DNA from: Escherichia phage vB_EcoM_G17
Strand: one strand, 5' to 3'
DNA length: 64,000 nucleotides
Sequence record: MK327931.1
The notes under the pieces were generated by a model. That model was not told where the DNA came from, did not search any database, and saw nothing but the letters and a program-made list of their open reading frames with translations. The number at the start of each line of letters is the position of its first letter. Within the stretch, counting starts at the first letter, position 1. The translations under genes were made by a program, and so were the position numbers. Below, piece by piece: positions 1 through 64,000 of this stretch.

Positions 1-152
1 AGGTTACCCGCCCTTTAGCCCCCTACGCATTTTGCCATAGTCCAATCCCTTTTATTTCAAAAAAGTCAAGGGATTACCTATGCATTTTTTTAACGCATAA
101 TTTTAAAAACGCCTTGACTTTTTTCTGAATCAGTACTAGATCCCTTTACGCA

Positions 153-362
153 TTAATCCTTCGTTACGCTAACGATTATCTGTGTATCCCCGTAGTCCTG
201 CCATACTTCCACGCCATCGGTCGCCCTGGTTAGTCGTGCTGTCATCTGCTTAATGGTCTTAGGCTTTAGTGGAACCTGTTGCAGTACTGTACGCATAGCA
301 TCATTGACGTTATCATGTACGCCTGCAATAGTACCTAGAACGCTGTATACTGTATAGAACAT
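153..362 (-). CDS. hypothetical protein (69 aa)
   Basis: Track ORF; ATG at 362 preceded by SD AGGAGGG with 8 nt spacer on minus strand. Confidence 0.55.
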   Translation of the reverse strand: MFYTVYSVLGTIAGVHDNVNDAMRTVLQQVPLKPKTIKQMTARLTRATDGVEVWQDYGDTQIIVSVTKD

Positions 363-430
363 ATGTATGCCCTCCTGATATAGTTAAGGCCGCTACAAGG
401 CGGCCTATGATGTTTGGTGATGTGTAACGC

Positions 431-832
431 TTACAGTCCTAAGATAGTGCGTGCTTCGTTACGTTCCGTACACAGCTGCATGATGTGAGCAAGTAAGTCC
501 TTGCTAATGTATCCGGTGTTCATAGCTTCACGAATAGATACATCATACGCACCGAACCCCGTGCGAACGATACGCACATCATTCAGGTTAGTATTATAGA
601 TACCGCCGAGATCAACGGCTTCGAATACTACATCAACAGAATATTCATTGTTGCCATCGTGGAAGTTTTCCAGTGCAATAGTATTGGATACCGCCCAACG
701 TTTGCAGTTTCCAATGATGCGGCACTGTTCCGGTTGGATAGTACCATTACTTACAGCGTACTCCAGTGCATCTTTACCAAAAGTCCGAGCCAGTACTAAA
801 ACGTCAGCGAAGGAATTGATTGAGAAGGTCAT
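431..832 (-). CDS. hypothetical protein (133 aa)
   Basis: Track ORF 431..865 trimmed to internal ATG at 832, which has AAGGAG SD; upstream consensus promoter plus hairpin. Confidence 0.6.
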   Translation of the reverse strand: MTFSINSFADVLVLARTFGKDALEYAVSNGTIQPEQCRIIGNCKRWAVSNTIALENFHDGNNEYSVDVVFEAVDLGGIYNTNLNDVRIVRTGFGAYDVSIREAMNTGYISKDLLAHIMQLCTERNEARTILGL

Positions 833-921
833 GATAAAACTCCTTAATTTAGGAGGGAGAACCATTTCCCCCTCTCTATGTAAAACATTATACTTGATTC
901 TAAGTACTATGCAAGTACTTT

Positions 922-1254
922 TTACATTTTAATACCTGGATTCAGGTAGCGGTGAGATCCATATTCTGGATCGGTTTCGGTCCAGTACTGTAAATCGATA
1001 GTACCTTTCGCGTTAATCTTGTCTACCAGCTTATTCATCTTAGTGTATACTACGTCAGCATCGATGCGTTTAAAGCCAGTAGCTTTAGTGAAGTAGTAGT
1101 GATTTGCTTCACTATCATTAAGGATATACCGAGCACCGTTTGCAGTCTGTGCGATAATGATTGAGTATTCTACTTCCCGATCCAGACCGTCGATGAATAC
1201 AGATGAAACATTGGTACGGATGAAAGCTTTAACGATAGCGATTGAAGTACTCAT
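922..1254 (-). CDS. hypothetical protein (110 aa)
   Basis: Track ORF; SD AGGAGA 6 nt upstream; TTGACA promoter upstream. Confidence 0.6.
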   Translation of the reverse strand: MSTSIAIVKAFIRTNVSSVFIDGLDREVEYSIIIAQTANGARYILNDSEANHYYFTKATGFKRIDADVVYTKMNKLVDKINAKGTIDLQYWTETDPEYGSHRYLNPGIKM

Positions 1255-1500
1255 TTTGAATCTCCTAACTTTGTGGGCCGTCGCACCATTGCCGCCCTAC
1301 GAGATACATTATTGCAGTACTGATATACTTTGTCAATACTTTTTTTATTAATAGTTTTCACCCCACCAGCAGATAGTTACTCACCGTTATTAACTATATA
1401 TTTTAGATACACTCCTGCACCCAGTGGGCTAGTTTTTGTCTATGCGTATATAATAGCAAAGGGACTGACCGGAGTCAATCCCTTTTTTTATTCTTTTTTG

Positions 1501-1701
1501 TTAGATGATTCTCCAATCTTCTACGATCATGGTAAGATAACGGACCATCGATTCAAGTGATTCGAATTCCCGATAGTCTGCCGCTCCACCAGCGGTACAA
1601 GTACAGCCGATTAAACCATTTTGTAATTCCTTAATCTGTACATCGATAAGGTTGGCTTTAGCTTCTTTCAGTACTTCAACCAGGGCGATAGCGATAGACA
1701 T
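1501..1701 (-). CDS. hypothetical protein (66 aa)
   Basis: Track ORF; GGAG SD; promoter/hairpin module upstream. Confidence 0.55.
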   Translation of the reverse strand: MSIAIALVEVLKEAKANLIDVQIKELQNGLIGCTCTAGGAADYREFESLESMVRYLTMIVEDWRII

Positions 1702-1790
1702 AATGTTTTACTCCAAACTATTGACGGGAGAACTATTCCCCCGCTCTATGTAAAACATTATACATTACTGGTTAGTACTGTCAAATAGTT

Positions 1791-2048
1791 TTATGAAATA
1801 TCTTCGATGTAGTCGGCCCATTTCATTTTTTCAGTACTGTCAATGGCTACCGGATTATTTGGATCAAACCATTCACCATTCCCGCAATACATACCCACGG
1901 CAACGGTTTTATATCCATCCTGTGCAGTACTCCACGACATAGCACGATAGATATGGCCTTTAACTGGTTGCAATACTGGTAATGTTTTATGGTCTTCTAC
2001 GTAGGCCATAGCTTGAGGATTTACCCGATATTGTGTGAACTGTTCCAT
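1791..2048 (-). CDS. hypothetical protein (85 aa)
   Basis: Track ORF in early-gene series. Confidence 0.55.
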   Translation of the reverse strand: MEQFTQYRVNPQAMAYVEDHKTLPVLQPVKGHIYRAMSWSTAQDGYKTVAVGMYCGNGEWFDPNNPVAIDSTEKMKWADYIEDIS

Positions 2049-2124
2049 TATGTTTCCCCTTGTAGTTAGTAAAGTTATTACATCAGTACTATCAAGCTAT
2101 GTCAATAGTACTGAAATAAAACTT

Positions 2125-2349
2125 TTAGATTAGATTATTGATGCCGTTGATGGTAGACTCGCTTTCTTCTTTCTCCCATTGGCGGTAGTACTTCCATGCT
2201 TCATGATATGTGGCGATTAGTTCATCTTTTTGATCCTGAGTACATGCCAGTACTGAATCACGGTGAGCGGTTTTATAGATAGAATCGAATGATTTCTTCT
2301 CTTCTGCCAGGTTAGCTACTTCCCGCATCAGTTCATCAAAGTTAGCCAT
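2125..2349 (-). CDS. hypothetical protein (74 aa)
   Basis: Track ORF; promoter/hairpin module upstream (2350-2440). Confidence 0.55.
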   Translation of the reverse strand: MANFDELMREVANLAEEKKSFDSIYKTAHRDSVLACTQDQKDELIATYHEAWKYYRQWEKEESESTINGINNLI

Positions 2350-2416
2350 TTTATTACTCCTTTTAGTGGGGGAGGATATCTCCCCCTATGCAAAACATTA
2401 TACTTTGTTTTAGTTA

Positions 2417-2680
2417 TTATGCAAGTACTTTTTTCATATAAAGATTATATTCTACACCGCCGTAACCTTCTACGATGATATGTTTTGCGTTATCACGTTT
2501 GCACATAGTGAAACCGTTGTTGATGTGTTCTGCATTTTCCAGGGCGACATCACCGATAGCGGCACATACGGCACTAATAACAGTATTCCGCAAAGTACTG
2601 GTATCATTAGCGGTCATAGTAGTTTGCAGTACTACGTTGTCGTATACGTGTGCATTGATAGTGATTTCGATAGTGTTCAT
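2417..2680 (-). CDS. hypothetical protein (87 aa)
   Basis: Track ORF; SD AGGAGA; promoter TTGCAT-N16-TATAAT upstream. Confidence 0.6.
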   Translation of the reverse strand: MNTIEITINAHVYDNVVLQTTMTANDTSTLRNTVISAVCAAIGDVALENAEHINNGFTMCKRDNAKHIIVEGYGGVEYNLYMKKVLA

Positions 2681-2698
2681 GGTGTATCTCCTGGACTG

Positions 2699-2759
2699 GC
2701 GGGAGAACTATTCCCCCGCTCTATGTAAAACATTATACGTTAATCTAACTACAATGCAA
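2699..2759 (-). promoter_or_regulatory. sigma70-type promoter (-35 TTGCAT at 2754-2759 rc, -10 TATAAT at 2732-2737 rc) plus 5'UTR hairpin (2699-2719)
   Basis: Read directly: rc of atgcaa and attata with 16 nt spacer; imperfect inverted repeat GCGGGAGAA/TTCCCCCGC between -10 and RBS. Confidence 0.6.
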
Positions 2760-2766
2760 GTACTTT

Positions 2767-2958
2767 TTAAATTTTATTTCCGATATAGTCCGGTCTATTC
2801 TTTTCGGTCATACGCTTTGCTAATGTTTGCATATGGCTTATTGCGTTTAATGTGTCTTCCTCCAGGGATGAATCAACATAATCAGGATCATTCTTCACCT
2901 TGCAATGATTATGATAGCGTAGTACTGCCAGTACTTTTTTAACTTCTTCTACTGTCAT
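2767..2958 (-). CDS. hypothetical protein (63 aa)
   Basis: Track ORF; start overlaps stop of next gene (ATGA). Confidence 0.5.
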   Translation of the reverse strand: MTVEEVKKVLAVLRYHNHCKVKNDPDYVDSSLEEDTLNAISHMQTLAKRMTEKNRPDYIGNKI

Positions 2959-3227
2959 AATAAGTACCCCACTTCGTTAGCTTTCAGGTTAGTATCAATC
3001 ATCAGTGGATTTTTGTAGTTCACAAAACGATTAGTTTTCTCGATAGCGAATCCCATATAATCCAGCTTACTAACAGTACATTCATTCTTAAAAACTTCTT
3101 TCGCTGCATCGATGGCTGATTGCATGGATAACCGACCATCTAAATTAATGTTTCCAAATGATCCACCAGCAGAAGTAGGATTACCGTTCATATCTTTAAT
3201 GATCATAGTAGCGGAGTAGCTGGACAT
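2955..3227 (-). CDS. hypothetical protein (90 aa)
   Basis: Track ORF; promoter/hairpin upstream. Confidence 0.55.
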   Translation of the reverse strand: MSSYSATMIIKDMNGNPTSAGGSFGNINLDGRLSMQSAIDAAKEVFKNECTVSKLDYMGFAIEKTNRFVNYKNPLMIDTNLKANEVGYLL

Positions 3228-3314
3228 AATTTTGTTTCCTTTTAGTATCGGGGAGAACTATTCTCCCCTTGATGTAAACTATTATACAGTACTGATATAC
3301 TTTGTCAAATACTT

Positions 3315-3722
3315 TTATTCGCCCATATAGATTAAGTTATCATCGCCTACATAGGGATCGCAAACGTTGATTTCTTCGCAGTACTTCGTGAATACATCGC
3401 CATAGTGACCTAAACCACGATCCCAAAAACCAGTTCCGTGACCTTCGCGGGTAAGGAACAGATCATGACCAGCTTGCTCATAACCGTAATCAATAAACAT
3501 ACCGCGAACTACTTCCAGATCATTACCGTGTTTCTCAATGAAGCGAGAACATGCAATCACCGCCGCTTGACGTGCTTCATCAGATAACTCATAATCTTCC
3601 AGGTAATCGCCGTTATCATTATGTACAGTACTGAATTGCATAGCTTCAATGTAAGCTACAACCATTGCAGCATGATTTTTATCGTTAGTGATGTTCCGAG
3701 CGAGATTAGTAGTAGTAGACAT
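3315..3722 (-). CDS. hypothetical protein (135 aa)
   Basis: Track ORF; promoter/hairpin upstream. Confidence 0.6.
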   Translation of the reverse strand: MSTTTNLARNITNDKNHAAMVVAYIEAMQFSTVHNDNGDYLEDYELSDEARQAAVIACSRFIEKHGNDLEVVRGMFIDYGYEQAGHDLFLTREGHGTGFWDRGLGHYGDVFTKYCEEINVCDPYVGDDNLIYMGE

Positions 3723-3805
3723 GATTTTATTCCTTATTGTATTGGGGAGAACTATTCTCCCCTTGATGTAAACTATTATACAGTACTGATATACTTTGTC
3801 AATAC

Positions 3806-4027
3806 TTAATTACGTTTAAAATGATATGTGCCTTTATCATCCTGTACGCCCCACACTGATTTACCATCAACACCAGTGAAACCGGATTGTAATTCAATAT
3901 GGAAACCATTATTATCAACTACAAAAACTTTTTTATTTTCATCCCGATAACATTGATATTCTGAATCAACATTAAAGGCCGCATCATTCAGAAGATTGGA
4001 AGCGTAAATGCAAGTCATTGTAGTCAT
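3806..4027 (-). CDS. hypothetical protein (73 aa)
   Basis: Track ORF 3806..4102 trimmed to ATG at 4027 (MTTMTC) with AAGGA SD; the longer form would start inside the hairpin/promoter. Confidence 0.55.
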   Translation of the reverse strand: MTTMTCIYASNLLNDAAFNVDSEYQCYRDENKKVFVVDNNGFHIELQSGFTGVDGKSVWGVQDDKGTYHFKRN

Positions 4028-4248
4028 GATTTTATTCCTTATTACCAGGGAGAACCATTTCCCCCTCTCTATGTAAAACATTATACTTGATTCTAAGTAC
4101 AATGCAAGTACTTTTTATCAAATAGTTTTCAGTACTGAATACTTATATAATAGATACACTTCCGCACCCTATGGGTCAGTGAGTTATCTCTCAATGAATA
4201 TATAATAGCAAAGGGACTGACCGGAGTCAATCCCTTTTTTAATCTTTT

Positions 4249-4833
4249 TTATCGTGTTACCTTACTTGCTTCTACATCACGCTTTTTATAGTACTGATTC
4301 CAGATATTGCGGGTTAAACCGTAATCAAGTACTTTAATAAGGCCATTACGATCCTGGCCGATATTCTGTTTTCTGATATCTCTTATCGTTAGTGTTGATA
4401 ATGTATCATCAACGTGTTGTAGTGCATCAGCAAAGCGGTGCTGGCGTTCAATGGCATTACGTTTAATATTGTACTTTAATTCATTGCACGCGTTTACGTG
4501 CTTTACACTGCCTTTACTTGCAGTACTCAACCGATCCATAACGATAAACATATTATCAGGATCGCATAAATGCATATGCACCTTTGCAAAGTACTGTTTC
4601 AATTGAGGGCGGTCATAATCTAAAAAATTCCATACCTTACATTCAGTTTCATTTTGTTCTACACCCGCATCACAATTCGCGACCTTGATCACTAACCGAT
4701 CATTTAAAGCGAATACAATACGGGAAGAACCCGCACCGATGATCTCCAGACCAGCTAACCGACAAGCTGAAAGGATCTCTTTGTTGGTTTCCATTTCTGA
4801 CAGGGTACGGATGAATTTAGTATAATTACGCAT
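4249..4833 (-). CDS. minimal protein-kinase-like protein (about 194 aa)
   Basis: Motifs in translation: glycine loop IGAGSSRIVF, VIKVA lysine, catalytic-loop-like RDIRKQNIG, DFG-like IKVLDYG; start trimmed to ATG 4833 with AAGGAGA SD. Confidence 0.55.
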   Translation of the reverse strand: MRNYTKFIRTLSEMETNKEILSACRLAGLEIIGAGSSRIVFALNDRLVIKVANCDAGVEQNETECKVWNFLDYDRPQLKQYFAKVHMHLCDPDNMFIVMDRLSTASKGSVKHVNACNELKYNIKRNAIERQHRFADALQHVDDTLSTLTIRDIRKQNIGQDRNGLIKVLDYGLTRNIWNQYYKKRDVEASKVTR

Positions 4834-4864
4834 TGCATGTTCTCCTTGAGTTAATGAAACTATC

Positions 4865-5107
4865 TTACAGTACTTTACTATCAATGGCAACTACTTTTTT
4901 AACATTAACGGCGTGGATCACCTCCTTAGTGTTTTTAGTACTGAATACTTTCGCCGCCCCATTCACGACCGTGATACGATAGCGACCATTAACATCAACC
5001 ATATTAATAAAGTCCGGCGTGCTGAATGGTGTTGTTTTACATTTGAGTACTGTTAACAATTCCACCAGCGATGTAGTTTCTTTGATACGTTTTTCTAAAG
5101 TAATCAT
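4865..5107 (-). CDS. hypothetical protein (80 aa)
   Basis: Track ORF; GGGGA SD; upstream region nearly identical to that of 5166..5384. Confidence 0.55.
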   Translation of the reverse strand: MITLEKRIKETTSLVELLTVLKCKTTPFSTPDFINMVDVNGRYRITVVNGAAKVFSTKNTKEVIHAVNVKKVVAIDSKVL

Positions 5108-5165
5108 TTTGTTTTTCCCCGTGTTGGTATGTACATATAGTACTAAAACATTTGAGTACTGTCAA

Positions 5166-5384
5166 TTAGATAATATTATATTTCTTAAAATAAAATGCGT
5201 CCTGTGTTGGTTGATACTCAATGCCATTGCCGTTATTGACTTCAACTAATAAACCTTTGTCAATAAGTTTTTTAATAGTACGATACCCTTGTTGAAAATT
5301 GGTAAAATGTGAATCATTACGAAAGGTATAACCGTGCTTAACTGCTTCATCAATAGTTTTCTTTTCGATTTTAGATAATTTCAT
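5166..5384 (-). CDS. hypothetical protein (72 aa)
   Basis: Track ORF 5166..5441 trimmed to ATG 5384 (MKLSKIEKK) with GGGAGA SD. Confidence 0.5.
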   Translation of the reverse strand: MKLSKIEKKTIDEAVKHGYTFRNDSHFTNFQQGYRTIKKLIDKGLLVEVNNGNGIEYQPTQDAFYFKKYNII

Positions 5385-5437
5385 TTTGTTTCTCCCGTGT
5401 TGGTATATGTACATAGTACTAAAACATTTGAGTACTG

Positions 5438-5692
5438 TCAACGTGATATTAGTTTTATTTTCTTATTATATTGTTGGTGTTCATATAGGTTTATCTTTCC
5501 TGTGTTCTCAATTACTATTCTGTTGTTAGTGTCCACATCGATTACACGCAGTTTCCCGTTGCTTAACTTCCTTGGTAATAGGTTACCATTAATAAACTCA
5601 TTAGCAAGCTGTACGGCCTTTGTGATGATTCTCTTCGGTGCTTTATAGTGTACCCGTAAGATGTTATCTTTATATAGTTGAACCTTAATCAT
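5438..5692 (-). CDS. hypothetical protein (84 aa)
   Basis: Track ORF; hairpin GGCGGGA-N5-TCCCGCC plus T-run just upstream. Confidence 0.5.
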   Translation of the reverse strand: MIKVQLYKDNILRVHYKAPKRIITKAVQLANEFINGNLLPRKLSNGKLRVIDVDTNNRIVIENTGKINLYEHQQYNKKIKLISR

Positions 5693-5753
5693 TTTGTTTG
5701 TCCTATAAAAAAGGCGGGAACTGATCCCGCCGTGTTGTTAGTACTGCAAGTTA

Positions 5754-6149
5754 TTAGATAACCTGGCGGCGTTTACTGAATACTGTTACACGATTACCCT
5801 TACGGTCGTGTCGGATCTCTTTCTGGTTGCGAATCAGTTCACTTGGACGCTTAAGGTTTGCCAGGTGATCCGCGTGAGTCCATGCGGTGTGGTTTACCTG
5901 TACTTTGATATCAGAATCAGCGATAAACTCATCTTGTGCGTCAAGTATTGCCGCCAGCATATCCGCTCGTTTTAGTTCTGCTGCTGTCAGTACTGGCTCA
6001 GGTGAATTCACAATATCAGAGATTTCTTTGAACTGTACGGCCCAGCGTTGACCTTTCGGTGCATCTTTGCCCATGTCTTTAAATGCTGCTCCTTCCTCGC
6101 GTGCAACAATACGGGCAGCTTCACGGGTAGCGTAGAATTTAGTAATCAT
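5754..6149 (-). CDS. hypothetical protein, paralog of 17936..18202
   Basis: Shared N-terminal FATRE(A/Q)ARI and C-terminal DRKGNRVTV motifs with 17936..18202; start trimmed to MITKFY (AGGA SD). Confidence 0.6.
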   Translation of the reverse strand: MITKFYATREAARIVAREEGAAFKDMGKDAPKGQRWAVQFKEISDIVNSPEPVLTAAELKRADMLAAILDAQDEFIADSDIKVQVNHTAWTHADHLANLKRPSELIRNQKEIRHDRKGNRVTVFSKRRQVI

Positions 6150-6244
6150 GGTATACATCCTATTAGTTGAGATAGTACTACAAGTTAGAGTCTATTATAA
6201 AGTACTATCTGGGCAATGTCAAATAGTACTTTAAATGGATTCTA

Positions 6245-6568
6245 TTACATGTCTTTCTTACGTTTTACATCGTAGTATCGAACTGTAATTTCTTTGTTGA
6301 TCTCTTCCTCGATGCGGTGAATAACTTTTTCTTTCGGGTTGAAACCTATAACGGTTTCTTTAATGATCTCCAAGCCCGTGTATTCGCCTTGTGTACCGTA
6401 ACCGTATGTAAAGGTTTCGTGTCCCAGGTCTTCCCAGCGGTCGCCAATTAACGCTGACACGTAGCAAGAGTGGTAAGTATTGCCGTTCCGATCAGTCCAG
6501 CGATTAACTTTAATGTCAAAGGAGGTTACAATTTTCAGTTCTACTTTCTGGGTAAGGATCATAGCCAT
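6245..6568 (-). CDS. hypothetical protein, paralog of 12363..12686
   Basis: Both share RWTD..GNTYHSC.VS and FTYGY motifs and end VKRKKD(M/L). Confidence 0.6.
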   Translation of the reverse strand: MAMILTQKVELKIVTSFDIKVNRWTDRNGNTYHSCYVSALIGDRWEDLGHETFTYGYGTQGEYTGLEIIKETVIGFNPKEKVIHRIEEEINKEITVRYYDVKRKKDM

Positions 6569-6591
6569 TTTTATTTCTCTCTCTTTGTTAG

Positions 6592-6652
6592 GAGGGGAAC
6601 CATTCCCCTCGCTTGATGTAAACTATTATACAGTACTAAGATACTTTGTCAA
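6592..6652 (-). promoter_or_regulatory. consensus sigma70 promoter (TTGACA 6647-6652 rc, TATAAT 6625-6630 rc, 16 nt spacer) plus 5'UTR hairpin GAGGGGAA/TTCCCCTC (6592-6610)
   Basis: Read directly; representative of about 35 similar modules on the minus strand. Confidence 0.65.
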
Positions 6653-6655
6653 TAC

Positions 6656-6838
6656 TTATTTTTTGGAAAGTTTACGCATTAATTCTACGCTTTCTTGTGA
6701 ACGTTTTGCTACCTGGCAAGCTGTATGGGCAGTAAACATTTTTGTATAGTCTGACGCTTTGCCACCAAACCGAGCGGCACGTTCACGGGCACTTGGAACT
6801 AATACTATTTCTTTCTTGCAGATAGTGCACTTAGCCAT
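6656..6838 (-). CDS. hypothetical small protein (60 aa)
   Basis: Track ORF 6656..6883 trimmed to ATG 6838 (MAKCTICKK); the longer form would read through the upstream hairpin. Confidence 0.5.
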   Translation of the reverse strand: MAKCTICKKEIVLVPSARERAARFGGKASDYTKMFTAHTACQVAKRSQESVELMRKLSKK

Positions 6839-6926
6839 TTTTATTTCTCTCTCTTTGTTAGGAGGGGAACCGTTTCCCCTCACTTGATGTAAACTATTAT
6901 ACAGTACTAAGATACTTTATCAATAC

Positions 6927-7202
6927 TTAAGTATTGTAAATGTCGTGAATAGTGATAAAGTTTTTACGACCGTAAACCTGCAAATCAATATCAATGTAGT
7001 GCTTATCTAGTACATCCTCGACGCTTAACGCGGTGTCGTGGATATCTTCGTAGAATTGAGGATCTACAATCTTGCTTAAGTCATCCGGCGTTAACTTATC
7101 GTTAAGCCATTGAACCGCCTGGATATCTGCTTCACGTTTCCAGTCTTCCAGGTTAGTAGTCAGTACTTGTTCGATTTCGTTAGCTGTCAGTAGAATCCGC
7201 AT
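6927..7202 (-). CDS. hypothetical protein (91 aa)
   Basis: Track ORF. Confidence 0.55.
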   Translation of the reverse strand: MRILLTANEIEQVLTTNLEDWKREADIQAVQWLNDKLTPDDLSKIVDPQFYEDIHDTALSVEDVLDKHYIDIDLQVYGRKNFITIHDIYNT

Positions 7203-7517
7203 TTTTATGTTTCCTTATCAGTGGTTGATGTAAGTATTATACTCGTTTACTTTCTATTGTCAAACTATTTTATCAGGGGAGTTTTTCGTATGTCTTACTC
7301 CTGGACTACTTAACAGGGTTACTTATTTCGTTCCCCGTCCTGATGTAAAACATTATACTTGATTCTAAGTACAATGCAAGTACTTTTTTAAAAATAGTTT
7401 TCAGTACTAGCCACCAGCAAACAATAGATACATTTATGCACCCTGTGGGCTGATTTGTTTCTATGCGTATATAATAGCAAAGGGACTGACCGGAGTCAAT
7501 CCCTTTTTCAAATATTT

Positions 7518-7667
7518 TTAAACTTCTTTCGGGTTGCGATAGGTGATAGCGTTCGGGTACATTTGTTTAATGTTATTCCATGCCTGGTTAACATTATAAC
7601 CACTTGAGCGAATCAGTTGGTTACTACCGACACCTTGAAACACTACTTCGAATAAGAATTCTTTCAT
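7518..7667 (-). CDS. hypothetical small protein (49 aa)
   Basis: Hand-translated ORF below track cutoff (MKEFLFEVVFQGV...); start overlaps stop of upstream gene (ATGA). Confidence 0.35.
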   Translation of the reverse strand: MKEFLFEVVFQGVGSNQLIRSSGYNVNQAWNNIKQMYPNAITYRNPKEV

Positions 7668-7837
7668 GCTTTCACCTCGCTATCTGCTTTACCTTTACGC
7701 CAGGACATTACTAATTGTTCGCGTTGCCATAAGTCGAGTGATACAAAAAGTTTTGCGGTATCACTTTTAGGATACTCGCCAGTAGTACCTAACCGATAAA
7801 ACAGATCTTTCAGTACTGATAATTCTACTTGAATCAT
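7664..7837 (-). CDS. hypothetical small protein (57 aa)
   Basis: Hand-translated ORF (MIQVELSVLKDLFYRLG...); ATGA overlaps on both sides. Confidence 0.35.
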   Translation of the reverse strand: MIQVELSVLKDLFYRLGTTGEYPKSDTAKLFVSLDLWQREQLVMSWRKGKADSEVKA

Positions 7838-7926
7838 TTTATTACTCCTGATTGCGTTAATACTTCTACTATTGCATGAATGATCATAAGTACAGCTAAC
7901 ACAATAATCATCGGATTCATTTGCAT
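7834..7926 (-). CDS. hypothetical hydrophobic peptide (30 aa)
   Basis: Hand-translated (MQMNPMIIVLAVLMIIHAIVEV...); AAGGAG SD 8 nt upstream. Confidence 0.3.
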   Translation of the reverse strand: MQMNPMIIVLAVLMIIHAIVEVLTQSGVIK

Positions 7927-7943
7927 AAGCTGTACTCCTTATA

Positions 7944-8156
7944 TTAATCTTTCAGCCAATGATCTTGAATGAATTTTTCACCGTATCCCTGTTTCATGGA
8001 TTCTAACAGGCGTTCGCGGTGAGCGGCGGCATATTGCTCAGTACTATGCGTTACGCCAGGCTGATAACGTGATACCCCATCCGGTCCGATGTATTGTACA
8101 TCCCACGGTTTTTCGTTAGTATCAGACCATTTACGAACGATTAGTTGACCTTGCAT
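7944..8156 (-). CDS. hypothetical protein (70 aa)
   Basis: Track ORF; promoter/hairpin upstream. Confidence 0.55.
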   Translation of the reverse strand: MQGQLIVRKWSDTNEKPWDVQYIGPDGVSRYQPGVTHSTEQYAAAHRERLLESMKQGYGEKFIQDHWLKD

Positions 8157-8239
8157 TTTTCTTTCCTCTCAGTGGGGAGAATCATTTCTCCCCTTCATGT
8201 AACTTATTATACAGTACTAGATTATCTTGTCAATAGTTT

Positions 8240-8563
8240 TTATTCACCTTGTTTGAATTTAGTTTTCTCCATTGATTCCATGATTGCAACCAATACGCTG
8301 TGGATCTCGCTTAACGCGGAATCACTGAAAGCATTAATGAATAGTCGATCATTCTCGCGAATATTTTTAATGTACTTTTCAGCAGTAGTTGCGAATTCAT
8401 TCAACGGTAGATCAAATGCTTTATCCCATGATGGATGGCGTAATTGTAACAGTACTGGATTATCACGATCACCAGGGGAAAACGTACCAGTGATGAAACA
8501 TACGCCCGGAATACTTTCGAACTGGCAACGGACTTCCTTTGTGATAGTAGTATGAATGTACAT
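8240..8563 (-). CDS. hypothetical protein (107 aa)
   Basis: Track ORF. Confidence 0.55.
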   Translation of the reverse strand: MYIHTTITKEVRCQFESIPGVCFITGTFSPGDRDNPVLLQLRHPSWDKAFDLPLNEFATTAEKYIKNIRENDRLFINAFSDSALSEIHSVLVAIMESMEKTKFKQGE

Positions 8564-8590
8564 TTATTGTTATCCTCTATTAAATTAATA

Positions 8591-8779
8591 TTACAGTTTA
8601 TGAATCAATTCTTTATCTAAGCGATAGCGTACATTATTAATAGTAACGGCATTGTTTTTAATGCTACGCTGTACAGGTCCACCAGCAATAACAAATGTTG
8701 CTTTATTACCCCGAACAATGATAGCACTTCCAGGATTACCGAAATCATCTTGTACTAAAATACTTGATAAGTTTTCCAT
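8591..8779 (-). CDS. hypothetical protein (62 aa)
   Basis: Track ORF 8591..8785; second ATG (MENLS) has better SD spacing. Confidence 0.5.
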   Translation of the reverse strand: MENLSSILVQDDFGNPGSAIIVRGNKATFVIAGGPVQRSIKNNAVTINNVRYRLDKELIHKL

Positions 8780-8860
8780 TTTCATTTCCTCTTAGTAGGG
8801 GAAGATGTTTCCCCTTGATGTAAGTACTATAACACTACTGGATAGTACTGTCAATACTTT

Positions 8861-9118
8861 TTATCTCATAGATCTATGCCAACAATTACGCGGGGGACGT
8901 TTAAAAGTACTATCATGATCCTCCTGGCAAGTTATGCAGTACTTACATCCCTTAACAGCCTGGCGGCGATTCTCAGGGATTTTATCGCCACAGTCGAGGC
9001 AATGTATCAGTGATTCTATTTGTGCGTTAATTTGCTTTCTAGCGTGGTTTACGGCGGCCTGAATCACTGCGTTAATCTCGTCTTGTTCGGCCCCGTCTTT
9101 CGCGAATCCTACAGCCAT
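8861..9118 (-). CDS. TraR/DksA-family C4 zinc-finger protein
   Basis: Motif CLDCGDKIPENRRQAVKGCKYCITCQ matches the C-x2-C-G-x2-IPE-x-RR...C-x2-CQ signature of the TraR/DksA family. Confidence 0.65.
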   Translation of the reverse strand: MAVGFAKDGAEQDEINAVIQAAVNHARKQINAQIESLIHCLDCGDKIPENRRQAVKGCKYCITCQEDHDSTFKRPPRNCWHRSMR

Positions 9119-9315
9119 TATTTTAACCTTTTTCTATCATTAATTAATGCTTTCAGTACTATACTAATAACTTGCAATGATTCATCAATGACTATAAAAT
9201 TATTTTCTTTCATTAGATGATAGTTACCATTGATATTATATTCTAACGAGTACTGTTTACGTTTAATTTTTGATAATGTTTCTATTTGTTTTTGTACTGA
9301 TTTCATGCTAATCAT
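9118..9315 (-). CDS. hypothetical protein (65 aa)
   Basis: Track ORF; start shares a base with stop of upstream gene. Confidence 0.5.
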   Translation of the reverse strand: MISMKSVQKQIETLSKIKRKQYSLEYNINGNYHLMKENNFIVIDESLQVISIVLKALINDRKRLK

Positions 9316-9420
9316 TGTTAAACGTCCTGTAACGCATTCTAACGAGATAAACGGTTTAGTACTGGCATTGTATAGGGTAATGAATTAAAGCCCACCAGCG
9401 TTAACCAGTGGGCTATAATC

Positions 9421-9564
9421 TTACATCTTGCGGATAATCTTAACAGTATCTTTCACCGATTTACCGTCTTGCTGGCATTGCTCGATCATTGCGTATTGTT
9501 CTGCGGTCAGATCCTCGCCAGTTTTTGCCAGTACTGCGTCGATGAATGAATCCAGTGCGATCAT
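9421..9564 (-). CDS. hypothetical small protein (47 aa)
   Basis: Hand-translated (MIALDSFIDAVLAKTGEDL...); SD AAGAGAGA; promoter module upstream. Confidence 0.4.
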   Translation of the reverse strand: MIALDSFIDAVLAKTGEDLTAEQYAMIEQCQQDGKSVKDTVKIIRKM

Positions 9565-9663
9565 TTTATTTCTCTCTTAGGTTAAGTTAACTACTGTTTA
9601 TAAAACTTATTATACAGTACTATCAAACGTTGTCAATATATTTAATAGTACTGGTAATATATT

Positions 9664-9843
9664 TTAGCGGTAATCGTCGTATGCTTTATTCACCTGGCGA
9701 ATGTAACTTTCAAAGGCTTCGTCTACCGTTTCATACTCCCGAACATAATCACCATAGGAAACTACATACATACCTTTTTGATCTTCAAACGTCATGATGA
9801 TAGAATCCAGACCAACGATTTCAGTTTTTGCGATGATAGCCAT
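9664..9843 (-). CDS. hypothetical small protein (59 aa)
   Basis: Hand-translated (MAIIAKTEIVGLDSI...); promoter module upstream at about 9850-9910. Confidence 0.4.
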   Translation of the reverse strand: MAIIAKTEIVGLDSIIMTFEDQKGMYVVSYGDYVREYETVDEAFESYIRQVNKAYDDYR

Positions 9844-9936
9844 TTTTTTAATTCCTTAGTAGTGTAGTTGATAAAACTTATTATGCCAGTACTATCAATC
9901 ATTGTCAATAGCTTTGATAGTACTGTGATAATATTT

Positions 9937-10149
9937 TTAGTTAATGATAGTCAGTGTAAAATTGTAATCACCACAGCGATATAGCACGTTATTCCCAAAT
10001 GTTCCAACTAATCGCACATCACACAAAACGCCGGTTTTTTCTTTTACTTCCTTGATACTTGTAACTCCTGTAATATCTTTATTAAAGTATTCATGATCTG
10101 AAAATAAAACTTGTTTTGCATTTTTTAATTTCGACCGGATATTAGCCAT
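9937..10149 (-). CDS. hypothetical protein (70 aa)
   Basis: Track ORF; promoter/hairpin upstream. Confidence 0.55.
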   Translation of the reverse strand: MANIRSKLKNAKQVLFSDHEYFNKDITGVTSIKEVKEKTGVLCDVRLVGTFGNNVLYRCGDYNFTLTIIN

Positions 10150-10244
10150 TTTGTTTTCTCTCTGTTAGTGGGGAGAAGTTTTTCTCCCCTTGATGTAAAC
10201 TATTATACAGTACTATAATCTATTGTCAAACTATTTTTTTTATA

Positions 10245-10586
10245 TTATTCGAAATCTTCTGGACCGGACTGATAATCATCTTCACCGTATGCACTTTCTA
10301 ACTTCTCGCCAGTGTGGTCATCAGTTAGTGAGTCATCCTCATAGTTCACGTCTACGCCAGTGATGTAAAACTGGCTATCGTCTGGATCATTGAAATTAAT
10401 TTTCTGTATGTTTACAATAACTGTATTGATGCCCAGGACACCGCCATCAGCCGTTACAAAGTACTGATATTTTTCACAACCGCCTGAATTGAAACCGTAA
10501 TTAATTTCGGCCCGACCATCATTTAAACGCAGTGCCTGAGCGATGATTTCATTTTCAAAGTTAGATTGAGCAATTGAGATAGTCAT
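10245..10586 (-). CDS. hypothetical acidic protein (113 aa)
   Basis: Track ORF; promoter/hairpin upstream. Confidence 0.6.
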   Translation of the reverse strand: MTISIAQSNFENEIIAQALRLNDGRAEINYGFNSGGCEKYQYFVTADGGVLGINTVIVNIQKINFNDPDDSQFYITGVDVNYEDDSLTDDHTGEKLESAYGEDDYQSGPEDFE

Positions 10587-10796
10587 GATTTGTTTCCTTA
10601 TTACCAGGGGAAACCGTTTCCCCTTTCGATGTAAAACATTATACGCTTATTGAGATAGTTTGCAAGTACTTTTTAAAAATAGTTTTCAGTACTCAAACAT
10701 TATACAATAGATACACTCCTGCACCCTGTGGGCTAGTGAGCTATCTCTCAATGAATATATAATAGCAAAATGGCTGACCGAAGTCAACCACTTTTT

Positions 10797-10934
10797 TCAT
10801 TTATTTTTAGCTTTTAGAATCGCCGCCTTTCGTGTCATTCCTTGTTTGATGTACTCCTTTACTTTCGCTTTTTTAGCGTTTACCTTGTCTGCTTTCGTTT
10901 TAGGAGTACTGTAAATTATACCGTTAGGATTCAT
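10797..10934 (-). CDS. hypothetical lysine-rich small protein (45 aa)
   Basis: Hand-translated; TAAATG junction with upstream small ORF. Confidence 0.3.
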   Translation of the reverse strand: MNPNGIIYSTPKTKADKVNAKKAKVKEYIKQGMTRKAAILKAKNK

Positions 10935-11024
10935 TTAAATCACCATAAAGAATAGATAGGTTACTAACAACGCCGCGATCAATGCACCGACCAGGGCCGA
11001 ACTATAGTAAGCTAATGTTTTCAT
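10935..11024 (-). CDS. hypothetical membrane peptide (29 aa)
   Basis: Hand-translated (MKTLAYYSSALVGALIAALLV...); hydrophobic. Confidence 0.3.
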   Translation of the reverse strand: MKTLAYYSSALVGALIAALLVTYLFFMVI

Positions 11025-11173
11025 TTTTTAGCCTGAAAATAATGTTTAATTTGTGCGGCGGTCAATGCACAATTACGCAGGAAGTTTTCTGTATAACTGC
11101 GGCGAGTACTGAAAGAGAATTGACCTTTGCCGTTGCCGATAGTAACATCAAACCGAGCGTTGTATTGTTTCAT
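11021..11173 (-). CDS. hypothetical small protein (50 aa)
   Basis: Hand-translated (MKQYNARFDVTIGNGKG...); promoter/hairpin upstream. Confidence 0.35.
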   Translation of the reverse strand: MKQYNARFDVTIGNGKGQFSFSTRRSYTENFLRNCALTAAQIKHYFQAKK

Positions 11174-11257
11174 TTTGATTCTCCTTGTATCAGGGGAGAA
11201 CCATTTCCCCCCCCTCTATGTAAACAATTATACAGTACTGGAAACTAATTGCAAGTA

Positions 11258-11404
11258 CTATTTTTTAGATTTACGCAAACTTTCTACCATCTCAGGAGTA
11301 AGGCCCGGCGGGTAGGAAACCACTTCATCCACAAAACGCAAAGGGAATACCCCAGCGAAAGGTGAACGTGCTTTCTTGTTAGTACTCTTTTTTGATGCTT
11401 TCAT
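11258..11404 (-). CDS. hypothetical basic small protein (48 aa)
   Basis: Hand-translated (MKASKKSTNKKARSPF...); AAGGA SD; promoter/hairpin upstream. Confidence 0.35.
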   Translation of the reverse strand: MKASKKSTNKKARSPFAGVFPLRFVDEVVSYPPGLTPEMVESLRKSKK

Positions 11405-11473
11405 TTCATATTCCTTAATTAGTGGGGAGAATCATTTCTCCCCTTCATGTAAAACATTATACAGTACTGAAAA

Positions 11474-11683
11474 CTAATTGCAAGTACTATTTGAAAGTAA
11501 ATGCTCATACGCTGCATTAACTACGTTTTCAATAACCGACTGTACAGAAAGATCCCCCACGTCCCGGCTATAGTAGAAATCGCTTACAGTGGTGTCATCG
11601 TATGCAAATACTTTACCAGGTACGGCATCAATCACATACATATTAACCTTTAAGATGTCGATCTTATCCTGTACAGTAAGCAT
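11474..11683 (-). CDS. hypothetical protein (69 aa)
   Basis: Track ORF. Confidence 0.5.
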   Translation of the reverse strand: MLTVQDKIDILKVNMYVIDAVPGKVFAYDDTTVSDFYYSRDVGDLSVQSVIENVVNAAYEHLLSNSTCN

Positions 11684-11688
11684 ATTAA

Positions 11689-11961
11689 TTAACCTTTTAA
11701 GTACTGGCTTAAGTAGTCTTGTTGATCTTCGGTGATTGCAGCCATCTTCCCTAGTACTGGATTGATGATATAATCCCCTGTAACGTCCTGTAACGCATTC
11801 TCAGGCGGTTTAACGGCTGGGGTAGCCATAGCCATTGCCTGGACTTGTTCGACGCTGTAACGCTCATAAAGGCGGCATTCTTCCGGTGTTAACATAGCAT
11901 CAGTACGCTTCATCGGTTTAATGATGCTTTCGATCTCATTCAGTACTTGATTAACGTTCAT
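11689..11961 (-). CDS. hypothetical protein (90 aa)
   Basis: Track ORF. Confidence 0.55.
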   Translation of the reverse strand: MNVNQVLNEIESIIKPMKRTDAMLTPEECRLYERYSVEQVQAMAMATPAVKPPENALQDVTGDYIINPVLGKMAAITEDQQDYLSQYLKG

Positions 11962-12012
11962 GGTATAATCCCCAATATAAGCGGCCTGAATCGACCGCTA
12001 ACGATGTTTTGA

Positions 12013-12282
12013 TTAATAGGTGTATGGTTGACGTTCAAACAATGATTGCACGTTGTACGCCCCACTAATGGGCTTTGCTGGTAAATCAATTTTATATTGT
12101 TCACGCTTAAAGATAATAAAACGGCAATTGTTTTTTACATCAAAATTGATTGAACGTTCCAGGAGTTTTCCATCGTGTACAAATACAAGATAACCGCTTG
12201 CTACTTGTTTTGTAGTACTGGTTGCAACCATAGACCGACGAACATGCGTACCTGCATCGATTAAAGTACTGATATTTTTCAT
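12013..12282 (-). CDS. hypothetical protein (89 aa)
   Basis: Track ORF. Confidence 0.55.
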   Translation of the reverse strand: MKNISTLIDAGTHVRRSMVATSTTKQVASGYLVFVHDGKLLERSINFDVKNNCRFIIFKREQYKIDLPAKPISGAYNVQSLFERQPYTY

Positions 12283-12362
12283 TATACGATCCTCTTAAGT
12301 TAATTTAATTTCTTTCCCCTATGCAGACACTATATCAAAGTATCTGCATAAAGTAAAGCTAA

Positions 12363-12686
12363 TTAAAGATCTTTTTTGCGTTTAACATTCTGTACAGTAC
12401 AATGCAACGGGATATTAAGATCATTGCACACACGAGTAAGGGAGGTTTCATCAGTATTAAGCCCGTCTACTGATTCCTTTAAGAGAGATAACGCCGTTTG
12501 TTGATATGCATCTTCATAGCCATAAGTAAATGATTCAACCGCCAGATCATTCAAACCGTTATCCAGTTCAACGCTTACATGACAAGAATGATAAGTATTG
12601 CCATATGAATCAGTCCAACGTTTACCGTCAACATTGATTGCACGGATTGCAGCCAGGGAAACGGTGTTAATGATAGTTTTAGCCAT
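12363..12686 (-). CDS. hypothetical protein, paralog of 6245..6568
   Basis: Shared motifs with 6245..6568 (RWTD..GNTYHSC, FTYGY, C-terminal VKRKKD). Confidence 0.6.
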   Translation of the reverse strand: MAKTIINTVSLAAIRAINVDGKRWTDSYGNTYHSCHVSVELDNGLNDLAVESFTYGYEDAYQQTALSLLKESVDGLNTDETSLTRVCNDLNIPLHCTVQNVKRKKDL

Positions 12687-12775
12687 TTTTGTATTCCTTA
12701 AATTAATATGTTGTCTTGATAAAATCTATTATGCCAGTACTATCAAACTATGTCAATAGTACTGTGATAATATTT

Positions 12776-12919
12776 TTACTTACTTTTTGCTTTCTTTGCT
12801 GCTTCCACCTGGTCGGCCCATTCTTTACCCCATACTTGTAAATTATAATGGTACTGGCAAAGAGCAACGCCCCGCTTTAAACCCGTAATAGATTTCTGAC
12901 CACATTGACAAGTTTTCAT
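12776..12919 (-). CDS. hypothetical small Cys-containing protein (47 aa)
   Basis: Hand-translated (MKTCQCGQKS...CQYHY...); possible zinc ribbon. Confidence 0.35.
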   Translation of the reverse strand: MKTCQCGQKSITGLKRGVALCQYHYNLQVWGKEWADQVEAAKKAKSK

Positions 12920-13005
12920 TTTAGTTTCCTTGTAGTGGGGAGAACCATTTCTCCCCTTGATGTAATGTATTATACTTTATTCGATTTACTTTGCAAGTAC
13001 TTTTT

Positions 13006-13233
13006 TTAATTTAATTCATCCAGGCAAAGGATACGCTCAACGCCCAAATCAGTTAAACTAATCGACGGCACTTGATAGGTTTCAATGTATGCTACACTTG
13101 CCCACTGACCGAACTCATTAACGGCCCAGGTATTCATTGCATTTTGCAATTCCGCACCTTCCTTGTTGGTAATTACAGCAACAGTAGAAGAATTACCAGT
13201 AGTACCAGATACGCGAGTGATTACGATAGCCAT
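13006..13233 (-). CDS. hypothetical protein (75 aa)
   Basis: Track ORF. Confidence 0.55.
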   Translation of the reverse strand: MAIVITRVSGTTGNSSTVAVITNKEGAELQNAMNTWAVNEFGQWASVAYIETYQVPSISLTDLGVERILCLDELN

Positions 13234-13302
13234 TTTTTAATTCCTATTCAGTAGTTGATGTATGTATTATGTCAGTACTTAAAACTATTGTCAAACTATT
13301 TT

Positions 13303-13455
13303 TTAAAGTTTATCAATGATTGATGCCGTTTCATTGATAGTCTTGCCGTGTTTTGCACACGCGATAACTGCTTTAAATTCCTTTGATGACCAATCTTTCT
13401 TGCTGCATACTGACATTACTTGTAAAGTAAAACAATCCAGTTCATAAGTATTCAT
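13303..13455 (-). CDS. hypothetical small protein (50 aa)
   Basis: Hand-translated (MNTYELDCFTLQVMSVCSKKDW...); GAGGA SD. Confidence 0.35.
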   Translation of the reverse strand: MNTYELDCFTLQVMSVCSKKDWSSKEFKAVIACAKHGKTINETASIIDKL

Positions 13456-13669
13456 CTTTAAATCCTCAGTTAGTTAAGGTGTCTCGCCTTGATGTAATTA
13501 ATTATACGCTAATCTCTTAATCGTGCAAGTACTTTTTATTACTTTTTGCAAAATACTTTAAACGCTCTCAATCGCATTCTAACGACCTTAACTCCACCAG
13601 CTAGGGCGATGTATCAGATAATCAGTTTAATGCGTTAGGCGGTGCTAGTGGACTGGAATACTATAGACA

Positions 13670-13697
13670 CAAAAAAGCCCACTGTTTAAGGTGGGCT
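13670..13697 (-). terminator. Rho-independent terminator (AGCCCAC-N8-GTGGGCT plus T-run on minus strand)
   Basis: Perfect 7 bp inverted repeat followed by run of T on minus strand, immediately downstream of gene 13719..14201. Confidence 0.6.
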
Positions 13698-13718
13698 AGT
13701 GATTCAGTACTTTAATTT

Positions 13719-14201
13719 TTATGCTTCAACTTTGCGATGAGCTTCGATCCATTCCTCGCGAGTCATACCGCTTTCTTTGATAGCGTCCAGTACTACCGCA
13801 ATGCAGTTACCGCGTACAGGAATCAAATGTTCTTCCCCGTTATCAAGTACTACCGCTACACGTTCCTGAATCCATTTTTTAGGCTTAGATTCCGGCTTAT
13901 CTTCACCATACTTAACCGCCAGGGCTTTATGTGCCATTTCCACAACCACTTCCAGATCCAATCCAGACACTGCCGCCTGAATACTTTCAATTGTTGCTTG
14001 TAGTTCTGCTTCACGGGCTTTTTTCTGTTCTTCCAGTTCTGCTACCTTTTTGGCTTGCAGTTCTTTCGCAGTACTGTACGCAATGTTAAAATTGTTGCGT
14101 ACCGCTTTCATGGTATCGCTATCCAGTTCAGCCAGGATTTCTGCCGCTACGTTAGTTTCATTTGCTACCAGTGCTTTGATGAATGATTTTACATTAGCCA
14201 T
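13719..14201 (-). CDS. hypothetical protein (160 aa)
   Basis: Track ORF 13719..14216 trimmed to ATG 14201 (MANVKSF) with GAGGA SD. Confidence 0.6.
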   Translation of the reverse strand: MANVKSFIKALVANETNVAAEILAELDSDTMKAVRNNFNIAYSTAKELQAKKVAELEEQKKAREAELQATIESIQAAVSGLDLEVVVEMAHKALAVKYGEDKPESKPKKWIQERVAVVLDNGEEHLIPVRGNCIAVVLDAIKESGMTREEWIEAHRKVEA

Positions 14202-14400
14202 TTTATAAATCCTCAATTAAAGTTTAGTTTACGTTAGATAGTGTATCAAAGTTTTCTCGACGTGTCCAGTTTTTCGTTCGACTTACTGGCGGTCTACTTA
14301 GTGCTCCCCGTCTTGATGTAATACATTCTACGCTTTTCTGTGGTAATGTCAACTACTTTTTTAAAACTATTTTTAAAGTATCTCAGTACTACGATACTAC

Positions 14401-14433
14401 AAAAACAAAAAAGCCCACTGTTTAAGGTGGGCT
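14401..14433 (-). terminator. Rho-independent terminator, second copy of AGCCCAC/GTGGGCT hairpin
   Basis: Same hairpin as 13670..13697 followed by T-run on minus strand, after gene 14451..14750. Confidence 0.6.
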
Positions 14434-14450
14434 AGTGATTCAGTACTAGA

Positions 14451-14750
14451 TTATAAACAGTTAATTACTCCGGTGTGCGTTACTTTCTCAGTATCCATAA
14501 CCGTGACCGATCCACGCTTAGTACTGGCATCATAATAAATTGTGGTGCTACCGTTTTCGTCTTCTTCATGGAACGGGCCGTTTTTAAATGCTTCCGGCTG
14601 GATCTCTAAATCCTTTAATACAATCTCGCCAGTTCTTTCATCGGTCATTGCAACAGTGCACTGAATGAATTTTTCATTACTTACATCTAATGACGCATTA
14701 ACAGCGAAAGAGGAAACAGATAAAGCCAGGGCGATGATTGCAATTTTCAT
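14451..14750 (-). CDS. hypothetical secreted protein (N-terminal signal peptide)
   Basis: N-terminus MKIAIIALALSVSSFAVNAS is signal-peptide-like. Confidence 0.55.
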   Translation of the reverse strand: MKIAIIALALSVSSFAVNASLDVSNEKFIQCTVAMTDERTGEIVLKDLEIQPEAFKNGPFHEEDENGSTTIYYDASTKRGSVTVMDTEKVTHTGVINCL

Positions 14751-14834
14751 TTGATTATCCTTAGTTACCAGGGGGAACCGCTCCCCCTTGCTATGTAAAA
14801 TATTATACAGTACTAAAAACTAATTGCAAGTACT

Positions 14835-15071
14835 TTATGATTTTTTATAAAACATTTCGGCAGTGATATTTTTACCCGTTGGCTGTACTTTATCCAGAAT
14901 TTTTTGATGCCCTGGCCGTCCAAATGAATATGATCCGTAAACCGTAAACCAGTAGTTACCCTCAGTGTTTACATGTACAGCACAATAGGGAACGCCCCGC
15001 GATTCATCACTAGTAAAGTGTGCTACCGTTCCCGTTACATTCGAAGTCGTTGATTTGATTTGTTCAAGCAT
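14835..15071 (-). CDS. hypothetical protein (78 aa)
   Basis: Track ORF. Confidence 0.55.
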   Translation of the reverse strand: MLEQIKSTTSNVTGTVAHFTSDESRGVPYCAVHVNTEGNYWFTVYGSYSFGRPGHQKILDKVQPTGKNITAEMFYKKS

Positions 15072-15313
15072 TTTCTTATTCCTTAGTTACCAGGGGAACC
15101 GCTCCCCTATGCAAAACATTATACGCGTTTAAAAACTAATAGCAAGTATTTTAATAAAAAGTATTTGGAAAATAATTGTTGACAAGTGCATCCAGTACTG
15201 GCATAATTACTACATCAAGACGAAACAGTCACTAACCCACCGGGTGCATAGATCCGTCTATTAAATGATTCAGTACTGAAAAAGTAACGGGGAGTTATTA
15301 TCTCCCCGCGTTG

Positions 15314-15535
15314 TTATTTTGTAAGGTATAAACAGAAGTCACCTTTATTTGCTACGCCGCCAGTGTAACGCGATGAATAGTTAGAAATATCTTGTACTTC
15401 TGCTATTACCAGTGTATCATCATTCATTTCGTCGCAGAAGCAAACGGCTGGATCTTTTACGCCGATATTGTCGGCATGTTCCCGCATAGATTTAACCAGT
15501 GCTTCCAGTTGAGAAAGAGTAGTGATATTAGCCAT
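15314..15535 (-). CDS. hypothetical protein (73 aa)
   Basis: Track ORF 15314..15565 trimmed to MANITTL (GAGGA SD). Confidence 0.55.
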   Translation of the reverse strand: MANITTLSQLEALVKSMREHADNIGVKDPAVCFCDEMNDDTLVIAEVQDISNYSSRYTGGVANKGDFCLYLTK

Positions 15536-15621
15536 TGTATTTTCCTCATTACCAGGGAGAACCATTTCTCCCCTCTATGTAAACTATTATACAGTACTGA
15601 AAACTAATTGCAAGTACTTTT

Positions 15622-15825
15622 TTAATTTAATTGCTTTAAAACATACTCAAAGACACCACGCACATCATTGATCATCGCCTGGCGGTTAGCAGGTAACGCA
15701 TCAGGATCGCCACTATCCCAGGCATTGATAAAACTCCCCAAATCATGATAGATTTTATTCTGTAAGCCGATTAACTGTAATTCTTTTTCTTCAAGCTCTT
15801 TGATGCGGTCGATTAAATCACTCAT
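15622..15825 (-). CDS. hypothetical protein (67 aa)
   Basis: Track ORF 15622..15861 trimmed to MSDLIDR (GAGGA SD). Confidence 0.5.
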   Translation of the reverse strand: MSDLIDRIKELEEKELQLIGLQNKIYHDLGSFINAWDSGDPDALPANRQAMINDVRGVFEYVLKQLN

Positions 15826-15842
15826 TAGATAATCCTCAGTAC

Positions 15843-16127
15843 TTAACTGTAAGATCCGCAACGGTCGCAGTAGTGCCCGTCCTCGTCATCGTCAACGAAT
15901 TGACCGACGAAATGATCTACTTTCGCTTTCAGGTTATTATAATCGTTTTCTACTTCATTTAAACGCTTCTGGTAGTATTCCAGTGCTTTAAGATATGCCG
16001 CATCAGCAGTTTTCTCCTGCATAGCTAAATTCATGCCACGCGTTTCATCGTACAGCCAAAAACCATCGGTGCACTGGCTAATAGATAATGACTTGCTTAG
16101 TACTGTATAGTTAATTACTTTACCCAT
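15843..16127 (-). CDS. hypothetical protein (94 aa)
   Basis: Track ORF; same RBS context as 15622..15825. Confidence 0.55.
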   Translation of the reverse strand: MGKVINYTVLSKSLSISQCTDGFWLYDETRGMNLAMQEKTADAAYLKALEYYQKRLNEVENDYNNLKAKVDHFVGQFVDDDEDGHYCDRCGSYS

Positions 16128-16219
16128 TAGATAATCCTCAGTAAAGGCGGGAACTATTCCCCGCCTCGATATAAAGTATTATACGTTAATCTAACTACAA
16201 TGCAAGTACTTTTTAAATT

Positions 16220-16486
16220 TTATAATCCTTTTACTGCATCAGGTGCGACTACTCCATCAATGTATTGAACATCGTTTTCAACTTCACGGGCGGCATCATT
16301 CAGCAGATCAAAATTAAATTCCATTTCTTCCAGATCATCGAAATCAGGCTCATAACCATTAATTGTTGAATAAGTCCAAGTACCTTTTTCATAAGTTACG
16401 ACACTTACATCAGGGAAGAAATCTTGCACATGATCCATCGCATCCCGAACCAATTGATGTGCAGTTGTGATATTTAAAGTTTTCAT
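16220..16486 (-). CDS. hypothetical protein (88 aa)
   Basis: Track ORF. Confidence 0.55.
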   Translation of the reverse strand: MKTLNITTAHQLVRDAMDHVQDFFPDVSVVTYEKGTWTYSTINGYEPDFDDLEEMEFNFDLLNDAAREVENDVQYIDGVVAPDAVKGL

Positions 16487-16579
16487 TTTGTTGCCCTTTT
16501 AGTGTGAGCGGGGAACCACTCCCCGCCTCGATGTAAAGTATTATACGCTTTTAAACTTAGTTTGCAAGTACTTTTTAAA

Positions 16580-17191
16580 TTAATATGCGATTGATTCTAC
16601 TACGTCATCAATAACATTGAATTGATATTCGTTACCCTCAATCAGTGCCGTAATGTTTTCAGTAGTGAATTGATCCTCATATGCATTCTCTAAATCACGG
16701 TACAACTTGCGGGATAATTCACGAATAGTTTCAGTGAGTAGTTCCTCAAGCTCATTAACTAACGTTTCTTGTTTTGCGGTTAAATCAGTGTAAGCCGATT
16801 CAATGTACCCGCTTACAGTATTCTCATGCGAGTAGTGGGAGTGAGAACGCTTTACACTCATCGCCAAATCATCTTCATTCAGCAGGTGACGGATTGAGCG
16901 ATACTTAGTTAATGCTCTTACCTTGCGTAAAAACTTCACTGCGTCAACGTGGTCAGTACTGATTGATGCACCGTCACCCTGGGACCAAAAACCACTGAAT
17001 TGTATTTCAGCTTCATTAATGCCATATTCCGGTAGTACTGTTTCTTTATAGTATTCAATTTCACTTTCAGAAAAATAATTGTCGTTTGAGTTTTTTTCAC
17101 GTTCCCGAACCAGTTCGATAGCTGACGTTTTTTGTTCTGCGTTCAATTCAGAAAAATCCATAACGAAAGTAGTAGTAGTGATAGTTTTCAT
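16580..17191 (-). CDS. hypothetical protein (203 aa)
   Basis: Track ORF; tandem promoters and structured leader upstream (17200-17400). Confidence 0.65.
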   Translation of the reverse strand: MKTITTTTFVMDFSELNAEQKTSAIELVREREKNSNDNYFSESEIEYYKETVLPEYGINEAEIQFSGFWSQGDGASISTDHVDAVKFLRKVRALTKYRSIRHLLNEDDLAMSVKRSHSHYSHENTVSGYIESAYTDLTAKQETLVNELEELLTETIRELSRKLYRDLENAYEDQFTTENITALIEGNEYQFNVIDDVVESIAY

Positions 17192-17617
17192 TTTGTAACC
17201 CTCATTCAGTAGTTGATGTAAGTATTATACGCTTTTAAAAACATTTGTCAAACTATTTTATCAGGGGAGTTTTTCGTGTGCCTTACTCCTGGGCTACTTA
17301 ACGGGAAGTTACTTATTTCGTTCCCCGTCCTGATGTAAAACATTATACGCCTTTAAACATAGTTTGCAAGTACTTTTTAAAAATAGTTTTCAGTACTGAA
17401 TATTTAAAAAAGTATTGACAGCATTATCAAGTACTGGCATAATATACCCCATGACAACAGCTAACCCACCGGGTGCACAATTGTAACTATACTAAACTAC
17501 TTTTTCTATAGATACACTCCCGCACCCTATGGGCTACGGCTTATCTGCCAATGAATACATTATGCCAGTACTGACAAAATAAGTCAATACCGGCAATTGT
17601 AAAGATTTGTAAACTGC

Positions 17618-17848
17618 TTATACTGCAATCGCGTCCAGGCTATAATAATAATAAGTGCCGTATTGGTGTACTTTATTACCTTTTATTTCAGTACTGAATG
17701 AATCCGAACGGTTTGCATATGATGTTAATTTAAAGTACTTTGATTTGCTGATACGTTGCCATACACCGCAGATCCGCTGTAAGTAAGTAGTTTTATTCGT
17801 GGTAGTATCTTTTACAGTTTTAACTTCAGTCATATACATATTAGTCAT
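17618..17848 (-). CDS. hypothetical protein (76 aa)
   Basis: Track ORF; GGAG SD. Confidence 0.5.
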   Translation of the reverse strand: MTNMYMTEVKTVKDTTTNKTTYLQRICGVWQRISKSKYFKLTSYANRSDSFSTEIKGNKVHQYGTYYYYSLDAIAV

Positions 17849-17935
17849 TTTTATTACTCCAGGTTATAGGCGGGAAGAGTTCCCGCTCTCGATGTAAAAC
17901 ATTATACGCCATTAAACATAGTTTGCAAGTACTTT

Positions 17936-18202
17936 TTATTCAAGTACTGCAATCTTTTTAGTACGGTACACGGTCACGCGGTTGCCCTTTCGGTCGAGCT
18001 TTATTTCTACCACTCGACGCGATACACTATCAGGACTTTTCAACGCCGCTAACCAGTACTGTAATGATCTGGCGGTACTACGCTTTATAATGGCCCAACG
18101 TTTACCACGTTCCGATTGTACGCCCATATCTTTAAACGTTGCCCCGTCCTGGCGTGCGGCGATCCGAGCTTGTTCACGCGTCGCAAAATACTTAATATTC
18201 AT
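17936..18202 (-). CDS. hypothetical protein, paralog of 5754..6149
   Basis: Shares KYFATREQARIAARQDGATFKDMG and DRKGNRVTV motifs with 5754..6149; start trimmed to MNIKYF. Confidence 0.55.
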   Translation of the reverse strand: MNIKYFATREQARIAARQDGATFKDMGVQSERGKRWAIIKRSTARSLQYWLAALKSPDSVSRRVVEIKLDRKGNRVTVYRTKKIAVLE

Positions 18203-18287
18203 GCTGTTGCCCTTATCGTTGGTGTATGAATAAAACACTATTATAAAGTACTATCGCAAAAAATGATAGTACTTTAAATAAATTCTA

Positions 18288-18527
18288 TTACATTCCAACC
18301 ATTGCAGCACGGATCGCAGTAGTGCTATATTTGAATCCGTCCGGCGTTTTATCTTGTCCAGTCTGTTCTAAAAATAACATCATATGACGGGCCGCATCAT
18401 TACGATTAGTATTGGCGGCAATAAAGTCCTGGGCCAACCGGTATAATGATTCATCGTTATTAATCCAAAGGCTTACATTCCAATGAGTTTTGTTTTTGTG
18501 ACCTAAGAACATTTTTGATTTAGCCAT
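18288..18527 (-). CDS. hypothetical protein (79 aa)
   Basis: Track ORF 18288..18566 trimmed to MAKSKMF. Confidence 0.5.
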   Translation of the reverse strand: MAKSKMFLGHKNKTHWNVSLWINNDESLYRLAQDFIAANTNRNDAARHMMLFLEQTGQDKTPDGFKYSTTAIRAAMVGM

Positions 18528-18620
18528 TTTTTTAATCCTCTTATATAGTGGGGAACTATTCCCCACCTGATGTAAAACATTATACGCTTTTAAACATAGT
18601 TTGCAAGTACTTTATTAAAC

Positions 18621-18983
18621 TTATTCGTAAATTTTGCCACTGTCAGCCCATACCAGGAAACGAGGCATATTATCCCATGCATCTTGTTTTAAATTTAAAC
18701 CGTGTAATACTTCTGTACTTTCCATTCCTGGTACTGGTTTACTATACACCGCGAAATTTTCGCCCATATACTGATAAACCATCGTCAAATCACTGGCGAT
18801 CATCTTATGGATCATCGCATCAAGCATCACGGTAGCGGCGTATTGTTCACGCTTAAGCGGCAACATTGTAATAAGTTCCCGATAAGCTGAAATGTGAATT
18901 TTTACCGTTTCAGCCGGAAGACCTTTCATCTCTTCACGGAAGTTGACCAGGTTAGAAATAATTTTATTGATTTGGGTCGCCAT
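18621..18983 (-). CDS. hypothetical protein (120 aa)
   Basis: Track ORF 18621..19040 trimmed to MATQINK (AAGAGA SD). Confidence 0.55.
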   Translation of the reverse strand: MATQINKIISNLVNFREEMKGLPAETVKIHISAYRELITMLPLKREQYAATVMLDAMIHKMIASDLTMVYQYMGENFAVYSKPVPGMESTEVLHGLNLKQDAWDNMPRFLVWADSGKIYE

Positions 18984-19764
18984 CGTATTAATCTCTTTTA
19001 AAGTGTAGCGGGAAGTGTTCCCGCTCTCGATGTAAAACATTATACGCCTTTAAACATAGTTTGCAAGTACTTTCTACATGTACTTTTAAAATAGTTTTCT
19101 TTCTATATAGGGGAACTATCATTCAGTACTATTATTCAGTACTGAATCAACCAAATCACTACTACACCCCATAAAACGGCCTCAGACGCATTCTAACGCA
19201 TTAATACACCTAAGCTATACATTTGCACCATTCCAATCATTCCAGGGCTTTACGGGCCGTTTAAACGCGTTAAATTATTTTCAATTATTTTGTTTTTAGC
19301 TATTGACTCAGTACAGAAAAAGCGTATAATTACTACATAGACGCGAGAAAGCGGAAACCCCAGAGGGTGCGGAATTACGCCCAAAATTCAAGATATAAAA
19401 AAAGGATACACTCCCGCACCCTAGCAGGTAAACGCACTTTCTCAGTACTGAAATATAGTACCATAGTCCGGCCCAGGATAGCAAGCAAATTAATTAAAAC
19501 TTTTTTGCTTCCAGGGTATTGCTTTATTTTTTCAGTACTGTATAATAGTTCCATCAAGTCGAGAAAGACTCAAGCCCACCGGGTGCATAGTTACGCCCAA
19601 AATTCAGTACTGAAAAAATTTTTAAAAATATCCGTCCAGGCCGTTGACATTGCCCCCAGTTTATAAGATAATGATTCCAGATTCAGAAAAATCTAACTCC
19701 AGATACTGCGGGGAAACTATCCCCACGCGGTAGGGGAACTATTGGAAAAAACAAAATAAAATTT

Positions 19765-19880
19765 TGATTTAGCCGTCTATACTTCCAGACGTGTAACCAT
19801 CTAGCCGTTTAGCCGTCCAAACGTCTAGCCATCCAGAAATCTAGCCGTCTAGATGGATAGCCATCTTTACTTCCAGACTT
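19765..19880. repeat. iteron cluster: six copies of TAGCC(G/A)T and two of CTTCCAGAC
   Basis: Read directly: tagccgtc at about 19770, 19802, 19809, 19825 (tagccatc), 19841, 19857; no ORF. Confidence 0.6.
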
Positions 19881-20868
19881 CTGGAGGGCTAGACATATCT
19901 ACGCCCAAAATCCATCCAGGGTAACTACACCCAAAATCCGTCAGTACTATACCATAGATCTATCTTTTGAAAGGGAGTATTCAGTACTGCCATCATAGCC
20001 CTCACTATGTTACCCTAGGAGGATGAAGACCATCATGTAGTACTGAATACTGTTAGAGGGAATCCACCAGCACAAGCTGGTGGTATAATGCTTTAGATTA
20101 AAATCAGTACTGACACCATTCTGTTAATATCAGTACTGTTATTACGATTTTCATATGAGGTTCAAAAAGATGTACCACCACAGGAGGAACTATCTTTTCT
20201 GTACTGTCTCACGACAGGAGGTAGAGTAAATGAATTGTTCGCAGCAACTCATCACCCCTTGAAGCTATGTAGAACATTATACAGTACTGAATCATAATGT
20301 CAATAGCTTTCTTTCATTATTCAGTACTGATATTCTTGAGAACTACCCGACTACAAACATCATTATATCCCACAAATCATAAACGTCCCAACGTAAATTT
20401 CAACTTTCGAAGATCCAACTTTTATTTCATAGGTACTCCAAAATTTTTAGGATCGAGATTTAGGATGGAGTACTAACCAACTTTTTGCTGGAGCCTCAAG
20501 GGGTAATTGAATTTTACCCCGAAGGGTAAAAGGGTAATTGTAATTAAGGTGAAAGTAATAATTCAGTACTAATCATTGCGTGATTACTTTTGATTACATT
20601 TGATGTAATTTGCAAAATGGAAAAGGAGCTTGGAAACTACAAAGTACGGCAGACTTCCTCTGCCTACTTAGTGGCATATCAGTACTGAATCATTCACACA
20701 CATTTCCGTGCATTCTTGTCTATACTAATCAGTACTGAATCATATATAATCATTCTGTGATTCTACGGTGCTCATATAAATGTTTATATATGATTACTTA
20801 TGACTACCTATGATTACGGGGTTTAGCCTGGGGAGAATCCTAGTGATCGCATTTGTCCAGGCTGAATT

Positions 20869-20891
20869 TTAACATATGCAACATATGTTAA
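20869..20891. promoter_or_regulatory. perfect palindrome TTAACATATG-caa-CATATGTTAA (candidate dimeric-protein binding site)
   Basis: 10 bp arms, perfect inverted repeat, in non-coding DNA downstream of the small-protein operon. Confidence 0.45.
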
Positions 20892-20933
20892 AGCCTGTAT
20901 AATGCTTCCACTACGGAGCTTCCCCTAGCTATA

Positions 20934-21125
20934 TTACTTCCTATATATAATCATTAAGATATAGTAGTACTGATTATACTGTACATTCTCTTTAATATTA
21001 TAAGGGTCTATAGCAATCTCGGTACATCTATTAAATGCATATCTATTAAATGCCAGTGGAATTATAGATCTAATCCATACTTGTTCATTTTCTTTTAGTT
21101 TACTTATATAGAAGTTTTTATACAT
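20934..21125 (-). CDS. MHKEYY-family small protein (member 1)
   Basis: 63 aa; N-terminus MYKNFY, C-terminus LMIIYRK. Confidence 0.6.
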   Translation of the reverse strand: MYKNFYISKLKENEQVWIRSIIPLAFNRYAFNRCTEIAIDPYNIKENVQYNQYYYILMIIYRK

Positions 21126-21140
21126 AGTATTCTCTATTAA

Positions 21141-21323
21141 TTAATATGATAGTACTAGTGTTAGTACTGAGCACAATTGTTCTTTGTAGTTCTTAGGGTA
21201 TATAGAATCTTTTATGCACTCATTGAAGTGCCATAGGTATAATCTTGGGTCGCATTCTTTATATATTCTTACGGGGACGAATGTTAGTTTTCTTATATAG
21301 AATTCTTTATGTTCTTTATTCAT
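21141..21323 (-). CDS. MHKEYY-family small protein (member 2)
   Basis: 60 aa; MNKEHKEFY...FNECI. Confidence 0.6.
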   Translation of the reverse strand: MNKEHKEFYIRKLTFVPVRIYKECDPRLYLWHFNECIKDSIYPKNYKEQLCSVLTLVLSY

Positions 21324-21328
21324 ATTAG

Positions 21329-21514
21329 TTAGTGTCTGTATATAAGTAATAGTAAGAATACGTACTGCACATCTTCATCTTTAGTATTGAGTACTGTACG
21401 TATTGCGTCATGGAACAAGAATATAGTACTTGGGTCATGAAAATTTAAAGGGGTTCTGGGTACGGCATGTTTGTAGTTCCCTTTAACAAATTGTGTGTAG
21501 TATTCTCTATGCAT
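21329..21514 (-). CDS. MHKEYY-family small protein (member 3)
   Basis: 61 aa; MHREYY...LLLLIYRH. Confidence 0.6.
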   Translation of the reverse strand: MHREYYTQFVKGNYKHAVPRTPLNFHDPSTIFLFHDAIRTVLNTKDEDVQYVFLLLLIYRH

Positions 21515-21515
21515 A

Positions 21516-21701
21516 TTAGTACCTATATATTAGGGCGAGAATGTAGTACAATTCATATGGAATGTAATTTGGGGTGATCGCACACTGTGTATGGTAAATG
21601 AATTGTTCGGTATTTTTCTTATCCTTGATATCTATTGGGATTAGTGGTATAAGCATTTGGGAGTTTAGATCCAGATGGCTTAAGTAGAATTCTTTATGCA
21701 T
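21516..21701 (-). CDS. MHKEYY-family small protein (member 4)
   Basis: 61 aa; MHKEFY...ILALIYRY. Confidence 0.6.
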   Translation of the reverse strand: MHKEFYLSHLDLNSQMLIPLIPIDIKDKKNTEQFIYHTQCAITPNYIPYELYYILALIYRY

Positions 21702-21710
21702 ATTGTTCTC

Positions 21711-21899
21711 TTAGAATACGAAAGCTAGGTACAGGGTATGATACAGTACTCGATGGTAGCTGTCAAAATCTAGTATACATGCTTTAGTGCACATAGTAAA
21801 ATACACTTTATCATTTTGTGCATTGATACCGCGAGGTTTATCTAATAGATTAGTTCTGAGGTACATTGGGAAATATTTTGTGTAGTATTCTTTATGCAT
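21711..21899 (-). CDS. MHKEYY-family small protein (member 5)
   Basis: Track ORF 21711..21944 trimmed to internal MHKEYY start. Confidence 0.55.
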   Translation of the reverse strand: MHKEYYTKYFPMYLRTNLLDKPRGINAQNDKVYFTMCTKACILDFDSYHRVLYHTLYLAFVF

Positions 21900-21900
21900 G

Positions 21901-22083
21901 TTAGTACCTGAATATAAGTAGGATAGTGTTATATAGCTGGTCATAACTACTACTATTTTCTATACTTCGTTCTATGCAGTTATTGAATCCCAGTACTGCC
22001 AAATCGTTATCCAGAGGGACTTTATATCTGGCGTAGTGTACAAAAATGCTGGGGAGAAATTGTGTGTAGTATTCTTTGTGCAT
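21901..22083 (-). CDS. MHKEYY-family small protein (member 6)
   Basis: 60 aa; MHKEYYTQF...FNNCI...LLIFRY. Confidence 0.6.
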   Translation of the reverse strand: MHKEYYTQFLPSIFVHYARYKVPLDNDLAVLGFNNCIERSIENSSSYDQLYNTILLIFRY

Positions 22084-22084
22084 A

Positions 22085-22276
22085 TTAGTACCTATATATT
22101 AGTAAAAGGATGTGATACAGTACTCGATTATAGTCTTCAATATATATCGAGGATTTAGTGCACTGAATGAAGTAGTCTTTTTCGTAGTTTTTTTCTATAC
22201 CCAATGGTTCTGTTGGTACAAGGTGTTGGAGATACATTGGGAGTTTCTCTATGTAGTATTCTTTGTGGTTATTCAT
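22085..22276 (-). CDS. MHKEYY-family small protein (member 7)
   Basis: 63 aa; MNNHKEYY...LLLIYRY. Confidence 0.6.
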   Translation of the reverse strand: MNNHKEYYIEKLPMYLQHLVPTEPLGIEKNYEKDYFIQCTKSSIYIEDYNRVLYHILLLIYRY

Positions 22277-22277
22277 A

Positions 22278-22460
22278 TTAGTACCTGAATGTTAGCATTA
22301 CTACGTAGTACAGCATATATGGATTATCATCGTATATGAGCGTGTACTTAGTACATTGTTGGAACATTATCTTTGCGTGATCTTTTATTCCTATTGGTTC
22401 TGTTGGTATATGGTGCTGGAGATGCATAGGGATTTTATCCCTGTAGTATTCTTTGTGCAT
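22278..22460 (-). CDS. MHKEYY-family small protein (member 8)
   Basis: 60 aa; MHKEYYRDK...FQQCTK...MLTFRY. Confidence 0.6.
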   Translation of the reverse strand: MHKEYYRDKIPMHLQHHIPTEPIGIKDHAKIMFQQCTKYTLIYDDNPYMLYYVVMLTFRY

Positions 22461-22470
22461 GTTGTTCTCT

Positions 22471-22653
22471 TTAGTACTTATATATTAGGAGTAAAATGTT
22501 ATAGTACTGGTTCATTGCGTCATCATTTTCTATAGCACGTTTTACGCTATTCATGTAGTTAGATCGAGCGGCACGAGTTATGAGAAGAACTTTGTATGCA
22601 GCAAAGTATTTTTGCTGCACGGGTAGTTTAGAGATATAGTATTCTTTATACAT
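22471..22653 (-). CDS. MHKEYY-family small protein (member 9)
   Basis: Track ORF 22471..22716 trimmed to MYKEYYISKLP; start overlaps stop of the 223 aa gene (ATGTATAA). Confidence 0.55.
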   Translation of the reverse strand: MYKEYYISKLPVQQKYFAAYKVLLITRAARSNYMNSVKRAIENDDAMNQYYNILLLIYKY

Positions 22654-23317
22654 AGTTTGTAATATACGTAATGAGGTGATGCATTTTCTTATTAGTACTG
22701 ATAATTTCCTGTACATGTTTTGTCAGATTGTACGCGTTTTTATAGAGTACTGGATTATCGATTACAGTACTGTACATGAATAGTTCTTCTTCCTGTAGTT
22801 CTTTGTGTTCTAGTTCTTTGAGGAAATCTACAATTGATTTAGTTTCTTCTGAACGTTGTGCTTGCCAGAAGTGCATATTCTCGTGTACTTTTTCTGCATC
22901 AGTAGAGTATATGCCACCCATTTGGAATTGTGCTGTATTGACATCGTGGGAGGTGTTACAATTCCCGAAGAAGTATGTATTCCCGAAGTATAGCATTAAA
23001 GTGCACGGGGTATTATCCAACTGCATATTGATGATGAAGGATGCGTTCTTTAGTACCTTTGTGCTCGTATTAGTACTCAATACTTTTAAATCAGTATTAT
23101 AGATATTCATATAATGAACAGCTATATTATTTTTCTTCATGTACAATTCAAGGTTCTTTGATACGTTAACTCCATTTGTACTGGATTTTTCCTTTTTATT
23201 TCGTTTCTTTAGTACATTCGGGTGATACGTATATGCAGATGTAACTGATTCTGCCTGAATACTATTGAGGTACTTAAAGTGCTTAAGGTATTGTTTGCTG
23301 TGTGCATTAAGTTTCAT
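22646..23317 (-). CDS. hypothetical protein (223 aa) embedded in the small-protein operon
   Basis: Track lists it as +, but the stop (rc tta at 22646-22648) and ATG (rc cat at 23315-23317) are on the minus strand; AAGGAAA SD upstream. Confidence 0.6.
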   Translation of the reverse strand: MKLNAHSKQYLKHFKYLNSIQAESVTSAYTYHPNVLKKRNKKEKSSTNGVNVSKNLELYMKKNNIAVHYMNIYNTDLKVLSTNTSTKVLKNASFIINMQLDNTPCTLMLYFGNTYFFGNCNTSHDVNTAQFQMGGIYSTDAEKVHENMHFWQAQRSEETKSIVDFLKELEHKELQEEELFMYSTVIDNPVLYKNAYNLTKHVQEIISTNKKMHHLITYITNYV

Positions 23318-23327
23318 TTGGTTTCCT

Positions 23328-23507
23328 TTATATAGATGCCAGGGCGAGGATTTCCCTGTAGGGATTATCTTGTGTTAGTACAGCATAAATGCAGCTATTG
23401 AGATTAATATTTTTAGTACTTTTTGTTCCTAGTTTGTAGTACTTCACGAAGGTGTCGTACATGAAACGGTCTTTTATGGTTATACGTTCTCTATAGAATT
23501 GTTGCAT
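23328..23507 (-). CDS. MHKEYY-family small protein (member 10, 59 aa)
   Basis: Hand-translated (MQQFYRERITIKDRF...ILALASI), below track cutoff. Confidence 0.4.
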   Translation of the reverse strand: MQQFYRERITIKDRFMYDTFVKYYKLGTKSTKNINLNSCIYAVLTQDNPYREILALASI

Positions 23508-23515
23508 AGTATTCC

Positions 23516-23698
23516 TTAAATAGCGATTAGTTTCATTACTTCTCTGTATGTGTACTTTTCGTTTTGTGCATCTCTTGTGACGACATATAGGAAGGTGTGT
23601 TTATCTTTTTTGTTCCCGCAATTGTAGAAAATATTGAACTTATTGAAGTTGAATCTTTCGGCGTGTTGTAGTTTAGTTAAATAGAATTCTATGTTCAT
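23516..23698 (-). CDS. MHKEYY-family small protein (member 11)
   Basis: 60 aa; MNIEFYLTKL...MKLIAI. Confidence 0.55.
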   Translation of the reverse strand: MNIEFYLTKLQHAERFNFNKFNIFYNCGNKKDKHTFLYVVTRDAQNEKYTYREVMKLIAI

Positions 23699-23706
23699 TT
23701 TCTTCC

Positions 23707-23892
23707 TTACATTTCAATAAGTTTAAGTACTGCTCGGTACGTGTACTTAGTTGTTAGTGCTTCTTTAATAGAAATGCAGAAGTAATGTTGTTTGTCTCTT
23801 ATACTGCCGCGTTTGTAGTACCACACATGGGAGTTGTGACTGTACTTGTCTCTGTCGGATAGTTGTTGGTAGTAGTAGCTTATATGATTCAT
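23707..23892 (-). CDS. MHKEYY-family small protein (member 12)
   Basis: 61 aa; MNHISYYYQQL...LKLIEM. Confidence 0.55.
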   Translation of the reverse strand: MNHISYYYQQLSDRDKYSHNSHVWYYKRGSIRDKQHYFCISIKEALTTKYTYRAVLKLIEM

Positions 23893-24101
23893 TATAATGT
23901 AATTAGCCTTACTATATTAAAGTACTCGGTCCCTGGTGTACCTTGTAGTATATTACGCACGACATTTTTTTGGTGCTGGATGATTGCTGAAGGTGCGGTT
24001 CTTTTTAGTTTTTTTAAAGTACTGAATTCTTGTTTAAGTATGAACTGTACATCTTTAGGGAGAATATCTATGTAGTACTGATGAATGTTTGTAGTTTTCA
24101 T
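23892..24101 (-). CDS. MHKEYY-family small protein (member 13)
   Basis: 69 aa; MKTTNIHQYYIDILP...VRLITL. Confidence 0.55.
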   Translation of the reverse strand: MKTTNIHQYYIDILPKDVQFILKQEFSTLKKLKRTAPSAIIQHQKNVVRNILQGTPGTEYFNIVRLITL

Positions 24102-24111
24102 ATAGCACCTT

Positions 24112-24306
24112 TTAGAACTTAAAGATGAGGTTCAGGATAGAGCGGTACTTAGTTTCAGGGAACTGATGTTCTATTGCATAACGTGTCGCCATCCTGAAAT
24201 CGTAATTGTAATATAGATTATCCTTTCTCATAGGTGGTGCTAAAGAGAATGATAGCTGGTCTTGCTTGTGTAGTTTACTACCATAGAAATCTTTATGATT
24301 ATTCAT
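24112..24306 (-). CDS. MHKEYY-family small protein (member 14)
   Basis: 64 aa; MNNHKDFY...LNLIFKF; start overlaps upstream stop (ATGAATAA). Confidence 0.55.
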   Translation of the reverse strand: MNNHKDFYGSKLHKQDQLSFSLAPPMRKDNLYYNYDFRMATRYAIEHQFPETKYRSILNLIFKF

Positions 24307-24508
24307 AGAAGTAGATTAGTCCTATTAAACCTGAGTACATAATATTTTTGTTATTGCATTCGATTGCTTCTAGAGTACTACGTATACAATTATTAAAGCA
24401 ATCTCTACCGAAGTGAGTATTGGTACTTACAGGTGATACACTCCTTAGAAACAATTGTTCTTCGTTGCTAAGGTATTTGGTGTAGAATTCTTTATGTTCA
24501 GTATTCAT
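24299..24508 (-). CDS. MHKEYY-family small protein (member 15)
   Basis: 69 aa; MNTEHKEFY...FNNCIRS...LIGLIYFYE. Confidence 0.55.
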   Translation of the reverse strand: MNTEHKEFYTKYLSNEEQLFLRSVSPVSTNTHFGRDCFNNCIRSTLEAIECNNKNIMYSGLIGLIYFYE

Positions 24509-24509
24509 A

Positions 24510-24713
24510 TTAGTACTCGATTAAAAGGGCAAGGATATAATAGTATTGCATACTTTCTGCCCCTTGTAAAGCATTTCTTATGATATTACTCCTGTACGAG
24601 TTCAGGAGTTTAGGACAACGTTTGTAGTGTATAAAAGTATTTTGTGTATACAGTAGGCTTTCTCGTAGACCTTTTGTTGGTAGTGCATCGATGTAGTACT
24701 GTTCAATGTTCAT
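24510..24713 (-). CDS. MHKEYY-family small protein (member 16)
   Basis: 67 aa; MNIEQYYIDALP...LALLIEY. Confidence 0.55.
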   Translation of the reverse strand: MNIEQYYIDALPTKGLRESLLYTQNTFIHYKRCPKLLNSYRSNIIRNALQGAESMQYYYILALLIEY

Positions 24714-24937
24714 ATAGATAGCAGTACTAAGATTTTTGATAATTGTTTATTGCTATCCCCGCAGATGTTGCTGTGTAAAATACTCACAATGAGGGTATCA
24801 ATTGCATTGTTCATCATAAGGGTGCATCTTGGACTATTATAATTTTTTAGCTCAATTAGCCACGAACTATCCGAGAGAAATTCCCCGTACTCTAGTTCAT
24901 TTAGAGTATTGAGGTAGTACTTAAGAGTATTTGTCAT
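24710..24937 (-). CDS. MHKEYY-family small protein (member 17, first gene of operon)
   Basis: 75 aa; MTNTLKYYLNTL; AAGGAG SD; promoter TTGACA-N17-TACTAT upstream on minus strand. Confidence 0.55.
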   Translation of the reverse strand: MTNTLKYYLNTLNELEYGEFLSDSSWLIELKNYNSPRCTLMMNNAIDTLIVSILHSNICGDSNKQLSKILVLLSI

Positions 24938-25039
24938 GTGTAGTTCTCCTTATATTCCTTCTATAGTACACCAGTACTGAAAGGATGTCAAGGGTTTTCT
25001 TTATGGGGTAAATATGATATAATGAATAAGGAGGGATTT
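24938..25039. promoter_or_regulatory. divergent promoter region between the small-protein operon (minus) and the MLPF/RCC1-like array (plus)
   Basis: Minus: TTGACA-N17-TACTAT then AAGGAG; plus: TATAAT at about 25016 then AAGGAGGG and ATG at 25040. Confidence 0.55.
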
Positions 25040-26176
25040 ATGTTACCTTTTGTTAGAATGTTAAATTATGGGAACGTAGCACCAGAAAAACTAAAAGTTC
25101 GTGATATTGTTGCAGGTGCTAATTCATTATTACTAATAACCGAGGATAATGAATTATGGGTGCGTGGTAATAATTCGTATGGCAAATTAGGTATAGGAAC
25201 TGATACTATAGTGAATGTAACCGAGTGGACTAAAGTTAGAGATGATGTTAAGTTTGCTTGTGCTAGTAATTTAGTATGCGTTGTATTAACTGTAGATAAT
25301 AAAATTTTCTACTGTGGTGATGAATGGTTTGAATCTGGTGGTTCGACAAGTTCTAAAGTTGTTACATGGAAAGATGTTACGACACAATTTAGTGCAGTGA
25401 ATCTAAGCACAGTACGTGAAATGAAAATGACTTCTTATTGTGTAGGATTACTTACAAATGATAATAGATTATATGCTAAAGGATATGATAATAACCAATC
25501 ATTTGGTGGTTCAACAAGCAAAGTTAATGCTGTATTAGTTGCGTCAAATGTTTCAAAATTCTACACTTCTCTATCTGGTACTATATATTCTAGTACTACT
25601 GGTGGTTACTACCGCTGTGGTATAAGCAATACTGGAGCATTGGGTACTAGCACAAATTTAACTTCTTATAATTTGTACTCTGCTCCCGAATTTGCATCCG
25701 AATGTGCAGTTGGTATGTCAACATTAAACTCTGGTATATTATATTATGATACTAATGGTAGCACTAGATATGTTATAGCAGGTCAAAATAGATATTATCA
25801 ACTAGGTAATTCTTCTTCAAATACCACAAACGTATATTCGTATACAGAATTAACCGGATATAGAGGCAGGTTTAGGGATTTGTGGAGTGATATGAATAAC
25901 TCTGTTCTTTCTTTTGCTATAAGCACAGATGGCAATACTTTATATTATGCTGGTACTAACACTACACTATCTTCTGGTGACCCTGGTGTTGAATATTCAT
26001 CTACATTTAAAGAAGTACCACACGGGTTTAATGATATAACAAAGGCGGCATCGTTAGCCTATCTATCTATAGTGCAAGATTCAACGGGATGGTATTATTC
26101 TGGAAATGCAACTACGTTATATGGTTTGCCATCGAGTGATGAATTTATACCATTACCATTACCAACAATAATTTAA
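25040..26176 (+). CDS. MLPF-family RCC1-like repeat protein R1
   Basis: N-terminus MLPFVRMLNYGNVAP; repeated G-x-N-x-(Y/G)-(G/Q)-LG-x-G motifs (NNSYGKLGIGT, QNRYYQLGNSS); start trimmed from 25022 to the ATG with AAGGAGGG SD. Confidence 0.7.
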   Translation: MLPFVRMLNYGNVAPEKLKVRDIVAGANSLLLITEDNELWVRGNNSYGKLGIGTDTIVNVTEWTKVRDDVKFACASNLVCVVLTVDNKIFYCGDEWFESGGSTSSKVVTWKDVTTQFSAVNLSTVREMKMTSYCVGLLTNDNRLYAKGYDNNQSFGGSTSKVNAVLVASNVSKFYTSLSGTIYSSTTGGYYRCGISNTGALGTSTNLTSYNLYSAPEFASECAVGMSTLNSGILYYDTNGSTRYVIAGQNRYYQLGNSSSNTTNVYSYTELTGYRGRFRDLWSDMNNSVLSFAISTDGNTLYYAGTNTTLSSGDPGVEYSSTFKEVPHGFNDITKAASLAYLSIVQDSTGWYYSGNATTLYGLPSSDEFIPLPLPTII

Positions 26177-26182
26177 ATACAG

Positions 26183-26211
26183 GCCAGTACTTGATACTGG
26201 CTTTTCTTTTT
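26183..26211 (+). terminator. Rho-independent terminator after R1 (GCCAGTA-N5-TACTGGC plus T-run)
   Basis: Inverted repeat followed by ttttctttttt; next promoter -10 TATAAT at 26226-26231. Confidence 0.6.
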
Positions 26212-26247
26212 TGTATTAAATATAGTATAATGAATAAGGAGGGAAAT

Positions 26248-27450
26248 ATGTTACCTTTTGGAAGAATGGTTAAGTACGCAAATATTGCACCAGGTCCAGA
26301 ACCTGTAGAGTTCTCAGATGTTTTACAACAACATTATACAAACTGTATGTATCTCCATAACCCAACTAATACTTTATATGGTTATGGTAGTAATAACTTT
26401 TACCAATTTGGTCTTGGGAATTCAGCAGCAGTTTCGTCATTTACAGTACTTGCAAGGAACTGTGCAGCCTTTTGGCTTGGTGTTCAAGGTTCATTGATGA
26501 TTGATTTGGATAATAAAATATACTACACTGGGTCGGTTGGTGCATTTTCTGATTATGGAGATGCAACACCTGTTAATGGTTATTTGACAACATGGACTGA
26601 TGTTACTGTTGCATTTAATAAAATAGGTGTTATGGCTAATATGATCAAGAGTGTATATATAGGTGAAAGTACTAGAATATTATTAACCGATGGTAGAGTA
26701 ATTGCGTGTGGAAGAAATACTAATGGTGAATGTGGCTCTGGTAATAAAAATTCCATCCCTACACTCACAGTTATGACTAATATGGGTGAAGTTACACATA
26801 TGGCATGTTCATTACAAGGAACGCACTATATCAAATCAAATAAAGATGCATGGTTTTGTGGTAAGGATAACTTTGGTGAAAGTGGATGTGGTGGTAGTTT
26901 TGTTGTATATTTGAACAAATTCGTGATTAGTAATGTAGAACATATTAGTACTACATACGATGTTACTTGGTGGTTTACTACTGGTGGGCCTGTATATTAT
27001 AGCGGGGCTAACAGTTCTGGACAAGCTGGTAATGGTACGACTACATCGGTAAATCAGCTAACACCAATTAGGAACACATCGGTCACGGTTGATGTAAGTA
27101 AGTACAGTACTTTTATTTGTCCAAGTAATATGGGAAATGCATCAATTGGTGCACCTATGGCACAATACGCACCATATGTTAGAAGTAGTGGTGCTAACTC
27201 ATATGGTCAAGAAGGTAATGGAACTAATACATTAGTTAGAACTTGGAATATTTTTAATCTTAGTGCAATAAGTGGTGGTTATGACAATGTTCTTATGGCA
27301 TCTAAAGATTGGAGCAGAACCATAATAATTACTAAAGATTATAAATTATATGCATGTGGTGGCTGGAATGGTAGTGGTGGTAGATTACCTGATGGCACTT
27401 ATAGTATTACTACACTAACATTAATGCCAACGCAGTTATGGCAACAATAG
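26248..27450 (+). CDS. MLPF-family RCC1-like repeat protein R2
   Basis: MLPFGRMVKYANIAP; motifs SNNFYQFGLGN, RNTNGECGSGN, ANSYGQEGNGT; start trimmed from 26191. Confidence 0.7.
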   Translation: MLPFGRMVKYANIAPGPEPVEFSDVLQQHYTNCMYLHNPTNTLYGYGSNNFYQFGLGNSAAVSSFTVLARNCAAFWLGVQGSLMIDLDNKIYYTGSVGAFSDYGDATPVNGYLTTWTDVTVAFNKIGVMANMIKSVYIGESTRILLTDGRVIACGRNTNGECGSGNKNSIPTLTVMTNMGEVTHMACSLQGTHYIKSNKDAWFCGKDNFGESGCGGSFVVYLNKFVISNVEHISTTYDVTWWFTTGGPVYYSGANSSGQAGNGTTTSVNQLTPIRNTSVTVDVSKYSTFICPSNMGNASIGAPMAQYAPYVRSSGANSYGQEGNGTNTLVRTWNIFNLSAISGGYDNVLMASKDWSRTIIITKDYKLYACGGWNGSGGRLPDGTYSITTLTLMPTQLWQQ

Positions 27451-27458
27451 GAGGGAAT

Positions 27459-28568
27459 ATGTTACCTTTTGGAAGAATGATTAGGTATGGAAATATTGTC
27501 CCTGGTCCTAAAAAAATAATTAAAGTTGGTGCTTCTACCCAAGGCCAATTCTTATTGACTGATTCACATGATTTATATTACATAGGTAGAAATCAAGGTG
27601 GTGAATCTGGAAATGGTAATACCAACACGGTGTCTTCGTGGACATTAGTAAGTGCAGATGTTTCTAATTTTTTCGTGGGTGATCGTACACTTGTTATTAT
27701 TAAAAATGATAATACGATATGGACATCAGGTCAAACGTACTGGTTCTCATCTTCTACAACTACTTCTTACAGTACTGTATTAGTTGAAAGAACTAATTGG
27801 TTTACCAATGCTATACCAGTAAGTGAAATTGCTAATATTGTATGCACAAATGGTTTAATATTTGTACTTAGCACTAATTCAGTACTCTATGGTGCAGGAG
27901 ATAATGGATATCGTGGTTCTTTGGGTATTGGTTCATCATCAATTTACACATTAACTCAATGTGCTACGAACGTTCGTAAAGTAATGACCAATGCGAATGA
28001 TAGTATGTATCTTACATTAGATAATAAGCTATATAGTTCTGGATGGAATAGTAGTGGGCAGCATGGTACGGGGAACCAAACACAAATTAACACTTGGGGA
28101 TTGCGTAGTTCTGGTGTAATCGATGCAGCCATTGGTGGTAATGCATTAAATTACTATAATGGTACATCATATTTCGTATGTGGTCAAACTCCAAACTTTC
28201 TTAGTTCAGGTACGACTACATTCCGTGCAGTTCCTTTAAGTACTTTGCCTAATAGTTCTCCATTGTTTATGACGAATTCACCTGCCTTAAATACTGCTAC
28301 ACAAATGGTAATTACTAGTACATATCAGAAGGGTGTTGGGGCGAACCGTGGTTTGGGATTAAACAATTCTCAAACTGGTGCTATATATAGTGCTACCAAT
28401 TTACAATTACCCGTTGAAGTTAGTGAGATTAGGGATGTTCTTTTTAGTGATGGTTTGACATCGATATTAACCAAAAATGGAGACGTGTATAGTACTGGAT
28501 CGTATTACGCCATTCCAGGTGCAATCGAGGATGTTGCAGTCTTTACTAAAATTGATTTACCAAAATAA
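27459..28568 (+). CDS. MLPF-family RCC1-like repeat protein R3
   Basis: MLPFGRMIRYGNIVP; motifs RNQGGESGNGN, DNGYRGSLGIG, WNSSGQHGTGN; no terminator between R2 and R3 (co-transcribed). Confidence 0.7.
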   Translation: MLPFGRMIRYGNIVPGPKKIIKVGASTQGQFLLTDSHDLYYIGRNQGGESGNGNTNTVSSWTLVSADVSNFFVGDRTLVIIKNDNTIWTSGQTYWFSSSTTTSYSTVLVERTNWFTNAIPVSEIANIVCTNGLIFVLSTNSVLYGAGDNGYRGSLGIGSSSIYTLTQCATNVRKVMTNANDSMYLTLDNKLYSSGWNSSGQHGTGNQTQINTWGLRSSGVIDAAIGGNALNYYNGTSYFVCGQTPNFLSSGTTTFRAVPLSTLPNSSPLFMTNSPALNTATQMVITSTYQKGVGANRGLGLNNSQTGAIYSATNLQLPVEVSEIRDVLFSDGLTSILTKNGDVYSTGSYYAIPGAIEDVAVFTKIDLPK

Positions 28569-28574
28569 CATAAT

Positions 28575-28604
28575 GCCAGTACTCTGTACTGGCTTTCTTA
28601 TTTG
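28575..28604 (+). terminator. Rho-independent terminator after R3
   Basis: GCCAGTAC-tct-GTACTGGC then T-rich tract. Confidence 0.6.
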
Positions 28605-28638
28605 TATTAAATATAGTATAATGAATAAAGGAGGGAAT

Positions 28639-29808
28639 ATGTTACCTTTTGGAAGAATGATTAAGTACGGAAATATTGCACCTGCTAAACCAAATATTAA
28701 AAAAATACTTGCTAACAACTATAATGTTGCTGTTTTAACAAACAGTGGTGATTTATATGTGCGTGGTGAGAATGCAAATGGTCTTTTGGGTTTAGGTCAC
28801 AAAAATACTGTTACTACATGGACTTATAGTACTTCTGGTGTTCAAGATTTTTGGATGGGAGCCACGACGATAGTTCTTAAGAAAAGCAATGATGAAATAT
28901 GGTACAGTGGAAGTTCAACAACTGTTGGTATGAAAGGGGCAGCAGTATCAATATGGACTTCTGCTATGCCAACATTCGATACATTAACATTACCAATATT
29001 AGATATAGCAGTTAGTTATCAGACTACAAGTGTGTTACTGTCAGACCAAACAATATGGAGTACTGGAGTGGGGTCAGATGGTCAGTTGGGTGATGGGACA
29101 ACAACTAACAATATTGCTGGTAAATTCGTCAAAAGTACTGTTCCGGCCGCAGCAAATCAATTACCTGTTAAATTGTTTGCAAGTAATTTAATGCACGGTT
29201 ATGTTACAAACCAAGGATGGCTATTTTATACAGGAAGAGTAAATGCAGTTACAAGTTCAGGAAGTAAGTTATATACTATATATTATGGTGCTCCTACCAG
29301 CTTAAGAAATACAATTAATATCAAGTACTACACGGAGAATGGTACTTCAATGGCAATGGCAATTGGTACTGATCCAAATGGAAAAACCATCATCGCAAAT
29401 GGCGGTTCGAGAATATTTGGTGCACAAGCAGATGGGACAAATGGTTCTCTCAATGATTATAGAGCATTTGAGGTTCAAACTGCTTCACTAATGCCACCCG
29501 GTGATGTAGTAAGCATTGCTAACAATACTTCATATTATAACCAAGTTATTGCTACAACAGATGGTATATATTGTTGCGGCTACAATCAATCTTCAGAAGC
29601 TGGTATGTTAGGTATTGGTACATCTACCAATGCATTGGTATATACCAAAGCAATCGTGCCTGATGGGTTTGATTATAGTAAGTCGCAGATGGCAGGTGGG
29701 TATAACCGAACTTATATAACTGATGGTAATTTTGTATATAGCACAGGGACAAATGTCACATATGGTGGCGTTAGTAGCTTAGAATTTGTATTAGATTCAC
29801 CAGTTTAA
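28639..29808 (+). CDS. MLPF-family RCC1-like repeat protein R4
   Basis: MLPFGRMIKYGNIAP; motifs ENANGLLGLGH, VGSDGQLGDGT, YNQSSEAGMLGIGT; start trimmed from 28477. Confidence 0.7.
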   Translation: MLPFGRMIKYGNIAPAKPNIKKILANNYNVAVLTNSGDLYVRGENANGLLGLGHKNTVTTWTYSTSGVQDFWMGATTIVLKKSNDEIWYSGSSTTVGMKGAAVSIWTSAMPTFDTLTLPILDIAVSYQTTSVLLSDQTIWSTGVGSDGQLGDGTTTNNIAGKFVKSTVPAAANQLPVKLFASNLMHGYVTNQGWLFYTGRVNAVTSSGSKLYTIYYGAPTSLRNTINIKYYTENGTSMAMAIGTDPNGKTIIANGGSRIFGAQADGTNGSLNDYRAFEVQTASLMPPGDVVSIANNTSYYNQVIATTDGIYCCGYNQSSEAGMLGIGTSTNALVYTKAIVPDGFDYSKSQMAGGYNRTYITDGNFVYSTGTNVTYGGVSSLEFVLDSPV

Positions 29809-29814
29809 ATATAT

Positions 29815-29845
29815 GCCAGTACTCTGTACTGGCATTCTTATTTGT
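29815..29845 (+). terminator. Rho-independent terminator after R4
   Basis: GCCAGTAC-tct-GTACTGGC then attcttatttg. Confidence 0.55.
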
Positions 29846-29879
29846 ATTAAATATAGTATAATGAATAAAGGAGGGAAAT

Positions 29880-31028
29880 ATGTTACCTTTTGCAAGAATG
29901 ATGAATTATGGGAATATTGCCCCTGGTAAGGATAGGCGTTTTAAAATATATTCAAGTGATTCTATGTATCTTCATGATACTTATACTAATAAGTTGTATG
30001 CATCTTCTGCGACGAATTGGGGTACTGGAACAGGTGTAGCATCGAGTAAATTTATTCTTTGTGCAGAGAATGTTAAACGAGTTCTATTGGAAGATAACAG
30101 TAGTAGTTGTCAATTGTATGAAGAGAAAGGTACTGGAAAAGTTTTTATCACTGGTAACACGAAGGCATTCACTGGTGTAACTGATACAAAAACTTTGTGG
30201 ACGGACTGTACTACGTGGATAACATCAGGTGGTATTAATGTTTCTGATATAAAATACATGAGTAGTTTTAATGATATGAAGGTGAATTTGATAACAAACG
30301 ATGGTACGTTGTATTGTTGTGGAGTTAACAATAACTCGAACCTATCATCATTTGGTGATGGTACAAACATTAATTCTTTTAACACATTCAAAAGGGTAGA
30401 TACTATAACTTCGGTTAAAAAGGCAGTTGGTAACATATACCTAAAAGAAGATAATACTTTATGGGGTTGTGGTTTTAACTATTACTATCAGTTAGGTACA
30501 GGTAATCAAACTTCTATTACTGGGGTGACGATGATTGCTTCGGATGTTATAGATTTTGATGTAAGTTATCAAAGTACATTTTTTATTAAATCGGATAATA
30601 ATTTGTACGCTTGTGGTAAACAGTTCGGTGCACAATACGGGAACGAATTTGGCACAGGTGGTACTTCTTCATCTACCGATATACAATACAAAACTCCGAC
30701 ATTATTGAGTTCAGGAGTTTATACTCTATATACTTGTGTTAGTAACATGGCATCACATATAGCTAAAGGTGATGAAGTTCTATACGCATCTGGGTCGAAT
30801 GGATTTGGTCAATTAGGTGTTGGTAATAATATTAATCAGTACTCATATACTCCTTCGTATACTTCGTTTAATAGTTCGTGTAATTTGGTACGCACTCCAT
30901 CTGGTTCACTTATACTTACGGACACTGAGCAATTATATTATTGTGGGTATGCTATGGTAGTAATGGGGGGAATTGCTGGACAAAACATTCTTAGTTATAC
31001 AGAAGTTGATATGTCATTTATACAATGA
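29880..31028 (+). CDS. MLPF-family RCC1-like repeat protein R5
   Basis: MLPFARMMNYGNIAP; motifs FNYYYQLGTGN, SNGFGQLGVGN. Confidence 0.7.
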   Translation: MLPFARMMNYGNIAPGKDRRFKIYSSDSMYLHDTYTNKLYASSATNWGTGTGVASSKFILCAENVKRVLLEDNSSSCQLYEEKGTGKVFITGNTKAFTGVTDTKTLWTDCTTWITSGGINVSDIKYMSSFNDMKVNLITNDGTLYCCGVNNNSNLSSFGDGTNINSFNTFKRVDTITSVKKAVGNIYLKEDNTLWGCGFNYYYQLGTGNQTSITGVTMIASDVIDFDVSYQSTFFIKSDNNLYACGKQFGAQYGNEFGTGGTSSSTDIQYKTPTLLSSGVYTLYTCVSNMASHIAKGDEVLYASGSNGFGQLGVGNNINQYSYTPSYTSFNSSCNLVRTPSGSLILTDTEQLYYCGYAMVVMGGIAGQNILSYTEVDMSFIQ

Positions 31029-31034
31029 TTTAAT

Positions 31035-31063
31035 GCCAGTACACTGTACTGGCTTTCTTATTT
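31035..31063 (+). terminator. Rho-independent terminator after R5
   Basis: GCCAGTAC-act-GTACTGGC then T-rich tract. Confidence 0.6.
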
Positions 31064-31099
31064 GTATTAAATATAGTATAATGAATAAAGGAGGAATTT

Positions 31100-32242
31100 A
31101 TGTTACCTTTTGCAAGAATGATGAATTATGGGAATATTGCACCAGAACCAAAACCTCTATTTAAAAATAGATTACAAGCAAATTATAATACTCGTTTTTA
31201 TTTGCATGTTAATGGTGACTTGTACTGGTATGGTTCATCTTCATTTGGACAAGGTGGTAATGGTTCATTACAATCATCCACCGTATGGACCCGTGTGAAT
31301 AATAATATTGAACGTTACTGGGGTGGTGTTCTTGGTTCCATTGCCATTAAGAATGATGGAACTATTTGGTTCACAGGTGCTAGTATAGTAATGCCACAAA
31401 TCGGAACAAATACAAATGGGGTTTGGATTGATGTAACCCAGTACTTCACTGATTTTGGTGTCAGTGCTGATGATATTGATGGTATTGCTGTTGGGCAGAA
31501 TTTGCGTGTATTTTTAAAAAATGGAAAATGGTTCTACTGTGGTACTGGCGAAGCTGGTGTATTTGGTAACGCGTCAACAGCTAATGTCACATCGTTCAGA
31601 TACAGCACTATAGAAAATGTTAAAAGTTATGGCTGTTCTTTGCTCAGTACTGGGTTAGTACTTGATGATGGCTCCTATTGGTATGCAGGAAATACTGTTG
31701 CTCCTGGTAGTACAAAAACATCAAATATATTAAGTTTTACAAAAGACAATACGATCACCAATGCTATACAAGCTGTAAATACATACCGTACTTCATATAT
31801 ATTTCTTAATGATGGTTCAGTGAAGGTTGCTTCACCAAATGCATATGGTCAAGCTGGTGTAGGTACAGTATCAGCAGTACCAATGAGTACATTAATTCCC
31901 AATTTATCATTCCAAGGTGAAATAGAGTTGGTGGGTGGTTTATCCAACAACGAAGGGAATGGATGTGTTGTTAAAAATAATAATAAGTTATATACTTGTG
32001 GTCGAAATACCTATGGTCTATGTGGTGTTAATCAAACATCCGAAAATATACTAACTTTCACCGAAATGGTTCTTGATGCATTAGAAGGAAGACGAATTTC
32101 AGGCTTCGTAAATGATAATTTCTATTCAATGATAATTGATGAAAATAACAATTTGTATATGTGTGGTTTGGCTGAACTTGGAAATGTTCCAGTCAATAGA
32201 GTTCCAACAAGGGTTCCTGATTCACTTCTACCGTGGAAATAA
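31100..32242 (+). CDS. MLPF-family RCC1-like repeat protein R6
   Basis: MLPFARMMNYGNIAP; motifs SSSFGQGGNGS, PNAYGQAGVGT, RNTYGLCGVN. Confidence 0.7.
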   Translation: MLPFARMMNYGNIAPEPKPLFKNRLQANYNTRFYLHVNGDLYWYGSSSFGQGGNGSLQSSTVWTRVNNNIERYWGGVLGSIAIKNDGTIWFTGASIVMPQIGTNTNGVWIDVTQYFTDFGVSADDIDGIAVGQNLRVFLKNGKWFYCGTGEAGVFGNASTANVTSFRYSTIENVKSYGCSLLSTGLVLDDGSYWYAGNTVAPGSTKTSNILSFTKDNTITNAIQAVNTYRTSYIFLNDGSVKVASPNAYGQAGVGTVSAVPMSTLIPNLSFQGEIELVGGLSNNEGNGCVVKNNNKLYTCGRNTYGLCGVNQTSENILTFTEMVLDALEGRRISGFVNDNFYSMIIDENNNLYMCGLAELGNVPVNRVPTRVPDSLLPWK

Positions 32243-32248
32243 TATAAT

Positions 32249-32278
32249 GCCAGTATCAAGTACTGGCATTTCTTTTTG
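32249..32278 (+). terminator. Rho-independent terminator after R6
   Basis: GCCAGTA-tcaag-TACTGGC then T-rich tract. Confidence 0.6.
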
Positions 32279-32312
32279 ATTAAATATAGTATAACAAATA
32301 AAGGAGGGAATT

Positions 32313-33500
32313 ATGTTACCTTTTGCAAGAATGATGAATTATGGGAATATTGCCCCAGTACCACTTCAAATTAAGAAAATAATCCCAACTGATTTAGATG
32401 TTGTGGTTCTGTATACGGATGGTCAACTATATGCACGTGGGAATAATAGTTTTGGGAAATTCGGTAGAGGAAACAACACTGCATTAAAATCATGGACATT
32501 AATTAGAGAAAACGTTAACGATTGCTGGCTTACACAAGGAACTTTATTAGTAAAAGACAATGACTCAAATTATTATTACTGTGGATATGGTAGTCATATT
32601 GGTTTATCAACTAGTACTACTACGTTTTTAAGTTATAACCAATATATTCAAAATTTGTACACACAAAGTTCAAGTACTTCAATTAAACAGATGTATGGAG
32701 GTACTACGTGGTTTACTTTCTTAATGGACAATAATACAATATGGAGTACAGGGTGGAACAGTGCTAGACAATTCGCCGATGGAACGGGAACTACTTATGA
32801 AATAACCGATGGTTCATTTGTAAAAGCGGTCACACCTAATGTTGATATTGCACAAATACAGTCAACAAATAACTGTGTATTGTTGTTTGATAAACAAAAT
32901 AATTTATATATTGGTGGTGTTACATCCGGTATAAGTTCCGCGACTACATGGACTTCATATAATCAATATACTTTATATCAACCAAATACAACATACACAA
33001 AAACGTTACAATACACAGGATGCTCAACTGGTGCAGTAAGTGCTTTAGTTGAAAATCCAAATACAGGAGCACGTCAGTTCCTTGTCGGTGGGTTAGCTAA
33101 TAATGGGGCATGGGGAAATAACACTACATCTAGCTCTGTTAATGGAGTTTTAGGAAATAACAGTACGACGTTACCACCCGGTACTTTGTATTCAATTCAT
33201 ACTGGATACCCACCACAATCTAGTATACTAATTACGAGTACTGGTGTATATGCAACTGGTTTAAATGCCAGTAGTTATGCTGGTTCATTGGGTATTGGTA
33301 CTAGTGCAACTGTTGGTAAGTTTACTGCATGTCCAATGCCTACACAAATAACATATTCTATGTATGATAAAATAAAAATATATAGAGGTTCATATCGTAC
33401 ATTTCTAACTGATATGAAAAATATATATTCAACCGGAACTTATGATGATGGTGGTCCTAGTACAACTAGATATGTACTAGATACACCCCGACAATTATAA
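32313..33500 (+). CDS. MLPF-family RCC1-like repeat protein R7
   Basis: MLPFARMMNYGNIAP; motifs NNSFGKFGRGN, NASSYAGSLGIGT. Confidence 0.7.
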   Translation: MLPFARMMNYGNIAPVPLQIKKIIPTDLDVVVLYTDGQLYARGNNSFGKFGRGNNTALKSWTLIRENVNDCWLTQGTLLVKDNDSNYYYCGYGSHIGLSTSTTTFLSYNQYIQNLYTQSSSTSIKQMYGGTTWFTFLMDNNTIWSTGWNSARQFADGTGTTYEITDGSFVKAVTPNVDIAQIQSTNNCVLLFDKQNNLYIGGVTSGISSATTWTSYNQYTLYQPNTTYTKTLQYTGCSTGAVSALVENPNTGARQFLVGGLANNGAWGNNTTSSSVNGVLGNNSTTLPPGTLYSIHTGYPPQSSILITSTGVYATGLNASSYAGSLGIGTSATVGKFTACPMPTQITYSMYDKIKIYRGSYRTFLTDMKNIYSTGTYDDGGPSTTRYVLDTPRQL

Positions 33501-33507
33501 TATAATA

Positions 33508-33537
33508 GCCAGTACTCAGTACTGGCTTTTCTTTTTG
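33508..33537 (+). terminator. Rho-independent terminator after R7
   Basis: GCCAGTAC-tca-GTACTGGC then ttttctttttg. Confidence 0.6.
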
Positions 33538-33572
33538 TATTAAATATATTATAATGAATAAAGGAGGGAATT

Positions 33573-34310
33573 ATGTTACCTTTTGGAAGAATGATTAAGT
33601 ACGGGAATGAAATTGAATATAAGCCACATGGTGAACAATTAATCACGACAATAGGAACAACACAATTTACAGTTCCTGCTGGCGTTACCGAAATATCAGT
33701 ATGTGTTATTTCGCCGGGTGGTCAACGTGGTGCTGGCGGCGGCTTATCGTGGCGTAATAATATTCCGGTTACTAGTGGTGAGTACTTAAGTGTTTCTCTT
33801 ACGCATACCAACACTACTACACCAGTTGAAAACGGTTTATATCGTGGAACTGAAAAACTATGTGTTAGCTTCACTGGTGCATATACGGTTGGTGGACTAG
33901 GTGGAAAAGCTGCTAACGCTATTAATGATGGTGGTGGTAATGGTGGCAATACTGGTGTAAGTGGTGGTGCAGTCATTGGTGGTGGTGCTGGTGGCTACAC
34001 AGGTAAAGGTGGTAACGGAGATGCAATCACTGGTGAAAATGGTGCTGGCGGCGGCGGGGGCGGTGGTACATTCTATAATACCTCGTTCATTGGTACGGGT
34101 GGTGGTACTGGTATCATTGTTCAAGGTGCTAATGGTATTGGTGGTAGCTACGGTGGTTCATATAATGGTGGTGCTGGTAGTGGTGGTGCTGGTAAGATGT
34201 ATGGTGGTGGTGGTAGTATATGGGATAATTCTTCTTATACGGCTGCTGGTGGTGGTGCTGTGCGAATAATATGGGGAAATGGGAGATATTATCCTAACAA
34301 TTCAGTATAA
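33573..34310 (+). CDS. MLPF-family glycine-rich protein R8 (245 aa)
   Basis: Same promoter/RBS cassette and N-terminus MLPFGRMIKYGN, but body is Gly-rich (GGAGGYTGKGGNGDAITGENGAGGGGGGG...). Confidence 0.65.
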   Translation: MLPFGRMIKYGNEIEYKPHGEQLITTIGTTQFTVPAGVTEISVCVISPGGQRGAGGGLSWRNNIPVTSGEYLSVSLTHTNTTTPVENGLYRGTEKLCVSFTGAYTVGGLGGKAANAINDGGGNGGNTGVSGGAVIGGGAGGYTGKGGNGDAITGENGAGGGGGGGTFYNTSFIGTGGGTGIIVQGANGIGGSYGGSYNGGAGSGGAGKMYGGGGSIWDNSSYTAAGGGAVRIIWGNGRYYPNNSV

Positions 34311-34317
34311 AATATAG

Positions 34318-34347
34318 GCCAGTACAGAGTACTGGCTTTTCTTTTTG
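34318..34347 (+). terminator. Rho-independent terminator after R8
   Basis: GCCAGTAC-aga-GTACTGGC then ttttctttttg. Confidence 0.6.
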
Positions 34348-34380
34348 ATTAAATATAGTATAATGAATAAAGGAGGAAAT

Positions 34381-43883: not shown

Positions 43884-43916
43884 ATTATAGCAAAAAGGGC
43901 TGACCGAAGTCAACCC
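43884..43916 (-). promoter_or_regulatory. hybrid terminator/promoter cassette: hairpin GGGTTGAC-ttcg-GTCAGCCC plus T-run whose stem carries -35 TTGACT; -10 TATAAT at 43884-43889 (rc)
   Basis: Read on minus strand; 18 nt spacer; one of about 13 copies of the ctgaccgaagtcaacc element. Confidence 0.6.
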
Positions 43917-43923
43917 TTTTGTT

Positions 43924-45042
43924 TTAGATAATTTGTACTTCACCATAGATCTGCACGATTTGCTTTCCTGGATTCTCTTCAATGAGTTTAAGGAAAGATT
44001 TCAATGCTCCAATATGGTCTTCATAATACGCAATACGAATGAAGTTATATCCATTTTTTATTGCGTATTCTGTTTTGATTTTATCGTGTTTTTTCCTCAT
44101 AAGTCCGTTTCCCCATCCTGATTCACGTTCTTCAAAGTGATTACTACCATCATATTCAAATAACGTATTAATATCACGAATATAAAAATCATATGGAAGT
44201 TTTGATTTATTTTTTAAATCAGGAAATGTTTTCTCTCTTTCAGTAACAAACATTCCTCTCAAAAACTCTTTACAATCATTATGACCAAATGAGTGTGTTT
44301 CTAATTGGGAACAACATCCACACTTTTGTGCTTGTTTACTAGTAAACGCATAATAGTCTTGATTACACTCGTGTCCTTTATCACATATATATTTTACATA
44401 ATAACGACCATTTGATTTCTTGTAAACTTCTTTTAATGTATATCCTAGTTCATTACAGCGTGTGTTAGCAATTGTTTCACGCATTTCAGGTGTTATAAAA
44501 TATCTAACGTTCATTGATGTTTTTGTAATTATATCATTTATTCTTCGTGGTTGTGTAAATCCATCGGAATATGTGAATTTAATATATGACATTATCCCAT
44601 TGTCTAAATGTTCATTTTCATATATATAGCATCCTCTTTCCTCAAGAGAACCCAATTTGGTTACATAGTAATAATAATTTTCATCTGTATAGGTAAATGA
44701 TGGCTTGAATTTATTGTTTGTTATTTTTTCAAGCTTTGTTTTTAAACCAGTTATTTTATAATTATCATACAATACCCCATTATACATAATCAGTAAATTG
44801 TTATTACTATTTCCGTTTTTACCAAACTCACGTGATGATTTAACTGATAATCCAATAATAGTAATATTGTCAATATCTTTGTTTTTTAATTTTGCTTCTA
44901 TGTCATCAACATGATCCTTAGCAGTGAGTCCTTTTGAAACCCTTTTTATATCTTCAGGCTTCATCCATTCAAAACGCATACCAAGTTCTTCATGAAAATA
45001 AACTTTTTCACCATCTTCATTTAAATAATACTGTTCAAACAT
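43924..45042 (-). CDS. putative endonuclease (DUF559/Vsr-like C-terminal motif) in AT-rich island
   Basis: C-terminal FEYDGSNHF...D..K...G.NFIRI resembles the E-x-DG-x-x-H...R/K...G-x-V-R pattern of DUF559-type endonucleases; strongly AT-rich. Confidence 0.45.
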   Translation of the reverse strand: MFEQYYLNEDGEKVYFHEELGMRFEWMKPEDIKRVSKGLTAKDHVDDIEAKLKNKDIDNITIIGLSVKSSREFGKNGNSNNNLLIMYNGVLYDNYKITGLKTKLEKITNNKFKPSFTYTDENYYYYVTKLGSLEERGCYIYENEHLDNGIMSYIKFTYSDGFTQPRRINDIITKTSMNVRYFITPEMRETIANTRCNELGYTLKEVYKKSNGRYYVKYICDKGHECNQDYYAFTSKQAQKCGCCSQLETHSFGHNDCKEFLRGMFVTEREKTFPDLKNKSKLPYDFYIRDINTLFEYDGSNHFEERESGWGNGLMRKKHDKIKTEYAIKNGYNFIRIAYYEDHIGALKSFLKLIEENPGKQIVQIYGEVQII

Positions 45043-45271
45043 TACTTAATACTCCTTTCCAGTACTGAACCCGTCCAGCACCATTAATCTTAGCTTTAAT
45101 CTTATCTTTTTCGACAAGACCTTCTTTGAAATCGATGGAAGTATTATCGCACTGAATTACATCTAAGTCAAGTACTTCTTGTGTACTTAATGAAGTATTA
45201 TCTGCAATTTGTTGTAAAGTAATTACATCAGTACCGAAGAATTCAGCTAATCGTATAAAAGATAGTTTCAT
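45035..45271 (-). CDS. hypothetical protein (78 aa)
   Basis: Track ORF; 8-nt overlap with downstream gene. Confidence 0.5.
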   Translation of the reverse strand: MKLSFIRLAEFFGTDVITLQQIADNTSLSTQEVLDLDVIQCDNTSIDFKEGLVEKDKIKAKINGAGRVQYWKGVLSNV

Positions 45272-45336
45272 TTGTTACCTCTTGTGTTGATGAAATAATT
45301 ATAGCAAAAAGGGCTGACCGAAGTCAACCCTTTATG

Positions 45337-45696
45337 TTATTCTAATTCACTCATAGTACTAATAGTTAATCCCATTTCTTCTGCAATGTTGCATAACATA
45401 CCAACTGCATTACGAAGAATATCAGTGTTGTCCACCGATAATGATGAGTTTTCATTTACAGTTGAAGACTCAATGTAGTACTCAAAATAACGAGAAGTTG
45501 AACGCACAACTTTAACACCTTCATAGTTCTGTAGTTCAGAGTTGATACGCTCGATGAGCGAATCTTCCAGTACTCGATAGTCACCATTCATTCCACGTTT
45601 CCATCCATCAGCAGGACGGAAATAAAAAGTTTTTGTACGTTGAATTGTTGAGATTGTTAGTGGGTTGTATTCTGCGATTTCACTTAAAGATGCCAT
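45337..45696 (-). CDS. hypothetical protein (119 aa)
   Basis: Track ORF; terminator/promoter cassette at 45300-45333. Confidence 0.55.
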   Translation of the reverse strand: MASLSEIAEYNPLTISTIQRTKTFYFRPADGWKRGMNGDYRVLEDSLIERINSELQNYEGVKVVRSTSRYFEYYIESSTVNENSSLSVDNTDILRNAVGMLCNIAEEMGLTISTMSELE

Positions 45697-45802
45697 GTTG
45701 TATTCCTCATTTGGTGATGTACATAATACAGAAAGATAGAACAGGTGTCAATGTTTATATATCAAATATCCAAATACTTTGGTGTATCACATACTACATC
45801 AA

Positions 45803-45997
45803 CTAATCCTCGCTGAAGACAACAAGAAGGAATGACACGAACAATGCCGCATAACAAGGAGCTATCTTCATGTACCACGGGACTTCATAATACCATGTAC
45901 CTAATTCATCCCACGAAAAGAGTATACTCAAACCGAAGCCGATTAGCGATAGTACAATAAAAGAAATCCAGAAACGCGTTGAATATACTAATAACAT
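45803..45997 (-). CDS. small membrane protein (64 aa)
   Basis: Hydrophobic (FWISFIVLSLIGFGLSILF...). Confidence 0.5.
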   Translation of the reverse strand: MLLVYSTRFWISFIVLSLIGFGLSILFSWDELGTWYYEVPWYMKIAPCYAALFVSFLLVVFSED

Positions 45998-46035
45998 GTT
46001 ATGTTCCTTTGTGTAACCGAAGTCAACCCTTTCCT

Positions 46036-46551
46036 TTAATAATTATTCATTTCATCTTTGATTTGTTCTTCAATTTCGTCGAACATATCAGTACTAGATT
46101 CGTTCTTACTACTTACGTTCTGCATATCTTTAACGTACTGTGGACATTCAACATCAGTAAACTTATACCACGTAGGCTTCATCTGGAGCTTCTCAATCAA
46201 ACGATCACGAGACATTTTAATCTCTGACTCCGTTGGTACGTAGTCATTACAAAACTCAGTAGGGAAGCCGCTAATGTCGTTTACTTCAGTGTTTTGAATC
46301 TTCATACCACGACGCAGACATTCGTTGACAATATCAATATGACGCTTCTGTAAGTACAATAACTTGTCGTAAAAGAATGTCACATGACCTGAACCTAACA
46401 GATAAGTACTATTAATTTTGAAATCACGTACACGCTTACGTGCTTGAACGTGTTTTTGTACAGCACCAAATACACGTGGGAGTTCACGATATTCAGCCAT
46501 CAGATGTTGGTCAGCAAGTTCTTTAACGTGTACTAAGTTAATGCGTGTCAT
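46036..46551 (-). CDS. denV: pyrimidine-dimer DNA glycosylase (T4 endonuclease V-like)
   Basis: Long colinear identity to T4 DenV as recalled from memory: [30 protein letters not shown]...KRVRDFKI....[12 protein letters not shown]...KR.I......CL.RG..I..T.V.DIS..P.EF..DY.P.E..I......RL.EK....PTWYK. Confidence 0.85.
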
Positions 46552-46618
46552 GTATTCATCCTCTCGTCTTGATGAAATAATTATAGCAAAAAGGGCTGAC
46601 CGAAGTCAACCCTTTTCT

Positions 46619-46888
46619 TTATTCAATGATCCCCAACTTCACAATCTCATACCCGTCCAGATAGCCGTAGGAACACTCAGGTGTTTCATAAGATGAACCA
46701 TCATGGATGCCCTGGCATTGACTTTTGGAATTCTCAAGCAATCGTTGCAGTACTGATACGTCATCAAGAACGTAATACAAGTTAGCATATAGGTCAGTTA
46801 CAATACAGTACTCCAACATATCAAATGTATCAATCGAAATTTCAACCTTAGCAAATCGTTTCTTTTCTTTATTATACAGTGCGTACAT
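46619..46888 (-). CDS. hypothetical protein (89 aa)
   Basis: Track ORF 46619..46906 trimmed to MYALYNK, placing the ATG just after the stop of the upstream kinase-like gene. Confidence 0.45.
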   Translation of the reverse strand: MYALYNKEKKRFAKVEISIDTFDMLEYCIVTDLYANLYYVLDDVSVLQRLLENSKSQCQGIHDGSSYETPECSYGYLDGYEIVKLGIIE

Positions 46889-46889
46889 A

Positions 46890-47261
46890 TTAATCTCCAT
46901 AATCAAGTTTAACTAACTTACCACCCAGATACCCAAAGTTTTCTGGCTTCGCATCTGAATAGAAGAAGTCAGTACTTAACTCTGAATTCAATGCTAAAGC
47001 ACACAACTCCACCCAAAATAAACCCCTATGTTGAACTGGCTTACAACGTTTCTGTACAGTTACTAGTCCAGTACATGATGACCACAACGTAGGACAGATA
47101 CTACTATCACTACGATTGGAGTACTGCATCCACGAACGTTCATTGAGGTTAGCTATCATCCCTGTTAAGAATAGCTTCCAACTTTTAAAGGTTGGAATCT
47201 TGATAGCATATTCCCCAATGAGGATAACAGTTCGTGTTGCACCTTTCAAATCTATATTCAT
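46890..47261 (-). CDS. minimal protein-kinase-like protein, paralog of 4249..4833
   Basis: VILIGEYAIKIP (lysine), SDAKPENFG (catalytic-loop-like), KLVKLDYGD (DFG-like); LST...D.K.(Q/E)N.G....G(L/K)(I/L)VK(V/L)LDYG shared with 4249..4833. Confidence 0.5.
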   Translation of the reverse strand: MNIDLKGATRTVILIGEYAIKIPTFKSWKLFLTGMIANLNERSWMQYSNRSDSSICPTLWSSCTGLVTVQKRCKPVQHRGLFWVELCALALNSELSTDFFYSDAKPENFGYLGGKLVKLDYGD

Positions 47262-47269
47262 ATTTTTAA

Positions 47270-47521
47270 TTAGAAGAACACAAACCAAGTCCAGAACAAA
47301 TTCCACATTACAAATAAAGACATAGTGGTTTTATGTACAATATCAGCAGTACTGGTCCATCCTCCACCGTGTCCTATTCCATTTATGAATAGAACTAAGA
47401 ACAAGATACCATTTACTACAATAGTACATACTAAGTACACAAATACATTCCATGCAAGTCCAGGGGATACTAAAGTAAATGGTAAAACTATTAGTAGTAT
47501 TAGAACTAATAATATTTTCAT
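47270..47521 (-). CDS. small membrane protein (83 aa)
   Basis: Hydrophobic. Confidence 0.5.
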   Translation of the reverse strand: MKILLVLILLIVLPFTLVSPGLAWNVFVYLVCTIVVNGILFLVLFINGIGHGGGWTSTADIVHKTTMSLFVMWNLFWTWFVFF

Positions 47522-47560
47522 TTATCGCCTCACTTAATTAACGTGACATATCACGTAATA

Positions 47561-47737
47561 TTAGTACGAATCAGATTCCCAGTACTCGATTGCTTCTTTC
47601 AGCAATTCTTTAGCACGTTGTTTTGCAATGCGAGCGGGGAACTGATATGTGTACATTAACTGACGCTTCACTTCATTCAGTGAAAGCTGTTCATGGTACA
47701 GTGCATCCATCAGTCGATTACGAGTACGTAGTTTCAT
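47561..47737 (-). CDS. hypothetical small protein (58 aa)
   Basis: Hand-translated (MKLRTRNRLMDALYHEQ...); AAGGA SD. Confidence 0.4.
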   Translation of the reverse strand: MKLRTRNRLMDALYHEQLSLNEVKRQLMYTYQFPARIAKQRAKELLKEAIEYWESDSY

Positions 47738-47748
47738 ATAAGTTATCC

Positions 47749-48303
47749 TTATTTCAAAGAATCATAGTAAGCAGTGTCAAAGATTGGAGTCATAATAACA
47801 TAGTCAATACGGTCAATGTAAGTTGAACTCCACATTTCTGGTTTGTCATATAACTGACGCTCGCGTTCATTCATACGAGTCAGTACTTCTTCCAATTTAC
47901 TACGTGAATCCATCAATGTATTACTCGAACCATAAGTGAAGTACTCAGTCCAATGATATTCATATTCAGTACTGATAGATTGAATAGTACCATCTTTGAA
48001 ATGAGCTAAGGCATAACCTTTCTCTACAAAGTTATCAGGTGGAAGAACACCATCTGGATTAGTTTTCAATGCTTGTGCTAACTTTTCTTTAATTTCATTT
48101 AACGTGCATACTGAACGAATGTTCTTCAGGTTTGATACTTGAAAATCACTGTACTTTCCAAAGAAAAAGACACGCCAATCTTTAGGTTCATTATCAGATA
48201 CGGTAGCATCAGGGTGATGGGCGAGTAAACGAAGAAGGCCAGCTTTGTGACCGTTAATGTAGATTTCATGGATGTGGTTAGCAGTTTTCTTAAAAGTAAT
48301 CAT
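47749..48303 (-). CDS. hypothetical protein (184 aa)
   Basis: Track ORF; consensus promoter plus hairpin GGGATGA-N5-TCATCCC upstream (48305-48380). Confidence 0.6.
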   Translation of the reverse strand: MITFKKTANHIHEIYINGHKAGLLRLLAHHPDATVSDNEPKDWRVFFFGKYSDFQVSNLKNIRSVCTLNEIKEKLAQALKTNPDGVLPPDNFVEKGYALAHFKDGTIQSISTEYEYHWTEYFTYGSSNTLMDSRSKLEEVLTRMNERERQLYDKPEMWSSTYIDRIDYVIMTPIFDTAYYDSLK

Positions 48304-48379
48304 GGTAGTTCCTCGATTGTAGGGATGAGAAGTTCATCCCCTTGATAAGCATTATACAGTACTGAATGTGTTTGTCAAC

Positions 48380-48760
48380 TCAAAATAAATTCATTTCATG
48401 TGCGTATTGTGGTTCAAGATAAGATAAGTTTTTGAAACTGTCTTTCAATTCTGCATCATCTACGTACACAGTACCAGGTACATTCCCCATAGTGAAGCCA
48501 ACCCAAACAGTCATGTTTCCAGTTCCTAAGCGGGGCATTGATAGCGTCCCGTCAGGTGAAACATCAAACGCTACACTAAAGTCATCCGTTACAACTTCCG
48601 AACCATTTTCCAGAATAATACAACCACGTTCTTTAAGCTTCTGAATGTGGATAGAAGCCTCTACTGCACGTTTAAAGTTATAGTAAGACTCTTTATCCTC
48701 AAACATAGATTGTTTAACCAGACGCTTGTTTAGCTCGGTTACTTTGTACATTTGTCGCAT
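48380..48760 (-). CDS. hypothetical protein (126 aa)
   Basis: Track ORF 48380..48775 trimmed to MRQMYK (TAATG junction). Confidence 0.55.
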   Translation of the reverse strand: MRQMYKVTELNKRLVKQSMFEDKESYYNFKRAVEASIHIQKLKERGCIILENGSEVVTDDFSVAFDVSPDGTLSMPRLGTGNMTVWVGFTMGNVPGTVYVDDAELKDSFKNLSYLEPQYAHEMNLF

Positions 48761-49014
48761 TACTTCAACTCCCACAGTTGTAGAATTTCATAAGAGCCTG
48801 GTGGTGCTGGATTGATAATCTCAGGGTATTCAGTACTGTTAGGATTACCACCAGCATTGAACTCAGCAAGTAATAATTCGAGTTCATTCCTATCATGTAC
48901 AACAAACACGCAATATCCAGTTCCTTCTTCAAGAACTGTAGTTGACCCCGCACAATCCCATACGGTATCAATACATAATAATTCTTTAGTGTTTTTATTA
49001 CGCAACGCAAACAT
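48760..49014 (-). CDS. hypothetical protein (84 aa)
   Basis: Track ORF. Confidence 0.5.
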   Translation of the reverse strand: MFALRNKNTKELLCIDTVWDCAGSTTVLEEGTGYCVFVVHDRNELELLLAEFNAGGNPNSTEYPEIINPAPPGSYEILQLWELK

Positions 49015-49023
49015 ATTTGTCTC

Positions 49024-49368
49024 CTATCGATTCGGCATATTCTTTCGTAGTCGCAAGAGAAATTCAACCACTGACCATGTTGTAATGAAGGCAATATAAG
49101 TTGCAAGGAATCCAGTAAGAATAAATGCAACCAGCGTACTACCATTTGGGGAATCAGTTTTAATGCCGATGACACCATCGGCTACAGTGAAACATGTAGC
49201 CATTAATGTGTAACCTACGTACAACACAAAGAAAAACTCATTCTCCATTGAAGGATAGAAACGGTTAAACACTTTATAAAATTTAAAGTACAGTAGGATT
49301 ATACCAACAAAGGCATAGAATGTAAACAGTGTTGTTATAATATATGAGATTAGGTTCAAATTATACAT
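49024..49368 (-). CDS. small membrane protein, paralog of 49370..49717 and 49721..50059
   Basis: Shared motif (Y/F)FK(F/Y)(Y/K)..FNR(F/M)YP; hydrophobic; start trimmed to MYNLNL. Confidence 0.55.
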   Translation of the reverse strand: MYNLNLISYIITTLFTFYAFVGIILLYFKFYKVFNRFYPSMENEFFFVLYVGYTLMATCFTVADGVIGIKTDSPNGSTLVAFILTGFLATYIAFITTWSVVEFLLRLRKNMPNR

Positions 49369-49369
49369 A

Positions 49370-49717
49370 TCAACGCTCCGGTAGATTATCACGTAATGTT
49401 TTAATTCGATGATACATTTTCATACCAATATTACCAAAGATACCATATCCAAGTACTAAAATGTATGCGATAAGCATAGTAATAATTACTATAGTACCAA
49501 AACTATAATGTACACTACTGATACCCATTGTAGTTTCAACGATTATTTGAGAAACTGAAAGAATCAAAAGTACAACTACAATTGGATGATTTGGGTACAT
49601 TCGGTTGAACAACGTTTTGTACTTAAAGAAGCACAGTACTCCACCAAATAAGAAGTAAACAATGTAAATGCAAGCAACAGCATAGGCAAACATGTTAGTG
49701 TAATAAATCATTACCAA
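49370..49717 (-). CDS. small membrane protein, paralog
   Basis: FFKYKTLFNRMYP motif; hydrophobic. Confidence 0.55.
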   Translation of the reverse strand: MVMIYYTNMFAYAVACIYIVYFLFGGVLCFFKYKTLFNRMYPNHPIVVVLLILSVSQIIVETTMGISSVHYSFGTIVIITMLIAYILVLGYGIFGNIGMKMYHRIKTLRDNLPER

Positions 49718-49720
49718 TCC

Positions 49721-50059
49721 TTACTTTTCAGGGATATTAGAACGCCATATATCAATGCGATGAACTAGTCCAAAGAACAACCATACTGGAACGGCAGCTA
49801 TCATAACAACAAATGAAAACCCAGTCAAGACCGATACCAGATTTAATTCATCAGTACTATACCCACATATCAGTACTTCTAATATTCCCCACGTACATGC
49901 ACAAAACATCAAGAATGAAATTGGGGCATCATAGTAGATACGTTCATATAAAGTAGTGTATCGGAAGAATGCAATAATGTAGCAAAACATATAATACACC
50001 CAAACCAAAGATACTACATAAAATGATACTTTGTTTATTAATTCAAAATATTGTTCCAT
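49721..50059 (-). CDS. small membrane protein, paralog
   Basis: FFRYTTLYERIYY motif; hydrophobic. Confidence 0.55.
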   Translation of the reverse strand: MEQYFELINKVSFYVVSLVWVYYMFCYIIAFFRYTTLYERIYYDAPISFLMFCACTWGILEVLICGYSTDELNLVSVLTGFSFVVMIAAVPVWLFFGLVHRIDIWRSNIPEK

Positions 50060-50061
50060 TT

Positions 50062-50343
50062 TTACCCCAATATATATTCAGAGAGTAATGTATTAGCTTC
50101 ATCTTTGTTCTTAAGGTAATACATGTAATATAGATTCGGTTCACCATCTTTAGCACTCAAATCGAAGTACTTTAAACTATGTACTTTCATAGTAAAAACA
50201 AATAATGACTTAAAACCAATCTCACCGTACTTAATAAACAGTTCATCCAAATGAATGTAACTTTTTGATTTGGATAATTCTTTAACGTCTGCATCAATTT
50301 CAGATAAAAGATGCTTACCTATTAAGTTTTCAAATGAACGCAT
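50062..50343 (-). CDS. hypothetical protein (93 aa)
   Basis: Track ORF. Confidence 0.5.
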   Translation of the reverse strand: MRSFENLIGKHLLSEIDADVKELSKSKSYIHLDELFIKYGEIGFKSLFVFTMKVHSLKYFDLSAKDGEPNLYYMYYLKNKDEANTLLSEYILG

Positions 50344-50404
50344 GATTTTATCCTTTACCGCAATTTTTATGGTTTATTAAGAATACATCAGAACATCAGT
50401 TCTG

Positions 50405-51046
50405 TCAATAAAAAACTGGATCTTCTTCAGTAATTGGTATTTCTCTACGCACATCACACGAAAGAGGATCAGTAATGAATACATTCCCATCTTTATCCAT
50501 CATCACATTACTTGAATGAATGTCTGGTACAAAACGCCCGTGAAACTCTTTCATGATGTTAGCAGCGACCGTTGCAATAGCAATCTCTTCAGAATTTCCA
50601 CGCATATCATTCACTGAAGTTGCGTACTGACCAGCATGTGCATACGAATACAAATCTCCAATTTTAGTACTAACAAAGTCATCATAATTATTTTTTTGTT
50701 TAATTATAGGATAGTACTTGTCCATCTCATACCATCCAAAGTTTCCTTGTTCGTTTGCACTGTAGATCACAGGAAGAAACTTGGTTCCTGCGTTTTCAAT
50801 GCAGTACTTTGCATAAGCACGAAAACCATCCCAGCGTGAAGTGGTTACTTTAAATGCACTTCCAGGATAGTTTTTATGTTCAACTACTACAGAGTACATC
50901 CCCATTCCAAGCAAAGTAAGTCCAGCAGCTTTAACTTGTGGAAAGATTACGCGTTCAGCATAAGGAATATCAAACTCCATCGCACAACGAGTTTTTGATG
51001 GACGCAAAATGTCAATTAAAGTTTTGAATATTTCTTGCTTAGTCAT
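50405..51046 (-). CDS. protein-kinase-like fold protein (213 aa)
   Basis: LLGMGMYSVVV (Gly-rich loop), AFKV lysine, PDIHSSNVMMDKDGNVFITDP (D-x-H-x-x-N then D); start trimmed to MTKQEIF because upstream ATGs lie in the predicted -10 box. Confidence 0.5.
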   Translation of the reverse strand: MTKQEIFKTLIDILRPSKTRCAMEFDIPYAERVIFPQVKAAGLTLLGMGMYSVVVEHKNYPGSAFKVTTSRWDGFRAYAKYCIENAGTKFLPVIYSANEQGNFGWYEMDKYYPIIKQKNNYDDFVSTKIGDLYSYAHAGQYATSVNDMRGNSEEIAIATVAANIMKEFHGRFVPDIHSSNVMMDKDGNVFITDPLSCDVRREIPITEEDPVFY

Positions 51047-51115
51047 TACTTTATCCTCTGTAGTTAATACCAACATCATAACAAAAAAGGCTGACCGAAG
51101 TCAACCCTTTTATTA

Positions 51116-51535
51116 TCATTTACAGTTTTCTATAACTATTGCACGTTTTAGTATTTTACTTTCATAAACATACTTAAGATGACCTTCTTCACGAATACGA
51201 TTGAACACATATCCTAGTTTATCTTTTAGTACTGAAGCGGTATCAATGTCAAGATTAACTTCAACCCCTCCTGTTAATTTAACTTTATATGTAAAGCTAA
51301 AAGCATCACCAGATTCAACCAATGGGACTACTTGTTCATACGTATTCAACATAACTCGTTCATCATTAACTAAATTATATATTACTATATCACAAGTTTT
51401 TACCCCAATTTCCTCTAAGGTAGGAGCATTGTCTACTATAACATCTTTTACTGTATTAGCAACCTGTTTAGCATCTGCTGCATATACATTAAAACTAAAA
51501 AGTACTAAAATAATACTTAAAAAAATCTTTTTCAT
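51116..51535 (-). CDS. secreted protein (signal peptide), 139 aa
   Basis: N-terminus MKKIFLSIILVLFSFNVYAADAK. Confidence 0.55.
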   Translation of the reverse strand: MKKIFLSIILVLFSFNVYAADAKQVANTVKDVIVDNAPTLEEIGVKTCDIVIYNLVNDERVMLNTYEQVVPLVESGDAFSFTYKVKLTGGVEVNLDIDTASVLKDKLGYVFNRIREEGHLKYVYESKILKRAIVIENCK

Positions 51536-51544
51536 TATATATCC

Positions 51545-51874
51545 TTATTTTATTTTACACGTCATATCGGGTTGTGCTGGTTTATTATTTTTAAACGGAT
51601 TAGGTTTTTTATCTTTCTTTTTATCTTTTAAAGGTTTTTTGTCTTCTTTTTTATCTTTATCTTTGTCTTTTTTATTTTTATCAGGTTCAGAGGGAGTATT
51701 ACATTGTGCTGGGGGTTGATTAGTTGGAGTACAGCTATTGTCTGATGGGAGTATTACTTCTTTACAATTGTAAAATAGTAAACTTTTATTTGTGGTTAAA
51801 TTATGAAAACGATAGTTACGTTCATTATTATAATAAATTGTTTTAGTACTTTCAATGTCATTACACATTGCCAC
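51545..51874 (-). CDS. hypothetical protein with Lys/Asp-rich C-terminal tract
   Basis: Track ORF; KNKKDKDKDKKEDKKPLKDKKKDKK low-complexity tail. Confidence 0.45.
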   Translation of the reverse strand: MAMCNDIESTKTIYYNNERNYRFHNLTTNKSLLFYNCKEVILPSDNSCTPTNQPPAQCNTPSEPDKNKKDKDKDKKEDKKPLKDKKKDKKPNPFKNNKPAQPDMTCKIK

Positions 51875-51878
51875 GGAA

Positions 51879-52130
51879 TCACCGAAACTCTTTTTCTATT
51901 CCCATTACATCAGTCTTACGCTCAGATAGTATACCTGAAGTATATGAATCTTTGTTGTCAAACGCATTAAATCCAATAGTTCTGTCGGTGTCGTGTATTA
52001 TTCCTTTTGTGTATGAGGTAGTATAGAACTCCCCATTTCTGAAATCCTGCCTTGCTACGGAGCAATGATAATCTGCACCATAAGCAGTACTGGAAAATAA
52101 TACAATTCCAAATATAATATATTTTTTCAT
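51879..52130 (-). CDS. secreted protein (signal peptide), 83 aa
   Basis: Track ORF 51879..52205 trimmed to MKKYIIFGIVLFSSTAYGADY; GAGGGA SD. Confidence 0.5.
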   Translation of the reverse strand: MKKYIIFGIVLFSSTAYGADYHCSVARQDFRNGEFYTTSYTKGIIHDTDRTIGFNAFDNKDSYTSGILSERKTDVMGIEKEFR

Positions 52131-52201
52131 TGTAATCCCTCTTCTTAATTCCTCTTTTGTATTTACAAAAAAAGGCTGACCGAAGTCAACCTTTAGTTTT
52201 A

Positions 52202-53746
52202 TCATTTACCGTATTTGCTCATGATGTCCTTTTCCCAATGAGTTACGTTACCGTTATCGTAATCTTTAAAGGAATTATCAAGAGTAGTTAATGCATATTC
52301 GTATGCTTCAGGTGATTCAATGTCAACATCATCAGCACCATTTACTAAATCAGTCCATGCTTTTTGTAGTTTACGAGCATTTTTACCAACATTACTTTTA
52401 ATCCAACTAATGTTTTTGTTGATACTCTTATTATCAGCACCAGCTTTTTTACCAATATCGGATATCCACATCATTAGCTTTTGGAGTTCATGAATGGAGT
52501 TGTCGTTCATTTCACGATCTTTAGCCAATTCTGCTTCCATGCCATCAGTATCAGTACCATCTTTAGAACCTACATCAATTCCATGTTTAGCTAATAGTTT
52601 ACCAAGTTCAAAGAATGCTGCCTCAGCAGGGAAGTCATAACCTTTGTCTTTGTAGTTGTTCCATGCACTATCAAACTCATCTACAAATCGGTTGGCATAA
52701 TCTGGATTGTCCACGAGAGCTTTGTACACTGCCATTGCATGTTCAAATCCTTCTTTGTCAGAACCAAACTCTCCCATTTCTGGACGATGAATGTAACCAT
52801 CCATATCAACAGTATCAGGTAAATCATCATGAGATGTTTCAGCATCTTTCTGGTCAACTGCACCTTCTTCATCTGCACGAACTAAGTAACCATCTTTTGA
52901 TACTTTCTCACCATGTTCAGCTTCATACTTTTTCATAGTATTGAATGCAGAATTCATAACAGTGATGAATCGAGACTTCTCACCTGGTGAGTAAGAATCT
53001 AATGCTGCTTTAATAGCATCATGTACTAATTGAATCTTATCATCTTTGCCTTCAAGACGATTTTCTAACTTAGCAAGAACATTCTTAACTTGCTGGGCGT
53101 TAGCACGGTCTTCTTTACCTATACGGTTAACAGTATGGAGGATGCTTTCAAGACTTGCTTCTTCAGCAGTCGCTTCTTCTTGTCCTTCAAGTGCACGCAT
53201 GATAGTACTGAATACTTCAGTTGGTTCAGTACTGGTATTTCCACTCATTGCATCAAGTACAGCTTGTGCTTTGACTTTTAATTCTTCTTTAGGTACAGAT
53301 TGCAATTCTTTCACAATACCTTGGATAAGTTGTGGTTTATTAGCAAAAATCTTACCTAACTTATCAGACAATTCTTTGACAGGGTTAACCGCCTTTGGTG
53401 CTTCTTGTTTTGGTTCTTCTTTCGCAGGAGAAGACTTTTCTTTTTCTTCACGTTCCATATCAGCTAGGCGTTGTTTTTGTGTAGCATTAAGAAGTCCCAA
53501 TGAATTAACATAACGTAGCTTTTCTAGCTCAGTCATGTTCTCAGTACTCTTAACTTCACCTGCTTCTGCGTTTGCTTTACCAGCTAGACCAGTTCCTTGG
53601 TTACGTGATCCACGTGAACCTTGACCTGCTTGATAACTATTTGGTCGGCGGTTGCGTTCACTCCATTTATCCGAGTGACCAGCCATGTTACCACCATTTT
53701 TATCAGTAAAATTACTTGGCATTTGATTTCTCTCCATAGATTTCAT
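52202..53746 (-). CDS. large charged hypothetical protein (about 506-514 aa)
   Basis: Longest ORF in window; Lys/Glu/Asp-rich; start ambiguous (53746 or 53722); shares motifs with 53992..54375. Confidence 0.65.
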   Translation of the reverse strand: MKSMERNQMPSNFTDKNGGNMAGHSDKWSERNRRPNSYQAGQGSRGSRNQGTGLAGKANAEAGEVKSTENMTELEKLRYVNSLGLLNATQKQRLADMEREEKEKSSPAKEEPKQEAPKAVNPVKELSDKLGKIFANKPQLIQGIVKELQSVPKEELKVKAQAVLDAMSGNTSTEPTEVFSTIMRALEGQEEATAEEASLESILHTVNRIGKEDRANAQQVKNVLAKLENRLEGKDDKIQLVHDAIKAALDSYSPGEKSRFITVMNSAFNTMKKYEAEHGEKVSKDGYLVRADEEGAVDQKDAETSHDDLPDTVDMDGYIHRPEMGEFGSDKEGFEHAMAVYKALVDNPDYANRFVDEFDSAWNNYKDKGYDFPAEAAFFELGKLLAKHGIDVGSKDGTDTDGMEAELAKDREMNDNSIHELQKLMMWISDIGKKAGADNKSINKNISWIKSNVGKNARKLQKAWTDLVNGADDVDIESPEAYEYALTTLDNSFKDYDNGNVTHWEKDIMSKYGK

Positions 53747-53808
53747 TTTTTCTCTATGTCTATATTTATAGTATAAAGAAAAGGCTGACCGAAGTCAACC
53801 TTATTTTG

Positions 53809-53922
53809 TTACTTAGATTGTTCTTGTGCAGGTGGATTTACTTTTTGATCCACTACATAGAATACACCACCAACCAGTACTGCGGCGATGAGTGCAGCAA
53901 CTACAAATTTCAAACCTTGCAT
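53809..53922 (-). CDS. hypothetical membrane peptide (37 aa)
   Basis: Hand-translated (MQGLKFVVAALIAAVLVGGVFYVV...). Confidence 0.3.
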   Translation of the reverse strand: MQGLKFVVAALIAAVLVGGVFYVVDQKVNPPAQEQSK

Positions 53923-53991
53923 ATATGATACCTCAGTTATATTGAGAAGTTATGATACAACAAAGGGCTGACCTTAGTCAACCCCTTTTTA

Positions 53992-54375
53992 TTACTTCTT
54001 GAACTTATGTTTTTCACTTTCGATTGCATTCACGATTTCATCATGAATTTTACGAAGATTGTGAGTTTTCTTGAGAGAATCATGCAATGCACGGAATGCA
54101 GAGTGTACAGTTGCTTTAAAGTGCTCTTTAGGAGTTACTTTAAGTTTCTCGATAATATCACGTACATAGATTGGGTGATCTTCAAACACACGGTTTAGCT
54201 CGTGGCCTAGAGACTCTAGACTAAACGCTTTTTCACGTGAAGGACGATCATGTGCAAGACTTTGGTCAGGTTTTAGAAGACCTAGTGAATCTAGATATTT
54301 GTGCTTATGTGCATTGTCTAGACCAGAAATATCAACATCATGGGATGGATCTTTCTTATTCCATTTATCAACCAT
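53992..54375 (-). CDS. hypothetical protein (127 aa), related to N-terminal part of 52202..53746
   Basis: KYLDSLGLL and LKVTPKEHFKA resemble YVNSLGLL and LQSVPKEELKV in the large protein. Confidence 0.5.
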   Translation of the reverse strand: MVDKWNKKDPSHDVDISGLDNAHKHKYLDSLGLLKPDQSLAHDRPSREKAFSLESLGHELNRVFEDHPIYVRDIIEKLKVTPKEHFKATVHSAFRALHDSLKKTHNLRKIHDEIVNAIESEKHKFKK

Positions 54376-54490
54376 TTTTATAACTCCTATAAGAGATAAA
54401 TTTTACTATAATATTTATAGTTCCTGTGTCATTTATATGAACTGACATAGAAAATTATATCATATTAAAAATGGTTGTCCCAAAGTTAAA

Positions 54491-54934
54491 TCAGTACTGA
54501 TCAAGTTCAGATGTAAAAATGAATGCATCCATGTCTTCCAACGTAAGTTTTAAGTCTGGTACGTACTTAAGAATAACGCACTCTGGCTTCTTAATAGCAG
54601 CTTGATAAGCAGCAATGGCAAGGGATTCCAACTGCTGTGCTGTATAATTTTTACGTTCTGCATTAAAAACTTTGTTTTTGATATCACCACCTGGGAGTTT
54701 TTCAAACTCACGCATAACTGCGGTAAGAACATCGTCAGCAGTGTTACTATATACCCATTGGGGTAATTGCATTACATTATAAATCACACCACTATCATCC
54801 ATCAAAGAGATCCATTTATATCCATCACTCGCACTAAACAAACGCCCTTTTAGTACTGTGTTATTAGTTAAATTTACAAATGCAAAAATATCTTGTTCGT
54901 TAAGTTCAATACTATTAACATTTACCCAACTCAT
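54491..54934 (-). CDS. hypothetical protein (147 aa)
   Basis: Track ORF 54491..54964 trimmed to MSWVNVNS (GGGGA SD). Confidence 0.55.
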   Translation of the reverse strand: MSWVNVNSIELNEQDIFAFVNLTNNTVLKGRLFSASDGYKWISLMDDSGVIYNVMQLPQWVYSNTADDVLTAVMREFEKLPGGDIKNKVFNAERKNYTAQQLESLAIAAYQAAIKKPECVILKYVPDLKLTLEDMDAFIFTSELDQY

Positions 54935-54947
54935 TACGATTCCCCAT

Positions 54948-55520
54948 TCATAAATCACGAACAATATTCATTAAACACAATTTAGGTTTTATAGCATTCA
55001 ACACCCATATGCATTCTTTGTAAGTAGCTATTATATCATCTAAATGCTCAGTTACAATGCTTTCTTGAAAATATTCTTCATCATTGAGCTTTGCTAATTT
55101 AGTAACATCACACGTAGGCACTATAGGTCTGGATTGTACACCCATTCCATTATTGATATTAGTGAAATGTACAAAATGGTACTTCACAACACCTTTATCT
55201 AGATTTACTATACATGACAAGTTTTCCAACTCAGTTAGTTCTTTACTACAAGTAACATTAATGAAACCAGTATTATAGGCTCTATAATCATCTACTGATA
55301 TCTCAAAATCATTACGCTGAAATATAAGTGAAATGAGTTTGTCCAGTGGTTTTACATTCATATATTTTAATGAATTTACGTATGATACTTCAATCTTAGA
55401 TGAAATTATTTTTTTACTAAGTGCAGTCAATTCTTTATTAGATTTACCTGTTAATACTATAGGTTTAAACCTAGAACTCTTATTTTTCTTTGATACTTTA
55501 AAACGACCTTTACGATTCAT
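54948..55520 (-). CDS. hypothetical protein (190 aa)
   Basis: Track ORF 54948..55544 trimmed to MNRKGRF (GAGGA SD). Confidence 0.55.
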   Translation of the reverse strand: MNRKGRFKVSKKNKSSRFKPIVLTGKSNKELTALSKKIISSKIEVSYVNSLKYMNVKPLDKLISLIFQRNDFEISVDDYRAYNTGFINVTCSKELTELENLSCIVNLDKGVVKYHFVHFTNINNGMGVQSRPIVPTCDVTKLAKLNDEEYFQESIVTEHLDDIIATYKECIWVLNAIKPKLCLMNIVRDL

Positions 55521-55527
55521 ATTTTCC

Positions 55528-55749
55528 TCAATTAATAATTTCACATTTAACGTGTGGTTTATATAACATAATTAACCCATTTTTAAGTACAATGATTGTT
55601 CCTCGGTCAGTAATAGAAACGTTTTTAATTATACTTTTTTTATATGTTTCAACATATTTCTCTTCGTAATTTATACATTTAACATATTCTTTTTGTTTAG
55701 CACTTACAACAGTACTGAATAATATCAGTACAAGTACTATATATTTCAT
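55528..55749 (-). CDS. secreted protein (signal peptide), 73 aa
   Basis: MKYIVLVLILFSTVVSAKQ. Confidence 0.5.
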   Translation of the reverse strand: MKYIVLVLILFSTVVSAKQKEYVKCINYEEKYVETYKKSIIKNVSITDRGTIIVLKNGLIMLYKPHVKCEIIN

Positions 55750-55801
55750 TACTATACCTTATAAACAAAAAGGAATTCATTTAAGAATTCCTATTTTACA
55801 A

Positions 55802-56095
55802 TCATTTATCTAACATACCATTGTGTAAACGTTCATATACTTCAGTTCGACGCAAATTCACAATATCTTCTGCGTATTTTAATGTAAATGCCCATGCTTT
55901 TGGATGTACGTTAAGCTTCATACGAATTCGATTTTTCATCAACTCTCCACTTAAACGAATAAATTCGTGTACACCACGACTACCGTATTCAGTAATTAAA
56001 TCATTAATGTACATATCACGAAGAGTTTCATCTGCACATTCTTTAACCATTTCTACGTCAGCGACGATGCTTTCATTAACTGAAGTACTGATCAT
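55802..56095 (-). CDS. hypothetical protein (97 aa)
   Basis: Track ORF. Confidence 0.5.
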   Translation of the reverse strand: MISTSVNESIVADVEMVKECADETLRDMYINDLITEYGSRGVHEFIRLSGELMKNRIRMKLNVHPKAWAFTLKYAEDIVNLRRTEVYERLHNGMLDK

Positions 56096-56106
56096 TTTAA
56101 TTTACC

Positions 56107-56373
56107 TTATTTAAATTCGACTGTAATTTTATCACCTTCAACTACGAACTTACAGTTGTAGCGACGTGCCATATCCATGTACATATGCTCAGAGTACCAG
56201 GGAACATCAATAATCGGATGCTCTGCGTATTGTAGAACTTCACGGTCGCCAACTGTAGTGATGACGAAAGAAATGTTCATCTCTCGTAAAAACAGTTCAG
56301 CACCAGGAGAACGATTAATAAATTCAGTATCATTACGTAAAGTAAATCCATTATATTGTAATTTAAGCTTCAT
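56107..56373 (-). CDS. hypothetical protein (88 aa)
   Basis: Track ORF. Confidence 0.5.
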   Translation of the reverse strand: MKLKLQYNGFTLRNDTEFINRSPGAELFLREMNISFVITTVGDREVLQYAEHPIIDVPWYSEHMYMDMARRYNCKFVVEGDKITVEFK

Positions 56374-56387
56374 ATGTTATCCTCTAT

Positions 56388-56732
56388 TCAATACCATTCT
56401 TTAAAACCATTAAGTTCGGCTATGTGAGTAATTATAACACATATAACATTCAGGTCAAGTATAATTTGATCATAATTTAATTTTATACGATCATCATTAT
56501 ATGCCCTAAAGACTACATCGTAATCAAAGAAATTTGCGTTTTCATCATTCATTGAAACGATTCGGTATCTACGTCTTCCATCTGTATTGAATATTGTTAA
56601 ACACTGTTGAAACTTTCTCATTAACTGTTTAGATAGGATATTATAATATTCAATATCTTTTTGTGAATTACGTGGGTCATCAGGAAGATAGAATGAAACA
56701 AATTTCTTTAATTCTATTTGAGTTTTATCCAT
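56388..56732 (-). CDS. hypothetical protein (114 aa)
   Basis: Track ORF. Confidence 0.5.
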   Translation of the reverse strand: MDKTQIELKKFVSFYLPDDPRNSQKDIEYYNILSKQLMRKFQQCLTIFNTDGRRRYRIVSMNDENANFFDYDVVFRAYNDDRIKLNYDQIILDLNVICVIITHIAELNGFKEWY

Positions 56733-57165
56733 ATATTACCTCATGTGTTTCTCTTTTACTTTGTCGGAACTCATCCTTTGCTTCCTTAACTGACATGATA
56801 CGAACTAATTTAGCACTACCGCAATAGTACTGAACCTGATTACGACCAATGTCTACATGGTGGTCTGGAACTTCATATACAGATATAGCAAACCCAGCAC
56901 GATGCAATTTACCTAAGTCCATAGTGAAGAATCTGAACAAATCTTTCAAACTTTGACAGCCAAATACCCATCCACTTTTGATTGAATAGATCCCATCCTC
57001 AGTTGGTTCAGGTTGGAATTGAGAAGGTGTAGTCATGAGCATACGGTCAAATCCATTTTTAGTACTGTATCTGGTTGAATACCGTGCAAACGGACCTACA
57101 GTTCGTGCAGGATCTAAGTTAGGTTCAATGTAACTAAATTTAAGTTCAAAACGATATACATACAT
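56725..57165 (-). CDS. hypothetical protein (146 aa)
   Basis: Track ORF; terminator/promoter cassette upstream (57205-57232). Confidence 0.55.
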   Translation of the reverse strand: MYVYRFELKFSYIEPNLDPARTVGPFARYSTRYSTKNGFDRMLMTTPSQFQPEPTEDGIYSIKSGWVFGCQSLKDLFRFFTMDLGKLHRAGFAISVYEVPDHHVDIGRNQVQYYCGSAKLVRIMSVKEAKDEFRQSKRETHEVIYG

Positions 57166-57219
57166 AATTAAAATCCTCTAATTTATTAAGAGAATTATAA
57201 CAAAAAAGGCTGACCGAAG

Positions 57220-57411
57220 TCAACCTTTGTTTTGAAGTTCTTGAACTAATTGTCGTACTTCGTTAATATTTTTACACTGCTTTACAGTGAAGTAATCATA
57301 CTTACGACCATAGGTTCTTGGGTCATCACCTTCCATATACTGCTGCACATCAAAGATTTGTAAGTAGGGATGCTGCATAACACGAATATTATCACTTTGA
57401 TAAATCAACAT
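57220..57411 (-). CDS. hypothetical protein (63 aa)
   Basis: Track ORF 57220..57465 trimmed to MLIYQSD (AAGGA SD). Confidence 0.45.
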   Translation of the reverse strand: MLIYQSDNIRVMQHPYLQIFDVQQYMEGDDPRTYGRKYDYFTVKQCKNINEVRQLVQELQNKG

Positions 57412-57415
57412 AATA

Positions 57416-57766
57416 TCAATCCTTATATTTACACAAGCCACCAAAACTAGTTTCTTTAGCACCACGACGCATCATAACTAATTTAGCATATTGTGTGCCA
57501 TTACTATCTTCATATACATCTACTTCAATAAACGCTAAGAAGTTAGGGTCTGTGTCGTTAGAAAACTCAGTGAAGCTAATGTCGCCTACTGTATGCTCTT
57601 TAACAAACGTATATGATTGTCCATCAATATATACAATATCTCGATCGTCACTATCACCTTGATAGATATGTTTAATATTACCATCGGTACAAACTAAACC
57701 TTCCAATGGTTCAGCATATGACAATCCACACATTAACATACATACAAAAAATAAAATAATTTTCAT
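57416..57766 (-). CDS. secreted protein (signal peptide), 116 aa
   Basis: MKIILFFVCMLMCGLSYAEP. Confidence 0.55.
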   Translation of the reverse strand: MKIILFFVCMLMCGLSYAEPLEGLVCTDGNIKHIYQGDSDDRDIVYIDGQSYTFVKEHTVGDISFTEFSNDTDPNFLAFIEVDVYEDSNGTQYAKLVMMRRGAKETSFGGLCKYKD

Positions 57767-57768
57767 GA

Positions 57769-58146
57769 TTATTTTCCTCCAACGTTAAGTGATTTCTTGT
57801 ACTGATATTCTTTATAAGTACTATACCATATATCACCAACGTAAATCAAGTACCACGTAGCAGGATAAAGAGCCAATCCAGTACTGATATATACGAACTT
57901 TTGGTCAAGGACATCAAATACATACAGAAGGAAAGTTACTCCCATAATGCAAGAACAAATTAACCACAAGTTATAAGCAATCGAATCGCAAGCAAAAATA
58001 GAATCAAGCTTAGAAATTAGGACATATTTGTTTGTTAAAATGAAATGAATTACTGCAACTAAACAATATCCTGCCATAAAAATAGAAATTAAAAAAGACA
58101 GAATAATTGGAATATTCAACAACAAAAGTAAAATAGTGTTTACCAT
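57769..58146 (-). CDS. small membrane protein (125 aa)
   Basis: Hydrophobic. Confidence 0.55.
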   Translation of the reverse strand: MVNTILLLLLNIPIILSFLISIFMAGYCLVAVIHFILTNKYVLISKLDSIFACDSIAYNLWLICSCIMGVTFLLYVFDVLDQKFVYISTGLALYPATWYLIYVGDIWYSTYKEYQYKKSLNVGGK

Positions 58147-58157
58147 TTTTTTAAGTC

Positions 58158-58517
58158 CTATATTTCACAGTGTAAGTTCAATTTATCTATATCTAGGTCA
58201 CGGCGTACCGATGAGTCCAAGTAAATTACTATATAGATATCACCATTACCAGTTCTTGGGTCTACAATTAATATTACGTTTGCTAATGTACCAGAATCAT
58301 CTCTATAAGTCGAGATTTTTTTATTACCGATAATACTTTCTACTTTAAAACGATAAATCACACCATCAACAACTATATTTTTACCATTTCTAGGGTCGTT
58401 AGTCAATACATGCCACGTTCCCTTAGTACTACGACAATATGTTTCTGCTGCTGCACCATAACTAAAACATGAAAATAATGCACACACAAGTGCTATTAAT
58501 TTTATATAACTCTTCAT
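58158..58517 (-). CDS. secreted protein (signal peptide), 119 aa
   Basis: MKSYIKLIALVCALFSCFSYGAAAETYC. Confidence 0.55.
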   Translation of the reverse strand: MKSYIKLIALVCALFSCFSYGAAAETYCRSTKGTWHVLTNDPRNGKNIVVDGVIYRFKVESIIGNKKISTYRDDSGTLANVILIVDPRTGNGDIYIVIYLDSSVRRDLDIDKLNLHCEI

Positions 58518-58595
58518 AACAAACCTCTAACGAGAAATACTTCTGTACTATATATATGTACAGAAGTATTTAATACTATAGAGATATTTTCACTG

Positions 58596-58922
58596 TTACA
58601 TCTTATTCGTGAACTTGAATTTGATAATATCAATCCAAATTTTAACATTTCCTGCAAATAGTGCTTTGATTAGCCACATAATTGCAACAAAGTTCTCAAC
58701 TAAATCCAAAGTTTTAACTACTGCACCGAGTGGGAAGATAAAACTCAAAACCCATACAATTACTGAAACCACAACGACTGTATAGAAAATACGCACAATC
58801 GGTGAATCAAGCATAAACAACTCAGAGAACTCTTTTTTATCATTATCATCAGTAATAAAGCATTCGTAAACCAGAAGCCAAATCAGAATTAAAGACGGAA
58901 TTGAAATTAGTACTGATAGCAT
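58596..58922 (-). CDS. small membrane protein (108 aa)
   Basis: Hydrophobic; consensus promoter upstream (about 58960-59000). Confidence 0.55.
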   Translation of the reverse strand: MLSVLISIPSLILIWLLVYECFITDDNDKKEFSELFMLDSPIVRIFYTVVVVSVIVWVLSFIFPLGAVVKTLDLVENFVAIMWLIKALFAGNVKIWIDIIKFKFTNKM

Positions 58923-58979
58923 ATTTTTTACCTCAAGTTTAAGTGTTAAGTTTCAGACTACAGGAACCATTATACAGTA

Positions 58980-59222
58980 CTACGAACGTTTGTCAACATT
59001 TGTTTCTTCAATAAGCATAAGATAACTTAACACGAAGAGTAATACCGAAATAATATCAATAACTGTAAAGCTCACTGGAATGATAATAGACACCAGTACT
59101 AATGCCACGTTTAGCAAGAATACAGTAGTGAGATCTACCATCGTTCGTCTAGTGGCTAATGCCACTAGTGTAGGATAGAACATAAACAATAGTGCAACAA
59201 CAAAACTTAGTACTAGATACAT
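58980..59222 (-). CDS. small membrane protein (80 aa)
   Basis: Hydrophobic. Confidence 0.5.
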   Translation of the reverse strand: MYLVLSFVVALLFMFYPTLVALATRRTMVDLTTVFLLNVALVLVSIIIPVSFTVIDIISVLLFVLSYLMLIEETNVDKRS

Positions 59223-59875
59223 TTCTTTTTCACCTTAATAAAATTATAACACAAAACCACATCAACATCTGGTTCATCATACAAGTACTCAAAACGTTCT
59301 TTACTTCGTTTAGTACCGATATACTCACCATTCTTATGCCAACGCCATCCACCATCCTTTGGTTGTTCAGACTTAAGTACTGGGTGATAGCACAGGACAA
59401 TTTCTTCTGGACCTTCAATTAGGTTCTTGTACTTATTCATAATCTGTTCAAGCGTATCTGCTACACCATAAGATGGATGCATAAGATAAGACTCAGGACG
59501 TGGACGTCCACTTGGTAGAATATCATCAGTACTATTAAAGATAGCACGGAAGTCTTCAGATGTGTATAGACTTCCATCTTCATGGATCATTGGGTATTCA
59601 TCCACTACATCGTAATCAGTGAAGTGTTCAATTGCATGTCCAGGTCGATAACCTGCAAGGATACCTGCATGTTTAGTCTGGACAATAGTCATAACAGATG
59701 TATTGTTGTTTACAGTTGGATCATGAATTTCAGCCCAGAACGGATGATTTGGGTCAAAAGTTGCATTTACCAATGTACACTCACCAATGTAATCAAACAT
59801 AGTTTCCTTGAAGTTTAAAGAAACCCCACGTAATGCCCAGTCAGGTGAAGTGATGAAATTAAGATTAACTAACAT
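59213..59875 (-). CDS. hypothetical protein (about 220 aa)
   Basis: Track ORF 59213..59893 begins at a TTG codon; first ATG (MLVNLNF, 59875) has GAGGA SD. Confidence 0.55.
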   Translation of the reverse strand: MLVNLNFITSPDWALRGVSLNFKETMFDYIGECTLVNATFDPNHPFWAEIHDPTVNNNTSVMTIVQTKHAGILAGYRPGHAIEHFTDYDVVDEYPMIHEDGSLYTSEDFRAIFNSTDDILPSGRPRPESYLMHPSYGVADTLEQIMNKYKNLIEGPEEIVLCYHPVLKSEQPKDGGWRWHKNGEYIGTKRSKERFEYLYDEPDVDVVLCYNFIKVKKKCI

Positions 59876-59906
59876 AAGTATCCTCAGATGCAATTTTTTG
59901 ATGTGG

Positions 59907-60122
59907 TTATTGTATCAAAGATGTATCTATTTGTACAACATTTATTGTAACTATTTCGTACATATAGTCAGGTGCATTGAACTCAGCATACCACTCAATG
60001 ATCTCACAGGCAGCATCAACTTGGTTGTTCGCATTAACACGTCTTGCATAGGTACTAGACATTTTATATCTACCATTTACATACACGTTATATACACCAT
60101 GACACCACCACATCTTAGTCAT
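59907..60122 (-). CDS. hypothetical protein (71 aa)
   Basis: Track ORF. Confidence 0.5.
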   Translation of the reverse strand: MTKMWWCHGVYNVYVNGRYKMSSTYARRVNANNQVDAACEIIEWYAEFNAPDYMYEIVTINVVQIDTSLIQ

Positions 60123-60333
60123 TTATGCTAGGCCATACTTTGTATTGTAAGTTCTGGTATTGAAATTTACCAATTTCATTTTTCTTACGGAATGATTCAT
60201 CTACTTGAATTTCCGCATCGTACTGACCATCAGCCTGTACAACGTACTTAAATTCTTCTACGTGTGAAAAACGTTGACCTTCACCTTCTGGTTTATAGAC
60301 TTGTACTAAACCTTCAACTAGATATAAATTCAT
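60115..60333 (-). CDS. hypothetical protein (72 aa)
   Basis: Track ORF. Confidence 0.5.
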   Translation of the reverse strand: MNLYLVEGLVQVYKPEGEGQRFSHVEEFKYVVQADGQYDAEIQVDESFRKKNEIGKFQYQNLQYKVWPSIND

Positions 60334-60336
60334 TTA

Positions 60337-60558
60337 TCATTCCTCATCACTTTCAGTTAGCATAATGCTATGTACAGTTTCCACATAGCGGTGTGTTTTG
60401 GGTGTGTTATACTTTGTAATTTCATCAAACAATTTAAACAGTGCATCTACTTCACTAAGAGCACGAATGAATACATCCATCTTGGTGACTACTCTGGAAA
60501 ACCCGCGTATGTTATTAAATTCAGAGACGTGTTCATACACAACATAGTATCTATTCAT
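60337..60558 (-). CDS. hypothetical protein (73 aa)
   Basis: Track ORF. Confidence 0.5.
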   Translation of the reverse strand: MNRYYVVYEHVSEFNNIRGFSRVVTKMDVFIRALSEVDALFKLFDEITKYNTPKTHRYVETVHSIMLTESDEE

Positions 60559-61073
60559 ATATTAAAAAGTTCCATGAATTCATTGAATAAAGAAGTTCTA
60601 ATGCACATAACAAATTCAAAGTCAACATCGATGGTGTCAAGTAGTTTGAACAACTTTGGTACTAATGGATCATTCACCTCAAAGTTATGAATCAAACTTT
60701 GTTGAAACACATTTTCTTCAGTACTATAATCAATAACAAAATATTCAGCAATACCAGGTGGTGTGTAAACATCATATAAAATATGGCGGTGATGATTTGT
60801 TTTAGAACTAGGGGAATATATAAGTTCTATTTCATAAGATTTATCAGCACTGCGTGCGTAACAAACAATATCAGTACTTGTTATTTCTGAACCATCACTT
60901 CTCTCTGAAAAACAAACATCAGCATAGCGTTTTCCAGAGAGATTCAAAAGATCATGAGTTGTTTTACCATAACAGAAATCAGTTTCAATGCGTATCACAT
61001 CTTGATATTCAATTGGTCTTGTATCGCGGCGTTCACGATTAAACACTAATTTCAACAACTCATTAATATCCAT
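60555..61073 (-). CDS. hypothetical protein (172 aa)
   Basis: Track ORF. Confidence 0.6.
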   Translation of the reverse strand: MDINELLKLVFNRERRDTRPIEYQDVIRIETDFCYGKTTHDLLNLSGKRYADVCFSERSDGSEITSTDIVCYARSADKSYEIELIYSPSSKTNHHRHILYDVYTPPGIAEYFVIDYSTEENVFQQSLIHNFEVNDPLVPKLFKLLDTIDVDFEFVMCIRTSLFNEFMELFNI

Positions 61074-61273
61074 TACTTAGTCTCAATAACCTTTAGATTT
61101 ACAAAGTCACCTTTAACCTTCATACATTTGTATTCAGTGCGAGTTTCATCACCAGCATCACGAGGCCAATGAGTTGCAGAGTAACACTGATCAGGTGTTT
61201 TATATACACCTTCACCAACGGTGCGAGTGATTTCACCATTAGTTAGTACTACTGCAAGATATAAAGTAAACAT
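61073..61273 (-). CDS. hypothetical protein (66 aa)
   Basis: Track ORF. Confidence 0.5.
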   Translation of the reverse strand: MFTLYLAVVLTNGEITRTVGEGVYKTPDQCYSATHWPRDAGDETRTEYKCMKVKGDFVNLKVIETK

Positions 61274-61424
61274 ATTAGTCCTTAGAATAATTTATTAATA
61301 ATAATAGCACCCAAACCAAGTACTGCAATAATTGCAGATACCCACATTACCGCGTTCACTGCACCTGTGAGTTCTTTATCAAACTCTCGGCACTTCTTGC
61401 GGTAATCTTCCCACTCTTTGTTAT

Positions 61425-61640
61425 TCACACTACCACTCCTAATAGGTCGGTAGCTTTCTTGAGAACTACATCAATCGTTTCCAGTACTGCACCTTTGTGT
61501 TCAATTGATACAATATTATTATAAGTATCAAGGTCCAAGTACTCCATATATTCTGTTTTGAATACACGAACTTCAGTACTGGTGATTTTAATATCACAAC
61601 CTTTATCCCAAATAACCTGCATCATTTCATTGGTAGTCAT
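61425..61640 (-). CDS. hypothetical protein (71 aa)
   Basis: Track ORF. Confidence 0.5.
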   Translation of the reverse strand: MTTNEMMQVIWDKGCDIKITSTEVRVFKTEYMEYLDLDTYNNIVSIEHKGAVLETIDVVLKKATDLLGVVV

Positions 61641-61915
61641 TATTCAACCTTATCATAAACAAGTTTGTGTGTGCTTAGTACTTTGTTGTGATGTCCAGGG
61701 CATTCATATACATACAATCGCTCCTGACGTTTTTCCCAACCACCACAGATACGACCTGATTGTGTACATATTTCATACTCGTTAATAAAAGACTTGCCTG
61801 TGAATGTACAATCCTGACGAACTAAGTCTTTTGCACTAAACCTGCCGTCATCATTACATGCTGTAAGAAACATTGTACAGAATACAAAGACAACTGTCAA
61901 TAGTTTTTTAATCAT
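61640..61915 (-). CDS. putative lipoprotein (91 aa)
   Basis: MIKKLLTVVFVFCTMFLTAC: signal peptide ending in lipobox-like LTAC. Confidence 0.55.
   Translation of the reverse strand: MIKKLLTVVFVFCTMFLTACNDDGRFSAKDLVRQDCTFTGKSFINEYEICTQSGRICGGWEKRQERLYVYECPGHHNKVLSTHKLVYDKVE

Positions 61916-64000: not shown

What the first reader, a model, noticed from the sequence alone, without database searches (positions are those of the whole stretch)
43924..45042. AT-rich islands carrying an endonuclease-like gene and a Lys/Asn-rich gene: likely mobile insertions
The segment 43924-45042 (putative DUF559/Vsr-like endonuclease with C-terminal EYDGSNHF...G.NFIRI) and the segment 39300-40200 (220 aa K/N/I-rich protein convergent with the array end) are visibly more AT-rich than their surroundings and have distinct codon usage. 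Free-standing homing-endonuclease-like genes commonly populate phage genomes; here one sits immediately downstream of the P-loop ATPase gene.
Basis: partly seen in the sequence, partly recalled or inferred. Interest (0 to 1): 0.5.

Follow-up and report, generated by a model that had tools for sequence, protein, structure and literature searches.

The report
Homing endonuclease gene in jumbo phage
The AT-rich 372-codon gene is a selfish "homing endonuclease" gene sitting in a hotspot of a giant E. coli phage where related phages carry different such genes or none.

Summary

The gene starts on the stop codon of a conserved 78-aa gene (gp130) and ends at a repeated terminator-promoter cassette. 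At this junction, relatives carry at least six other endonuclease-like ORFs, a frameshifted one, a decayed one, or nothing.

The gp130+gp129 pair is bracketed by two copies of that cassette. Phage SP27 has one copy and neither gene.

Sharanji and JP4 differ at 3 positions over 1,514 bp spanning the gene; the median for windows of that length is 29.

So the reading of a free-standing homing endonuclease gene is supported.

The second island (gp119, 39535-40197) is single-copy in all 34 matching phage records (all Escherichia or Salmonella phages; every one inspected is an Asteriusvirus) and has typical codon usage. It is not a mobile insertion.

Overall: a new member of a known kind, of low-to-moderate interest.

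The parts
43924..45042 (-). gp129 (Sharanji_gp129, WNN14417.1, annotated 'hypothetical protein'): a 372-aa free-standing homing-endonuclease-like gene.
44023..44250 (-). Vsr-like (EDxHD / DUF559-like) nuclease domain, about aa 265-340. Conserved residues are E270, D285, E296, D298, H302, D320 and K323.
43927..44022 (-). Highly conserved C-terminal tail (aa 341-372, ...EDHIGALKSFLKLIEENPGKQIVQIYGEVQII), shared almost unchanged by homologues whose N-terminal parts are unrelated.
   Evidence: Alignments. The 3' 153 nt are 86% identical to the otherwise unrelated ELP-22 gene at the same site.
44311..44493 (-). CapR / treble-clef-like zinc-finger DNA-binding module (aa 184-244, C220...H224...C241..C244). 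Two upstream units (about aa 40-106 and 120-172) have the same predicted helix-strand-strand-helix pattern but lack the metal ligands.
   Evidence: hhalign of CapR units against the gp129 orthologue profile gives E 8.9e-5, probability 60%, at residues 184-244. Homologues carry Pfam CapR, DUF4379 and DUF723. The two degenerate units are inferred from structure only.
44945..45042 (-). 5' leader (first 98 nt, about aa 1-33, MFEQYYLNEDGEKVYFHEELGMRFEWMKPEDI), shared with endonuclease genes that have a different nuclease domain.
   Evidence: The first 98 nt are 88.8% identical to the PBECO4 gene at the same site, which then diverges completely. P0023 and P0006 share the same leader.
45035..45271 (-). 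gp130, a conserved 78-aa gene of unknown function. Its last codons overlap the gp129 start (ATGTTTGA), and its 3' end supplies the AAGGAG ribosome-binding site for gp129. It is the upstream landmark of the insertion site.
   Evidence: Single copy in 28 Asteriusvirus records at 81-100% aa identity. No Pfam or NCBIfam family; PHROG 34150 of unknown function. The AF2 single-sequence model is unusable (pLDDT 46.5).
43852..43923 (-). Terminator-promoter cassette copy A (PeSL-like). It has the stem-loop GGGTTGAC-TTCG-GTCAGCCC plus a T5 run, with the -35 hexamer TTGACT inside the stem, then 18 nt, an extended -10 TGCTATAAT, a ribosome-binding site and the ATPase start.
   Evidence: Direct repeat found and aligned. 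RNA fold -17.6 kcal/mol, z -5.2. Promoter scan scores 11 of 12.
45268..45338 (-). Terminator-promoter cassette copy B, 89% identical to copy A, upstream of gp130.
   Evidence: (-18.9 kcal/mol, z -5.0). Phage SP27 has a single copy that matches both A and B, and lacks gp130 and gp129.
43581..45095 (.). Tract nearly identical between Sharanji and phage JP4 (3 differences in 1,514 bp). It spans the 5' end of the ATPase gene, cassette A, all of gp129 and the last codons of gp130. It is a candidate co-conversion or recent-transfer tract.
   Evidence: The median is 29 differences per 1,514-bp window. Only 1.4% of windows have 3 or fewer, and they fall in just two regions of the 37.8 kb aligned.
43085..43855 (-). 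gp128, a 256-aa P-loop ATPase. It is the conserved gene next to the insertion site, transcriptionally downstream of gp129.
   Evidence: Pfam AAA-type hits, of which only PF00004 (AAA, 24.0 bits against a cut-off of 21.2) passes its curated cut-off; PHROG 1250, which is annotated as unknown function. Present next to the site in all relatives examined.
It is a conserved backbone gene and not part of any mobile element.
   Evidence: PHROG 34359, unknown function.

Best explanation
gp129 is a free-standing homing endonuclease gene of the Vsr-like ('EDxHD') kind. It occupies a fixed intergenic landing site in the early-gene region of an Asteriusvirus jumbo phage.

Proposed mechanism. The protein would bind DNA through N-terminal zinc-finger-type modules and cut it with a C-terminal Vsr-fold nuclease. 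During mixed infection with a relative that lacks the gene, it would cut that genome near the junction between gp130 and the terminator-promoter cassette. Repair would then copy gp129 and some flanking sequence from the Sharanji allele.

Expression. The gene is expressed from the sigma-70-type promoter of the cassette upstream of gp130. It is translationally coupled to gp130.

A second process acts on the same locus. Homologous recombination between the two flanking terminator-promoter cassettes deletes, or possibly inserts, the whole gp130+gp129 unit. The AT-richness is a shared property of the endonuclease genes that occupy this site.

What is shown: the fold, the conserved catalytic-type residues, the site-specific presence/absence/replacement pattern, the flanking repeats, and the near-identical tract shared with JP4.

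What is inferred: DNA cleavage, the target, actual homing, and the direction of the repeat-mediated event.

For: (2) Conserved residues. E270, D285, E296, D298, H302, D320 and K323 are invariant or nearly so across homologues. The D-to-H spacing of 17 equals that between D196 and H213 in I-Bth0305I.

(3) Distribution. The full-length gene occurs in only 3 of the related phages. gp130 and the ATPase gene are conserved.

(4) Same junction, many occupants. All begin at ...TTAAGTAA|TG and end just before AAAAGGGTTGAC:
- 372 aa in Sharanji and JP4; 371 aa in vB_Ec-M-J; 474 aa in ELP-22; 547 aa in CRJP21. All four have a Vsr-like C-terminus.
- 379 aa in PBECO4; 487 aa in 121Q and UB; 628 aa in slurp01 and phAPEC6. 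These have a different C-terminus (PHROG 681).
- A frameshifted copy in E9.1 and a fragmented copy in WPEC5.
- An empty site in Salmonella phage SD-15_S21.
- The 72%-identical metagenomic homologue P0002 also sits directly after a 78-aa gene.

(5) Flanking repeats. Two 73-bp direct repeats, 89% identical, bracket gp130+gp129. SP27 has one copy and neither gene. Its left flank is 99.84% identical to JP4 up to the repeat. EC.P1 has a larger deletion that ends at the same cassette copy upstream of the ATPase gene.

(6) Repeat family. The repeat occurs 13 times in the window, all on the - strand, against 0.01 expected. It folds as a strong hairpin and carries TTGACT-18-TATAAT.

(7) Sharanji and JP4 differ at 3 positions in 1,514 bp across the gene, against a median of 29.

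(8) All endonuclease-like ORFs at this site are AT-rich, with GC 0.24-0.32.
Against: No biochemical evidence exists for cleavage or homing by this protein or any close homologue.

Sequence searches find no Pfam family for gp129 itself. They find no PDB sequence relative even with a profile. Assignment to the EDxHD family therefore rests on a predicted structure and on motif spacing, not on a superposition I could inspect.

The N-terminal DNA-binding assignment is only moderately supported (hhalign probability 60%).

The near-identical tract with JP4 is one of two such tracts in 38 kb. Ordinary mosaic recombination could produce it.

The only clean empty site that retains gp130 comes from one set of Salmonella phage genomes from a single study.

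The gene could be intact but no longer active.
Confidence: 0.78

Rival explanations
1. gp129 is a passive passenger. The presence/absence polymorphism arises only from recombination between the repeated terminator-promoter cassettes (PeSL-type modular shuffling), with no nuclease-driven homing. The nuclease might be inactive or serve another role.
For: The SP27 allele is exactly a repeat-to-repeat loss. EC.P1 has a larger deletion ending at a cassette, and the extra 203-aa gene in JP4 abuts one. Cassettes are abundant in the region. Non-nuclease ORFs are shuffled the same way in T4-type phages (PMC2839356, PMC4122927).
Against: The upstream boundary of the variable segment is not at a cassette. 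It lies within the last codons of gp130, at the same nucleotide for several unrelated endonuclease genes. Cassette recombination cannot explain the replacement of one endonuclease gene by another, or the SD-15_S21 allele that keeps gp130 but has no endonuclease gene. Catalytic-type residues are invariant across the family, which argues for selection on nuclease activity.
Confidence: 0.1
2. gp129 is a domesticated or weaponised nuclease rather than a selfish element. Examples would be a DNA-binding regulator derived from a homing endonuclease (like the satellite protein CapR), or a nuclease used against competing phages or satellites (like ICP1 Odn).
For: CapR-type zinc-finger domains and homing-endonuclease scaffolds have been co-opted in this way in the ICP1/PLE system (PMC8096241 and PMC10448857). 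The gene lies among early, host-takeover-type genes behind a strong sigma-70-type promoter.
Against: The distribution is sporadic and replaceable. Frameshifted and decayed copies occur at the same site (E9.1 and WPEC5). This is the life cycle expected of a selfish gene, not of a function the phage depends on. Retained catalytic residues argue against a purely DNA-binding derivative.
Confidence: 0.08
3. Both AT-rich islands are recently acquired foreign DNA from low-GC donors, as the first reader proposed for the pair. On this view gp119 is also a mobile insertion.
For: gp119 has the lowest GC of all ORFs of at least 100 aa in the window. The nuclease domain of gp129 has its most numerous relatives in phages of low-GC Firmicutes.
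Against: gp119 is single-copy in all 34 phage-collection records that match it (all Escherichia or Salmonella phages; every one inspected is an Asteriusvirus). Its divergence tracks the clades. Its synonymous codon usage is typical (z 0.15). No flanking repeats lie near it. Its low GC lies in codon positions 1 and 2.
Confidence: 0.03

Closest known systems
I-Bth0305I and the 'EDxHD' (Vsr-like) homing endonuclease family, including the free-standing Hef-type genes of T4-related phages (PMC3239194)
   Different: No sequence-level match to I-Bth0305I was detected. The N-terminal region carries CapR / treble-clef-type zinc-finger modules, not the NUMOD-2 / helix-turn-helix repeats described for I-Bth0305I. 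It is free-standing between genes rather than inside a group I intron. It has an extra, very conserved 32-aa C-terminal tail. Activity is untested.
[quoted passage not shown] The T4 details are from my own knowledge and from the citation in PMC3239194.
   Same: It is an intergenic insertion between conserved genes, sporadically distributed among close relatives. Different endonuclease genes occupy the same site in different phages. There is flanking sequence identity consistent with co-conversion.
   Different: The phage lineage is different (an Asteriusvirus jumbo phage), and so is the nuclease family compared with the GIY-YIG seg and HNH mob genes. No cross or cleavage data exist here.
T5orf172 homing endonucleases with CapR/DUF723/DUF4379 zinc-finger repeats in ICP1 and other phages; domain shuffling between such genes (PMC10448857)
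   Same: The same kind of repeated zinc-finger DNA-binding modules is present in this gene family. There is mosaicism between endonuclease genes: the 5' 98 nt are shared with the PBECO4 gene and the 3' 153 nt with the ELP-22 gene.
   Different: In gp129 the nuclease head is Vsr-like, not T5orf172. The alternative occupants (PBECO4, 121Q and slurp01 types) have a C-terminus whose motifs look T5orf172/GIY-YIG-like to me. Pfam does not confirm this; they fall in PHROG 681 'endonuclease'.
PeSLs, the composite promoter-early/stem-loop cassettes that mediate modular shuffling in T4-type phages (PMC2839356, PMC4122927)
   Same: It combines a near-consensus sigma-70 promoter, a stable stem-loop terminator that overlaps the -35 box (one of the described subclasses), an AT-rich upstream stretch, and a ribosome-binding site with start codon downstream. 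It is repeated in intergenic positions of an early region. It lies at indel breakpoints between close relatives.
   Different: It is found in an Asteriusvirus, not a T4-type phage. I found no paper that describes such cassettes in this group, and the Sharanji paper does not mention promoters. Promoter and terminator activity and mini-circle formation are untested.
E. coli Vsr endonuclease and DUF559 proteins (for example NGO0050, PDB 3hrl)
   Different: Vsr is a stand-alone mismatch-repair nickase of cellular genomes. gp129 is a multidomain phage protein with DNA-binding modules and a mobile-gene distribution. It has no Pfam DUF559 or Vsr hit itself.

Membership tests
EDxHD (Vsr-like) homing endonucleases | Catalytic domain with the Vsr-type variant of the restriction-endonuclease fold | tested here: met
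EDxHD (Vsr-like) homing endonucleases | Conserved composite motif E...D...H...D (I-Bth0305I E170, D196, H213, D222 = Vsr E25, D51, H69, D97) | tested here: inconclusive
   E270, D285, H302 and D320, plus E296, are invariant or nearly invariant in 20-23 homologues. The D285-H302 spacing of 17 equals D196-H213. The residue-by-residue equivalence is inferred from order and spacing. I could not inspect a structural superposition.
EDxHD (Vsr-like) homing endonucleases | Detectable sequence homology to family members or to Vsr | tested here: not met
   phmmer and a profile of the nuclease domain against all PDB sequences found nothing meaningful at E<=10. There is no Pfam hit for gp129. Indirect support only: a Klebsiella phage Muenster homologue is annotated 'homing endonuclease EDxHD' and an Enterococcus phage homologue 'VSR endonuclease'.
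EDxHD (Vsr-like) homing endonucleases | N-terminal DNA-binding region fused to the C-terminal nuclease | tested here: met
   A zinc-finger module at aa 184-244 lies N-terminal to the nuclease at about aa 265-340. The module type (CapR / treble clef) differs from the NUMOD-2 repeats of I-Bth0305I.
EDxHD (Vsr-like) homing endonucleases | Site-specific double-strand cleavage of the gene-less allele, and homing | not testable with these tools
   This requires cleavage assays and phage crosses.
Free-standing phage homing endonuclease gene (operational definition) | Sporadic presence among close relatives at a fixed site between conserved genes, with an empty allele | tested here: met
   The empty allele is in SD-15_S21. 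The junction is identical to the nucleotide in several phages.
Free-standing phage homing endonuclease gene (operational definition) | Co-conversion of flanking markers | tested here: inconclusive
   Sharanji and JP4 differ at 3 positions in 1,514 bp across the gene and adjoining flanks, against a median of 29. One other such tract exists in 38 kb, so ordinary mosaicism is not excluded.
Free-standing phage homing endonuclease gene (operational definition) | Signs of the invasion-decay-loss cycle at the site | tested here: met
   The site holds intact, replaced, frameshifted (E9.1, 449+193 aa), fragmented (WPEC5) and absent states.
PeSL (promoter-early stem-loop) cassettes | Sigma-70-like promoter combined with a stable stem-loop terminator in one short intergenic motif, followed by a ribosome-binding site and start codon | tested here: met
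   TTGACT-18-TGCTATAAT scores 11 of 12. The hairpin folds at -17.6 to -20.4 kcal/mol, z -5 to -6, and is followed by T5. Alignment. The subclass with the stem overlapping the -35 box is described in PMC2839356.
PeSL (promoter-early stem-loop) cassettes | Many dispersed copies that coincide with indel breakpoints between close relatives | tested here: met
   13 copies in 64 kb against 0.01 expected, all on the - strand. The SP27 and EC.P1 deletion breakpoints lie at copies, and both of JP4's extra-gene insertions sit next to one.
PeSL (promoter-early stem-loop) cassettes | Occurrence in T4-type phages; demonstrated promoter and terminator activity and mini-circle formation | not testable with these tools
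   The host genome is an Asteriusvirus, so I call the element PeSL-like. The activities need reporter assays and inverse PCR.
HNH endonuclease (the annotation given to homologues and to PHROG 559) | HNH / beta-beta-alpha-metal nuclease domain | tested here: not met
   There is no Pfam HNH hit. The nuclease fold matches Vsr-type enzymes, not HNH. The 'HNH endonuclease' label on vB_Ec-M-J gp562 and PHROG 559 appears to be a misnomer.

The most novel reading that the evidence does not exclude
The junction between the gp130 3' end and the terminator-promoter cassette is a shared landing pad that has been invaded serially. The invaders are chimeric endonuclease genes built by swapping unrelated nuclease heads (Vsr-like against a second, possibly T5orf172-like type) and zinc-finger arrays onto a common 5' leader and a common 3' tail. 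In addition, the whole gp130+endonuclease unit moves as a cassette-bounded module, as a PeSL-type mini-circle would. This would combine homing with regulatory-cassette shuffling in a jumbo-phage lineage where neither has been described.
Probability: 0.3. Interest if true: 0.5.

Novelty: new member of a known kind. Interest (0 to 1): 0.3.

Why it matters
The practical gain is annotation. Sharanji gp129 is labelled 'hypothetical', and its homologues are mislabelled 'HNH endonuclease'. Both should be called Vsr-like (EDxHD-type) homing endonuclease genes.

The locus also shows one insertion site in many states across sequenced relatives: intact, replaced, chimeric, frameshifted, decayed, empty and excised. 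That makes it a convenient natural system for studying turnover of homing endonuclease genes and nuclease-domain swapping.

The flanking composite terminator-promoter repeats suggest that the PeSL mode of modular shuffling, so far described for T4-type phages, also operates in Asteriusvirus jumbo phages. None of this would surprise a specialist in phage mobile elements.

Tried and rejected
- Sequence-only family assignment failed. Pfam and NCBIfam gave nothing for gp129. phmmer and profile searches of PDB sequences gave only spurious Kelch-design and ankyrin hits.
- I suspected that the alternative occupants of the site (PBECO4, 121Q and slurp01 types) have a T5orf172/GIY-YIG nuclease, from motifs such as FYIH..KAGIT. 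Pfam did not confirm this. I therefore report only that they belong to a different PHROG (681).
- A single-sequence AF2 model of gp130 was unusable (pLDDT 46.5), so I make no functional claim for gp130.
- The built-in terminator scan did not list the cassette hairpins, because their A/U-extended stems absorb the T-run. Folding showed them directly.
- I rejected gp119 as a mobile insertion.
- I considered that gp130 might be part of the mobile element rather than a resident gene. Its single-copy conservation in 28 genomes and the SD-15_S21 allele (gp130 without an endonuclease gene) favour a resident gene. However, gp130 is lost together with the endonuclease gene in SP27.
- Raw Karlin codon bias was misleading because it depends on gene length. 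I replaced it with a bootstrap that conditions on amino-acid content.
Full report
**Source and observation**

The window matches Escherichia phage Sharanji (OR545507.1) at 100% identity. Sharanji is an Asteriusvirus with a 350-kb genome, and window position 43000 corresponds to record position 58777.

The ORF at 43924-45042 (- strand, 372 aa) is Sharanji_gp129, annotated 'hypothetical protein'. The ORF at 39535-40197 (- strand, 220 aa) is gp119.

Both are AT-rich:
- gp129 has GC 0.291 against 0.358 for the window. Only 2.1% of equal-length windows are as low.
- gp119 has GC 0.255, and only 0.16% of windows are as low.

I tested codon usage with a bootstrap that conditions on each gene's amino-acid content.
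- gp129 is shifted towards A/T at third positions (GC3 0.199 against 0.280 expected, z 3.3). Eleven of the 60 ORFs deviate more.
- The most deviant is the neighbouring ATPase gene, in the opposite direction (GC3 0.396). This sharpens the visible contrast.
- gp119 has typical codon usage (z 0.15). Its low GC sits in codon positions 1 and 2, because 48% of its residues are K, N, I, F or Y.

The Sharanji paper gives a genome GC of 34.1%. It does not mention homing endonucleases or promoters (PMC11895373).

**What gp129 is**

Pfam, NCBIfam and PDB sequence searches return nothing for gp129. PHROGs places it in families annotated 'HNH endonuclease' (559, 7e-24), 'homing endonuclease' (9084, 4e-16) and 'intron encoded nuclease' (7140).

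A search of 5.8 billion proteins found 23 relatives. Their alignment shows a very conserved C-terminal part of about 120 residues joined to variable N-terminal parts. The variable parts carry Pfam CapR, DUF4379 (treble-clef zinc finger) and DUF723 repeats.

Other restriction-fold nucleases follow. Foldseek also ranks Vsr first.

In the family, E270, D285, E296, D298, H302, D320 and K323 are invariant or nearly so. The I-Bth0305I paper defines the EDxHD family by E170, D196, H213 and D222, with an extra acidic residue in between (PMC3239194). The gp129 residues occur in the same order, and the D-to-H spacing is 17 in both proteins. I infer this equivalence; I did not read it from a superposition.

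A profile of CapR-type repeat units aligns to gp129 residues 184-244, which carry C220, H224, C241 and C244 (E 8.9e-5, probability 60%). Two upstream units have the same predicted secondary-structure pattern but no metal ligands.

Against predicted viral structures, 209 proteins match at E<=0.001. They include proteins named homing endonuclease, group I intron protein, DUF559 protein and treble-clef zinc-finger protein, from phages and giant viruses. The architecture is therefore widespread and already associated with mobile introns. The 'HNH' label on homologues is not supported by the fold.

**The locus in relatives**

On the coding strand the gene order is gp131 (119 aa), gp130 (78 aa), gp129, then the gp128 ATPase.

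gp130 is single-copy and 81-100% identical in 28 Asteriusvirus records. The gp129 start codon overlaps the end of gp130 (ATGTTTGA), and an AAGGAG motif inside gp130 lies 9 nt upstream of it.

At the same junction (...TTAAGTAA|TG...) other phages carry different large ORFs:
- With a Vsr-like C-terminus (PHROGs 559 and 9084): a 60%-identical version in vB_Ec-M-J, a 474-aa gene in ELP-22 and a 547-aa gene in CRJP21.
- With a different C-terminus (PHROG 681 'endonuclease'): 379 aa in PBECO4, 487 aa in 121Q and UB, and 628 aa in slurp01 and phAPEC6. I suspect this C-terminus is T5orf172-like, but Pfam does not confirm it.
- Degenerate states: a frameshifted slurp01-type gene in E9.1 (449+193 aa), and fragments in several reading frames in WPEC5.

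Salmonella phage SD-15_S21 has gp130 followed directly by the intergenic cassette and no endonuclease gene. A 72%-identical metagenomic homologue also sits directly after a 78-aa gene and upstream of the 256-aa ATPase gene. There, another zinc-finger ORF lies on the opposite strand in between. A 44%-identical homologue lies in a different context.

The genes are mosaic. The first 98 nt of gp129 are 89% identical to the PBECO4 gene, and its last 153 nt are 86% identical to the ELP-22 gene, with nothing shared in between. All occupants of the site are AT-rich, with GC 0.24-0.32.

**The flanking repeats**

A self-comparison showed that the intergenic stretch 43852-43923 is 89% identical to 45268-45338. 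It is also similar to several other intergenic stretches.

On the coding strand the consensus is AAAGGGTTGACTTCGGTCAGCCCTTTTTGCTATAAT...GAGG...ATG. This comprises:
- a hairpin with a UUCG loop and a U5 tail (-17.6 to -20.4 kcal/mol, z -5 to -6);
- a 5' arm that contains a TTGACT -35 box;
- 18 nt further on, an extended -10 TGCTATAAT (11 of 12 matches).

The 18-nt core occurs 13 times in the window, always on the - strand, against 0.01 expected.

This is the architecture described for PeSLs in T4-type phages, including the subclass in which the stem overlaps the -35 box. PeSLs are reported there to mediate indels by recombination and to form mini-circles (PMC2839356, PMC4122927).

Evidence that the cassettes lie at indel breakpoints here:
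- SP27 has a single copy that aligns to both Sharanji copies, and it lacks gp130 and gp129. The difference is exactly one repeat plus the two genes, 1,416 bp.
- The SP27 left flank is 99.84% identical to JP4 right up to the repeat. The right flank is 97.6% identical. SP27 also shares the ribosome-binding-site variant seen only in Sharanji and JP4. This suggests loss from a gene-bearing ancestor.
- EC.P1 has a larger deletion that joins the ATPase cassette to denV.
- JP4 has an extra 203-aa gene next to cassette B and an extra HNH gene next to the cassette at 46594.

I found no paper describing such cassettes in the RaK2/121Q group.

**Recent transfer**

Sharanji and JP4 differ at 3 positions between 43581 and 45095. 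This tract spans the 5' end of the ATPase gene, cassette A, gp129 and the last codons of gp130. Identity drops to about 95-96% on both sides.

Across the 37.8 kb aligned, the median is 29 differences per 1,514 bp. Only two regions reach 3 or fewer. This fits a co-conversion or recent-transfer tract but does not prove one.

**The second island**

gp119 is present once in all 34 records of the phage collection that match it (all Escherichia or Salmonella phages; every one inspected is an Asteriusvirus). Identity is 97-99% in close relatives, 84-89% in two others, and 45% or 32% in more distant clades. It has no flanking cassette and no family assignment beyond PHROG 34359. It is a conserved, fast-evolving backbone gene and not a mobile insertion.

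**Verdict**

The best explanation is a free-standing Vsr-like (EDxHD-type) homing endonuclease gene. It sits in a recurrently invaded site next to a PeSL-like cassette, and cassette-to-cassette recombination accounts for loss of the whole two-gene module.

Cleavage, target and homing are inferred, not shown. This is a new member of a known kind, and interest is low to moderate.

Noticed in passing
window 1463-1480, 4215-4232, 7484-7501, 10772, 43898, 45312, 46011, 46594, 51089, 52174, 53783, 53966, 57208 (all - strand): A dispersed family of terminator-promoter hairpins with core GGTTGACTTCGGTCAGCC. Three copies at about 3-kb spacing near the window start carry a variant, GATTGACTCCGGTCAGTC, with compensatory changes in the stem. 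The copy at 46011 is truncated.
   Followed up: partly
window 40239-43019 (- strand): A run of eight adjacent small ORFs (104-141 aa), gp120-gp127. They are hydrophobic, with apparent transmembrane segments, and look like a tandem paralogue array. The last two (42340-43019) are also AT-rich, with GC 0.28-0.30. JP4 and SP27 show about 79% identity between neighbouring members.
   Followed up: no
window about 24000-39283 (+ strand): An array of RCC1-like repeat genes (Pfam RCC1-like domain hits, below the curated cut-offs, for the one member scanned, 37908-39077). The array ends in a truncated 66-aa copy at 39083-39283. Copy number differs between close relatives: record spans are about 750 bp or more longer in several phages.
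   Followed up: partly
It contains a 190-aa ORF (54948-55520, -) with no Pfam family.
   Followed up: partly
window 43085-43855: The P-loop ATPase gene gp128 has the most deviant synonymous codon usage of 60 ORFs in the window (GC3 0.396 against 0.289 expected, z 5.7), in the GC-rich direction.
   Followed up: no
window 46594-46627 and L004 5770-6183: JP4 carries an extra 137-aa 'HNH endonuclease' gene next to the cassette upstream of denV. UB, vB_Ec-M-J and apparently EC.P1 do too; Sharanji lacks it. This is a second endonuclease insertion site that abuts a cassette.
   Followed up: partly
window 45320-45342 and L004 3843-4454: JP4 has an extra 203-aa gene of unknown function (no Pfam or PHROG hit) inserted next to cassette B, between gp130 and gp131.
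   Followed up: partly
window 57043-58919: A second tract nearly identical between Sharanji and JP4 (3 or fewer differences per 1,514 bp), adjacent to the cassette at 57208. Its cause was not examined.
   Followed up: no
L010 1573-1839 (Salmonella phage SD-15_S21): In the allele without an endonuclease gene, the gp130 reading frame runs on through the cassette hairpin and stops in the TATAAT box, giving an 88-aa product. In the other phages the inserted gene supplies the gp130 stop codon.
   Followed up: partly
L017 3552-4529 (metagenome contig SRR25434965_284841): A related uncultured phage has, between the gp129 homologue and the ATPase gene, a further 325-aa zinc-finger (DUF4379) ORF on the opposite strand and an 89-aa ORF. 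The hotspot can therefore hold two endonuclease-like genes at once.
   Followed up: no
window 47268-47556: A stretch of about 290 bp that does not align between Sharanji and JP4, covering the 83-aa ORF at 47270-47521. It was not examined.
   Followed up: no

What the first reader, a model, noticed from the sequence alone, without database searches (positions are those of the whole stretch)
46036..46551. T4 endonuclease V-like pyrimidine-dimer glycosylase with a long acidic C-terminal extension
The first roughly 125 residues match T4 DenV nearly colinearly ([50 protein letters not shown]), as recalled from memory. This protein is 171 aa with an additional acidic tail ([30 protein letters not shown]). 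A phage-borne UV-repair enzyme is known biology, but the extension is not part of the T4 enzyme and may mediate an interaction.
Basis: established knowledge. Interest (0 to 1): 0.45.

Follow-up and report, generated by a model that had tools for sequence, protein, structure and literature searches.

The report
Phage UV-repair enzyme with acidic tail
This gene is the jumbo coliphage's copy of the well-known T4 enzyme that cuts UV-induced pyrimidine dimers out of DNA; it is already annotated in public genomes, and its only unusual feature is an optional acidic C-terminal tail of unknown role.

Summary
A 171-aa ORF lies on the minus strand at 46036-46551. Residues 1-131 align without gaps to T4 endonuclease V (E 2.5e-54, 65% identity). 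All catalytic and DNA-binding residues are kept, and the predicted fold matches the T4 crystal structure (rmsd 1.3 Å).

The window is an Asteriusvirus jumbo phage. The protein is 100% identical to Sharanji gp132 and 99% identical to 121Q gp217, both already annotated as this enzyme.

The extension has three parts:
- Residues 132-144 form a helix shared by all Rak2-like jumbo-phage DenVs.
- Residues 145-154 are a Ser/Asn-rich linker that varies in length and evolves neutrally.
- Residues ~155-171 are a conserved acidic amphipathic helix, [IV]-E-x-Q-I-K-x-E-M-N.

Parts two and three occur in only about half of Asteriusvirus genomes, one Mimasvirus (XbC2) and a few metagenomic proteins, each next to tail-less close relatives. 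Nothing similar was found in any other protein.

The tail changes the enzyme from pI 9.4 (+6) to pI 6.2 (−2). Its function is untested. I favour a tethered acidic helix that tunes electrostatic DNA scanning, or one that docks a partner protein. This is an ordinary enzyme with a minor, undescribed variant feature.

The parts
46036..46551 (-). denV-like CDS, 171 aa plus TAA stop: pyrimidine-dimer DNA glycosylase / AP lyase
   Evidence: ORF. T4 endoV E 2.5e-54. PF03013. PHROG 1183. 100% identical to Sharanji gp132.
46159..46551 (-). Catalytic core, residues 1-131; T2, R3, H16, R22, E23, R26, R117, K121, W128, Y129, K130 all conserved
   Evidence: Gap-free alignment to 2end_A. Invariant columns. 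Residue table. AF2 pLDDT 78-97 across blocks 1-130 (mostly ≥90) and Foldseek TM 0.93. pN/pS 0.10.
46120..46158 (-). Residues 132-144 ([13 protein letters not shown]): clade-specific C-terminal segment that replaces T4's YGKAIYA. It is shared with the tail-less DenVs of Rak2-like jumbo phages (consensus TxVExPxYYxxM). The helix starts at residue 138.
   Evidence: Alignment A1. AF2 helix from 138, with block pLDDT 91 (residues 131-140) and 86 (141-150) in the P0010 model. pN/pS 0.39.
46090..46119 (-). Residues 145-154 ([10 protein letters not shown]): Ser/Asn-rich linker, variable in sequence and length
   Evidence: Indels in ph0011 (-4 aa), in P0003/P0004 (linker absent) and in XbC2/P0008 (longer). 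pN/pS 1.06. Disordered (pLDDT below 50) in the P0010 model.
46039..46089 (-). Residues 155-171 ([17 protein letters not shown]): conserved acidic amphipathic terminal helix. Core motif is [IV]-E-x-Q-I-K-x-E-M-N, with hydrophobic residues at i, i+4, i+8.
   Evidence: Invariant E, Q, I, K, E, M, N across Asteriusvirus, XbC2 and the metagenomic P0008/P0010. pN/pS 0.14 for the last 13 codons. Hydrophobic moment peaks at 0.63 for the 11-residue window starting at 155. Helical in both AF2 models. No similar peptide elsewhere.
46580..46612 (-). PeSL-like early regulatory cassette upstream of denV: hairpin GGGTTGAC-UUCG-GTCAGCCC plus T-run. Its 5' arm carries the -35 box TTGACT, followed by an 18-nt spacer and a TG-extended -10 TATAAT.
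   Evidence: Promoter scan, 11/12 match. 12 copies of the hairpin in the window against 0 expected. The PeSL concept is in PMC2839356 and PMC4122927.
46016..46035 (-). Truncated copy of the same cassette directly after the denV stop codon; a recombination junction
   Evidence: Sequence read. Homology with ph0011, BF17 and EC.P1 ends exactly at 46016, and those phages carry a complete cassette followed by other genes.
45757..46147 (-). 391-bp segment (denV codons 135-171, the truncated cassette and a 64-aa ORF) that PBECO4-type phages replace with 33 bp encoding the short end LPEYYRSMI*
   Evidence: blastn breakpoints at 46148 and 45756. Many megablast hits also break at query position 1149, which is window 46148.

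Best explanation
SHOWN. The ORF is the phage's DenV orthologue, a T4 endonuclease V-type cyclobutane-pyrimidine-dimer DNA glycosylase / AP lyase. In T4 endonuclease V (established knowledge, not tested here) the free α-amino group of Thr2, exposed once Met1 is removed, attacks C1' of the 5' pyrimidine of the dimer, with help from Glu23, and β-elimination then nicks the strand. Both residues are conserved here. The gene sits in a mosaic region of small ORFan genes.

INFERRED. It is probably an early gene, read from a σ70-type promoter embedded in a repeated hairpin cassette (PeSL-like).

SHOWN. The C-terminal extension has three parts:
1. A helix at 132-144 common to all Rak2-like jumbo-phage DenVs.
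2. A flexible, neutrally evolving linker.
3. A ~13-17-aa conserved acidic amphipathic helix.
Parts 2 and 3 are optional. They are present in about half of Asteriusvirus genomes, one Mimasvirus and some metagenomic relatives. They always travel with denV up to the flanking cassette.

INFERRED (about 0.35 on its own). The tethered acidic helix folds back on, or electrostatically shields, the strongly basic DNA-binding face of the enzyme. This would weaken non-target DNA binding and tune the salt-dependent one-dimensional scanning known to matter for T4 endonuclease V. Acidic tails do this in T4 gp32, T7 gp2.5, SSB and HMGB1.

The confidence number refers to the shown parts: enzyme identity and tail architecture.
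For: Identity:
- PDB T4 endoV E 2.5e-54, residues 1-131 colinear.
- PF03013 55.8 bits; PHROG 1183 E 1e-58.
- AF2 pLDDT 86 and Foldseek 2end TM 0.93, rmsd 1.3 Å.
- T2, R3, H16, R22, E23, R26, R117, K121, W128, Y129, K130 conserved.
- Core pN/pS 0.10.
- Annotated as this enzyme in Sharanji, 121Q, RaK2 and CBB.

Early-gene context:
- 11/12 σ70 promoter with TG extension inside the hairpin cassette.
- The CBB paper places endoV in the putative early region.

Tail architecture:
- Alignments A1 and A3.
- Linker pN/pS 1.06 against 0.14 for the last 13 codons.
- In the P0010 model, helix 138-155 is confident, 155-165 is disordered and 164-177 is helical.
- Amphipathic moment peaks at 0.63.

Electrostatics: core +6 with pI 9.4, tail -8, whole protein -2 with pI 6.2; T4 DenV is +5 with pI 9.4.

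Optional and modular:
- 18 phage records have the tail and about 17 close relatives lack it.
- Motif-bearing proteins sit at three separate places in the core tree.
- Homology breakpoints lie at 46148 and 46016.
Against: - No biochemical data exist for this protein or its tail.
- The cis-shielding mechanism rests only on charge, architecture and analogy. I had no model coordinates, so I could not check whether AF2 docks the terminal helix on the core.
- The terminal helix has only moderate to low confidence: pLDDT 80 in the window model and 53-58 in the P0010 model. That fits a free helix as well as a docked one.
- Near-identical phages on the same host lack the tail, so whatever it does is dispensable.
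- The selection estimate for the last 13 codons rests on very few substitutions (8 synonymous and 8 non-synonymous pair-differences).
- Early-gene timing is inferred from the promoter match and from the CBB paper's placement of endoV in a putative early region; no transcript data were examined.
Confidence: 0.8

Rival explanations
1. The terminal helix is a trans-acting docking peptide. Tethered by the flexible linker, it recruits DenV to, or hands the nicked abasic product over to, a phage or host partner. Candidates include an AP endonuclease, a polymerase, a ligase, SSB or a replisome component.
For: - The architecture is a conserved short amphipathic helix after a variable disordered linker, typical of short linear docking motifs.
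- A hydrophobic stripe I-I-M is flanked by acidic residues.
- The motif survives across three lineages whose cores are only 68-71% identical.
- The low pLDDT of the terminal helix suggests it is not stably packed on its own core.
Against: - No other protein in the window, in 50,697 phage genomes or in 1.84 billion representatives carries a similar peptide, so it is not a shared recruitment tag.
- It matches no known clamp-binding (QL[SD]LF or PIP-like) or SSB-tip (DDDIPF) pattern. P0008 ends in -NLE, so the terminal aromatic residue is not required.
- Rak2-like phages are reported to lack a gp45 clamp.
- No gene neighbour consistently accompanies the tail.
Confidence: 0.3
2. The tail has no function of its own. 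It is a tolerated by-product of the cassette-mediated recombination and indels that shuffle this region, or of a small tandem duplication of the C-terminal segment.
For: - It is optional. About half of Asteriusvirus genomes and most Rak2-like phages lack it and end at ~144 aa.
- The 3' end of the gene is a recombination breakpoint.
- The linker evolves neutrally and has indels.
- Residues 132-145 and 154-169 show a weak internal repeat (P about 0.01 against shuffles).
- One phage (SD-2_S15) tolerates an in-frame fusion of DenV residue 135 to the next gene.
Against: - The last 13 residues are nearly invariant among nine sampled Asteriusvirus alleles. They are 10/13 identical to XbC2 and 10/13 to P0008, whose cores are only 68-71% identical, while the adjacent linker is unalignable.
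- pN/pS is 0.14 for the motif against 1.06 for the linker.
- The reading frame is kept open through indels of several lengths.
- The internal repeat has no support at the DNA level (P 0.65).
Confidence: 0.2
3. The conservation at the 3' end is at the nucleotide level. A regulatory element for downstream genes overlaps the last codons, and the peptide itself is not what is conserved.
For: - Synonymous divergence is lower in the last 13 codons than in the core. pS is 0.048 against 0.174 within Asteriusvirus, and 0.29 against 0.74 between the window and XbC2.
- The tail always abuts the hairpin/promoter cassette.
Against: - There are very few synonymous sites (about 5). All codons concerned are the A/T-ending ones expected in a 35-39% GC genome, so identity by codon bias alone is not improbable (my estimate P about 0.17).
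- No promoter or terminator match lies inside the tail codons.
- XbC2 has a different downstream sequence after the stop.
Confidence: 0.05

Closest known systems
Bacteriophage T4 endonuclease V (DenV; PDB 2END, 1VAS, 2FCC), Pfam PF03013 Pyr_excise
   Same: - 65% identity over residues 1-131 with no gaps.
- Same N-terminal MTRINL with Thr2.
- Same Glu23, Arg3/22/26/117, Lys121 and W128-Y129-K130.
- Same all-α fold (TM 0.93, rmsd 1.3 Å).
   Different: - T4 is 138 aa and ends ...WYKYYGKAIYA; here the sequence after WYKF is unrelated.
- Y131 becomes F and Y132 becomes T.
- A further 33 residues are added, making the whole protein mildly acidic (pI 6.2 against 9.4).
DenV of Rak2-like jumbo phages: RaK2 gp291, PBECO4, GAP32, CBB_519, and 121Q gp217 / Sharanji gp132
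   Same: Sharanji gp132 is 100% identical and 121Q gp217 is 99.4% identical, and both have the same tail. RaK2, PBECO4 and CBB share the core (67-95%) and the 132-144 segment TxVExPxYYxxM.
   Different: RaK2, PBECO4, GAP32 and CBB end at 144-147 aa and lack the linker and the acidic helix.
Acidic C-terminal tails of DNA-binding proteins (T4 gp32, T7 gp2.5, E. coli SSB, HMGB1) - an analogy from established knowledge, not homology
   Same: A negatively charged, flexibly tethered C-terminal peptide on an otherwise basic DNA-binding protein. In the named cases it competes with DNA in cis and also binds partners.
   Different: - No sequence similarity.
- Here the tail is on a repair glycosylase, not an SSB or architectural protein.
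- The conserved element is an amphipathic helix, not a terminal DDDIPF- or DF-type tip, and the terminal aromatic residue is not invariant.
PeSL (promoter-early stem-loop) cassettes of T4-type phages (Arbiol et al. 2010, PMC2839356; Comeau et al. 2014, PMC4122927)
   Same: A repeated hairpin plus σ70-like promoter plus Shine-Dalgarno lies between small early genes. It sits at the junctions where related genomes differ.
   Different: Here the -35 box lies inside the 5' arm of the hairpin, not downstream of it. Rak2-like or Asteriusvirus phages are not mentioned in the 2014 paper searched.

Membership tests
T4 endonuclease V / Pyr_excise (PF03013) pyrimidine-dimer DNA glycosylases | Significant match to the family profile above the curated threshold | tested here: met
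   PF03013 55.8 bits against a 23-bit cut-off, E 5.9e-15. PHROG 1183 E 1e-58 over 1-133.
T4 endonuclease V / Pyr_excise (PF03013) pyrimidine-dimer DNA glycosylases | Full-length colinear similarity to the characterised T4 enzyme | tested here: met
   phmmer against the PDB: 2end_A E 2.5e-54, residues 1-131 aligned to 1-131 with no gap. 85/131 identical.
T4 endonuclease V / Pyr_excise (PF03013) pyrimidine-dimer DNA glycosylases | N-terminal Met-Thr, so that the α-amino group of Thr2 can act as the nucleophile, plus catalytic Glu23 | tested here: met
   MTRINL and E23 are present and invariant in 39 aligned homologues. The role of these residues is from established literature on T4 endoV.
T4 endonuclease V / Pyr_excise (PF03013) pyrimidine-dimer DNA glycosylases | Basic DNA-binding residues (R3, R22, R26, R117, K121) and the C-terminal aromatic W128-Y129-K130 segment | tested here: met
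   All are conserved. Only Y131→F and Y132→T differ.
T4 endonuclease V / Pyr_excise (PF03013) pyrimidine-dimer DNA glycosylases | All-α endonuclease V fold | tested here: met
   AF2 mean pLDDT 86, pTM 0.75. Foldseek against 2end/1eni/1enj: TM (target) 0.93, rmsd 1.3-1.4 Å, E 1e-15.
T4 endonuclease V / Pyr_excise (PF03013) pyrimidine-dimer DNA glycosylases | CPD-specific N-glycosylase plus AP-lyase activity; UV-repair phenotype | not testable with these tools
   Needs an enzyme assay on UV-irradiated DNA and complementation of denV or uvrA mutants.
SSB-type acidic C-terminal tip (…DDDIPF / T7 …DF) | Invariant terminal hydrophobic or aromatic residue preceded by an acidic run, shared with other proteins of the system | tested here: not met
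   P0008 ends -EMNLE. The conserved element is internal ([IV]ExQIKxEMN). No other protein carries a similar tail.
Sliding-clamp binding motifs (β-clamp QL[SD]LF; T4/RB69 gp45-binding C-termini; PIP box) | Q-x-x-[LIM]-x-x-[FY][FY] or QL[SD]LF-like pattern at the C-terminus, with a cognate clamp present | tested here: not met
   QIKDEMNNY has Asp at the required hydrophobic position (read from the sequence). Rak2-like phages are reported to lack gp45. The motif patterns are recalled from memory.
PeSL regulatory cassettes (for the flanking repeats) | Repeated stem-loop plus σ70-like promoter plus SD upstream of small early genes, located at indel or replacement junctions between related phages | tested here: met
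   12 copies against 0 expected. 11/12 promoter match. Homology with ph0011, BF17 and EC.P1 ends inside the hairpin at 46016. The definition is from PMC4122927.

The most novel reading that the evidence does not exclude
The optional tail is a functional add-on module for a DNA glycosylase: a tethered acidic amphipathic helix, conserved across jumbo-phage genera. It either auto-regulates the enzyme's electrostatic sliding on undamaged DNA or couples dimer excision to a specific downstream partner. Phage populations would then keep 'tailed' and 'untailed' alleles that are swapped through the flanking promoter/hairpin cassettes.
Probability: 0.3. Interest if true: 0.4.

Novelty: new variant of a known kind. 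Interest (0 to 1): 0.22.

Why it matters
The enzyme itself adds nothing new. DenV is textbook biology, and this exact protein is already annotated and listed in a publication.

The tail is a small, clean natural experiment. Near-identical phages carry the same glycosylase with or without a -8 charged tethered helix. T4 endonuclease V is the classical model for facilitated diffusion and processive target search on DNA, and it is used as a CPD-detection and repair reagent.

If the tail tunes scanning or recruits a partner, it would offer a natural handle on that mechanism. If it does nothing, it only illustrates how cassette-mediated shuffling remodels gene ends in jumbo-phage early regions.

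Tried and rejected
1. Searching for the tail as an independent module found nothing beyond DenV.
- tblastn of the last 34 aa against all phage genomes at E ≤ 10 found only DenV C-termini.
- Exhaustive phmmer of the 40-aa tail against 1.84 billion representatives gave 0 hits at E ≤ 1e-3.
- A profile of eight tails (A3) against the 5.8-billion database returned nothing at E ≤ 10, not even the known tail-bearing proteins. That search was probably uninformative because of the word prefilter on a short, compositionally biased query.

2. A regex and charge scan of all six-frame ORFs of the window for a second copy of the motif, or a similar acidic C-terminus, found none.

3. IMG/VR added only 121Q as a tail-bearing locus.

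4. The clamp-binding and SSB-tip readings were rejected (see Membership tests).

5. A tandem-duplication origin has only weak protein-level support (P about 0.01) and none at the DNA level.

6. A nucleotide-level constraint on the last codons is not distinguishable from codon bias with so few sites.

7. I could not inspect AF2 coordinates because no model file was exposed. Whether the helix is docked or free in the model remains unknown.

8. Pfam scans of ten neighbouring ORFs gave no families, so the neighbours give no functional context.

9. A literature search for a described C-terminal or acidic extension of pyrimidine-dimer glycosylases found nothing relevant.

Full report
**Observation.** The ORF listing shows an ATG-initiated ORF at 46036..46551 on the minus strand, 171 aa. 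A Shine-Dalgarno GAGAGGA lies 6 nt upstream of the ATG (sequence).

**Identity of the protein.**
- phmmer against all PDB chains gives T4 endonuclease V (2end_A and its mutants 1eni/1enj/1enk, 1vas, 2fcc) at E = 2.5e-54. Residues 1-131 align to residues 1-131 without a gap, with 85/131 identical.
- Pfam PF03013 (Pyr_excise) scores 55.8 bits against a 23-bit threshold.
- PHROG 1183, 'endonuclease V N-glycosylase UV repair enzyme', scores E 1e-58.
- An AlphaFold2 model built on a 39-sequence alignment has mean pLDDT 86. It superposes on the T4 crystal structures with target-normalised TM 0.93 and rmsd 1.3 Å.
- The residues that define the mechanism in T4 endoV are all present, and most are invariant in the alignments: Thr2 after the initiator Met, Arg3, His16, Arg22, Glu23, Arg26, Arg117, Lys121 and Trp128-Tyr129-Lys130. 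Their roles come from the established literature.
- Nei-Gojobori pN/pS for the core among nine Asteriusvirus alleles is 0.10.

**It is already known.** The window is an Asteriusvirus jumbo coliphage.
- The 3-kb surroundings are 99.7% identical to Escherichia phage Sharanji and 99% identical to 121Q.
- The protein is 100% identical to Sharanji gp132 (WNN14420.1, 'pyrimidine dimer DNA glycosylase') and 99.4% identical to 121Q gp217 ('endonuclease V').
- The Sharanji paper lists this protein among the repair genes (PMC11895373).
- The CBB paper lists 'UV repair endonuclease V' as a T4 homologue in Rak2-like phages and places it in the presumed early region (PMC5259590).

**Anatomy of the extension.** Aligning the window protein with jumbo-phage and T4-type homologues resolves three parts.
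1. Residues 132-144 ([13 protein letters not shown]) replace T4's YGKAIYA. All Rak2-like jumbo-phage DenVs share this segment (consensus TxVExPxYYxxM), including the many that stop at 144-147 aa (RaK2, PBECO4, CBB, GAP32). AF2 starts a helix at residue 138. In the model of the XbC2-like protein P0010, block pLDDT is 91 for residues 131-140 and 86 for 141-150.
2. Residues 145-154 ([10 protein letters not shown]) are a Ser/Asn-rich linker.
   - It is 4 aa shorter in ph0011, absent in P0003/P0004 (158 aa) and longer and unalignable in XbC2, P0010 and P0008.
   - Its pN/pS is 1.06.
   - It is disordered (pLDDT below 50) in the P0010 model.
3. Residues about 155-171 ([17 protein letters not shown]) end in a motif, [IV]-E-x-Q-I-K-x-E-M-N.
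   - The motif is invariant across Asteriusvirus, Xanthomonas phage XbC2 (Mimasvirus, 68% identical overall) and the metagenomic proteins P0008 and P0010.
   - pN/pS for the last 13 codons is 0.14, though on very few substitutions.
   - It is predicted helical in both models.
   - The segment's hydrophobic moment peaks at 0.63, with I, I, M at i, i+4, i+8.

The extension carries net charge -8. It turns a +6, pI 9.4 core, like T4 DenV (+5, pI 9.4), into a -2, pI 6.2 protein.

**Distribution.**
- tblastn against 50,697 phage genomes finds full-length (tail-bearing) matches in 18 Asteriusvirus records plus XbC2. About 17 other Asteriusvirus and Salmonella jumbo-phage records, and all Alcyoneusvirus (RaK2, K64-1), Erwinia, Cronobacter and Pectobacterium relatives, match only to residue about 139-145.
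- A search with the tail alone at E ≤ 10 hits only those same DenV C-termini.
- No other ORF in the window has the motif.
- An exhaustive phmmer of the tail against 1.84 billion representative proteins finds nothing at E ≤ 1e-3.
- In a neighbour-joining tree of the core, motif-bearing proteins fall in three separate places, each beside tail-less relatives.

So the tail is either old and repeatedly lost, or it has been moved by recombination.

**Genomic context and how the tail comes and goes.** All genes here are on the minus strand and are ORFans. Ten neighbours gave no Pfam family and mostly 'unknown function' PHROGs.

A repeated element, GGGTTGACTTCGGTCAGCCC, occurs 12 times in the window, all on the minus strand, against 0 expected.
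- It is a GC hairpin with a UUCG loop followed by a T-run.
- Its 5' arm contains a TTGACT -35 box. An 18-nt spacer and a TG-extended TATAAT follow.
- One copy sits directly upstream of denV (46580-46612).
- A truncated copy directly follows the denV stop codon (46016-46035).

In ph0011, BF17 and EC.P1, homology to the window runs through denV, tail included, and ends exactly at 46016 inside that hairpin. Beyond it those phages carry a complete cassette and different genes.

Against PBECO4, homology stops at 46148 (codon about 134) and resumes at 45756. PBECO4 replaces 391 bp (tail, truncated cassette and a 64-aa ORF) with 33 bp encoding the short end LPEYYRSMI*. Many megablast hits break at the same point.

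These cassettes match the PeSL (promoter-early stem-loop) elements described as mediators of modular shuffling in T4-type phages (PMC2839356, PMC4122927). denV is thus probably an early gene in a hyperplastic region, and the tailed and untailed forms behave as alternative alleles of the gene's 3' end.

**Mechanism.** The catalytic mechanism follows from membership in the T4 endoV family. The Thr2 α-amine attacks C1' of the 5' pyrimidine of a flipped-open cyclobutane dimer site. A Schiff base forms, the glycosidic bond is cleaved and β-elimination nicks the strand. This is inferred from conserved residues and fold, not assayed.

For the tail I rank three readings.
1. About 0.35: a cis-acting tethered acidic helix that shields the basic DNA-binding face and tunes salt-dependent non-target scanning. 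It is supported by the charge reversal, the linker-plus-helix architecture and analogy with gp32, gp2.5, SSB and HMGB1.
2. About 0.30: a trans-acting docking peptide for an unidentified partner. It is supported by the motif-after-linker architecture and the low pLDDT of the helix. It is weakened because no other protein shares the tag, no neighbour co-occurs with it, and it mismatches known clamp and SSB-tip motifs.
3. About 0.20: a neutral by-product of recombination or of a small duplication. The internal repeat 132-145 versus 154-169 has P about 0.01 at the protein level and none at the DNA level. This reading is weakened by conservation of the last 13 residues across lineages while the linker decays.

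A nucleotide-level constraint (about 0.05) cannot be separated from codon bias with so few sites.

**Verdict.** This is a correctly identified and already annotated DenV orthologue. The acidic tail is a real, partly conserved, optional and apparently undescribed variant feature of modest interest. Its function can only be settled by the truncation, DNA-binding and partner experiments listed under decisive next steps.

Noticed in passing
window minus strand: 1462, 4214, 7483, 10771, 43897, 45311, 46593, 51088, 52173, 53782, 53965, 57207 (20-nt starts): There are twelve copies of a hairpin/promoter cassette, GGGTTGAC-UUCG-GTCAGCCC plus TTTTTGCTATAAT, against 0 expected by chance. The -35 box TTGACT lies inside the hairpin's 5' arm. 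The cassettes resemble the PeSL elements of T4-type phages; the one PeSL paper I searched does not mention Rak2-like phages.
   Followed up: partly
window 46016-46035 (minus): A truncated copy of the cassette lies immediately after the denV stop. Homology with phages ph0011, BF17 and EC.P1 ends exactly here, marking a recombination junction.
   Followed up: yes
window 45803-45997 (minus): A 64-aa ORF (MLLVYSTRFWISFIVLSLIGFGL...FVSFLLVVFSED) has two hydrophobic, transmembrane-like stretches and an AAGGAA Shine-Dalgarno. It falls in an unannotated gap in Sharanji but is annotated as hypothetical in UE-S1 and JNE01. It has no Pfam or PHROG match. It is part of the 391-bp segment absent from PBECO4.
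   Followed up: partly
window 43924-45042 (minus): A 372-aa ORF matches the homing / HNH endonuclease PHROGs 559, 9084 and 7140 (E 7e-24) but no Pfam family. Its GC content is 0.25-0.30 against 0.35-0.40 for its neighbours. It is probably a free-standing homing endonuclease insertion. Related phages carry HNH genes at varying positions around denV.
   Followed up: partly
P0005 = Salmonella phage SD-2_S15 'endonuclease', 242 aa (relative of window 45337-46551): This protein is an in-frame fusion of DenV residues 1-135 to the homologue of the downstream 119-aa ORF (window 45337-45696). The fusion arose by a deletion that removed the tail and the intergenic region.
   Followed up: no
L002 (Xanthomonas phage XbC2, OP292654.1 347918-348457): This phage is recorded with host Xanthomonas vesicatoria but classified in Mimasvirus, with Cronobacter, Pectobacterium and Erwinia jumbo phages. 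It carries the only tail-bearing DenV found outside Asteriusvirus among sequenced phages.
   Followed up: no

What the first reader, a model, noticed from the sequence alone, without database searches (positions are those of the whole stretch)
51116..58517. Cluster of small secreted proteins and lipoproteins
At least eight ORFs in 51116-62528 begin with signal-peptide-like N-termini (51116, 51879, 55528, 57416, 58158) or lipobox-like LTAC (61640, 62277), interleaved with small membrane proteins. In some phages, lipoproteins block the phage's own receptor (superinfection exclusion, lysis-inhibition of progeny rebinding). The number here is high and may indicate extensive envelope remodelling.
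Basis: partly seen in the sequence, partly recalled or inferred. Interest (0 to 1): 0.5.

Follow-up and report, generated by a model that had tools for sequence, protein, structure and literature searches.

The report
Early envelope-targeted protein cluster, jumbo phage
A jumbo E. coli phage packs seven small proteins with genuine export signals, plus several small membrane proteins, into about 11 kb of its early-gene region; they very likely act in the host's periplasm and inner membrane, but they are unrelated to the known receptor-blocking lipoproteins and their function is still unknown.

Summary
The window is Escherichia phage Sharanji (Asteriusvirus, 350 kb). Seven minus-strand genes in 51116-62528 carry canonical export signals: five Sec-type (gp145, gp147, gp153, gp159, gp161) and two lipobox (gp172, gp174). 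They are interleaved with at least five small membrane proteins. That is 7 of 30 genes here against about 3 in the other 100 kb scanned (scan-statistic p~0.001).

The cluster is not one system:
- **gp163-gp159** is a membrane/periplasm module (three polytopic membrane proteins and two paralogous 8-stranded beta-barrel periplasmic proteins) kept in order in Klebsiella phage RaK2.
- **gp174** belongs to a large unnamed lipoprotein family (phrog_902) found in 584 phage genomes. Its "Cor" label elsewhere comes only from the signal peptide, and its Asp+2 favours inner-membrane retention.
- **gp172** is a lipoprotein restricted to jumbo phages.
- **gp145, gp147 and gp153** are fast-evolving orphans.

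Perfect sigma-70 promoters and a T7 0.7-like kinase mark this as an early host-takeover region.

Receptor blocking by lipoproteins is not supported. An early envelope-level role of the T4 Imm/Sp type (superinfection exclusion or protection of the infected cell) is the best guess, and it is untested. Interest is moderate.

The parts
51116..51535 (-). gp145, a 139-aa Sec-type secreted protein (cleavage about VYA|AD). The mature part is 120 aa with 2 Cys. Found only in Asteriusvirus and fast-evolving (41% identity between clades).
51879..52130 (-). gp147, an 83-aa Sec-type secreted protein. The true start is the internal ATG at 52130. 67% identity between clades.
53809..53922 (-). gp149, a 37-aa single-pass membrane protein
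55528..55749 (-). gp153, a 73-aa Sec-type secreted protein. The mature part is 56 aa with one Cys near each end. 51% identity between clades.
57416..57766 (-). gp159, a 116-aa periplasmic beta-barrel protein and paralog of gp161, with one Cys near each end of the mature part
57769..58146 (-). gp160, a 125-aa polytopic inner-membrane protein conserved in RaK2
58158..58517 (-). gp161, a 119-aa periplasmic protein. The AF2 model is an 8-stranded beta-barrel (pLDDT 85).
58596..58922 (-). gp162, a 108-aa polytopic membrane protein and first gene of the unit driven by the promoter at 58996
58980..59222 (-). gp163, an 80-aa 3-TM membrane protein conserved in RaK2 (46%)
61282..61428 (-). gp170, a 48-aa protein with a C-terminal TM segment
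61640..61915 (-). gp172, a 91-aa lipoprotein (LTA|C-N-D-D) with 4 further Cys. Found only in Asteriusvirus and a few related jumbo phages. 99% conserved between clades.
62277..62528 (-). gp174, an 83-aa lipoprotein (LTA|C-D-A). It belongs to the widespread phrog_902 family, with invariant lipid Cys, C38 and C57 and conserved LP, CPN and GK motifs.
62930..62958 (-). Perfect sigma-70 promoter (TTGACA-17-TATAAT) upstream of gp175-gp174-gp173-gp172 and the following genes, which overlap and appear translationally coupled
58969..58996 (-). Perfect sigma-70 promoter (TTGACA-16-TATAAT) upstream of gp162-gp161-gp160-gp159-gp158
57205..57228 (-). Repeated hairpin AAAGGTTGACTTCGGTCAGCCTTT plus a T-run. 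It looks like a terminator ending the gp162-gp158 unit, and it carries an embedded -35 (TTGACT) followed by TATAAT.
52171..52194 (-). The same hairpin element, between gp148 and gp147
51087..51108 (-). The same hairpin element (1 mismatch), after gp145 and before the kinase gene gp144
53781..53802 (-). The same hairpin element, between gp149 and gp148

Best explanation
This is a stretch of the early, host-RNA-polymerase-transcribed small-gene region of an Asteriusvirus jumbo phage. It is enriched in proteins sent to the host envelope. It is a collection of at least four independent units, not one system.

1. A conserved module, gp163-gp162-gp161-gp160-gp159, made of three polytopic inner-membrane proteins and two paralogous periplasmic 8-stranded beta-barrel proteins, each with one Cys near each end. 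It probably forms an inner-membrane/periplasm assembly.
2. gp174, a small disulfide-containing lipoprotein of a very widespread phage family. It is probably tethered to the periplasmic face of the inner membrane (Asp+2).
3. gp172, a 4-Cys lipoprotein restricted to jumbo phages and probably routed to the outer membrane.
4. Three fast-evolving periplasmic orphans, gp145, gp147 and gp153.

Shown: the export signals, the clustering, the module's synteny across genera, the barrel fold, the consensus promoters and the lack of homology to known families.

Inferred: soon after infection these proteins are made and act at the inner membrane and periplasm to protect or reprogramme the infected cell's envelope. 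The most likely role is exclusion of secondary infection or resistance to attack from outside, in the manner of T4 Imm/Sp, rather than plugging an outer-membrane receptor.
For: - **Export signals and Shine-Dalgarno motifs:**
- **Even cysteine counts in the mature parts:**
- **Signals retained in divergent orthologs:**
- **Clustering:** significant.
- **Early timing:** 15 perfect sigma-70 promoters, all on the coding strand, against 0.08 expected. Three lie in or next to the cluster. The neighbouring gp144 is a T7 0.7-like kinase. In the related phage CBB, RpoD-like promoters mark the early region of short ORFs (PMC5259590).
- **Module conservation:** the order gp164-163-162-161-160-159 is kept in RaK2 at 29-46% identity.
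- **Fold:** the gp161 model has pLDDT 85 and is an 8-stranded barrel. The gp159 ortholog from slurp01 has the same fold. Paralogy is supported.
- **gp174 family:** 584 phage records and 271 cluster representatives. All 69 aligned members have a canonical lipobox, 30/69 have Asp+2, and all have 2 or 4 Cys.
- **Evolutionary rate:** the Sec-type proteins and their membrane partners evolve faster than their cytoplasmic neighbours (41-78% against a median of about 87%; Mann-Whitney p=5e-4). This fits proteins working at a host or phage interface.
- **Locus turnover:** vB_Ec-M-J has gained another secreted protein and two membrane proteins at this locus.
Against: - There is no functional evidence of any kind. 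No exported protein matches a characterised family in Pfam, NCBIfam, PHROGs, PADLOC or PDB.
- The barrel fold is generic. Foldseek against PDB gives nothing below E=0.07.
- Early timing is inferred from promoter consensus only. No transcriptome was found for this phage group.
- Secreted proteins tend to evolve fast anyway, so the rate difference is not specific to an arms race.
- The module is conserved from Escherichia to Klebsiella phages, so it could equally serve a housekeeping role in infection.
- Asp+2 followed by Ala+3 may be only a partial Lol-avoidance signal (from memory of the E. coli sorting literature), so the location of gp174 is not certain.
- The gp174 structure model is poor (pLDDT 63).
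Confidence: 0.45

Rival explanations
1. One reading: the lipoproteins (and perhaps the secreted proteins) bind and block the phage's own outer-membrane receptor from the periplasmic side, like T5 Llp or T1/phi80 Cor. This would prevent superinfection and stop progeny being lost on cell debris.
For: - gp172 and gp174 are true lipoproteins of Llp/Cor size, in an early region.
- gp172 has Asn at +2, which is compatible with outer-membrane sorting.
- One relative annotates the gp174 ortholog as Cor.
- There are weak PHROG Cor and NCBIfam TrbK hits.
Against: - The Cor hit disappears without the signal peptide, and the TrbK hit is below its cutoff and covers the signal peptide.
- Neither gp172 nor the gp174 family profile matches any PDB chain.
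- gp174 has Asp+2, the inner-membrane retention signal.
- The gp174 family is shared by phages of Escherichia, Salmonella, Vibrio, Acinetobacter, Aeromonas and Erwinia, which cannot share one receptor. In those phages it lies in replication/early modules, not beside receptor-binding genes.
- Both lipoproteins are 92-99% conserved between Asteriusvirus clades.
Confidence: 0.1
2. The two beta-barrel proteins gp159 and gp161 are periplasmic inhibitors of peptidoglycan hydrolases, analogous to PliC/MliC. They would neutralise the tail lysozymes of incoming phages, or the phage's own enzymes, giving T4 Sp-like exclusion or resistance to lysis from without.
For: - They are small periplasmic 8-stranded barrels with a Cys near each end.
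Against: - Foldseek does not list PliC/MliC in its top 50, and nothing there is significant.
- There is no Pfam MliC hit.
- The columns conserved in alignment A2 do not include the inhibitor loop motifs of MliC/PliC (compared with the motifs as I remember them).
- Identity to these structures is 4-5%.
Confidence: 0.1
3. The genes are lysis machinery: spanins (the lipoproteins), holin/antiholin (the membrane proteins) or lysis-inhibition sensors (the periplasmic proteins).
For: Lysis cassettes combine small membrane proteins, lipoproteins and periplasmic domains. Two of 69 gp174-family members give faint hits to the Rz1-like LysC model (E=0.036).
Against: - The genes sit behind strong sigma-70 (early-type) promoters, next to a host-takeover kinase.
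- Neither lipoprotein has an adjacent or embedded partner with an N-terminal TM segment and a periplasmic coiled coil. gp173 and gp175 have no TM segment.
- There is no C-terminal TM segment as in unimolecular spanins.
- The mature lipoproteins are not proline-rich and have paired cysteines.
- The endolysin of this phage group lies elsewhere in the genome (121Q gp532, per PMC5259590).
Confidence: 0.05
4. There is no common role. The exported proteins are a mixed set of unrelated accessory genes, for example modulators of host transport, envelope stress or cell division, or counter-measures against envelope-based defences. They lie together only because small non-essential early genes accumulate in this plastic region between terminator/promoter cassettes.
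For: - The seven proteins fall into at least five unrelated sequence families and at least four transcription units.
- Conservation differs widely, from 41% to 99%.
- Content at the locus differs between clades: the kinase is lost, and one secreted and two membrane proteins are gained in vB_Ec-M-J.
- Repeated hairpin/promoter elements flank the units.
Against: The clustering of export signals is stronger than chance even within the small-gene early regions. The gp163-gp159 module is a coherent conserved unit. This rival overlaps the best explanation and differs only in denying a shared exclusion or protection role.
Confidence: 0.27
5. Artefact: the hydrophobic N-termini arise by chance in AT-rich small ORFs, or from wrong start codons.
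For: - Starts are annotated inconsistently. Sharanji gp147 is annotated 25 aa too long, and 121Q gp188 and gp190 are annotated 9-10 aa too short.
- The loose version of the classifier over-calls.
Against: - The strict classifier gives a single false positive across six frames of 114 kb.
- All seven have Shine-Dalgarno motifs.
- The signals are conserved in orthologs down to about 30% identity.
- The lipobox Cys is invariant in 69/69 family members.
- Mature parts have paired cysteines.
Confidence: 0.03

Closest known systems
T4 Imm and Sp (early inner-membrane superinfection-exclusion proteins of a virulent myophage)
   Same: They are small, early-expressed proteins of a large virulent myophage that are inserted in or anchored to the inner membrane and face the periplasm. 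They act after adsorption, not at the receptor. This is the functional analogy I favour for the gp163-gp159 module and for gp174.
   Different: There is no sequence relationship: no window protein hits Pfam Imm_superinfect. The present module has five genes, including two soluble periplasmic barrels. Function is untested.
T5 Llp and T1/phi80/N15 Cor (receptor-blocking lipoproteins)
   Same: They are small early lipoproteins of phages, with a type II signal peptide and disulfide-bonded mature domains of 60-70 aa.
   Different: The mature domains show no similarity. gp174 carries Asp+2 (inner-membrane retention), whereas Llp is in the inner leaflet of the outer membrane. There is no linkage to receptor-binding genes. 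The family spans phages with unrelated hosts and receptors.
PHROG family phrog_902 (unknown function)
   Same: gp174 is a member: E=2.6e-14 for the full length and 1.1e-7 for the mature part.
   Different: The family has no assigned function and no Pfam model. This work adds that it is a lipoprotein family with an invariant lipid Cys, two invariant Cys, and frequent Asp+2.
PliC/MliC/PhiA/ACP periplasmic lysozyme inhibitors and other calycin-like 8-stranded barrels
   Different: There is no sequence or motif similarity and no Pfam hit. Foldseek finds nothing significant. Many unrelated barrels score equally well.

Membership tests
Sec-type (SPase I) signal peptide | A positively charged n-region, an uncharged hydrophobic h-region of 9-16 aa, small residues at -3/-1 within 15-30 aa of the start, and a non-membrane mature part | tested here: met
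   gp145, gp147, gp153, gp159 and gp161 pass a strict rule-based test, with a single false positive in six frames of 114 kb. The signals are conserved in orthologs. SignalP was not available.
Bacterial lipoprotein (SPase II) signal | Lipobox [LVI][ASTVI][GAS]C at the end of a signal peptide | tested here: met
   gp172 has FLTA|C and gp174 has LLTA|C. The Cys is invariant and a canonical lipobox is present in 69/69 gp174-family members. Ten members hit Pfam LPAM_1.
Cor superinfection-exclusion lipoprotein (phrog_1119) | Similarity of the mature domain to the Cor profile | tested here: not met
   The full-length hit at E=0.0046 covers residues 1-48. With the signal peptide removed there is no hit at E<=1.
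Cor superinfection-exclusion lipoprotein (phrog_1119) | Blocks the phage's own outer-membrane receptor (FhuA for T1/phi80) | not testable with these tools
   This needs adsorption assays. Indirect evidence is against it: Asp+2 and a family shared by phages of unrelated hosts.
T5 Llp | Sequence similarity to Llp | tested here: not met
   The gp174-family profile and mature gp172 match no PDB chain at E<=1 and E<=5. Llp structures are reported in PMC9586334, but I did not separately confirm that the Llp chain is in the searched copy. No annotated PHROG matches at E<=1.
T5 Llp | Gene adjacent to the receptor-binding protein gene | tested here: not met
   The neighbours are small hypothetical early genes. 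In other phages the gp174 homolog lies among polymerase, ligase and helicase genes.
T4 Imm (Pfam PF14373 Imm_superinfect) | Pfam match above the gathering score | tested here: not met
   No window membrane protein hits PF14373. The 'immunity' genes annotated in vB_Ec-M-J reach only 15.7 bits against a cutoff of 27.9 and are absent from Sharanji.
Two-component or unimolecular spanins | An outer-membrane lipoprotein paired with an adjacent or embedded inner-membrane partner that has an N-terminal TM segment, or a lipoprotein with a C-terminal TM segment | tested here: not met
   gp173 and gp175 have no TM segment, and mature gp172 and gp174 have none either. The promoter context is early-type.
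MliC/PliC lysozyme inhibitors (Pfam PF09864) | Small periplasmic 8-stranded beta-barrel | tested here: met
MliC/PliC lysozyme inhibitors (Pfam PF09864) | Sequence-family match and conserved inhibitory loop motifs | tested here: not met
   No Pfam hit and no PDB sequence hit. The conserved columns of A2 lack the motifs (compared with the motifs as I remember them). Foldseek does not rank the family.
MliC/PliC lysozyme inhibitors (Pfam PF09864) | Inhibits lysozyme | not testable with these tools
   An enzyme assay is required.
phrog_902 | Profile match over the mature domain | tested here: met
   E=2.6e-14 for the full length and 1.1e-7 for the mature part. Homologs align with invariant C16, C38 and C57.

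The most novel reading that the evidence does not exclude
Two components are new kinds of phage envelope effectors.

(a) gp163-gp159 may be a previously unrecognised early inner-membrane/periplasm complex, conserved across RaK2-like jumbo phages. It would comprise three polytopic membrane proteins and two disulfide-stapled periplasmic barrels, and would protect the long-lived infected cell from secondary phage attack or from envelope damage.

(b) The phrog_902 lipoproteins (gp174) may be a pan-phage family, present in more than 580 genomes of unrelated virulent phages. They would be tethered to the inner membrane and target a periplasmic or inner-membrane component conserved across Gammaproteobacteria, giving a generic mechanism that does not depend on the receptor.
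Probability: 0.2. Interest if true: 0.6.

Novelty: new variant of a known kind. Interest (0 to 1): 0.35.

Why it matters
More than 80% of jumbo-phage genes have no known function, and how these phages handle the host envelope during a long infection is not understood. This work picks out a short list of experimentally tractable candidates that are almost certainly exported.

The candidates include a module conserved from Escherichia to Klebsiella jumbo phages, and a lipoprotein family present in hundreds of virulent phages, among them Felixounavirus and other genera used in therapy. If any of them confers superinfection exclusion, that would bear on the design of phage cocktails.

The work also corrects annotation. 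The "Cor superinfection exclusion" and "immunity to superinfection" labels spreading through automated annotation of these genomes are not supported. Several start codons are also wrong in ways that hide the signal peptides.

Tried and rejected
- **Family and structure-sequence searches.** Pfam, NCBIfam, PADLOC and PDB sequence searches of all exported and membrane proteins gave nothing above threshold. Pfam scans of the non-exported operon partners gave no functional handle.
- **Cor identity for gp174.** Rejected after removing the signal peptide.
- **TrbK hit.** Rejected: it is below the cutoff and lies over the signal peptide.
- **Wider homologs of gp145 and gp161.** Only Asteriusvirus relatives were found, plus RaK2-like phages at 31% for gp161.
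- **Structure of gp174.** Prediction from a 69-sequence alignment gave a poor model (pLDDT 63, pTM 0.36), so I ran no fold search on it.
- **Fold searches.** The afdb50 library was unavailable. Foldseek against PDB for gp161 found nothing significant. BFVD returned only uncharacterised phage proteins, including the gp159 ortholog.
- **Duplicated two-gene cassette (membrane plus barrel).** The barrels are paralogs, but the membrane partners gp160 and gp162 show no detectable similarity. This is neither supported nor excluded.
- **Spanin and lysis-cassette reading.** Rejected on architecture and promoter type.
- **Literature.** Searches found no work on export signals, lipoproteins or superinfection in Asteriusvirus, Sharanji or fEgEco12.
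- **Whole-genome scan.** I stopped after 114 of 350 kb.

Full report
**Identity of the window.** The region is 100% identical to Escherichia phage Sharanji (OR545507.1). This is an Asteriusvirus jumbo myophage of 350 kb, and window position equals record position minus 15777. It is 96-97.5% identical to 121Q, PBECO4 and slurp01, and about 84% identical to a second clade that includes vB_Ec-M-J. All genes from about 40 kb to 64 kb lie on the minus strand. Almost every gene in the region is annotated 'hypothetical protein' in every record. The Sharanji paper (PMC11895373) does not mention signal peptides, lipoproteins or superinfection.

**Check of the observation.** Five are Sec-type:
- gp145, 51116-51535
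- gp147, 51879-52130
- gp153, 55528-55749
- gp159, 57416-57766
- gp161, 58158-58517

Two carry a lipobox: gp172 (61640-61915, FLTA|CNDD) and gp174 (62277-62528, LLTA|CDAS).

All seven start with ATG behind a Shine-Dalgarno-like motif. I wrote a strict rule-based classifier. It requires a positive n-region, an uncharged h-region of 9-16 residues with mean Kyte-Doolittle score of at least 2.2, the -3/-1 rule or a lipobox at residues 14-30, and no TM segment in the mature part. I applied it to every ATG+SD ORF in all six frames. It recovers exactly these seven in the 64-kb window, plus one more at 14451-14750 and one antisense false positive. It finds only two candidates in the following 50 kb of the genome.

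Seven of 30 genes against one of 118 gives Fisher p=5e-5. A permutation scan statistic, which corrects for choosing the region after the fact, gives p of about 0.0006-0.0014.

Further support comes from three observations:
- Six of the seven mature proteins have an even number of cysteines. gp153, gp159 and gp161 each have one Cys near each end of the mature chain.
- The signals are kept in orthologs that have diverged to 41-78% (vB_Ec-M-J) and about 30-42% (RaK2).
- Small membrane proteins are indeed interleaved: gp149, gp160, gp162, gp163 and gp170.

Two corrections apply. There are seven cleavable signals, not 'at least eight'. The 51879 ORF has its signal at the N-terminus only when it starts at the internal ATG at 52130. 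That start is used in 121Q, and it is favoured by a Shine-Dalgarno motif and by a terminator/promoter hairpin lying inside the longer ORF. SignalP and LipoP were not available.

**Expression context.** The window holds 15 perfect TTGACA-N16/17-TATAAT promoters. All are on the coding strand and in intergenic or gene-end positions, against 0.08 expected in shuffles. Most share the extended motif TTGACA-N9-AGTACTGTATAAT. Three lie in or next to the cluster:
- 63306
- 62958, upstream of gp175-gp174-gp173-gp172 and the following genes, which overlap at their start and stop codons
- 58996, upstream of gp162-gp161-gp160-gp159-gp158

A 22-nt hairpin, GGTTGACTTCGGTCAGCC plus a T-run, occurs eight times on the same strand. 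None is expected by chance. It contains a -35-like TTGACT followed by a -10. Copies at 57227, 53802, 52193 and 51108 delimit units: the gp162-gp158 unit ends at 57227, and gp147-gp146-gp145 lie between 52193 and 51108.

The gene after the last hairpin, gp144, is a T7 gp0.7-like protein kinase. In the related phage CBB, RpoD-like promoters concentrate in the region of short hypothetical ORFs, which the authors interpret as the early host-takeover region. That genome of 554 ORFs was annotated with only four putative lipoproteins (PMC5259590).

I therefore infer that the cluster is transcribed early by host RNA polymerase. This is inference from consensus sequences, not from a transcriptome.

**The cluster is heterogeneous.** Pairwise comparison shows that the seven exported proteins belong to at least five unrelated families. 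Only gp159 and gp161 are related to each other.

- the C-terminal domain of a PBP-like protein, Cap15, PagL, NspA and Tp0751
- the periplasmic lysozyme-inhibitor group (PliC at 7.7 and 7.5, PhiA at 7.1, ACP at 6.6, MliC/YdhA at 6.5)
- avidins

Foldseek against PDB finds nothing significant (best E=0.07, TM<=0.55) and does not rank PliC/MliC. The fold is thus a generic calycin-like barrel. Foldseek against BFVD returns the gp159 ortholog of slurp01 at E=3e-5, which confirms that the paralogs share the fold.

In Klebsiella phage RaK2 (genus Alcyoneusvirus), the order gp164-gp163-gp162-gp161-gp160-gp159 is kept, at 46, 46, 29, 31, 30 and 42% identity. The TM segments and the signal peptides are also kept. 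This is therefore an old, conserved module of three polytopic membrane proteins and two periplasmic barrels.

Between the two Asteriusvirus clades, its members are among the most diverged genes in the region: gp160 42%, gp162 59%, gp161 62% and gp159 78%, against a median of about 87% for cytoplasmic neighbours.

**(ii) gp174.** tblastn finds homologs in 584 phage records. These include Felixounavirus, Certrevirus, 114-kb Vibrio phages, Eneladusvirus, Aeromonas Straboviridae and Obolenskvirus, and all are annotated hypothetical. An exhaustive HMMER search finds 271 cluster representatives.

Alignments of 8 and 69 members show several features:
- an invariant lipobox Cys and two further invariant Cys
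- near-invariant P30, P58, G69 and K70
- a canonical lipobox in 69/69 members
- Asp at +2 in 30/69 (Glu in 9)
- always 2 or 4 Cys in the mature part

The family matches phrog_902 (unknown function) and has no Pfam model.

The 'Cor superinfection exclusion protein' label on the vB_Ec-M-J ortholog rests on a PHROG hit of E=0.0046 over residues 1-48. That hit disappears when the signal peptide is removed, whereas phrog_902 stays at 1.1e-7. A TrbK hit is below its cutoff and also lies over the signal peptide.

In other phages the gene sits among polymerase, ligase, helicase or small early genes, never beside receptor-binding genes.

Asp+2 is the E. coli Lol-avoidance signal (established knowledge). 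It argues for retention in the inner membrane, although Ala at +3 may weaken the signal (from memory). The AF2 model is poor (pLDDT 63), so I did not use it.

**(iii) gp172.** This lipoprotein has four further cysteines and is confined to Asteriusvirus and a few related jumbo phages (Munch, SE_PL and fENko-Kae01 at 39.5%). It is 99% conserved between clades. With Asn at +2 it is probably routed to the outer membrane.

**(iv) gp145, gp147 and gp153.** These are orphans of the Asteriusvirus lineage. They are the fastest-evolving genes here, at 41, 67 and 51% identity. Taken together, the five Sec-type proteins are more diverged than 24 non-membrane neighbours (Mann-Whitney p=5e-4).

The locus is also plastic. 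vB_Ec-M-J lacks the kinase, and it carries an extra secreted protein (EcMJ_541, again with one Cys near each end) and two extra polytopic membrane proteins. Its 'immunity to superinfection' labels fall below Pfam thresholds.

**Interpretation.** What is shown:
- The proteins are exported or membrane-inserted, and they are clustered.
- They sit behind strong host-type promoters.
- One module is conserved across genera.
- None belongs to a characterised family.

What is inferred is that they act early at the inner membrane and periplasm. The best functional analogy is T4 Imm/Sp-type protection or exclusion, which acts after adsorption. I put about 45% on this overall picture, and most of the uncertainty is in the function.

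It remains only a weak possibility for gp172.

**Novelty and interest.** Clusters of small membrane and periplasmic early proteins are familiar from T-even and T5-like phages, so the kind is known. The families here are new or uncharacterised. Two findings are new and useful: the cross-genus module, and the recognition that phrog_902 is a widespread lipoprotein family with frequent Asp+2. Without functional data the interest is moderate (0.35).

Noticed in passing
window 1784-20303, 48378, 58996, 62958 and 63306 (minus strand): There are fifteen perfect sigma-70 consensus promoters (TTGACA-N16/17-TATAAT), all on the coding strand, against 0.08 expected. Most share an extended motif, TTGACA-N9-AGTACTGTATAAT, often followed by a GGGGAGA...TCTCCCC hairpin in the 5' UTR. 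This looks like the early-promoter family of this phage group.
   Followed up: partly
window 57206-57227, 53781-53802, 52172-52193, 51087-51108, 46592-46613, 45310-45331, 43896-43917 and 10770-10791 (minus strand): A repeated 22-nt hairpin, (A/G)GGTTGACTTCGGTCAGCC(C/T)T, followed by a T-run occurs eight times, with none expected by chance. The stem contains a -35-like TTGACT, and a -10 follows 17-18 nt later. This amounts to a combined terminator/promoter cassette between gene units. It recalls (from memory) the promoter/stem-loop cassettes described in hyperplastic regions of T4-type phages.
   Followed up: partly
window 40239-43019 and 49024-50059 (minus strand): Two tandem arrays, of seven and three genes, encode 104-141-aa proteins that mostly have the same three-TM architecture. 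Only some pairs are detectably similar (42340/42678 at 47%; gp140/141/142 at E of 1e-5 to 1e-10). This looks like an expanded, fast-diverging family of small membrane proteins.
   Followed up: partly
window 14451-14750 (minus strand): This is the only other clear Sec-type secreted protein in the window: 99 aa, MKIAIIALALSVSSFAVNA|SL, with one Cys near each end of the mature chain. It is weakly similar (E=0.003) to EcMJ_541, the extra secreted protein that vB_Ec-M-J carries inside the cluster.
   Followed up: partly
window 51879-52205; L001 (121Q) gp188 and gp190: Start codons are annotated inconsistently. Sharanji gp147 is annotated 25 aa too long, which buries the signal peptide. 121Q gp188 and gp190 are annotated 9-10 aa too short, which truncates the signal peptides of the gp161 and gp159 orthologs.
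   Followed up: yes
L002 (vB_Ec-M-J) 14022-14273, 4907-5170 and 6959-7195: The automated labels 'Cor superinfection exclusion protein' and 'immunity to superinfection' are not supported. The Cor hit is driven by the signal peptide. The Imm_superinfect hit is 15.7 bits against a cutoff of 27.9.
   Followed up: yes
window 50405-51079 (minus strand): gp144 is a T7 gp0.7-like protein kinase (phrog_15752, E=1e-97). It is annotated as hypothetical in Sharanji and is absent from the vB_Ec-M-J clade at this locus.
   Followed up: partly
window 51545-51868 (minus strand): gp146 lies between two secreted proteins. It has no signal peptide, five cysteines and a long Lys/Asp-rich low-complexity tail (KDKDKDKKEDKKPLKDKKKDKK). 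Its function is unknown.
   Followed up: no
window about 19100-25000: A gene-poor stretch of about 6 kb lies at the strand switch. Only four short or medium CDS are annotated there, and it contains a 16-bp tandem repeat of 5 copies at 19784-19865. No tRNA and no Rfam family was found. It could be a regulatory or replication-related region.
   Followed up: partly

What the first reader, a model, noticed from the sequence alone, without database searches (positions are those of the whole stretch)
52202..54375. Large charged protein with a small paralogous fragment gene nearby
The 514 aa Lys/Glu/Asp-rich protein (52202..53746) and the 127 aa protein (53992..54375) share short colinear motifs (YVNSLGLL versus YLDSLGLL; LQSVPKEELKV versus LKVTPKEHFKA). 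The large protein is highly charged and low in hydrophobic content, consistent with an internal virion or ejected protein or a scaffold. The pair may represent a duplication with domain loss.
Basis: inference. Interest (0 to 1): 0.4.

Follow-up and report, generated by a model that had tools for sequence, protein, structure and literature searches.

The report
Paralogous late virion proteins, jumbo phage
Two neighbouring genes of the E. coli jumbo phage Sharanji are true paralogs built on one shared helical module; their counterparts in related phages are known particle components of unknown function, so the finding is real but largely ordinary, with a possible link to the unidentified "inner body" in the capsid of closely related phages (121Q, phAPEC6).

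Summary
The window is Escherichia phage Sharanji (Asteriusvirus). Both ORFs exist as described (gp148, 514 aa annotated, probably 506 aa from Met9; gp150, 127 aa). The claimed similarity is real: BLASTP E = 2e-8, shuffle z = 8.8, reciprocal clean profiles E ~1e-11, HHalign 96.9% over 110 columns.

The shared unit is an amphipathic K-Y-x-x-x-L-G-L-L helix plus a four-helix bundle (D1). It is the core of a narrow family restricted to RaK2-like jumbo phages, whose simplest and probably ancestral form is ~170 aa. B lost a basic, disordered N-terminal segment. A kept it and gained ~320 aa of acidic helical modules.

Orthologs were detected in purified virions by MS in phAPEC6 (both proteins), RaK2, CBB and GAP32. 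The only two TATAAATA (T4-type late promoter) motifs in the 64 kb sit directly upstream of A and B. The same motif precedes the capsid and scaffold genes in phAPEC6.

A is a recombination hotspot, with block swaps around an invariant D1 while flanks stay 93-100% identical. A natural Salmonella-phage variant lacks most of A. B is under strong purifying selection.

No known fold or family matches. An internal-head role (inner body or ejected) is plausible but unproven; a scaffold role is unlikely.

The parts
52202..53746 (-). ORF A = Sharanji_gp148 as annotated (514 aa); probable true start at Met9 = 53722 (506 aa, 56.3 kDa, pI 5.1)
53537..53722 (-). A N-segment (res 1-62 from Met9): basic (pI 9.8), Gly/Ser/Arg/Asn-rich, predicted disordered, with invariant R-N-Q-G-T-G; absent from B; exists as two shuffled allelic types in the genus
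   Evidence: (pLDDT <55)
53387..53536 (-). A helix carrying the family motif E-K-L-(K/R)-Y-x-N-S-L-G-L-L, then a Pro/Glu/Lys-rich disordered linker
53177..53386 (-). A domain D1 (res 113-182): four-helix bundle shared with B; the most conserved part of A (57-97% identity in all long homologs); recombination breakpoint at its C-terminal edge
52898..53176 (-). A middle helical domain (res 183-275), variable; an optional ~100-aa module M1 is inserted just before it in UB and JNE01-type alleles
52553..52897 (-). A module M2 (res 276-390): acidic and aromatic; present in Sharanji, 121Q and JNE01, absent from phAPEC6 and UB alleles
52205..52552 (-). A C-terminal helical domain (res 391-506, pLDDT ~90), found in all long forms
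53763..53770 (-). TATAAATA late-promoter motif upstream of A (40 nt before Met9)
53783..53800 (-). Hairpin GGTTGACTTCGGTCAGCC after gp149: terminator whose stem carries a -35 TTGACT; here the -10 slot (TATACT) abuts the late motif
52171..52194 (-). Terminator hairpin immediately downstream of A's stop codon
53992..54375 (-). ORF B = Sharanji_gp150 (127 aa, 14.8 kDa, pI 9.05): disordered N-terminus, K-Y-L-D-S-L-G-L-L helix (res 21-30), then a four-helix bundle
53998..54228 (-). B four-helix domain (res 50-126, pLDDT ~85), homologous to A's D1
54412..54419 (-). TATAAATA late-promoter motif, 36 nt upstream of B's ATG
54454..54483 (-). Sigma70-like site TTGGGA-N18-TATAAT with extended TG, upstream of B's late motif (consensus match only)
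53966..53983 (-). Hairpin GGTTGACTAAGGTCAGCC (terminator) directly after B's stop codon
53809..53922 (-). gp149, a 37-aa hydrophobic peptide gene between the paralogs; not a family member and not detected in virions

Best explanation
A (gp148) and B (gp150) are paralogous, late-expressed virion proteins of a family confined to RaK2-like jumbo phages. SHOWN: both contain one homologous unit, an amphipathic K-Y-x-x-x-L-G-L-L helix followed by a ~70-residue four-helix bundle (D1). The simplest and most widespread form of the family is a ~170-aa protein made of a basic disordered N-segment plus this unit. B lacks most of the N-segment. A keeps it and carries ~320 aa of acidic, all-helical modules. 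Each gene is its own unit, bracketed by hairpin terminators and preceded by TATAAATA, the motif that also precedes the capsid and scaffold genes of the genus. Orthologs are found in purified virions of four phages. A is a recombination hotspot in which blocks are swapped around an invariant D1, and most of A is missing in a natural variant. B is almost invariant. INFERRED: D1 plus the LGLL helix is the part that docks the protein into the particle. This is the only part common to all three virion-detected forms and the only constant part of A. The basic N-segment probably contacts DNA, and A's variable acidic modules are accessory cargo. The most likely location is inside the head, embedded in the DNA, as a constituent of the bubblegram-visible inner body seen in the close relatives 121Q and phAPEC6 and/or as proteins that leave with the DNA. 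This would be analogous, not homologous, to T4 internal proteins and phiKZ/SPN3US inner-body and ejection proteins.
For: Paralogy. Family limits and forms: (only 35 representatives among 1.84 billion proteins). Virion presence by MS: phAPEC6 gp035c and gp037c (gene map), RaK2 gp275, CBB_38 and GAP32_032. Late expression: TATAAATA occurs twice in the window against 13.4 +/- 4.0 expected, both times upstream of A and B. The 7-mer ATAAATA also occurs only at these two sites. In phAPEC6 140-190 kb, 6 of 6 sites lie 16-47 nt upstream of gene starts on the coding strand, including the major head protein, scaffold, EndoVII and a virion protein. The motif is conserved upstream of A in 121Q, phAPEC6, EJP2 and UB's divergent allele, and RaK2 has ATAAATA. 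A gp55-like late sigma factor is encoded, and CBB authors proposed ATAAATA as the late promoter. Structure: all-alpha, disordered basic N-segment, helical domains on flexible linkers. Hotspot: neighbours 93-100% identical but A 53-87%, with breakpoints at the D1 edge. Dispensability of most of A: SD-2_S15 deletion. Inner body present in 121Q and phAPEC6, with unidentified components not homologous to phiKZ's. All-alpha composition and paralogous families are typical of internal and ejection proteins of giant phages (plus general knowledge).
Against: No experiment places these proteins in the head rather than on the tail, whiskers or capsid surface. No MS exists for Sharanji itself. A as a whole is acidic (net -22), which is not obviously suited to lying in DNA. 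No T4-type short targeting sequence or conserved early cleavage site exists. CBB_38's 56.6% coverage exceeds what D1 alone (~44% of the protein) could give, so the N-terminal half is not removed as a propeptide, unlike phiKZ/SPN3US proteins. In GAP32 and CBB the gene has a perfect sigma70 promoter rather than the late motif. Other virion-detected proteins (RCC1-like paralogs) lack the motif, so motif and virion status are not one-to-one. phAPEC6 authors favoured RCC1-like proteins as inner-body candidates.
Confidence: 0.5

Rival explanations
1. They are external accessory components of the particle, for example anchoring or decorating the capsid-surface network, the hexamer-centre fibres or the 'hairy' tail whiskers. 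A's variable modules would be exposed to the environment and diversify for that reason, like Hoc or fibre proteins.
For: phAPEC6 has several unassigned external densities and fibres. Segment-wise mosaicism in otherwise identical genomes is also typical of exposed proteins. Dispensability of A fits a decoration protein. A is acidic.
Against: The proteins are all-alpha small bundles on disordered linkers, with no Ig-like, beta-helix, collagen or long coiled-coil features. A capsid decoration protein present at MCP-like copy number should give higher coverage than 29-48%. The family also occurs in RaK2, where whiskers are not a described feature. The basic disordered Arg/Gly/Ser tail suits nucleic-acid contact better.
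Confidence: 0.25
2. They are head-assembly (core or scaffold-like) proteins needed transiently in the prohead, and residual amounts remain trapped in mature particles.
For: They are charged and helical, use the same late promoter as the scaffold and capsid genes, and a T4 gp21-type protease is present; capsid protein cleavage at LTE|S is inferred.
Against: The dedicated scaffold gp226c and the acidic core-like gp228c lie in the head-gene cluster. Coverage in mature virions is high (CBB_38 56.6%, gp037c 48%, RaK2 gp275 20 peptides) compared with the scaffold at 4.9%. No [LIVM]-x-E site is conserved across the family except VKE|L in A-type proteins. Most of A is deletable.
Confidence: 0.1
3. A is an SMC/SbcC-like 'chromosome segregation protein', as annotated for phAPEC6 gp035c.
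For: GenBank annotation of phAPEC6 gp035c, based on a weak match (E = 0.039).
Against: No SMC, SbcC or ATPase domain in Pfam at E <= 1 or NCBIfam. No Walker motifs. No PDB sequence or fold match. The match is most likely a composition artefact of charged helices.
Confidence: 0.02

Closest known systems
RaK2-like 'virion structural protein' family: RaK2 gp275 (ORF275), phAPEC6 gp035c and gp037c, 121Q gp201 and gp199, GAP32_032, CBB_38 (PHROG 20398 and 16530)
   Same: Direct homologs. A matches phrog_20398 at 1.8e-209 and phrog_16530 at 8.5e-38; B matches phrog_16530 at 6e-56. Same gene order in Asteriusvirus. Detected in virions by MS.
   Different: Sharanji's A allele has its own module combination (no M1, with M2) and is only 53-87% identical to orthologs in near-identical genomes. 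The A/B paralogy, the module map, the late promoters and the hotspot behaviour did not appear in the papers I read.
T4 internal proteins IPI, IPII, IPIII and Alt
   Same: Works-like analogy: non-essential proteins encoded outside the head-gene cluster and packaged into the head. A constant N-terminal part is joined to diverse remainders, and the loci vary between related phages (general knowledge of T4; CTS described). Here: constant N-module, variable C-terminal cargo, deletable A, T4-type late promoter, gp21-type protease in the genome.
   Different: No sequence similarity. The T4 targeting sequence is 10-20 residues and cleaved at L/I-x-E. Here the constant part is ~180 residues, has no conserved early cleavage site and appears to be retained (CBB_38 coverage). 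Head-internal location and ejection are unproven.
phiKZ / SPN3US inner-body and ejection proteins (phiKZ gp89, 90, 93, 95, 97, 162; SPN3US gp53, gp54)
   Same: Giant phages with a bubblegram-positive inner body. Abundant head proteins occur as paralogous families with long N-terminal regions that direct incorporation. 121Q and phAPEC6 have an inner body of unknown composition.
   Different: No homology (phAPEC6 authors; no PHROG cross-hit). The phiKZ-type A/S/G-x-E processing of 100-130-residue propeptides is not evident. RaK2-like phages use a T4-type protease and have no virion RNA polymerase or phage nucleus.

Membership tests
RaK2-like virion protein family (PHROG 16530 / 20398) | Significant sequence match to the family profiles | tested here: met
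   A: phrog_20398 1.8e-209 and phrog_16530 8.5e-38; B: phrog_16530 6.2e-56 and phrog_20398 1.2e-3; profile search
RaK2-like virion protein family (PHROG 16530 / 20398) | Physical presence in purified virions | not testable with these tools
   Shown by MS for orthologs in phAPEC6, RaK2, CBB and GAP32. B is 99-100% identical to the phAPEC6 and 121Q proteins. No proteomics for Sharanji.
T4-type late genes | TATAAATA promoter motif at a suitable distance upstream, on the coding strand, in a phage encoding a gp55-like sigma factor | tested here: met
   The only 2 sites in 64 kb lie at A and B. 6 of 6 phAPEC6 sites precede late or structural genes. The gp55-like sigma factor is phAPEC6 gp237c. Transcription itself was not measured.
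T4 internal proteins (IP/Alt) | Short N-terminal capsid-targeting sequence ending in L/I-x-E and cleaved by the prohead protease | tested here: not met
   No conserved [LIVM]-x-E in the first ~110 residues of the A family, and none at all in the B family
T4 internal proteins (IP/Alt) | Sequence or fold homology | tested here: not met
   No Pfam, PHROG or NCBIfam cross-hit; no PDB or BFVD fold hit outside the family
T4 internal proteins (IP/Alt) | Located inside the head and ejected with the DNA | not testable with these tools
   Needs head/tail fractionation and ejection assays
phiKZ-type inner-body / ejection proteins | Sequence homology to phiKZ inner-body proteins | tested here: not met
   PHROG hits are only to the RaK2-like families. 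phAPEC6 authors report that no phAPEC6 protein is similar to phiKZ inner-body proteins.
phiKZ-type inner-body / ejection proteins | Long N-terminal propeptide removed at a conserved x-x-E site | tested here: inconclusive
   One conserved candidate, VKE|L at residue 117, in 51 of 62 sequences of the mixed A4 alignment (long plus short forms). However, the site is absent in GAP32-type and B-type proteins, and CBB_38's 56.6% coverage exceeds D1's share of the protein. No peptide-level data are held.
phiKZ-type inner-body / ejection proteins | Paralogous families of abundant head proteins in a phage with a bubblegram-positive inner body | tested here: inconclusive
   Paralogy is met and an inner body is shown for 121Q and phAPEC6. 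Copy number and head location of these proteins are unknown.
SMC / SbcC chromosome segregation proteins | ABC-type ATPase head domains with long coiled coil | tested here: not met
   No such domain in Pfam or NCBIfam; the model shows short helical bundles, not a long coiled coil

The most novel reading that the evidence does not exclude
This family is the building material of a second, non-phiKZ type of phage inner body. D1 plus the LGLL helix would be the self-associating or portal-anchored unit, the basic N-segment would grip the spooled DNA, and B would be the invariant core subunit. A's freely exchangeable acidic modules would be cargo ejected into the host and diversifying under host-defence pressure. 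That would identify the unknown constituents of the 121Q/phAPEC6 inner body and reveal a T4-IP-like hypervariable effector system in jumbo coliphages.
Probability: 0.2. Interest if true: 0.65.

Novelty: new member of a known kind. Interest (0 to 1): 0.3.

Why it matters
The proteins themselves are already catalogued as virion proteins of unknown function, so the basic finding is ordinary. The follow-up adds concrete, testable structure:
- a defined shared docking module (D1);
- a map of swappable modules;
- evidence that A and B carry the only T4-type late-promoter motifs in this 64-kb window;
- a natural deletion showing that most of A is dispensable while B is conserved.

The protein composition of the inner body in 121Q-like phages is unknown, and the only published guess is the RCC1-like proteins. 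This narrow, RaK2-group-specific, MS-confirmed family is therefore a reasonable candidate to test. If D1 is a packaging handle, it could also be used to load foreign proteins into jumbo-phage heads, as the T4 capsid-targeting sequence has been.

Tried and rejected
- Pfam and NCBIfam: no match reached the curated cutoffs. The weak vRNAP_dom, NBAS, Tau95 and PuhC hits were rejected.
- PDB sequence profile: nothing significant.
- Foldseek against PDB with the A model: best E ~1, generic helical proteins such as serum albumin and designed repeats.
- Foldseek against BFVD: only family members. A 1306-aa Cronobacter phage A24 protein at E = 4.5e-3 with TM ~0.1 was not pursued.
- Exhaustive profile search of 1.84 billion representatives: no distant relatives outside the family.
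- A second D1-like repeat in A, suggested by BLAST HSP 2 (E = 0.003): not supported by profiles (i-E 0.016 to 0.6). Tandem D1 duplication is real only in other members (P0079, P0114, P0112).
- Conserved prohead-protease sites: only VKE|L at residue 117 of A-type proteins, and none shared with B-type or GAP32-type proteins.
- Sigma70-like promoter count at the locus is not above chance (9 against 10.8 +/- 3.2), so only the hairpin-embedded cassettes are noted.
- The SMC/SbcC annotation of phAPEC6 gp035c was rejected.
- Literature searches for localisation, peptide-level MS or recent cryo-EM of Asteriusvirus or RaK2 heads found nothing beyond phAPEC6 (2020) and Hua et al. (2017). Thomas et al. 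2012 (phiKZ) was not held.
Full report
IDENTITY OF THE WINDOW AND THE TWO ORFS

The region is 100% identical to Escherichia phage Sharanji (OR545507.1, Asteriusvirus, 350 kb) and 92-97% identical to slurp01, SHEFM2K, PBECO4 and 121Q; phAPEC6 matches at 95% over 94% of the query. ORF A (52202..53746, minus strand, 514 aa) is Sharanji_gp148. ORF B (53992..54375, minus strand, 127 aa) is gp150. A 37-aa hydrophobic peptide gene (gp149) lies between them.

All homologs of A begin 'MP...'. A GGAGAG Shine-Dalgarno sequence precedes that ATG. In phage EJP2 the upstream ATGs are out of frame. A therefore most likely starts at Met9 (window 53722; 506 aa). Residue numbers below count from Met9.

IS THE SIMILARITY REAL?

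Yes.
- BLASTP aligns A75-191 (annotated numbering) with B23-123 at 24% identity, E = 2e-8.
- The Smith-Waterman score is 85 against 36.1 +/- 5.5 for 1000 shuffles of B (z = 8.8).
- An HMM built from B-type proteins only finds A at E = 8.4e-11. An HMM built from long A-type proteins only finds B at E = 1.4e-11. HHalign gives 96.9% probability over 110 columns, A54-182 against B10-122.
- PHROG families cross-match: A hits phrog_16530 (B's family) at 8.5e-38.
- No other ORF in the window belongs to the family.

ANATOMY

AlphaFold2 models (for B, mean pLDDT 70; for A, mean pLDDT 74, pTM 0.29) are entirely alpha-helical.

B has a disordered N-terminus, a short helix carrying K-Y-L-D-S-L-G-L-L (residues 21-30), a disordered linker, and a four-helix bundle at residues 53-126 (pLDDT ~85).

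A has, in order:
- a basic (pI 9.8), Gly/Ser/Arg/Asn-rich, disordered N-segment (residues 1-62) with invariant R-N-Q-G-T-G;
- the E-K-L-R-Y-V-N-S-L-G-L-L helix;
- a Pro/Glu/Lys linker;
- the four-helix bundle D1 (residues 113-182);
- three further helical domains separated by acidic disordered linkers, ending in a confident C-terminal domain (residues 391-506, pLDDT ~90).

The N-module has pI 8.7 and the C-terminal extension has pI 4.8 with net charge -24. Neither protein has any Cys.

The unit shared with B is the LGLL helix plus D1. Alignment with intermediates shows that B retains 'DKW..K(N/D)' and 'PSHDVD' but lacks the first ~14 residues and the ~30-residue RNQGTG stretch.

FAMILY AND HISTORY

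The family is narrow. There are 35 representatives at 50% identity among 1.84 billion proteins, all of the same kind. All tblastn hits are in RaK2-like jumbo phages of Escherichia, Klebsiella, Salmonella, Erwinia, Serratia, Cronobacter, Pectobacterium, Yersinia and Xanthomonas.

- GAP32, CBB, BF, Yen9-04, pEa_SNUABM and XbC2 have a single ~155-177-aa form made of N-segment, LGLL helix and D1. It matches both A (residues 9-188, annotated numbering) and B.
- RaK2 and K64-1 have a long form only.
- Asteriusvirus has long A plus B, adjacent to each other.
- Munch, 7t3 and Kae01-type phages have a short form near one genome end and a B-type gene ~300 kb away. One 361-kb contig holds both P0098 and P0075.
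- P0078 (171 aa) joins an A-type N-segment to a B-type D1.
- D1 is duplicated in tandem inside single proteins in P0079, P0114 and P0112.

The most economical history is an ancestral ~170-aa protein that was duplicated. One copy (B) lost the N-segment, and the other (A) gained C-terminal modules. 'Duplication with domain loss' is therefore only half the story.

VIRION ASSOCIATION (LITERATURE)

- phAPEC6 is a close relative in the same genus: B is 99% identical, and A is 87% identical over 58% of its length.
- The phAPEC6 ESI-MS/MS virion proteome lists gp035c (46.4 kDa, 8 peptides, 28.8% coverage) and gp037c (14.8 kDa, 5 peptides, 48.0% coverage) (PMC7247149). The gene map shows that these are the orthologs of A and B.
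- RaK2 gp275: 20 peptides, 34.3% coverage (PMC3622015 Table S3).
- CBB_38: 9 peptides, 56.6% coverage. The CBB supplement marks CBB_038, GAP32_032 and RaK2 ORF275 as MS-detected orthologs (PMC5259590).
- The Sharanji paper contains no proteomics.

LATE TRANSCRIPTION UNITS

- TATAAATA, the T4 late-promoter consensus, occurs only twice in the 64-kb window against 13.4 +/- 4.0 expected. Both copies are on the coding strand, 36 nt before B's ATG and 40 nt before A's Met9, each in the context CTATAAATAT.
- The 7-mer ATAAATA is also found only at these two sites.
- In phAPEC6 140-190 kb, all six TATAAATA sites lie 16-47 nt upstream of gene starts on the coding strand: major head protein gp225c, scaffold gp226c, gp232, EndoVII gp234, virion protein gp238 and gp242. 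The gp55-like late sigma factor gp237c is encoded there.
- The motif is conserved upstream of A in 121Q, phAPEC6 and EJP2, and in front of the divergent UB allele. RaK2 has ATAAATA.
- The CBB and GAP32 authors had proposed ATAAATA as the late promoter.
- Each gene is followed by a GGTTGAC-NNNN-GTCAGCC hairpin.

A and B are thus two separate late transcription units inside a long run of small early-type genes, which includes a T7 gp0.7-like kinase.

Caveats:
- In GAP32 and CBB the single-copy gene has a perfect TTGACA-N17-TATAAT promoter instead.
- The virion-detected RCC1-like paralogs in the window have no late motif.

A IS A RECOMBINATION HOTSPOT; B IS FROZEN

Across 121Q, PBECO4, phAPEC6 and UB, the fourteen neighbouring proteins compared are 93-100% identical where matched. 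A is 84%, 84%, 87% (over 58% of its length) and 53% identical.

Region by region:
- D1 is the constant part (57-97% in all 46 long homologs).
- The N-segment occurs as two allelic types. The RaK2-like type is only 37% identical, yet it is found joined to a 97%-identical D1.
- A ~100-aa module M1 after D1 and a ~115-aa module M2 are each present or absent, and all four combinations occur: Sharanji (-,+), UB (+,-), phAPEC6 (-,-), JNE01 (+,+).

Sliding-window DNA identity shows sharp breakpoints inside the gene at the D1/middle boundary (~53177-53200), with a return to 99-100% just beyond the stop codon. B has stretches of 90-92% DNA identity but 99-100% protein identity, which indicates purifying selection.

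In Salmonella phage SD-2_S15 a clean 1,252-bp deletion (window 52195-53446) removes A residues ~93-506 and fuses residues 1-92 to the frame upstream of gp147. B is intact. SD-1_S14 and SD-6_S16 retain only A's first ~97 residues, like SD-2_S15, and SD-15_S21 retains fragments covering 38%. Most of A therefore seems dispensable. The caveat is that these 310-326-kb records carry many deletions. EJP2 lacks B next to A.

WHAT DOES IT DO?

Function must be inferred from context.
- D1 plus the LGLL helix is the only element common to the three virion-detected forms (short form, A, B) and the only constant element of A. It is therefore the likely virion-docking module.
- The basic, disordered Arg/Gly/Ser/Asn N-segment is suited to contact with nucleic acid.
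- A's acidic modules behave as exchangeable, dispensable cargo.
- 121Q and phAPEC6 show a 91 x 18 nm inner body by bubblegram. Its proteins are unknown and unrelated to phiKZ's; the phAPEC6 authors guessed the RCC1-like proteins.
- Giant phiKZ-like phages and T4 both pack paralogous, often non-essential internal proteins whose N-terminal parts direct incorporation.

I therefore favour an internal-head role (inner-body constituent and/or ejected proteins) at about 0.45-0.5. An external decoration or whisker-associated role gets about 0.25, and a transient assembly role about 0.1.

Against a phiKZ-style propeptide:
- The major capsid protein appears to be cut at LTE|S, which gives 37.2 kDa and matches the 37 kDa listed by Hua et al..
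- The family has no shared [LIVM]-x-E site.
- CBB_38 coverage (56.6%) exceeds D1's ~44% share of the protein, so the N-terminal half stays in the virion.

As a rough estimate of my own, a solid 91 x 18 nm protein rod is ~19 MDa. That would require several hundred copies of A or more than a thousand of B, and the available MS data neither support nor exclude such numbers.

VERDICT

These are members of an already catalogued but functionally blank family of virion proteins in RaK2-like jumbo phages. New here are the explicit paralogy and module map, the isolated late promoters, the hotspot-versus-frozen contrast, and the natural deletion of A. Interest is modest (0.3). It would rise if the family proved to be the unidentified inner-body material of this phage group.

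Noticed in passing
window, minus strand: 10772-10789, 43898-43915, 45312-45329, 46594-46611, 51089-51106, 52174-52191, 53783-53800, 53966-53983, 57208-57225: Nine copies of the hairpin GGTTGAC-TTCG-GTCAGCC (one has a TAAG loop), against 0.01 expected by chance. They act as terminator-plus-promoter cassettes: the -35 hexamer TTGACT lies inside the stem, and a TATAAT-like -10 follows ~17-18 nt later (perfect TATAAT at four sites). Before ORF A the -10 slot reads TATACT, which abuts the late motif TATAAATA.
   Followed up: partly
whole window: TATAAATA is strongly avoided (2 observed against 13.4 +/- 4.0 expected), and ATAAATA also occurs only twice, in a 32-41% GC sequence. This implies selection against stray late-promoter motifs in early and middle regions.
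   Followed up: partly
window 51879-52205 (-), Sharanji_gp147: The annotated 108-aa ORF overlaps A's terminator hairpin. 121Q annotates the shorter form (83 aa), which in Sharanji starts MKKYIIFGIVLFSSTAYG, a signal-peptide-like N-terminus. Sharanji's start is probably over-extended. gp145 (51116-51535) also begins with a signal-like sequence.
   Followed up: partly
window 53809-53922 (-), gp149; L009:4290-5063 in phage UB: A 37-aa hydrophobic peptide gene sits between the two late genes and has its own sigma70-like signal (TTGACT-N18-TATCAT). In phage UB it is replaced by a 257-aa gene with a weak treble-clef zinc-finger hit (DUF4379, E = 1e-3, below the cutoff), possibly a mobile nuclease. 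This is next to UB's highly divergent A allele.
   Followed up: partly
window ~25022-39077 (+): A tandem array of about twelve ~380-440-aa paralogous ORFs. The first has RCC1-like repeats (Pfam). Counterparts in phAPEC6 ('DNA condensation proteins' gp549-gp010) were detected in virions at low coverage and were proposed as inner-body candidates, yet none has a TATAAATA or ATAAATA motif upstream.
   Followed up: partly
L005 (GAP32) and L006 (CBB), 60 nt upstream of position 2501: The single-copy family member in GAP32 and CBB is preceded by a perfect sigma70 consensus promoter (TTGACA-N17-TATAAT) rather than the late motif, although the protein is abundant in CBB virions. Its timing of expression may differ between genera.
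   Followed up: no
L011 (Salmonella phage SD-2_S15) 1825-2415; window 52195-53446: A natural 1,252-bp deletion creates a 196-aa chimeric ORF: A residues 1-92 fused to the frame upstream of gp147 and running on through gp147. Salmonella-infecting Asteriusvirus records (310-326 kb) seem to carry many such deletions.
   Followed up: partly
L008 (phAPEC6) 1123-2298 (-), major head protein: Cleavage after KVMLTE (residue 43) would give 37.2 kDa, matching the ~37 kDa mature mass listed for 121Q. This suggests a T4 gp21-like L-x-E specificity for the prohead protease of the genus.
   Followed up: partly
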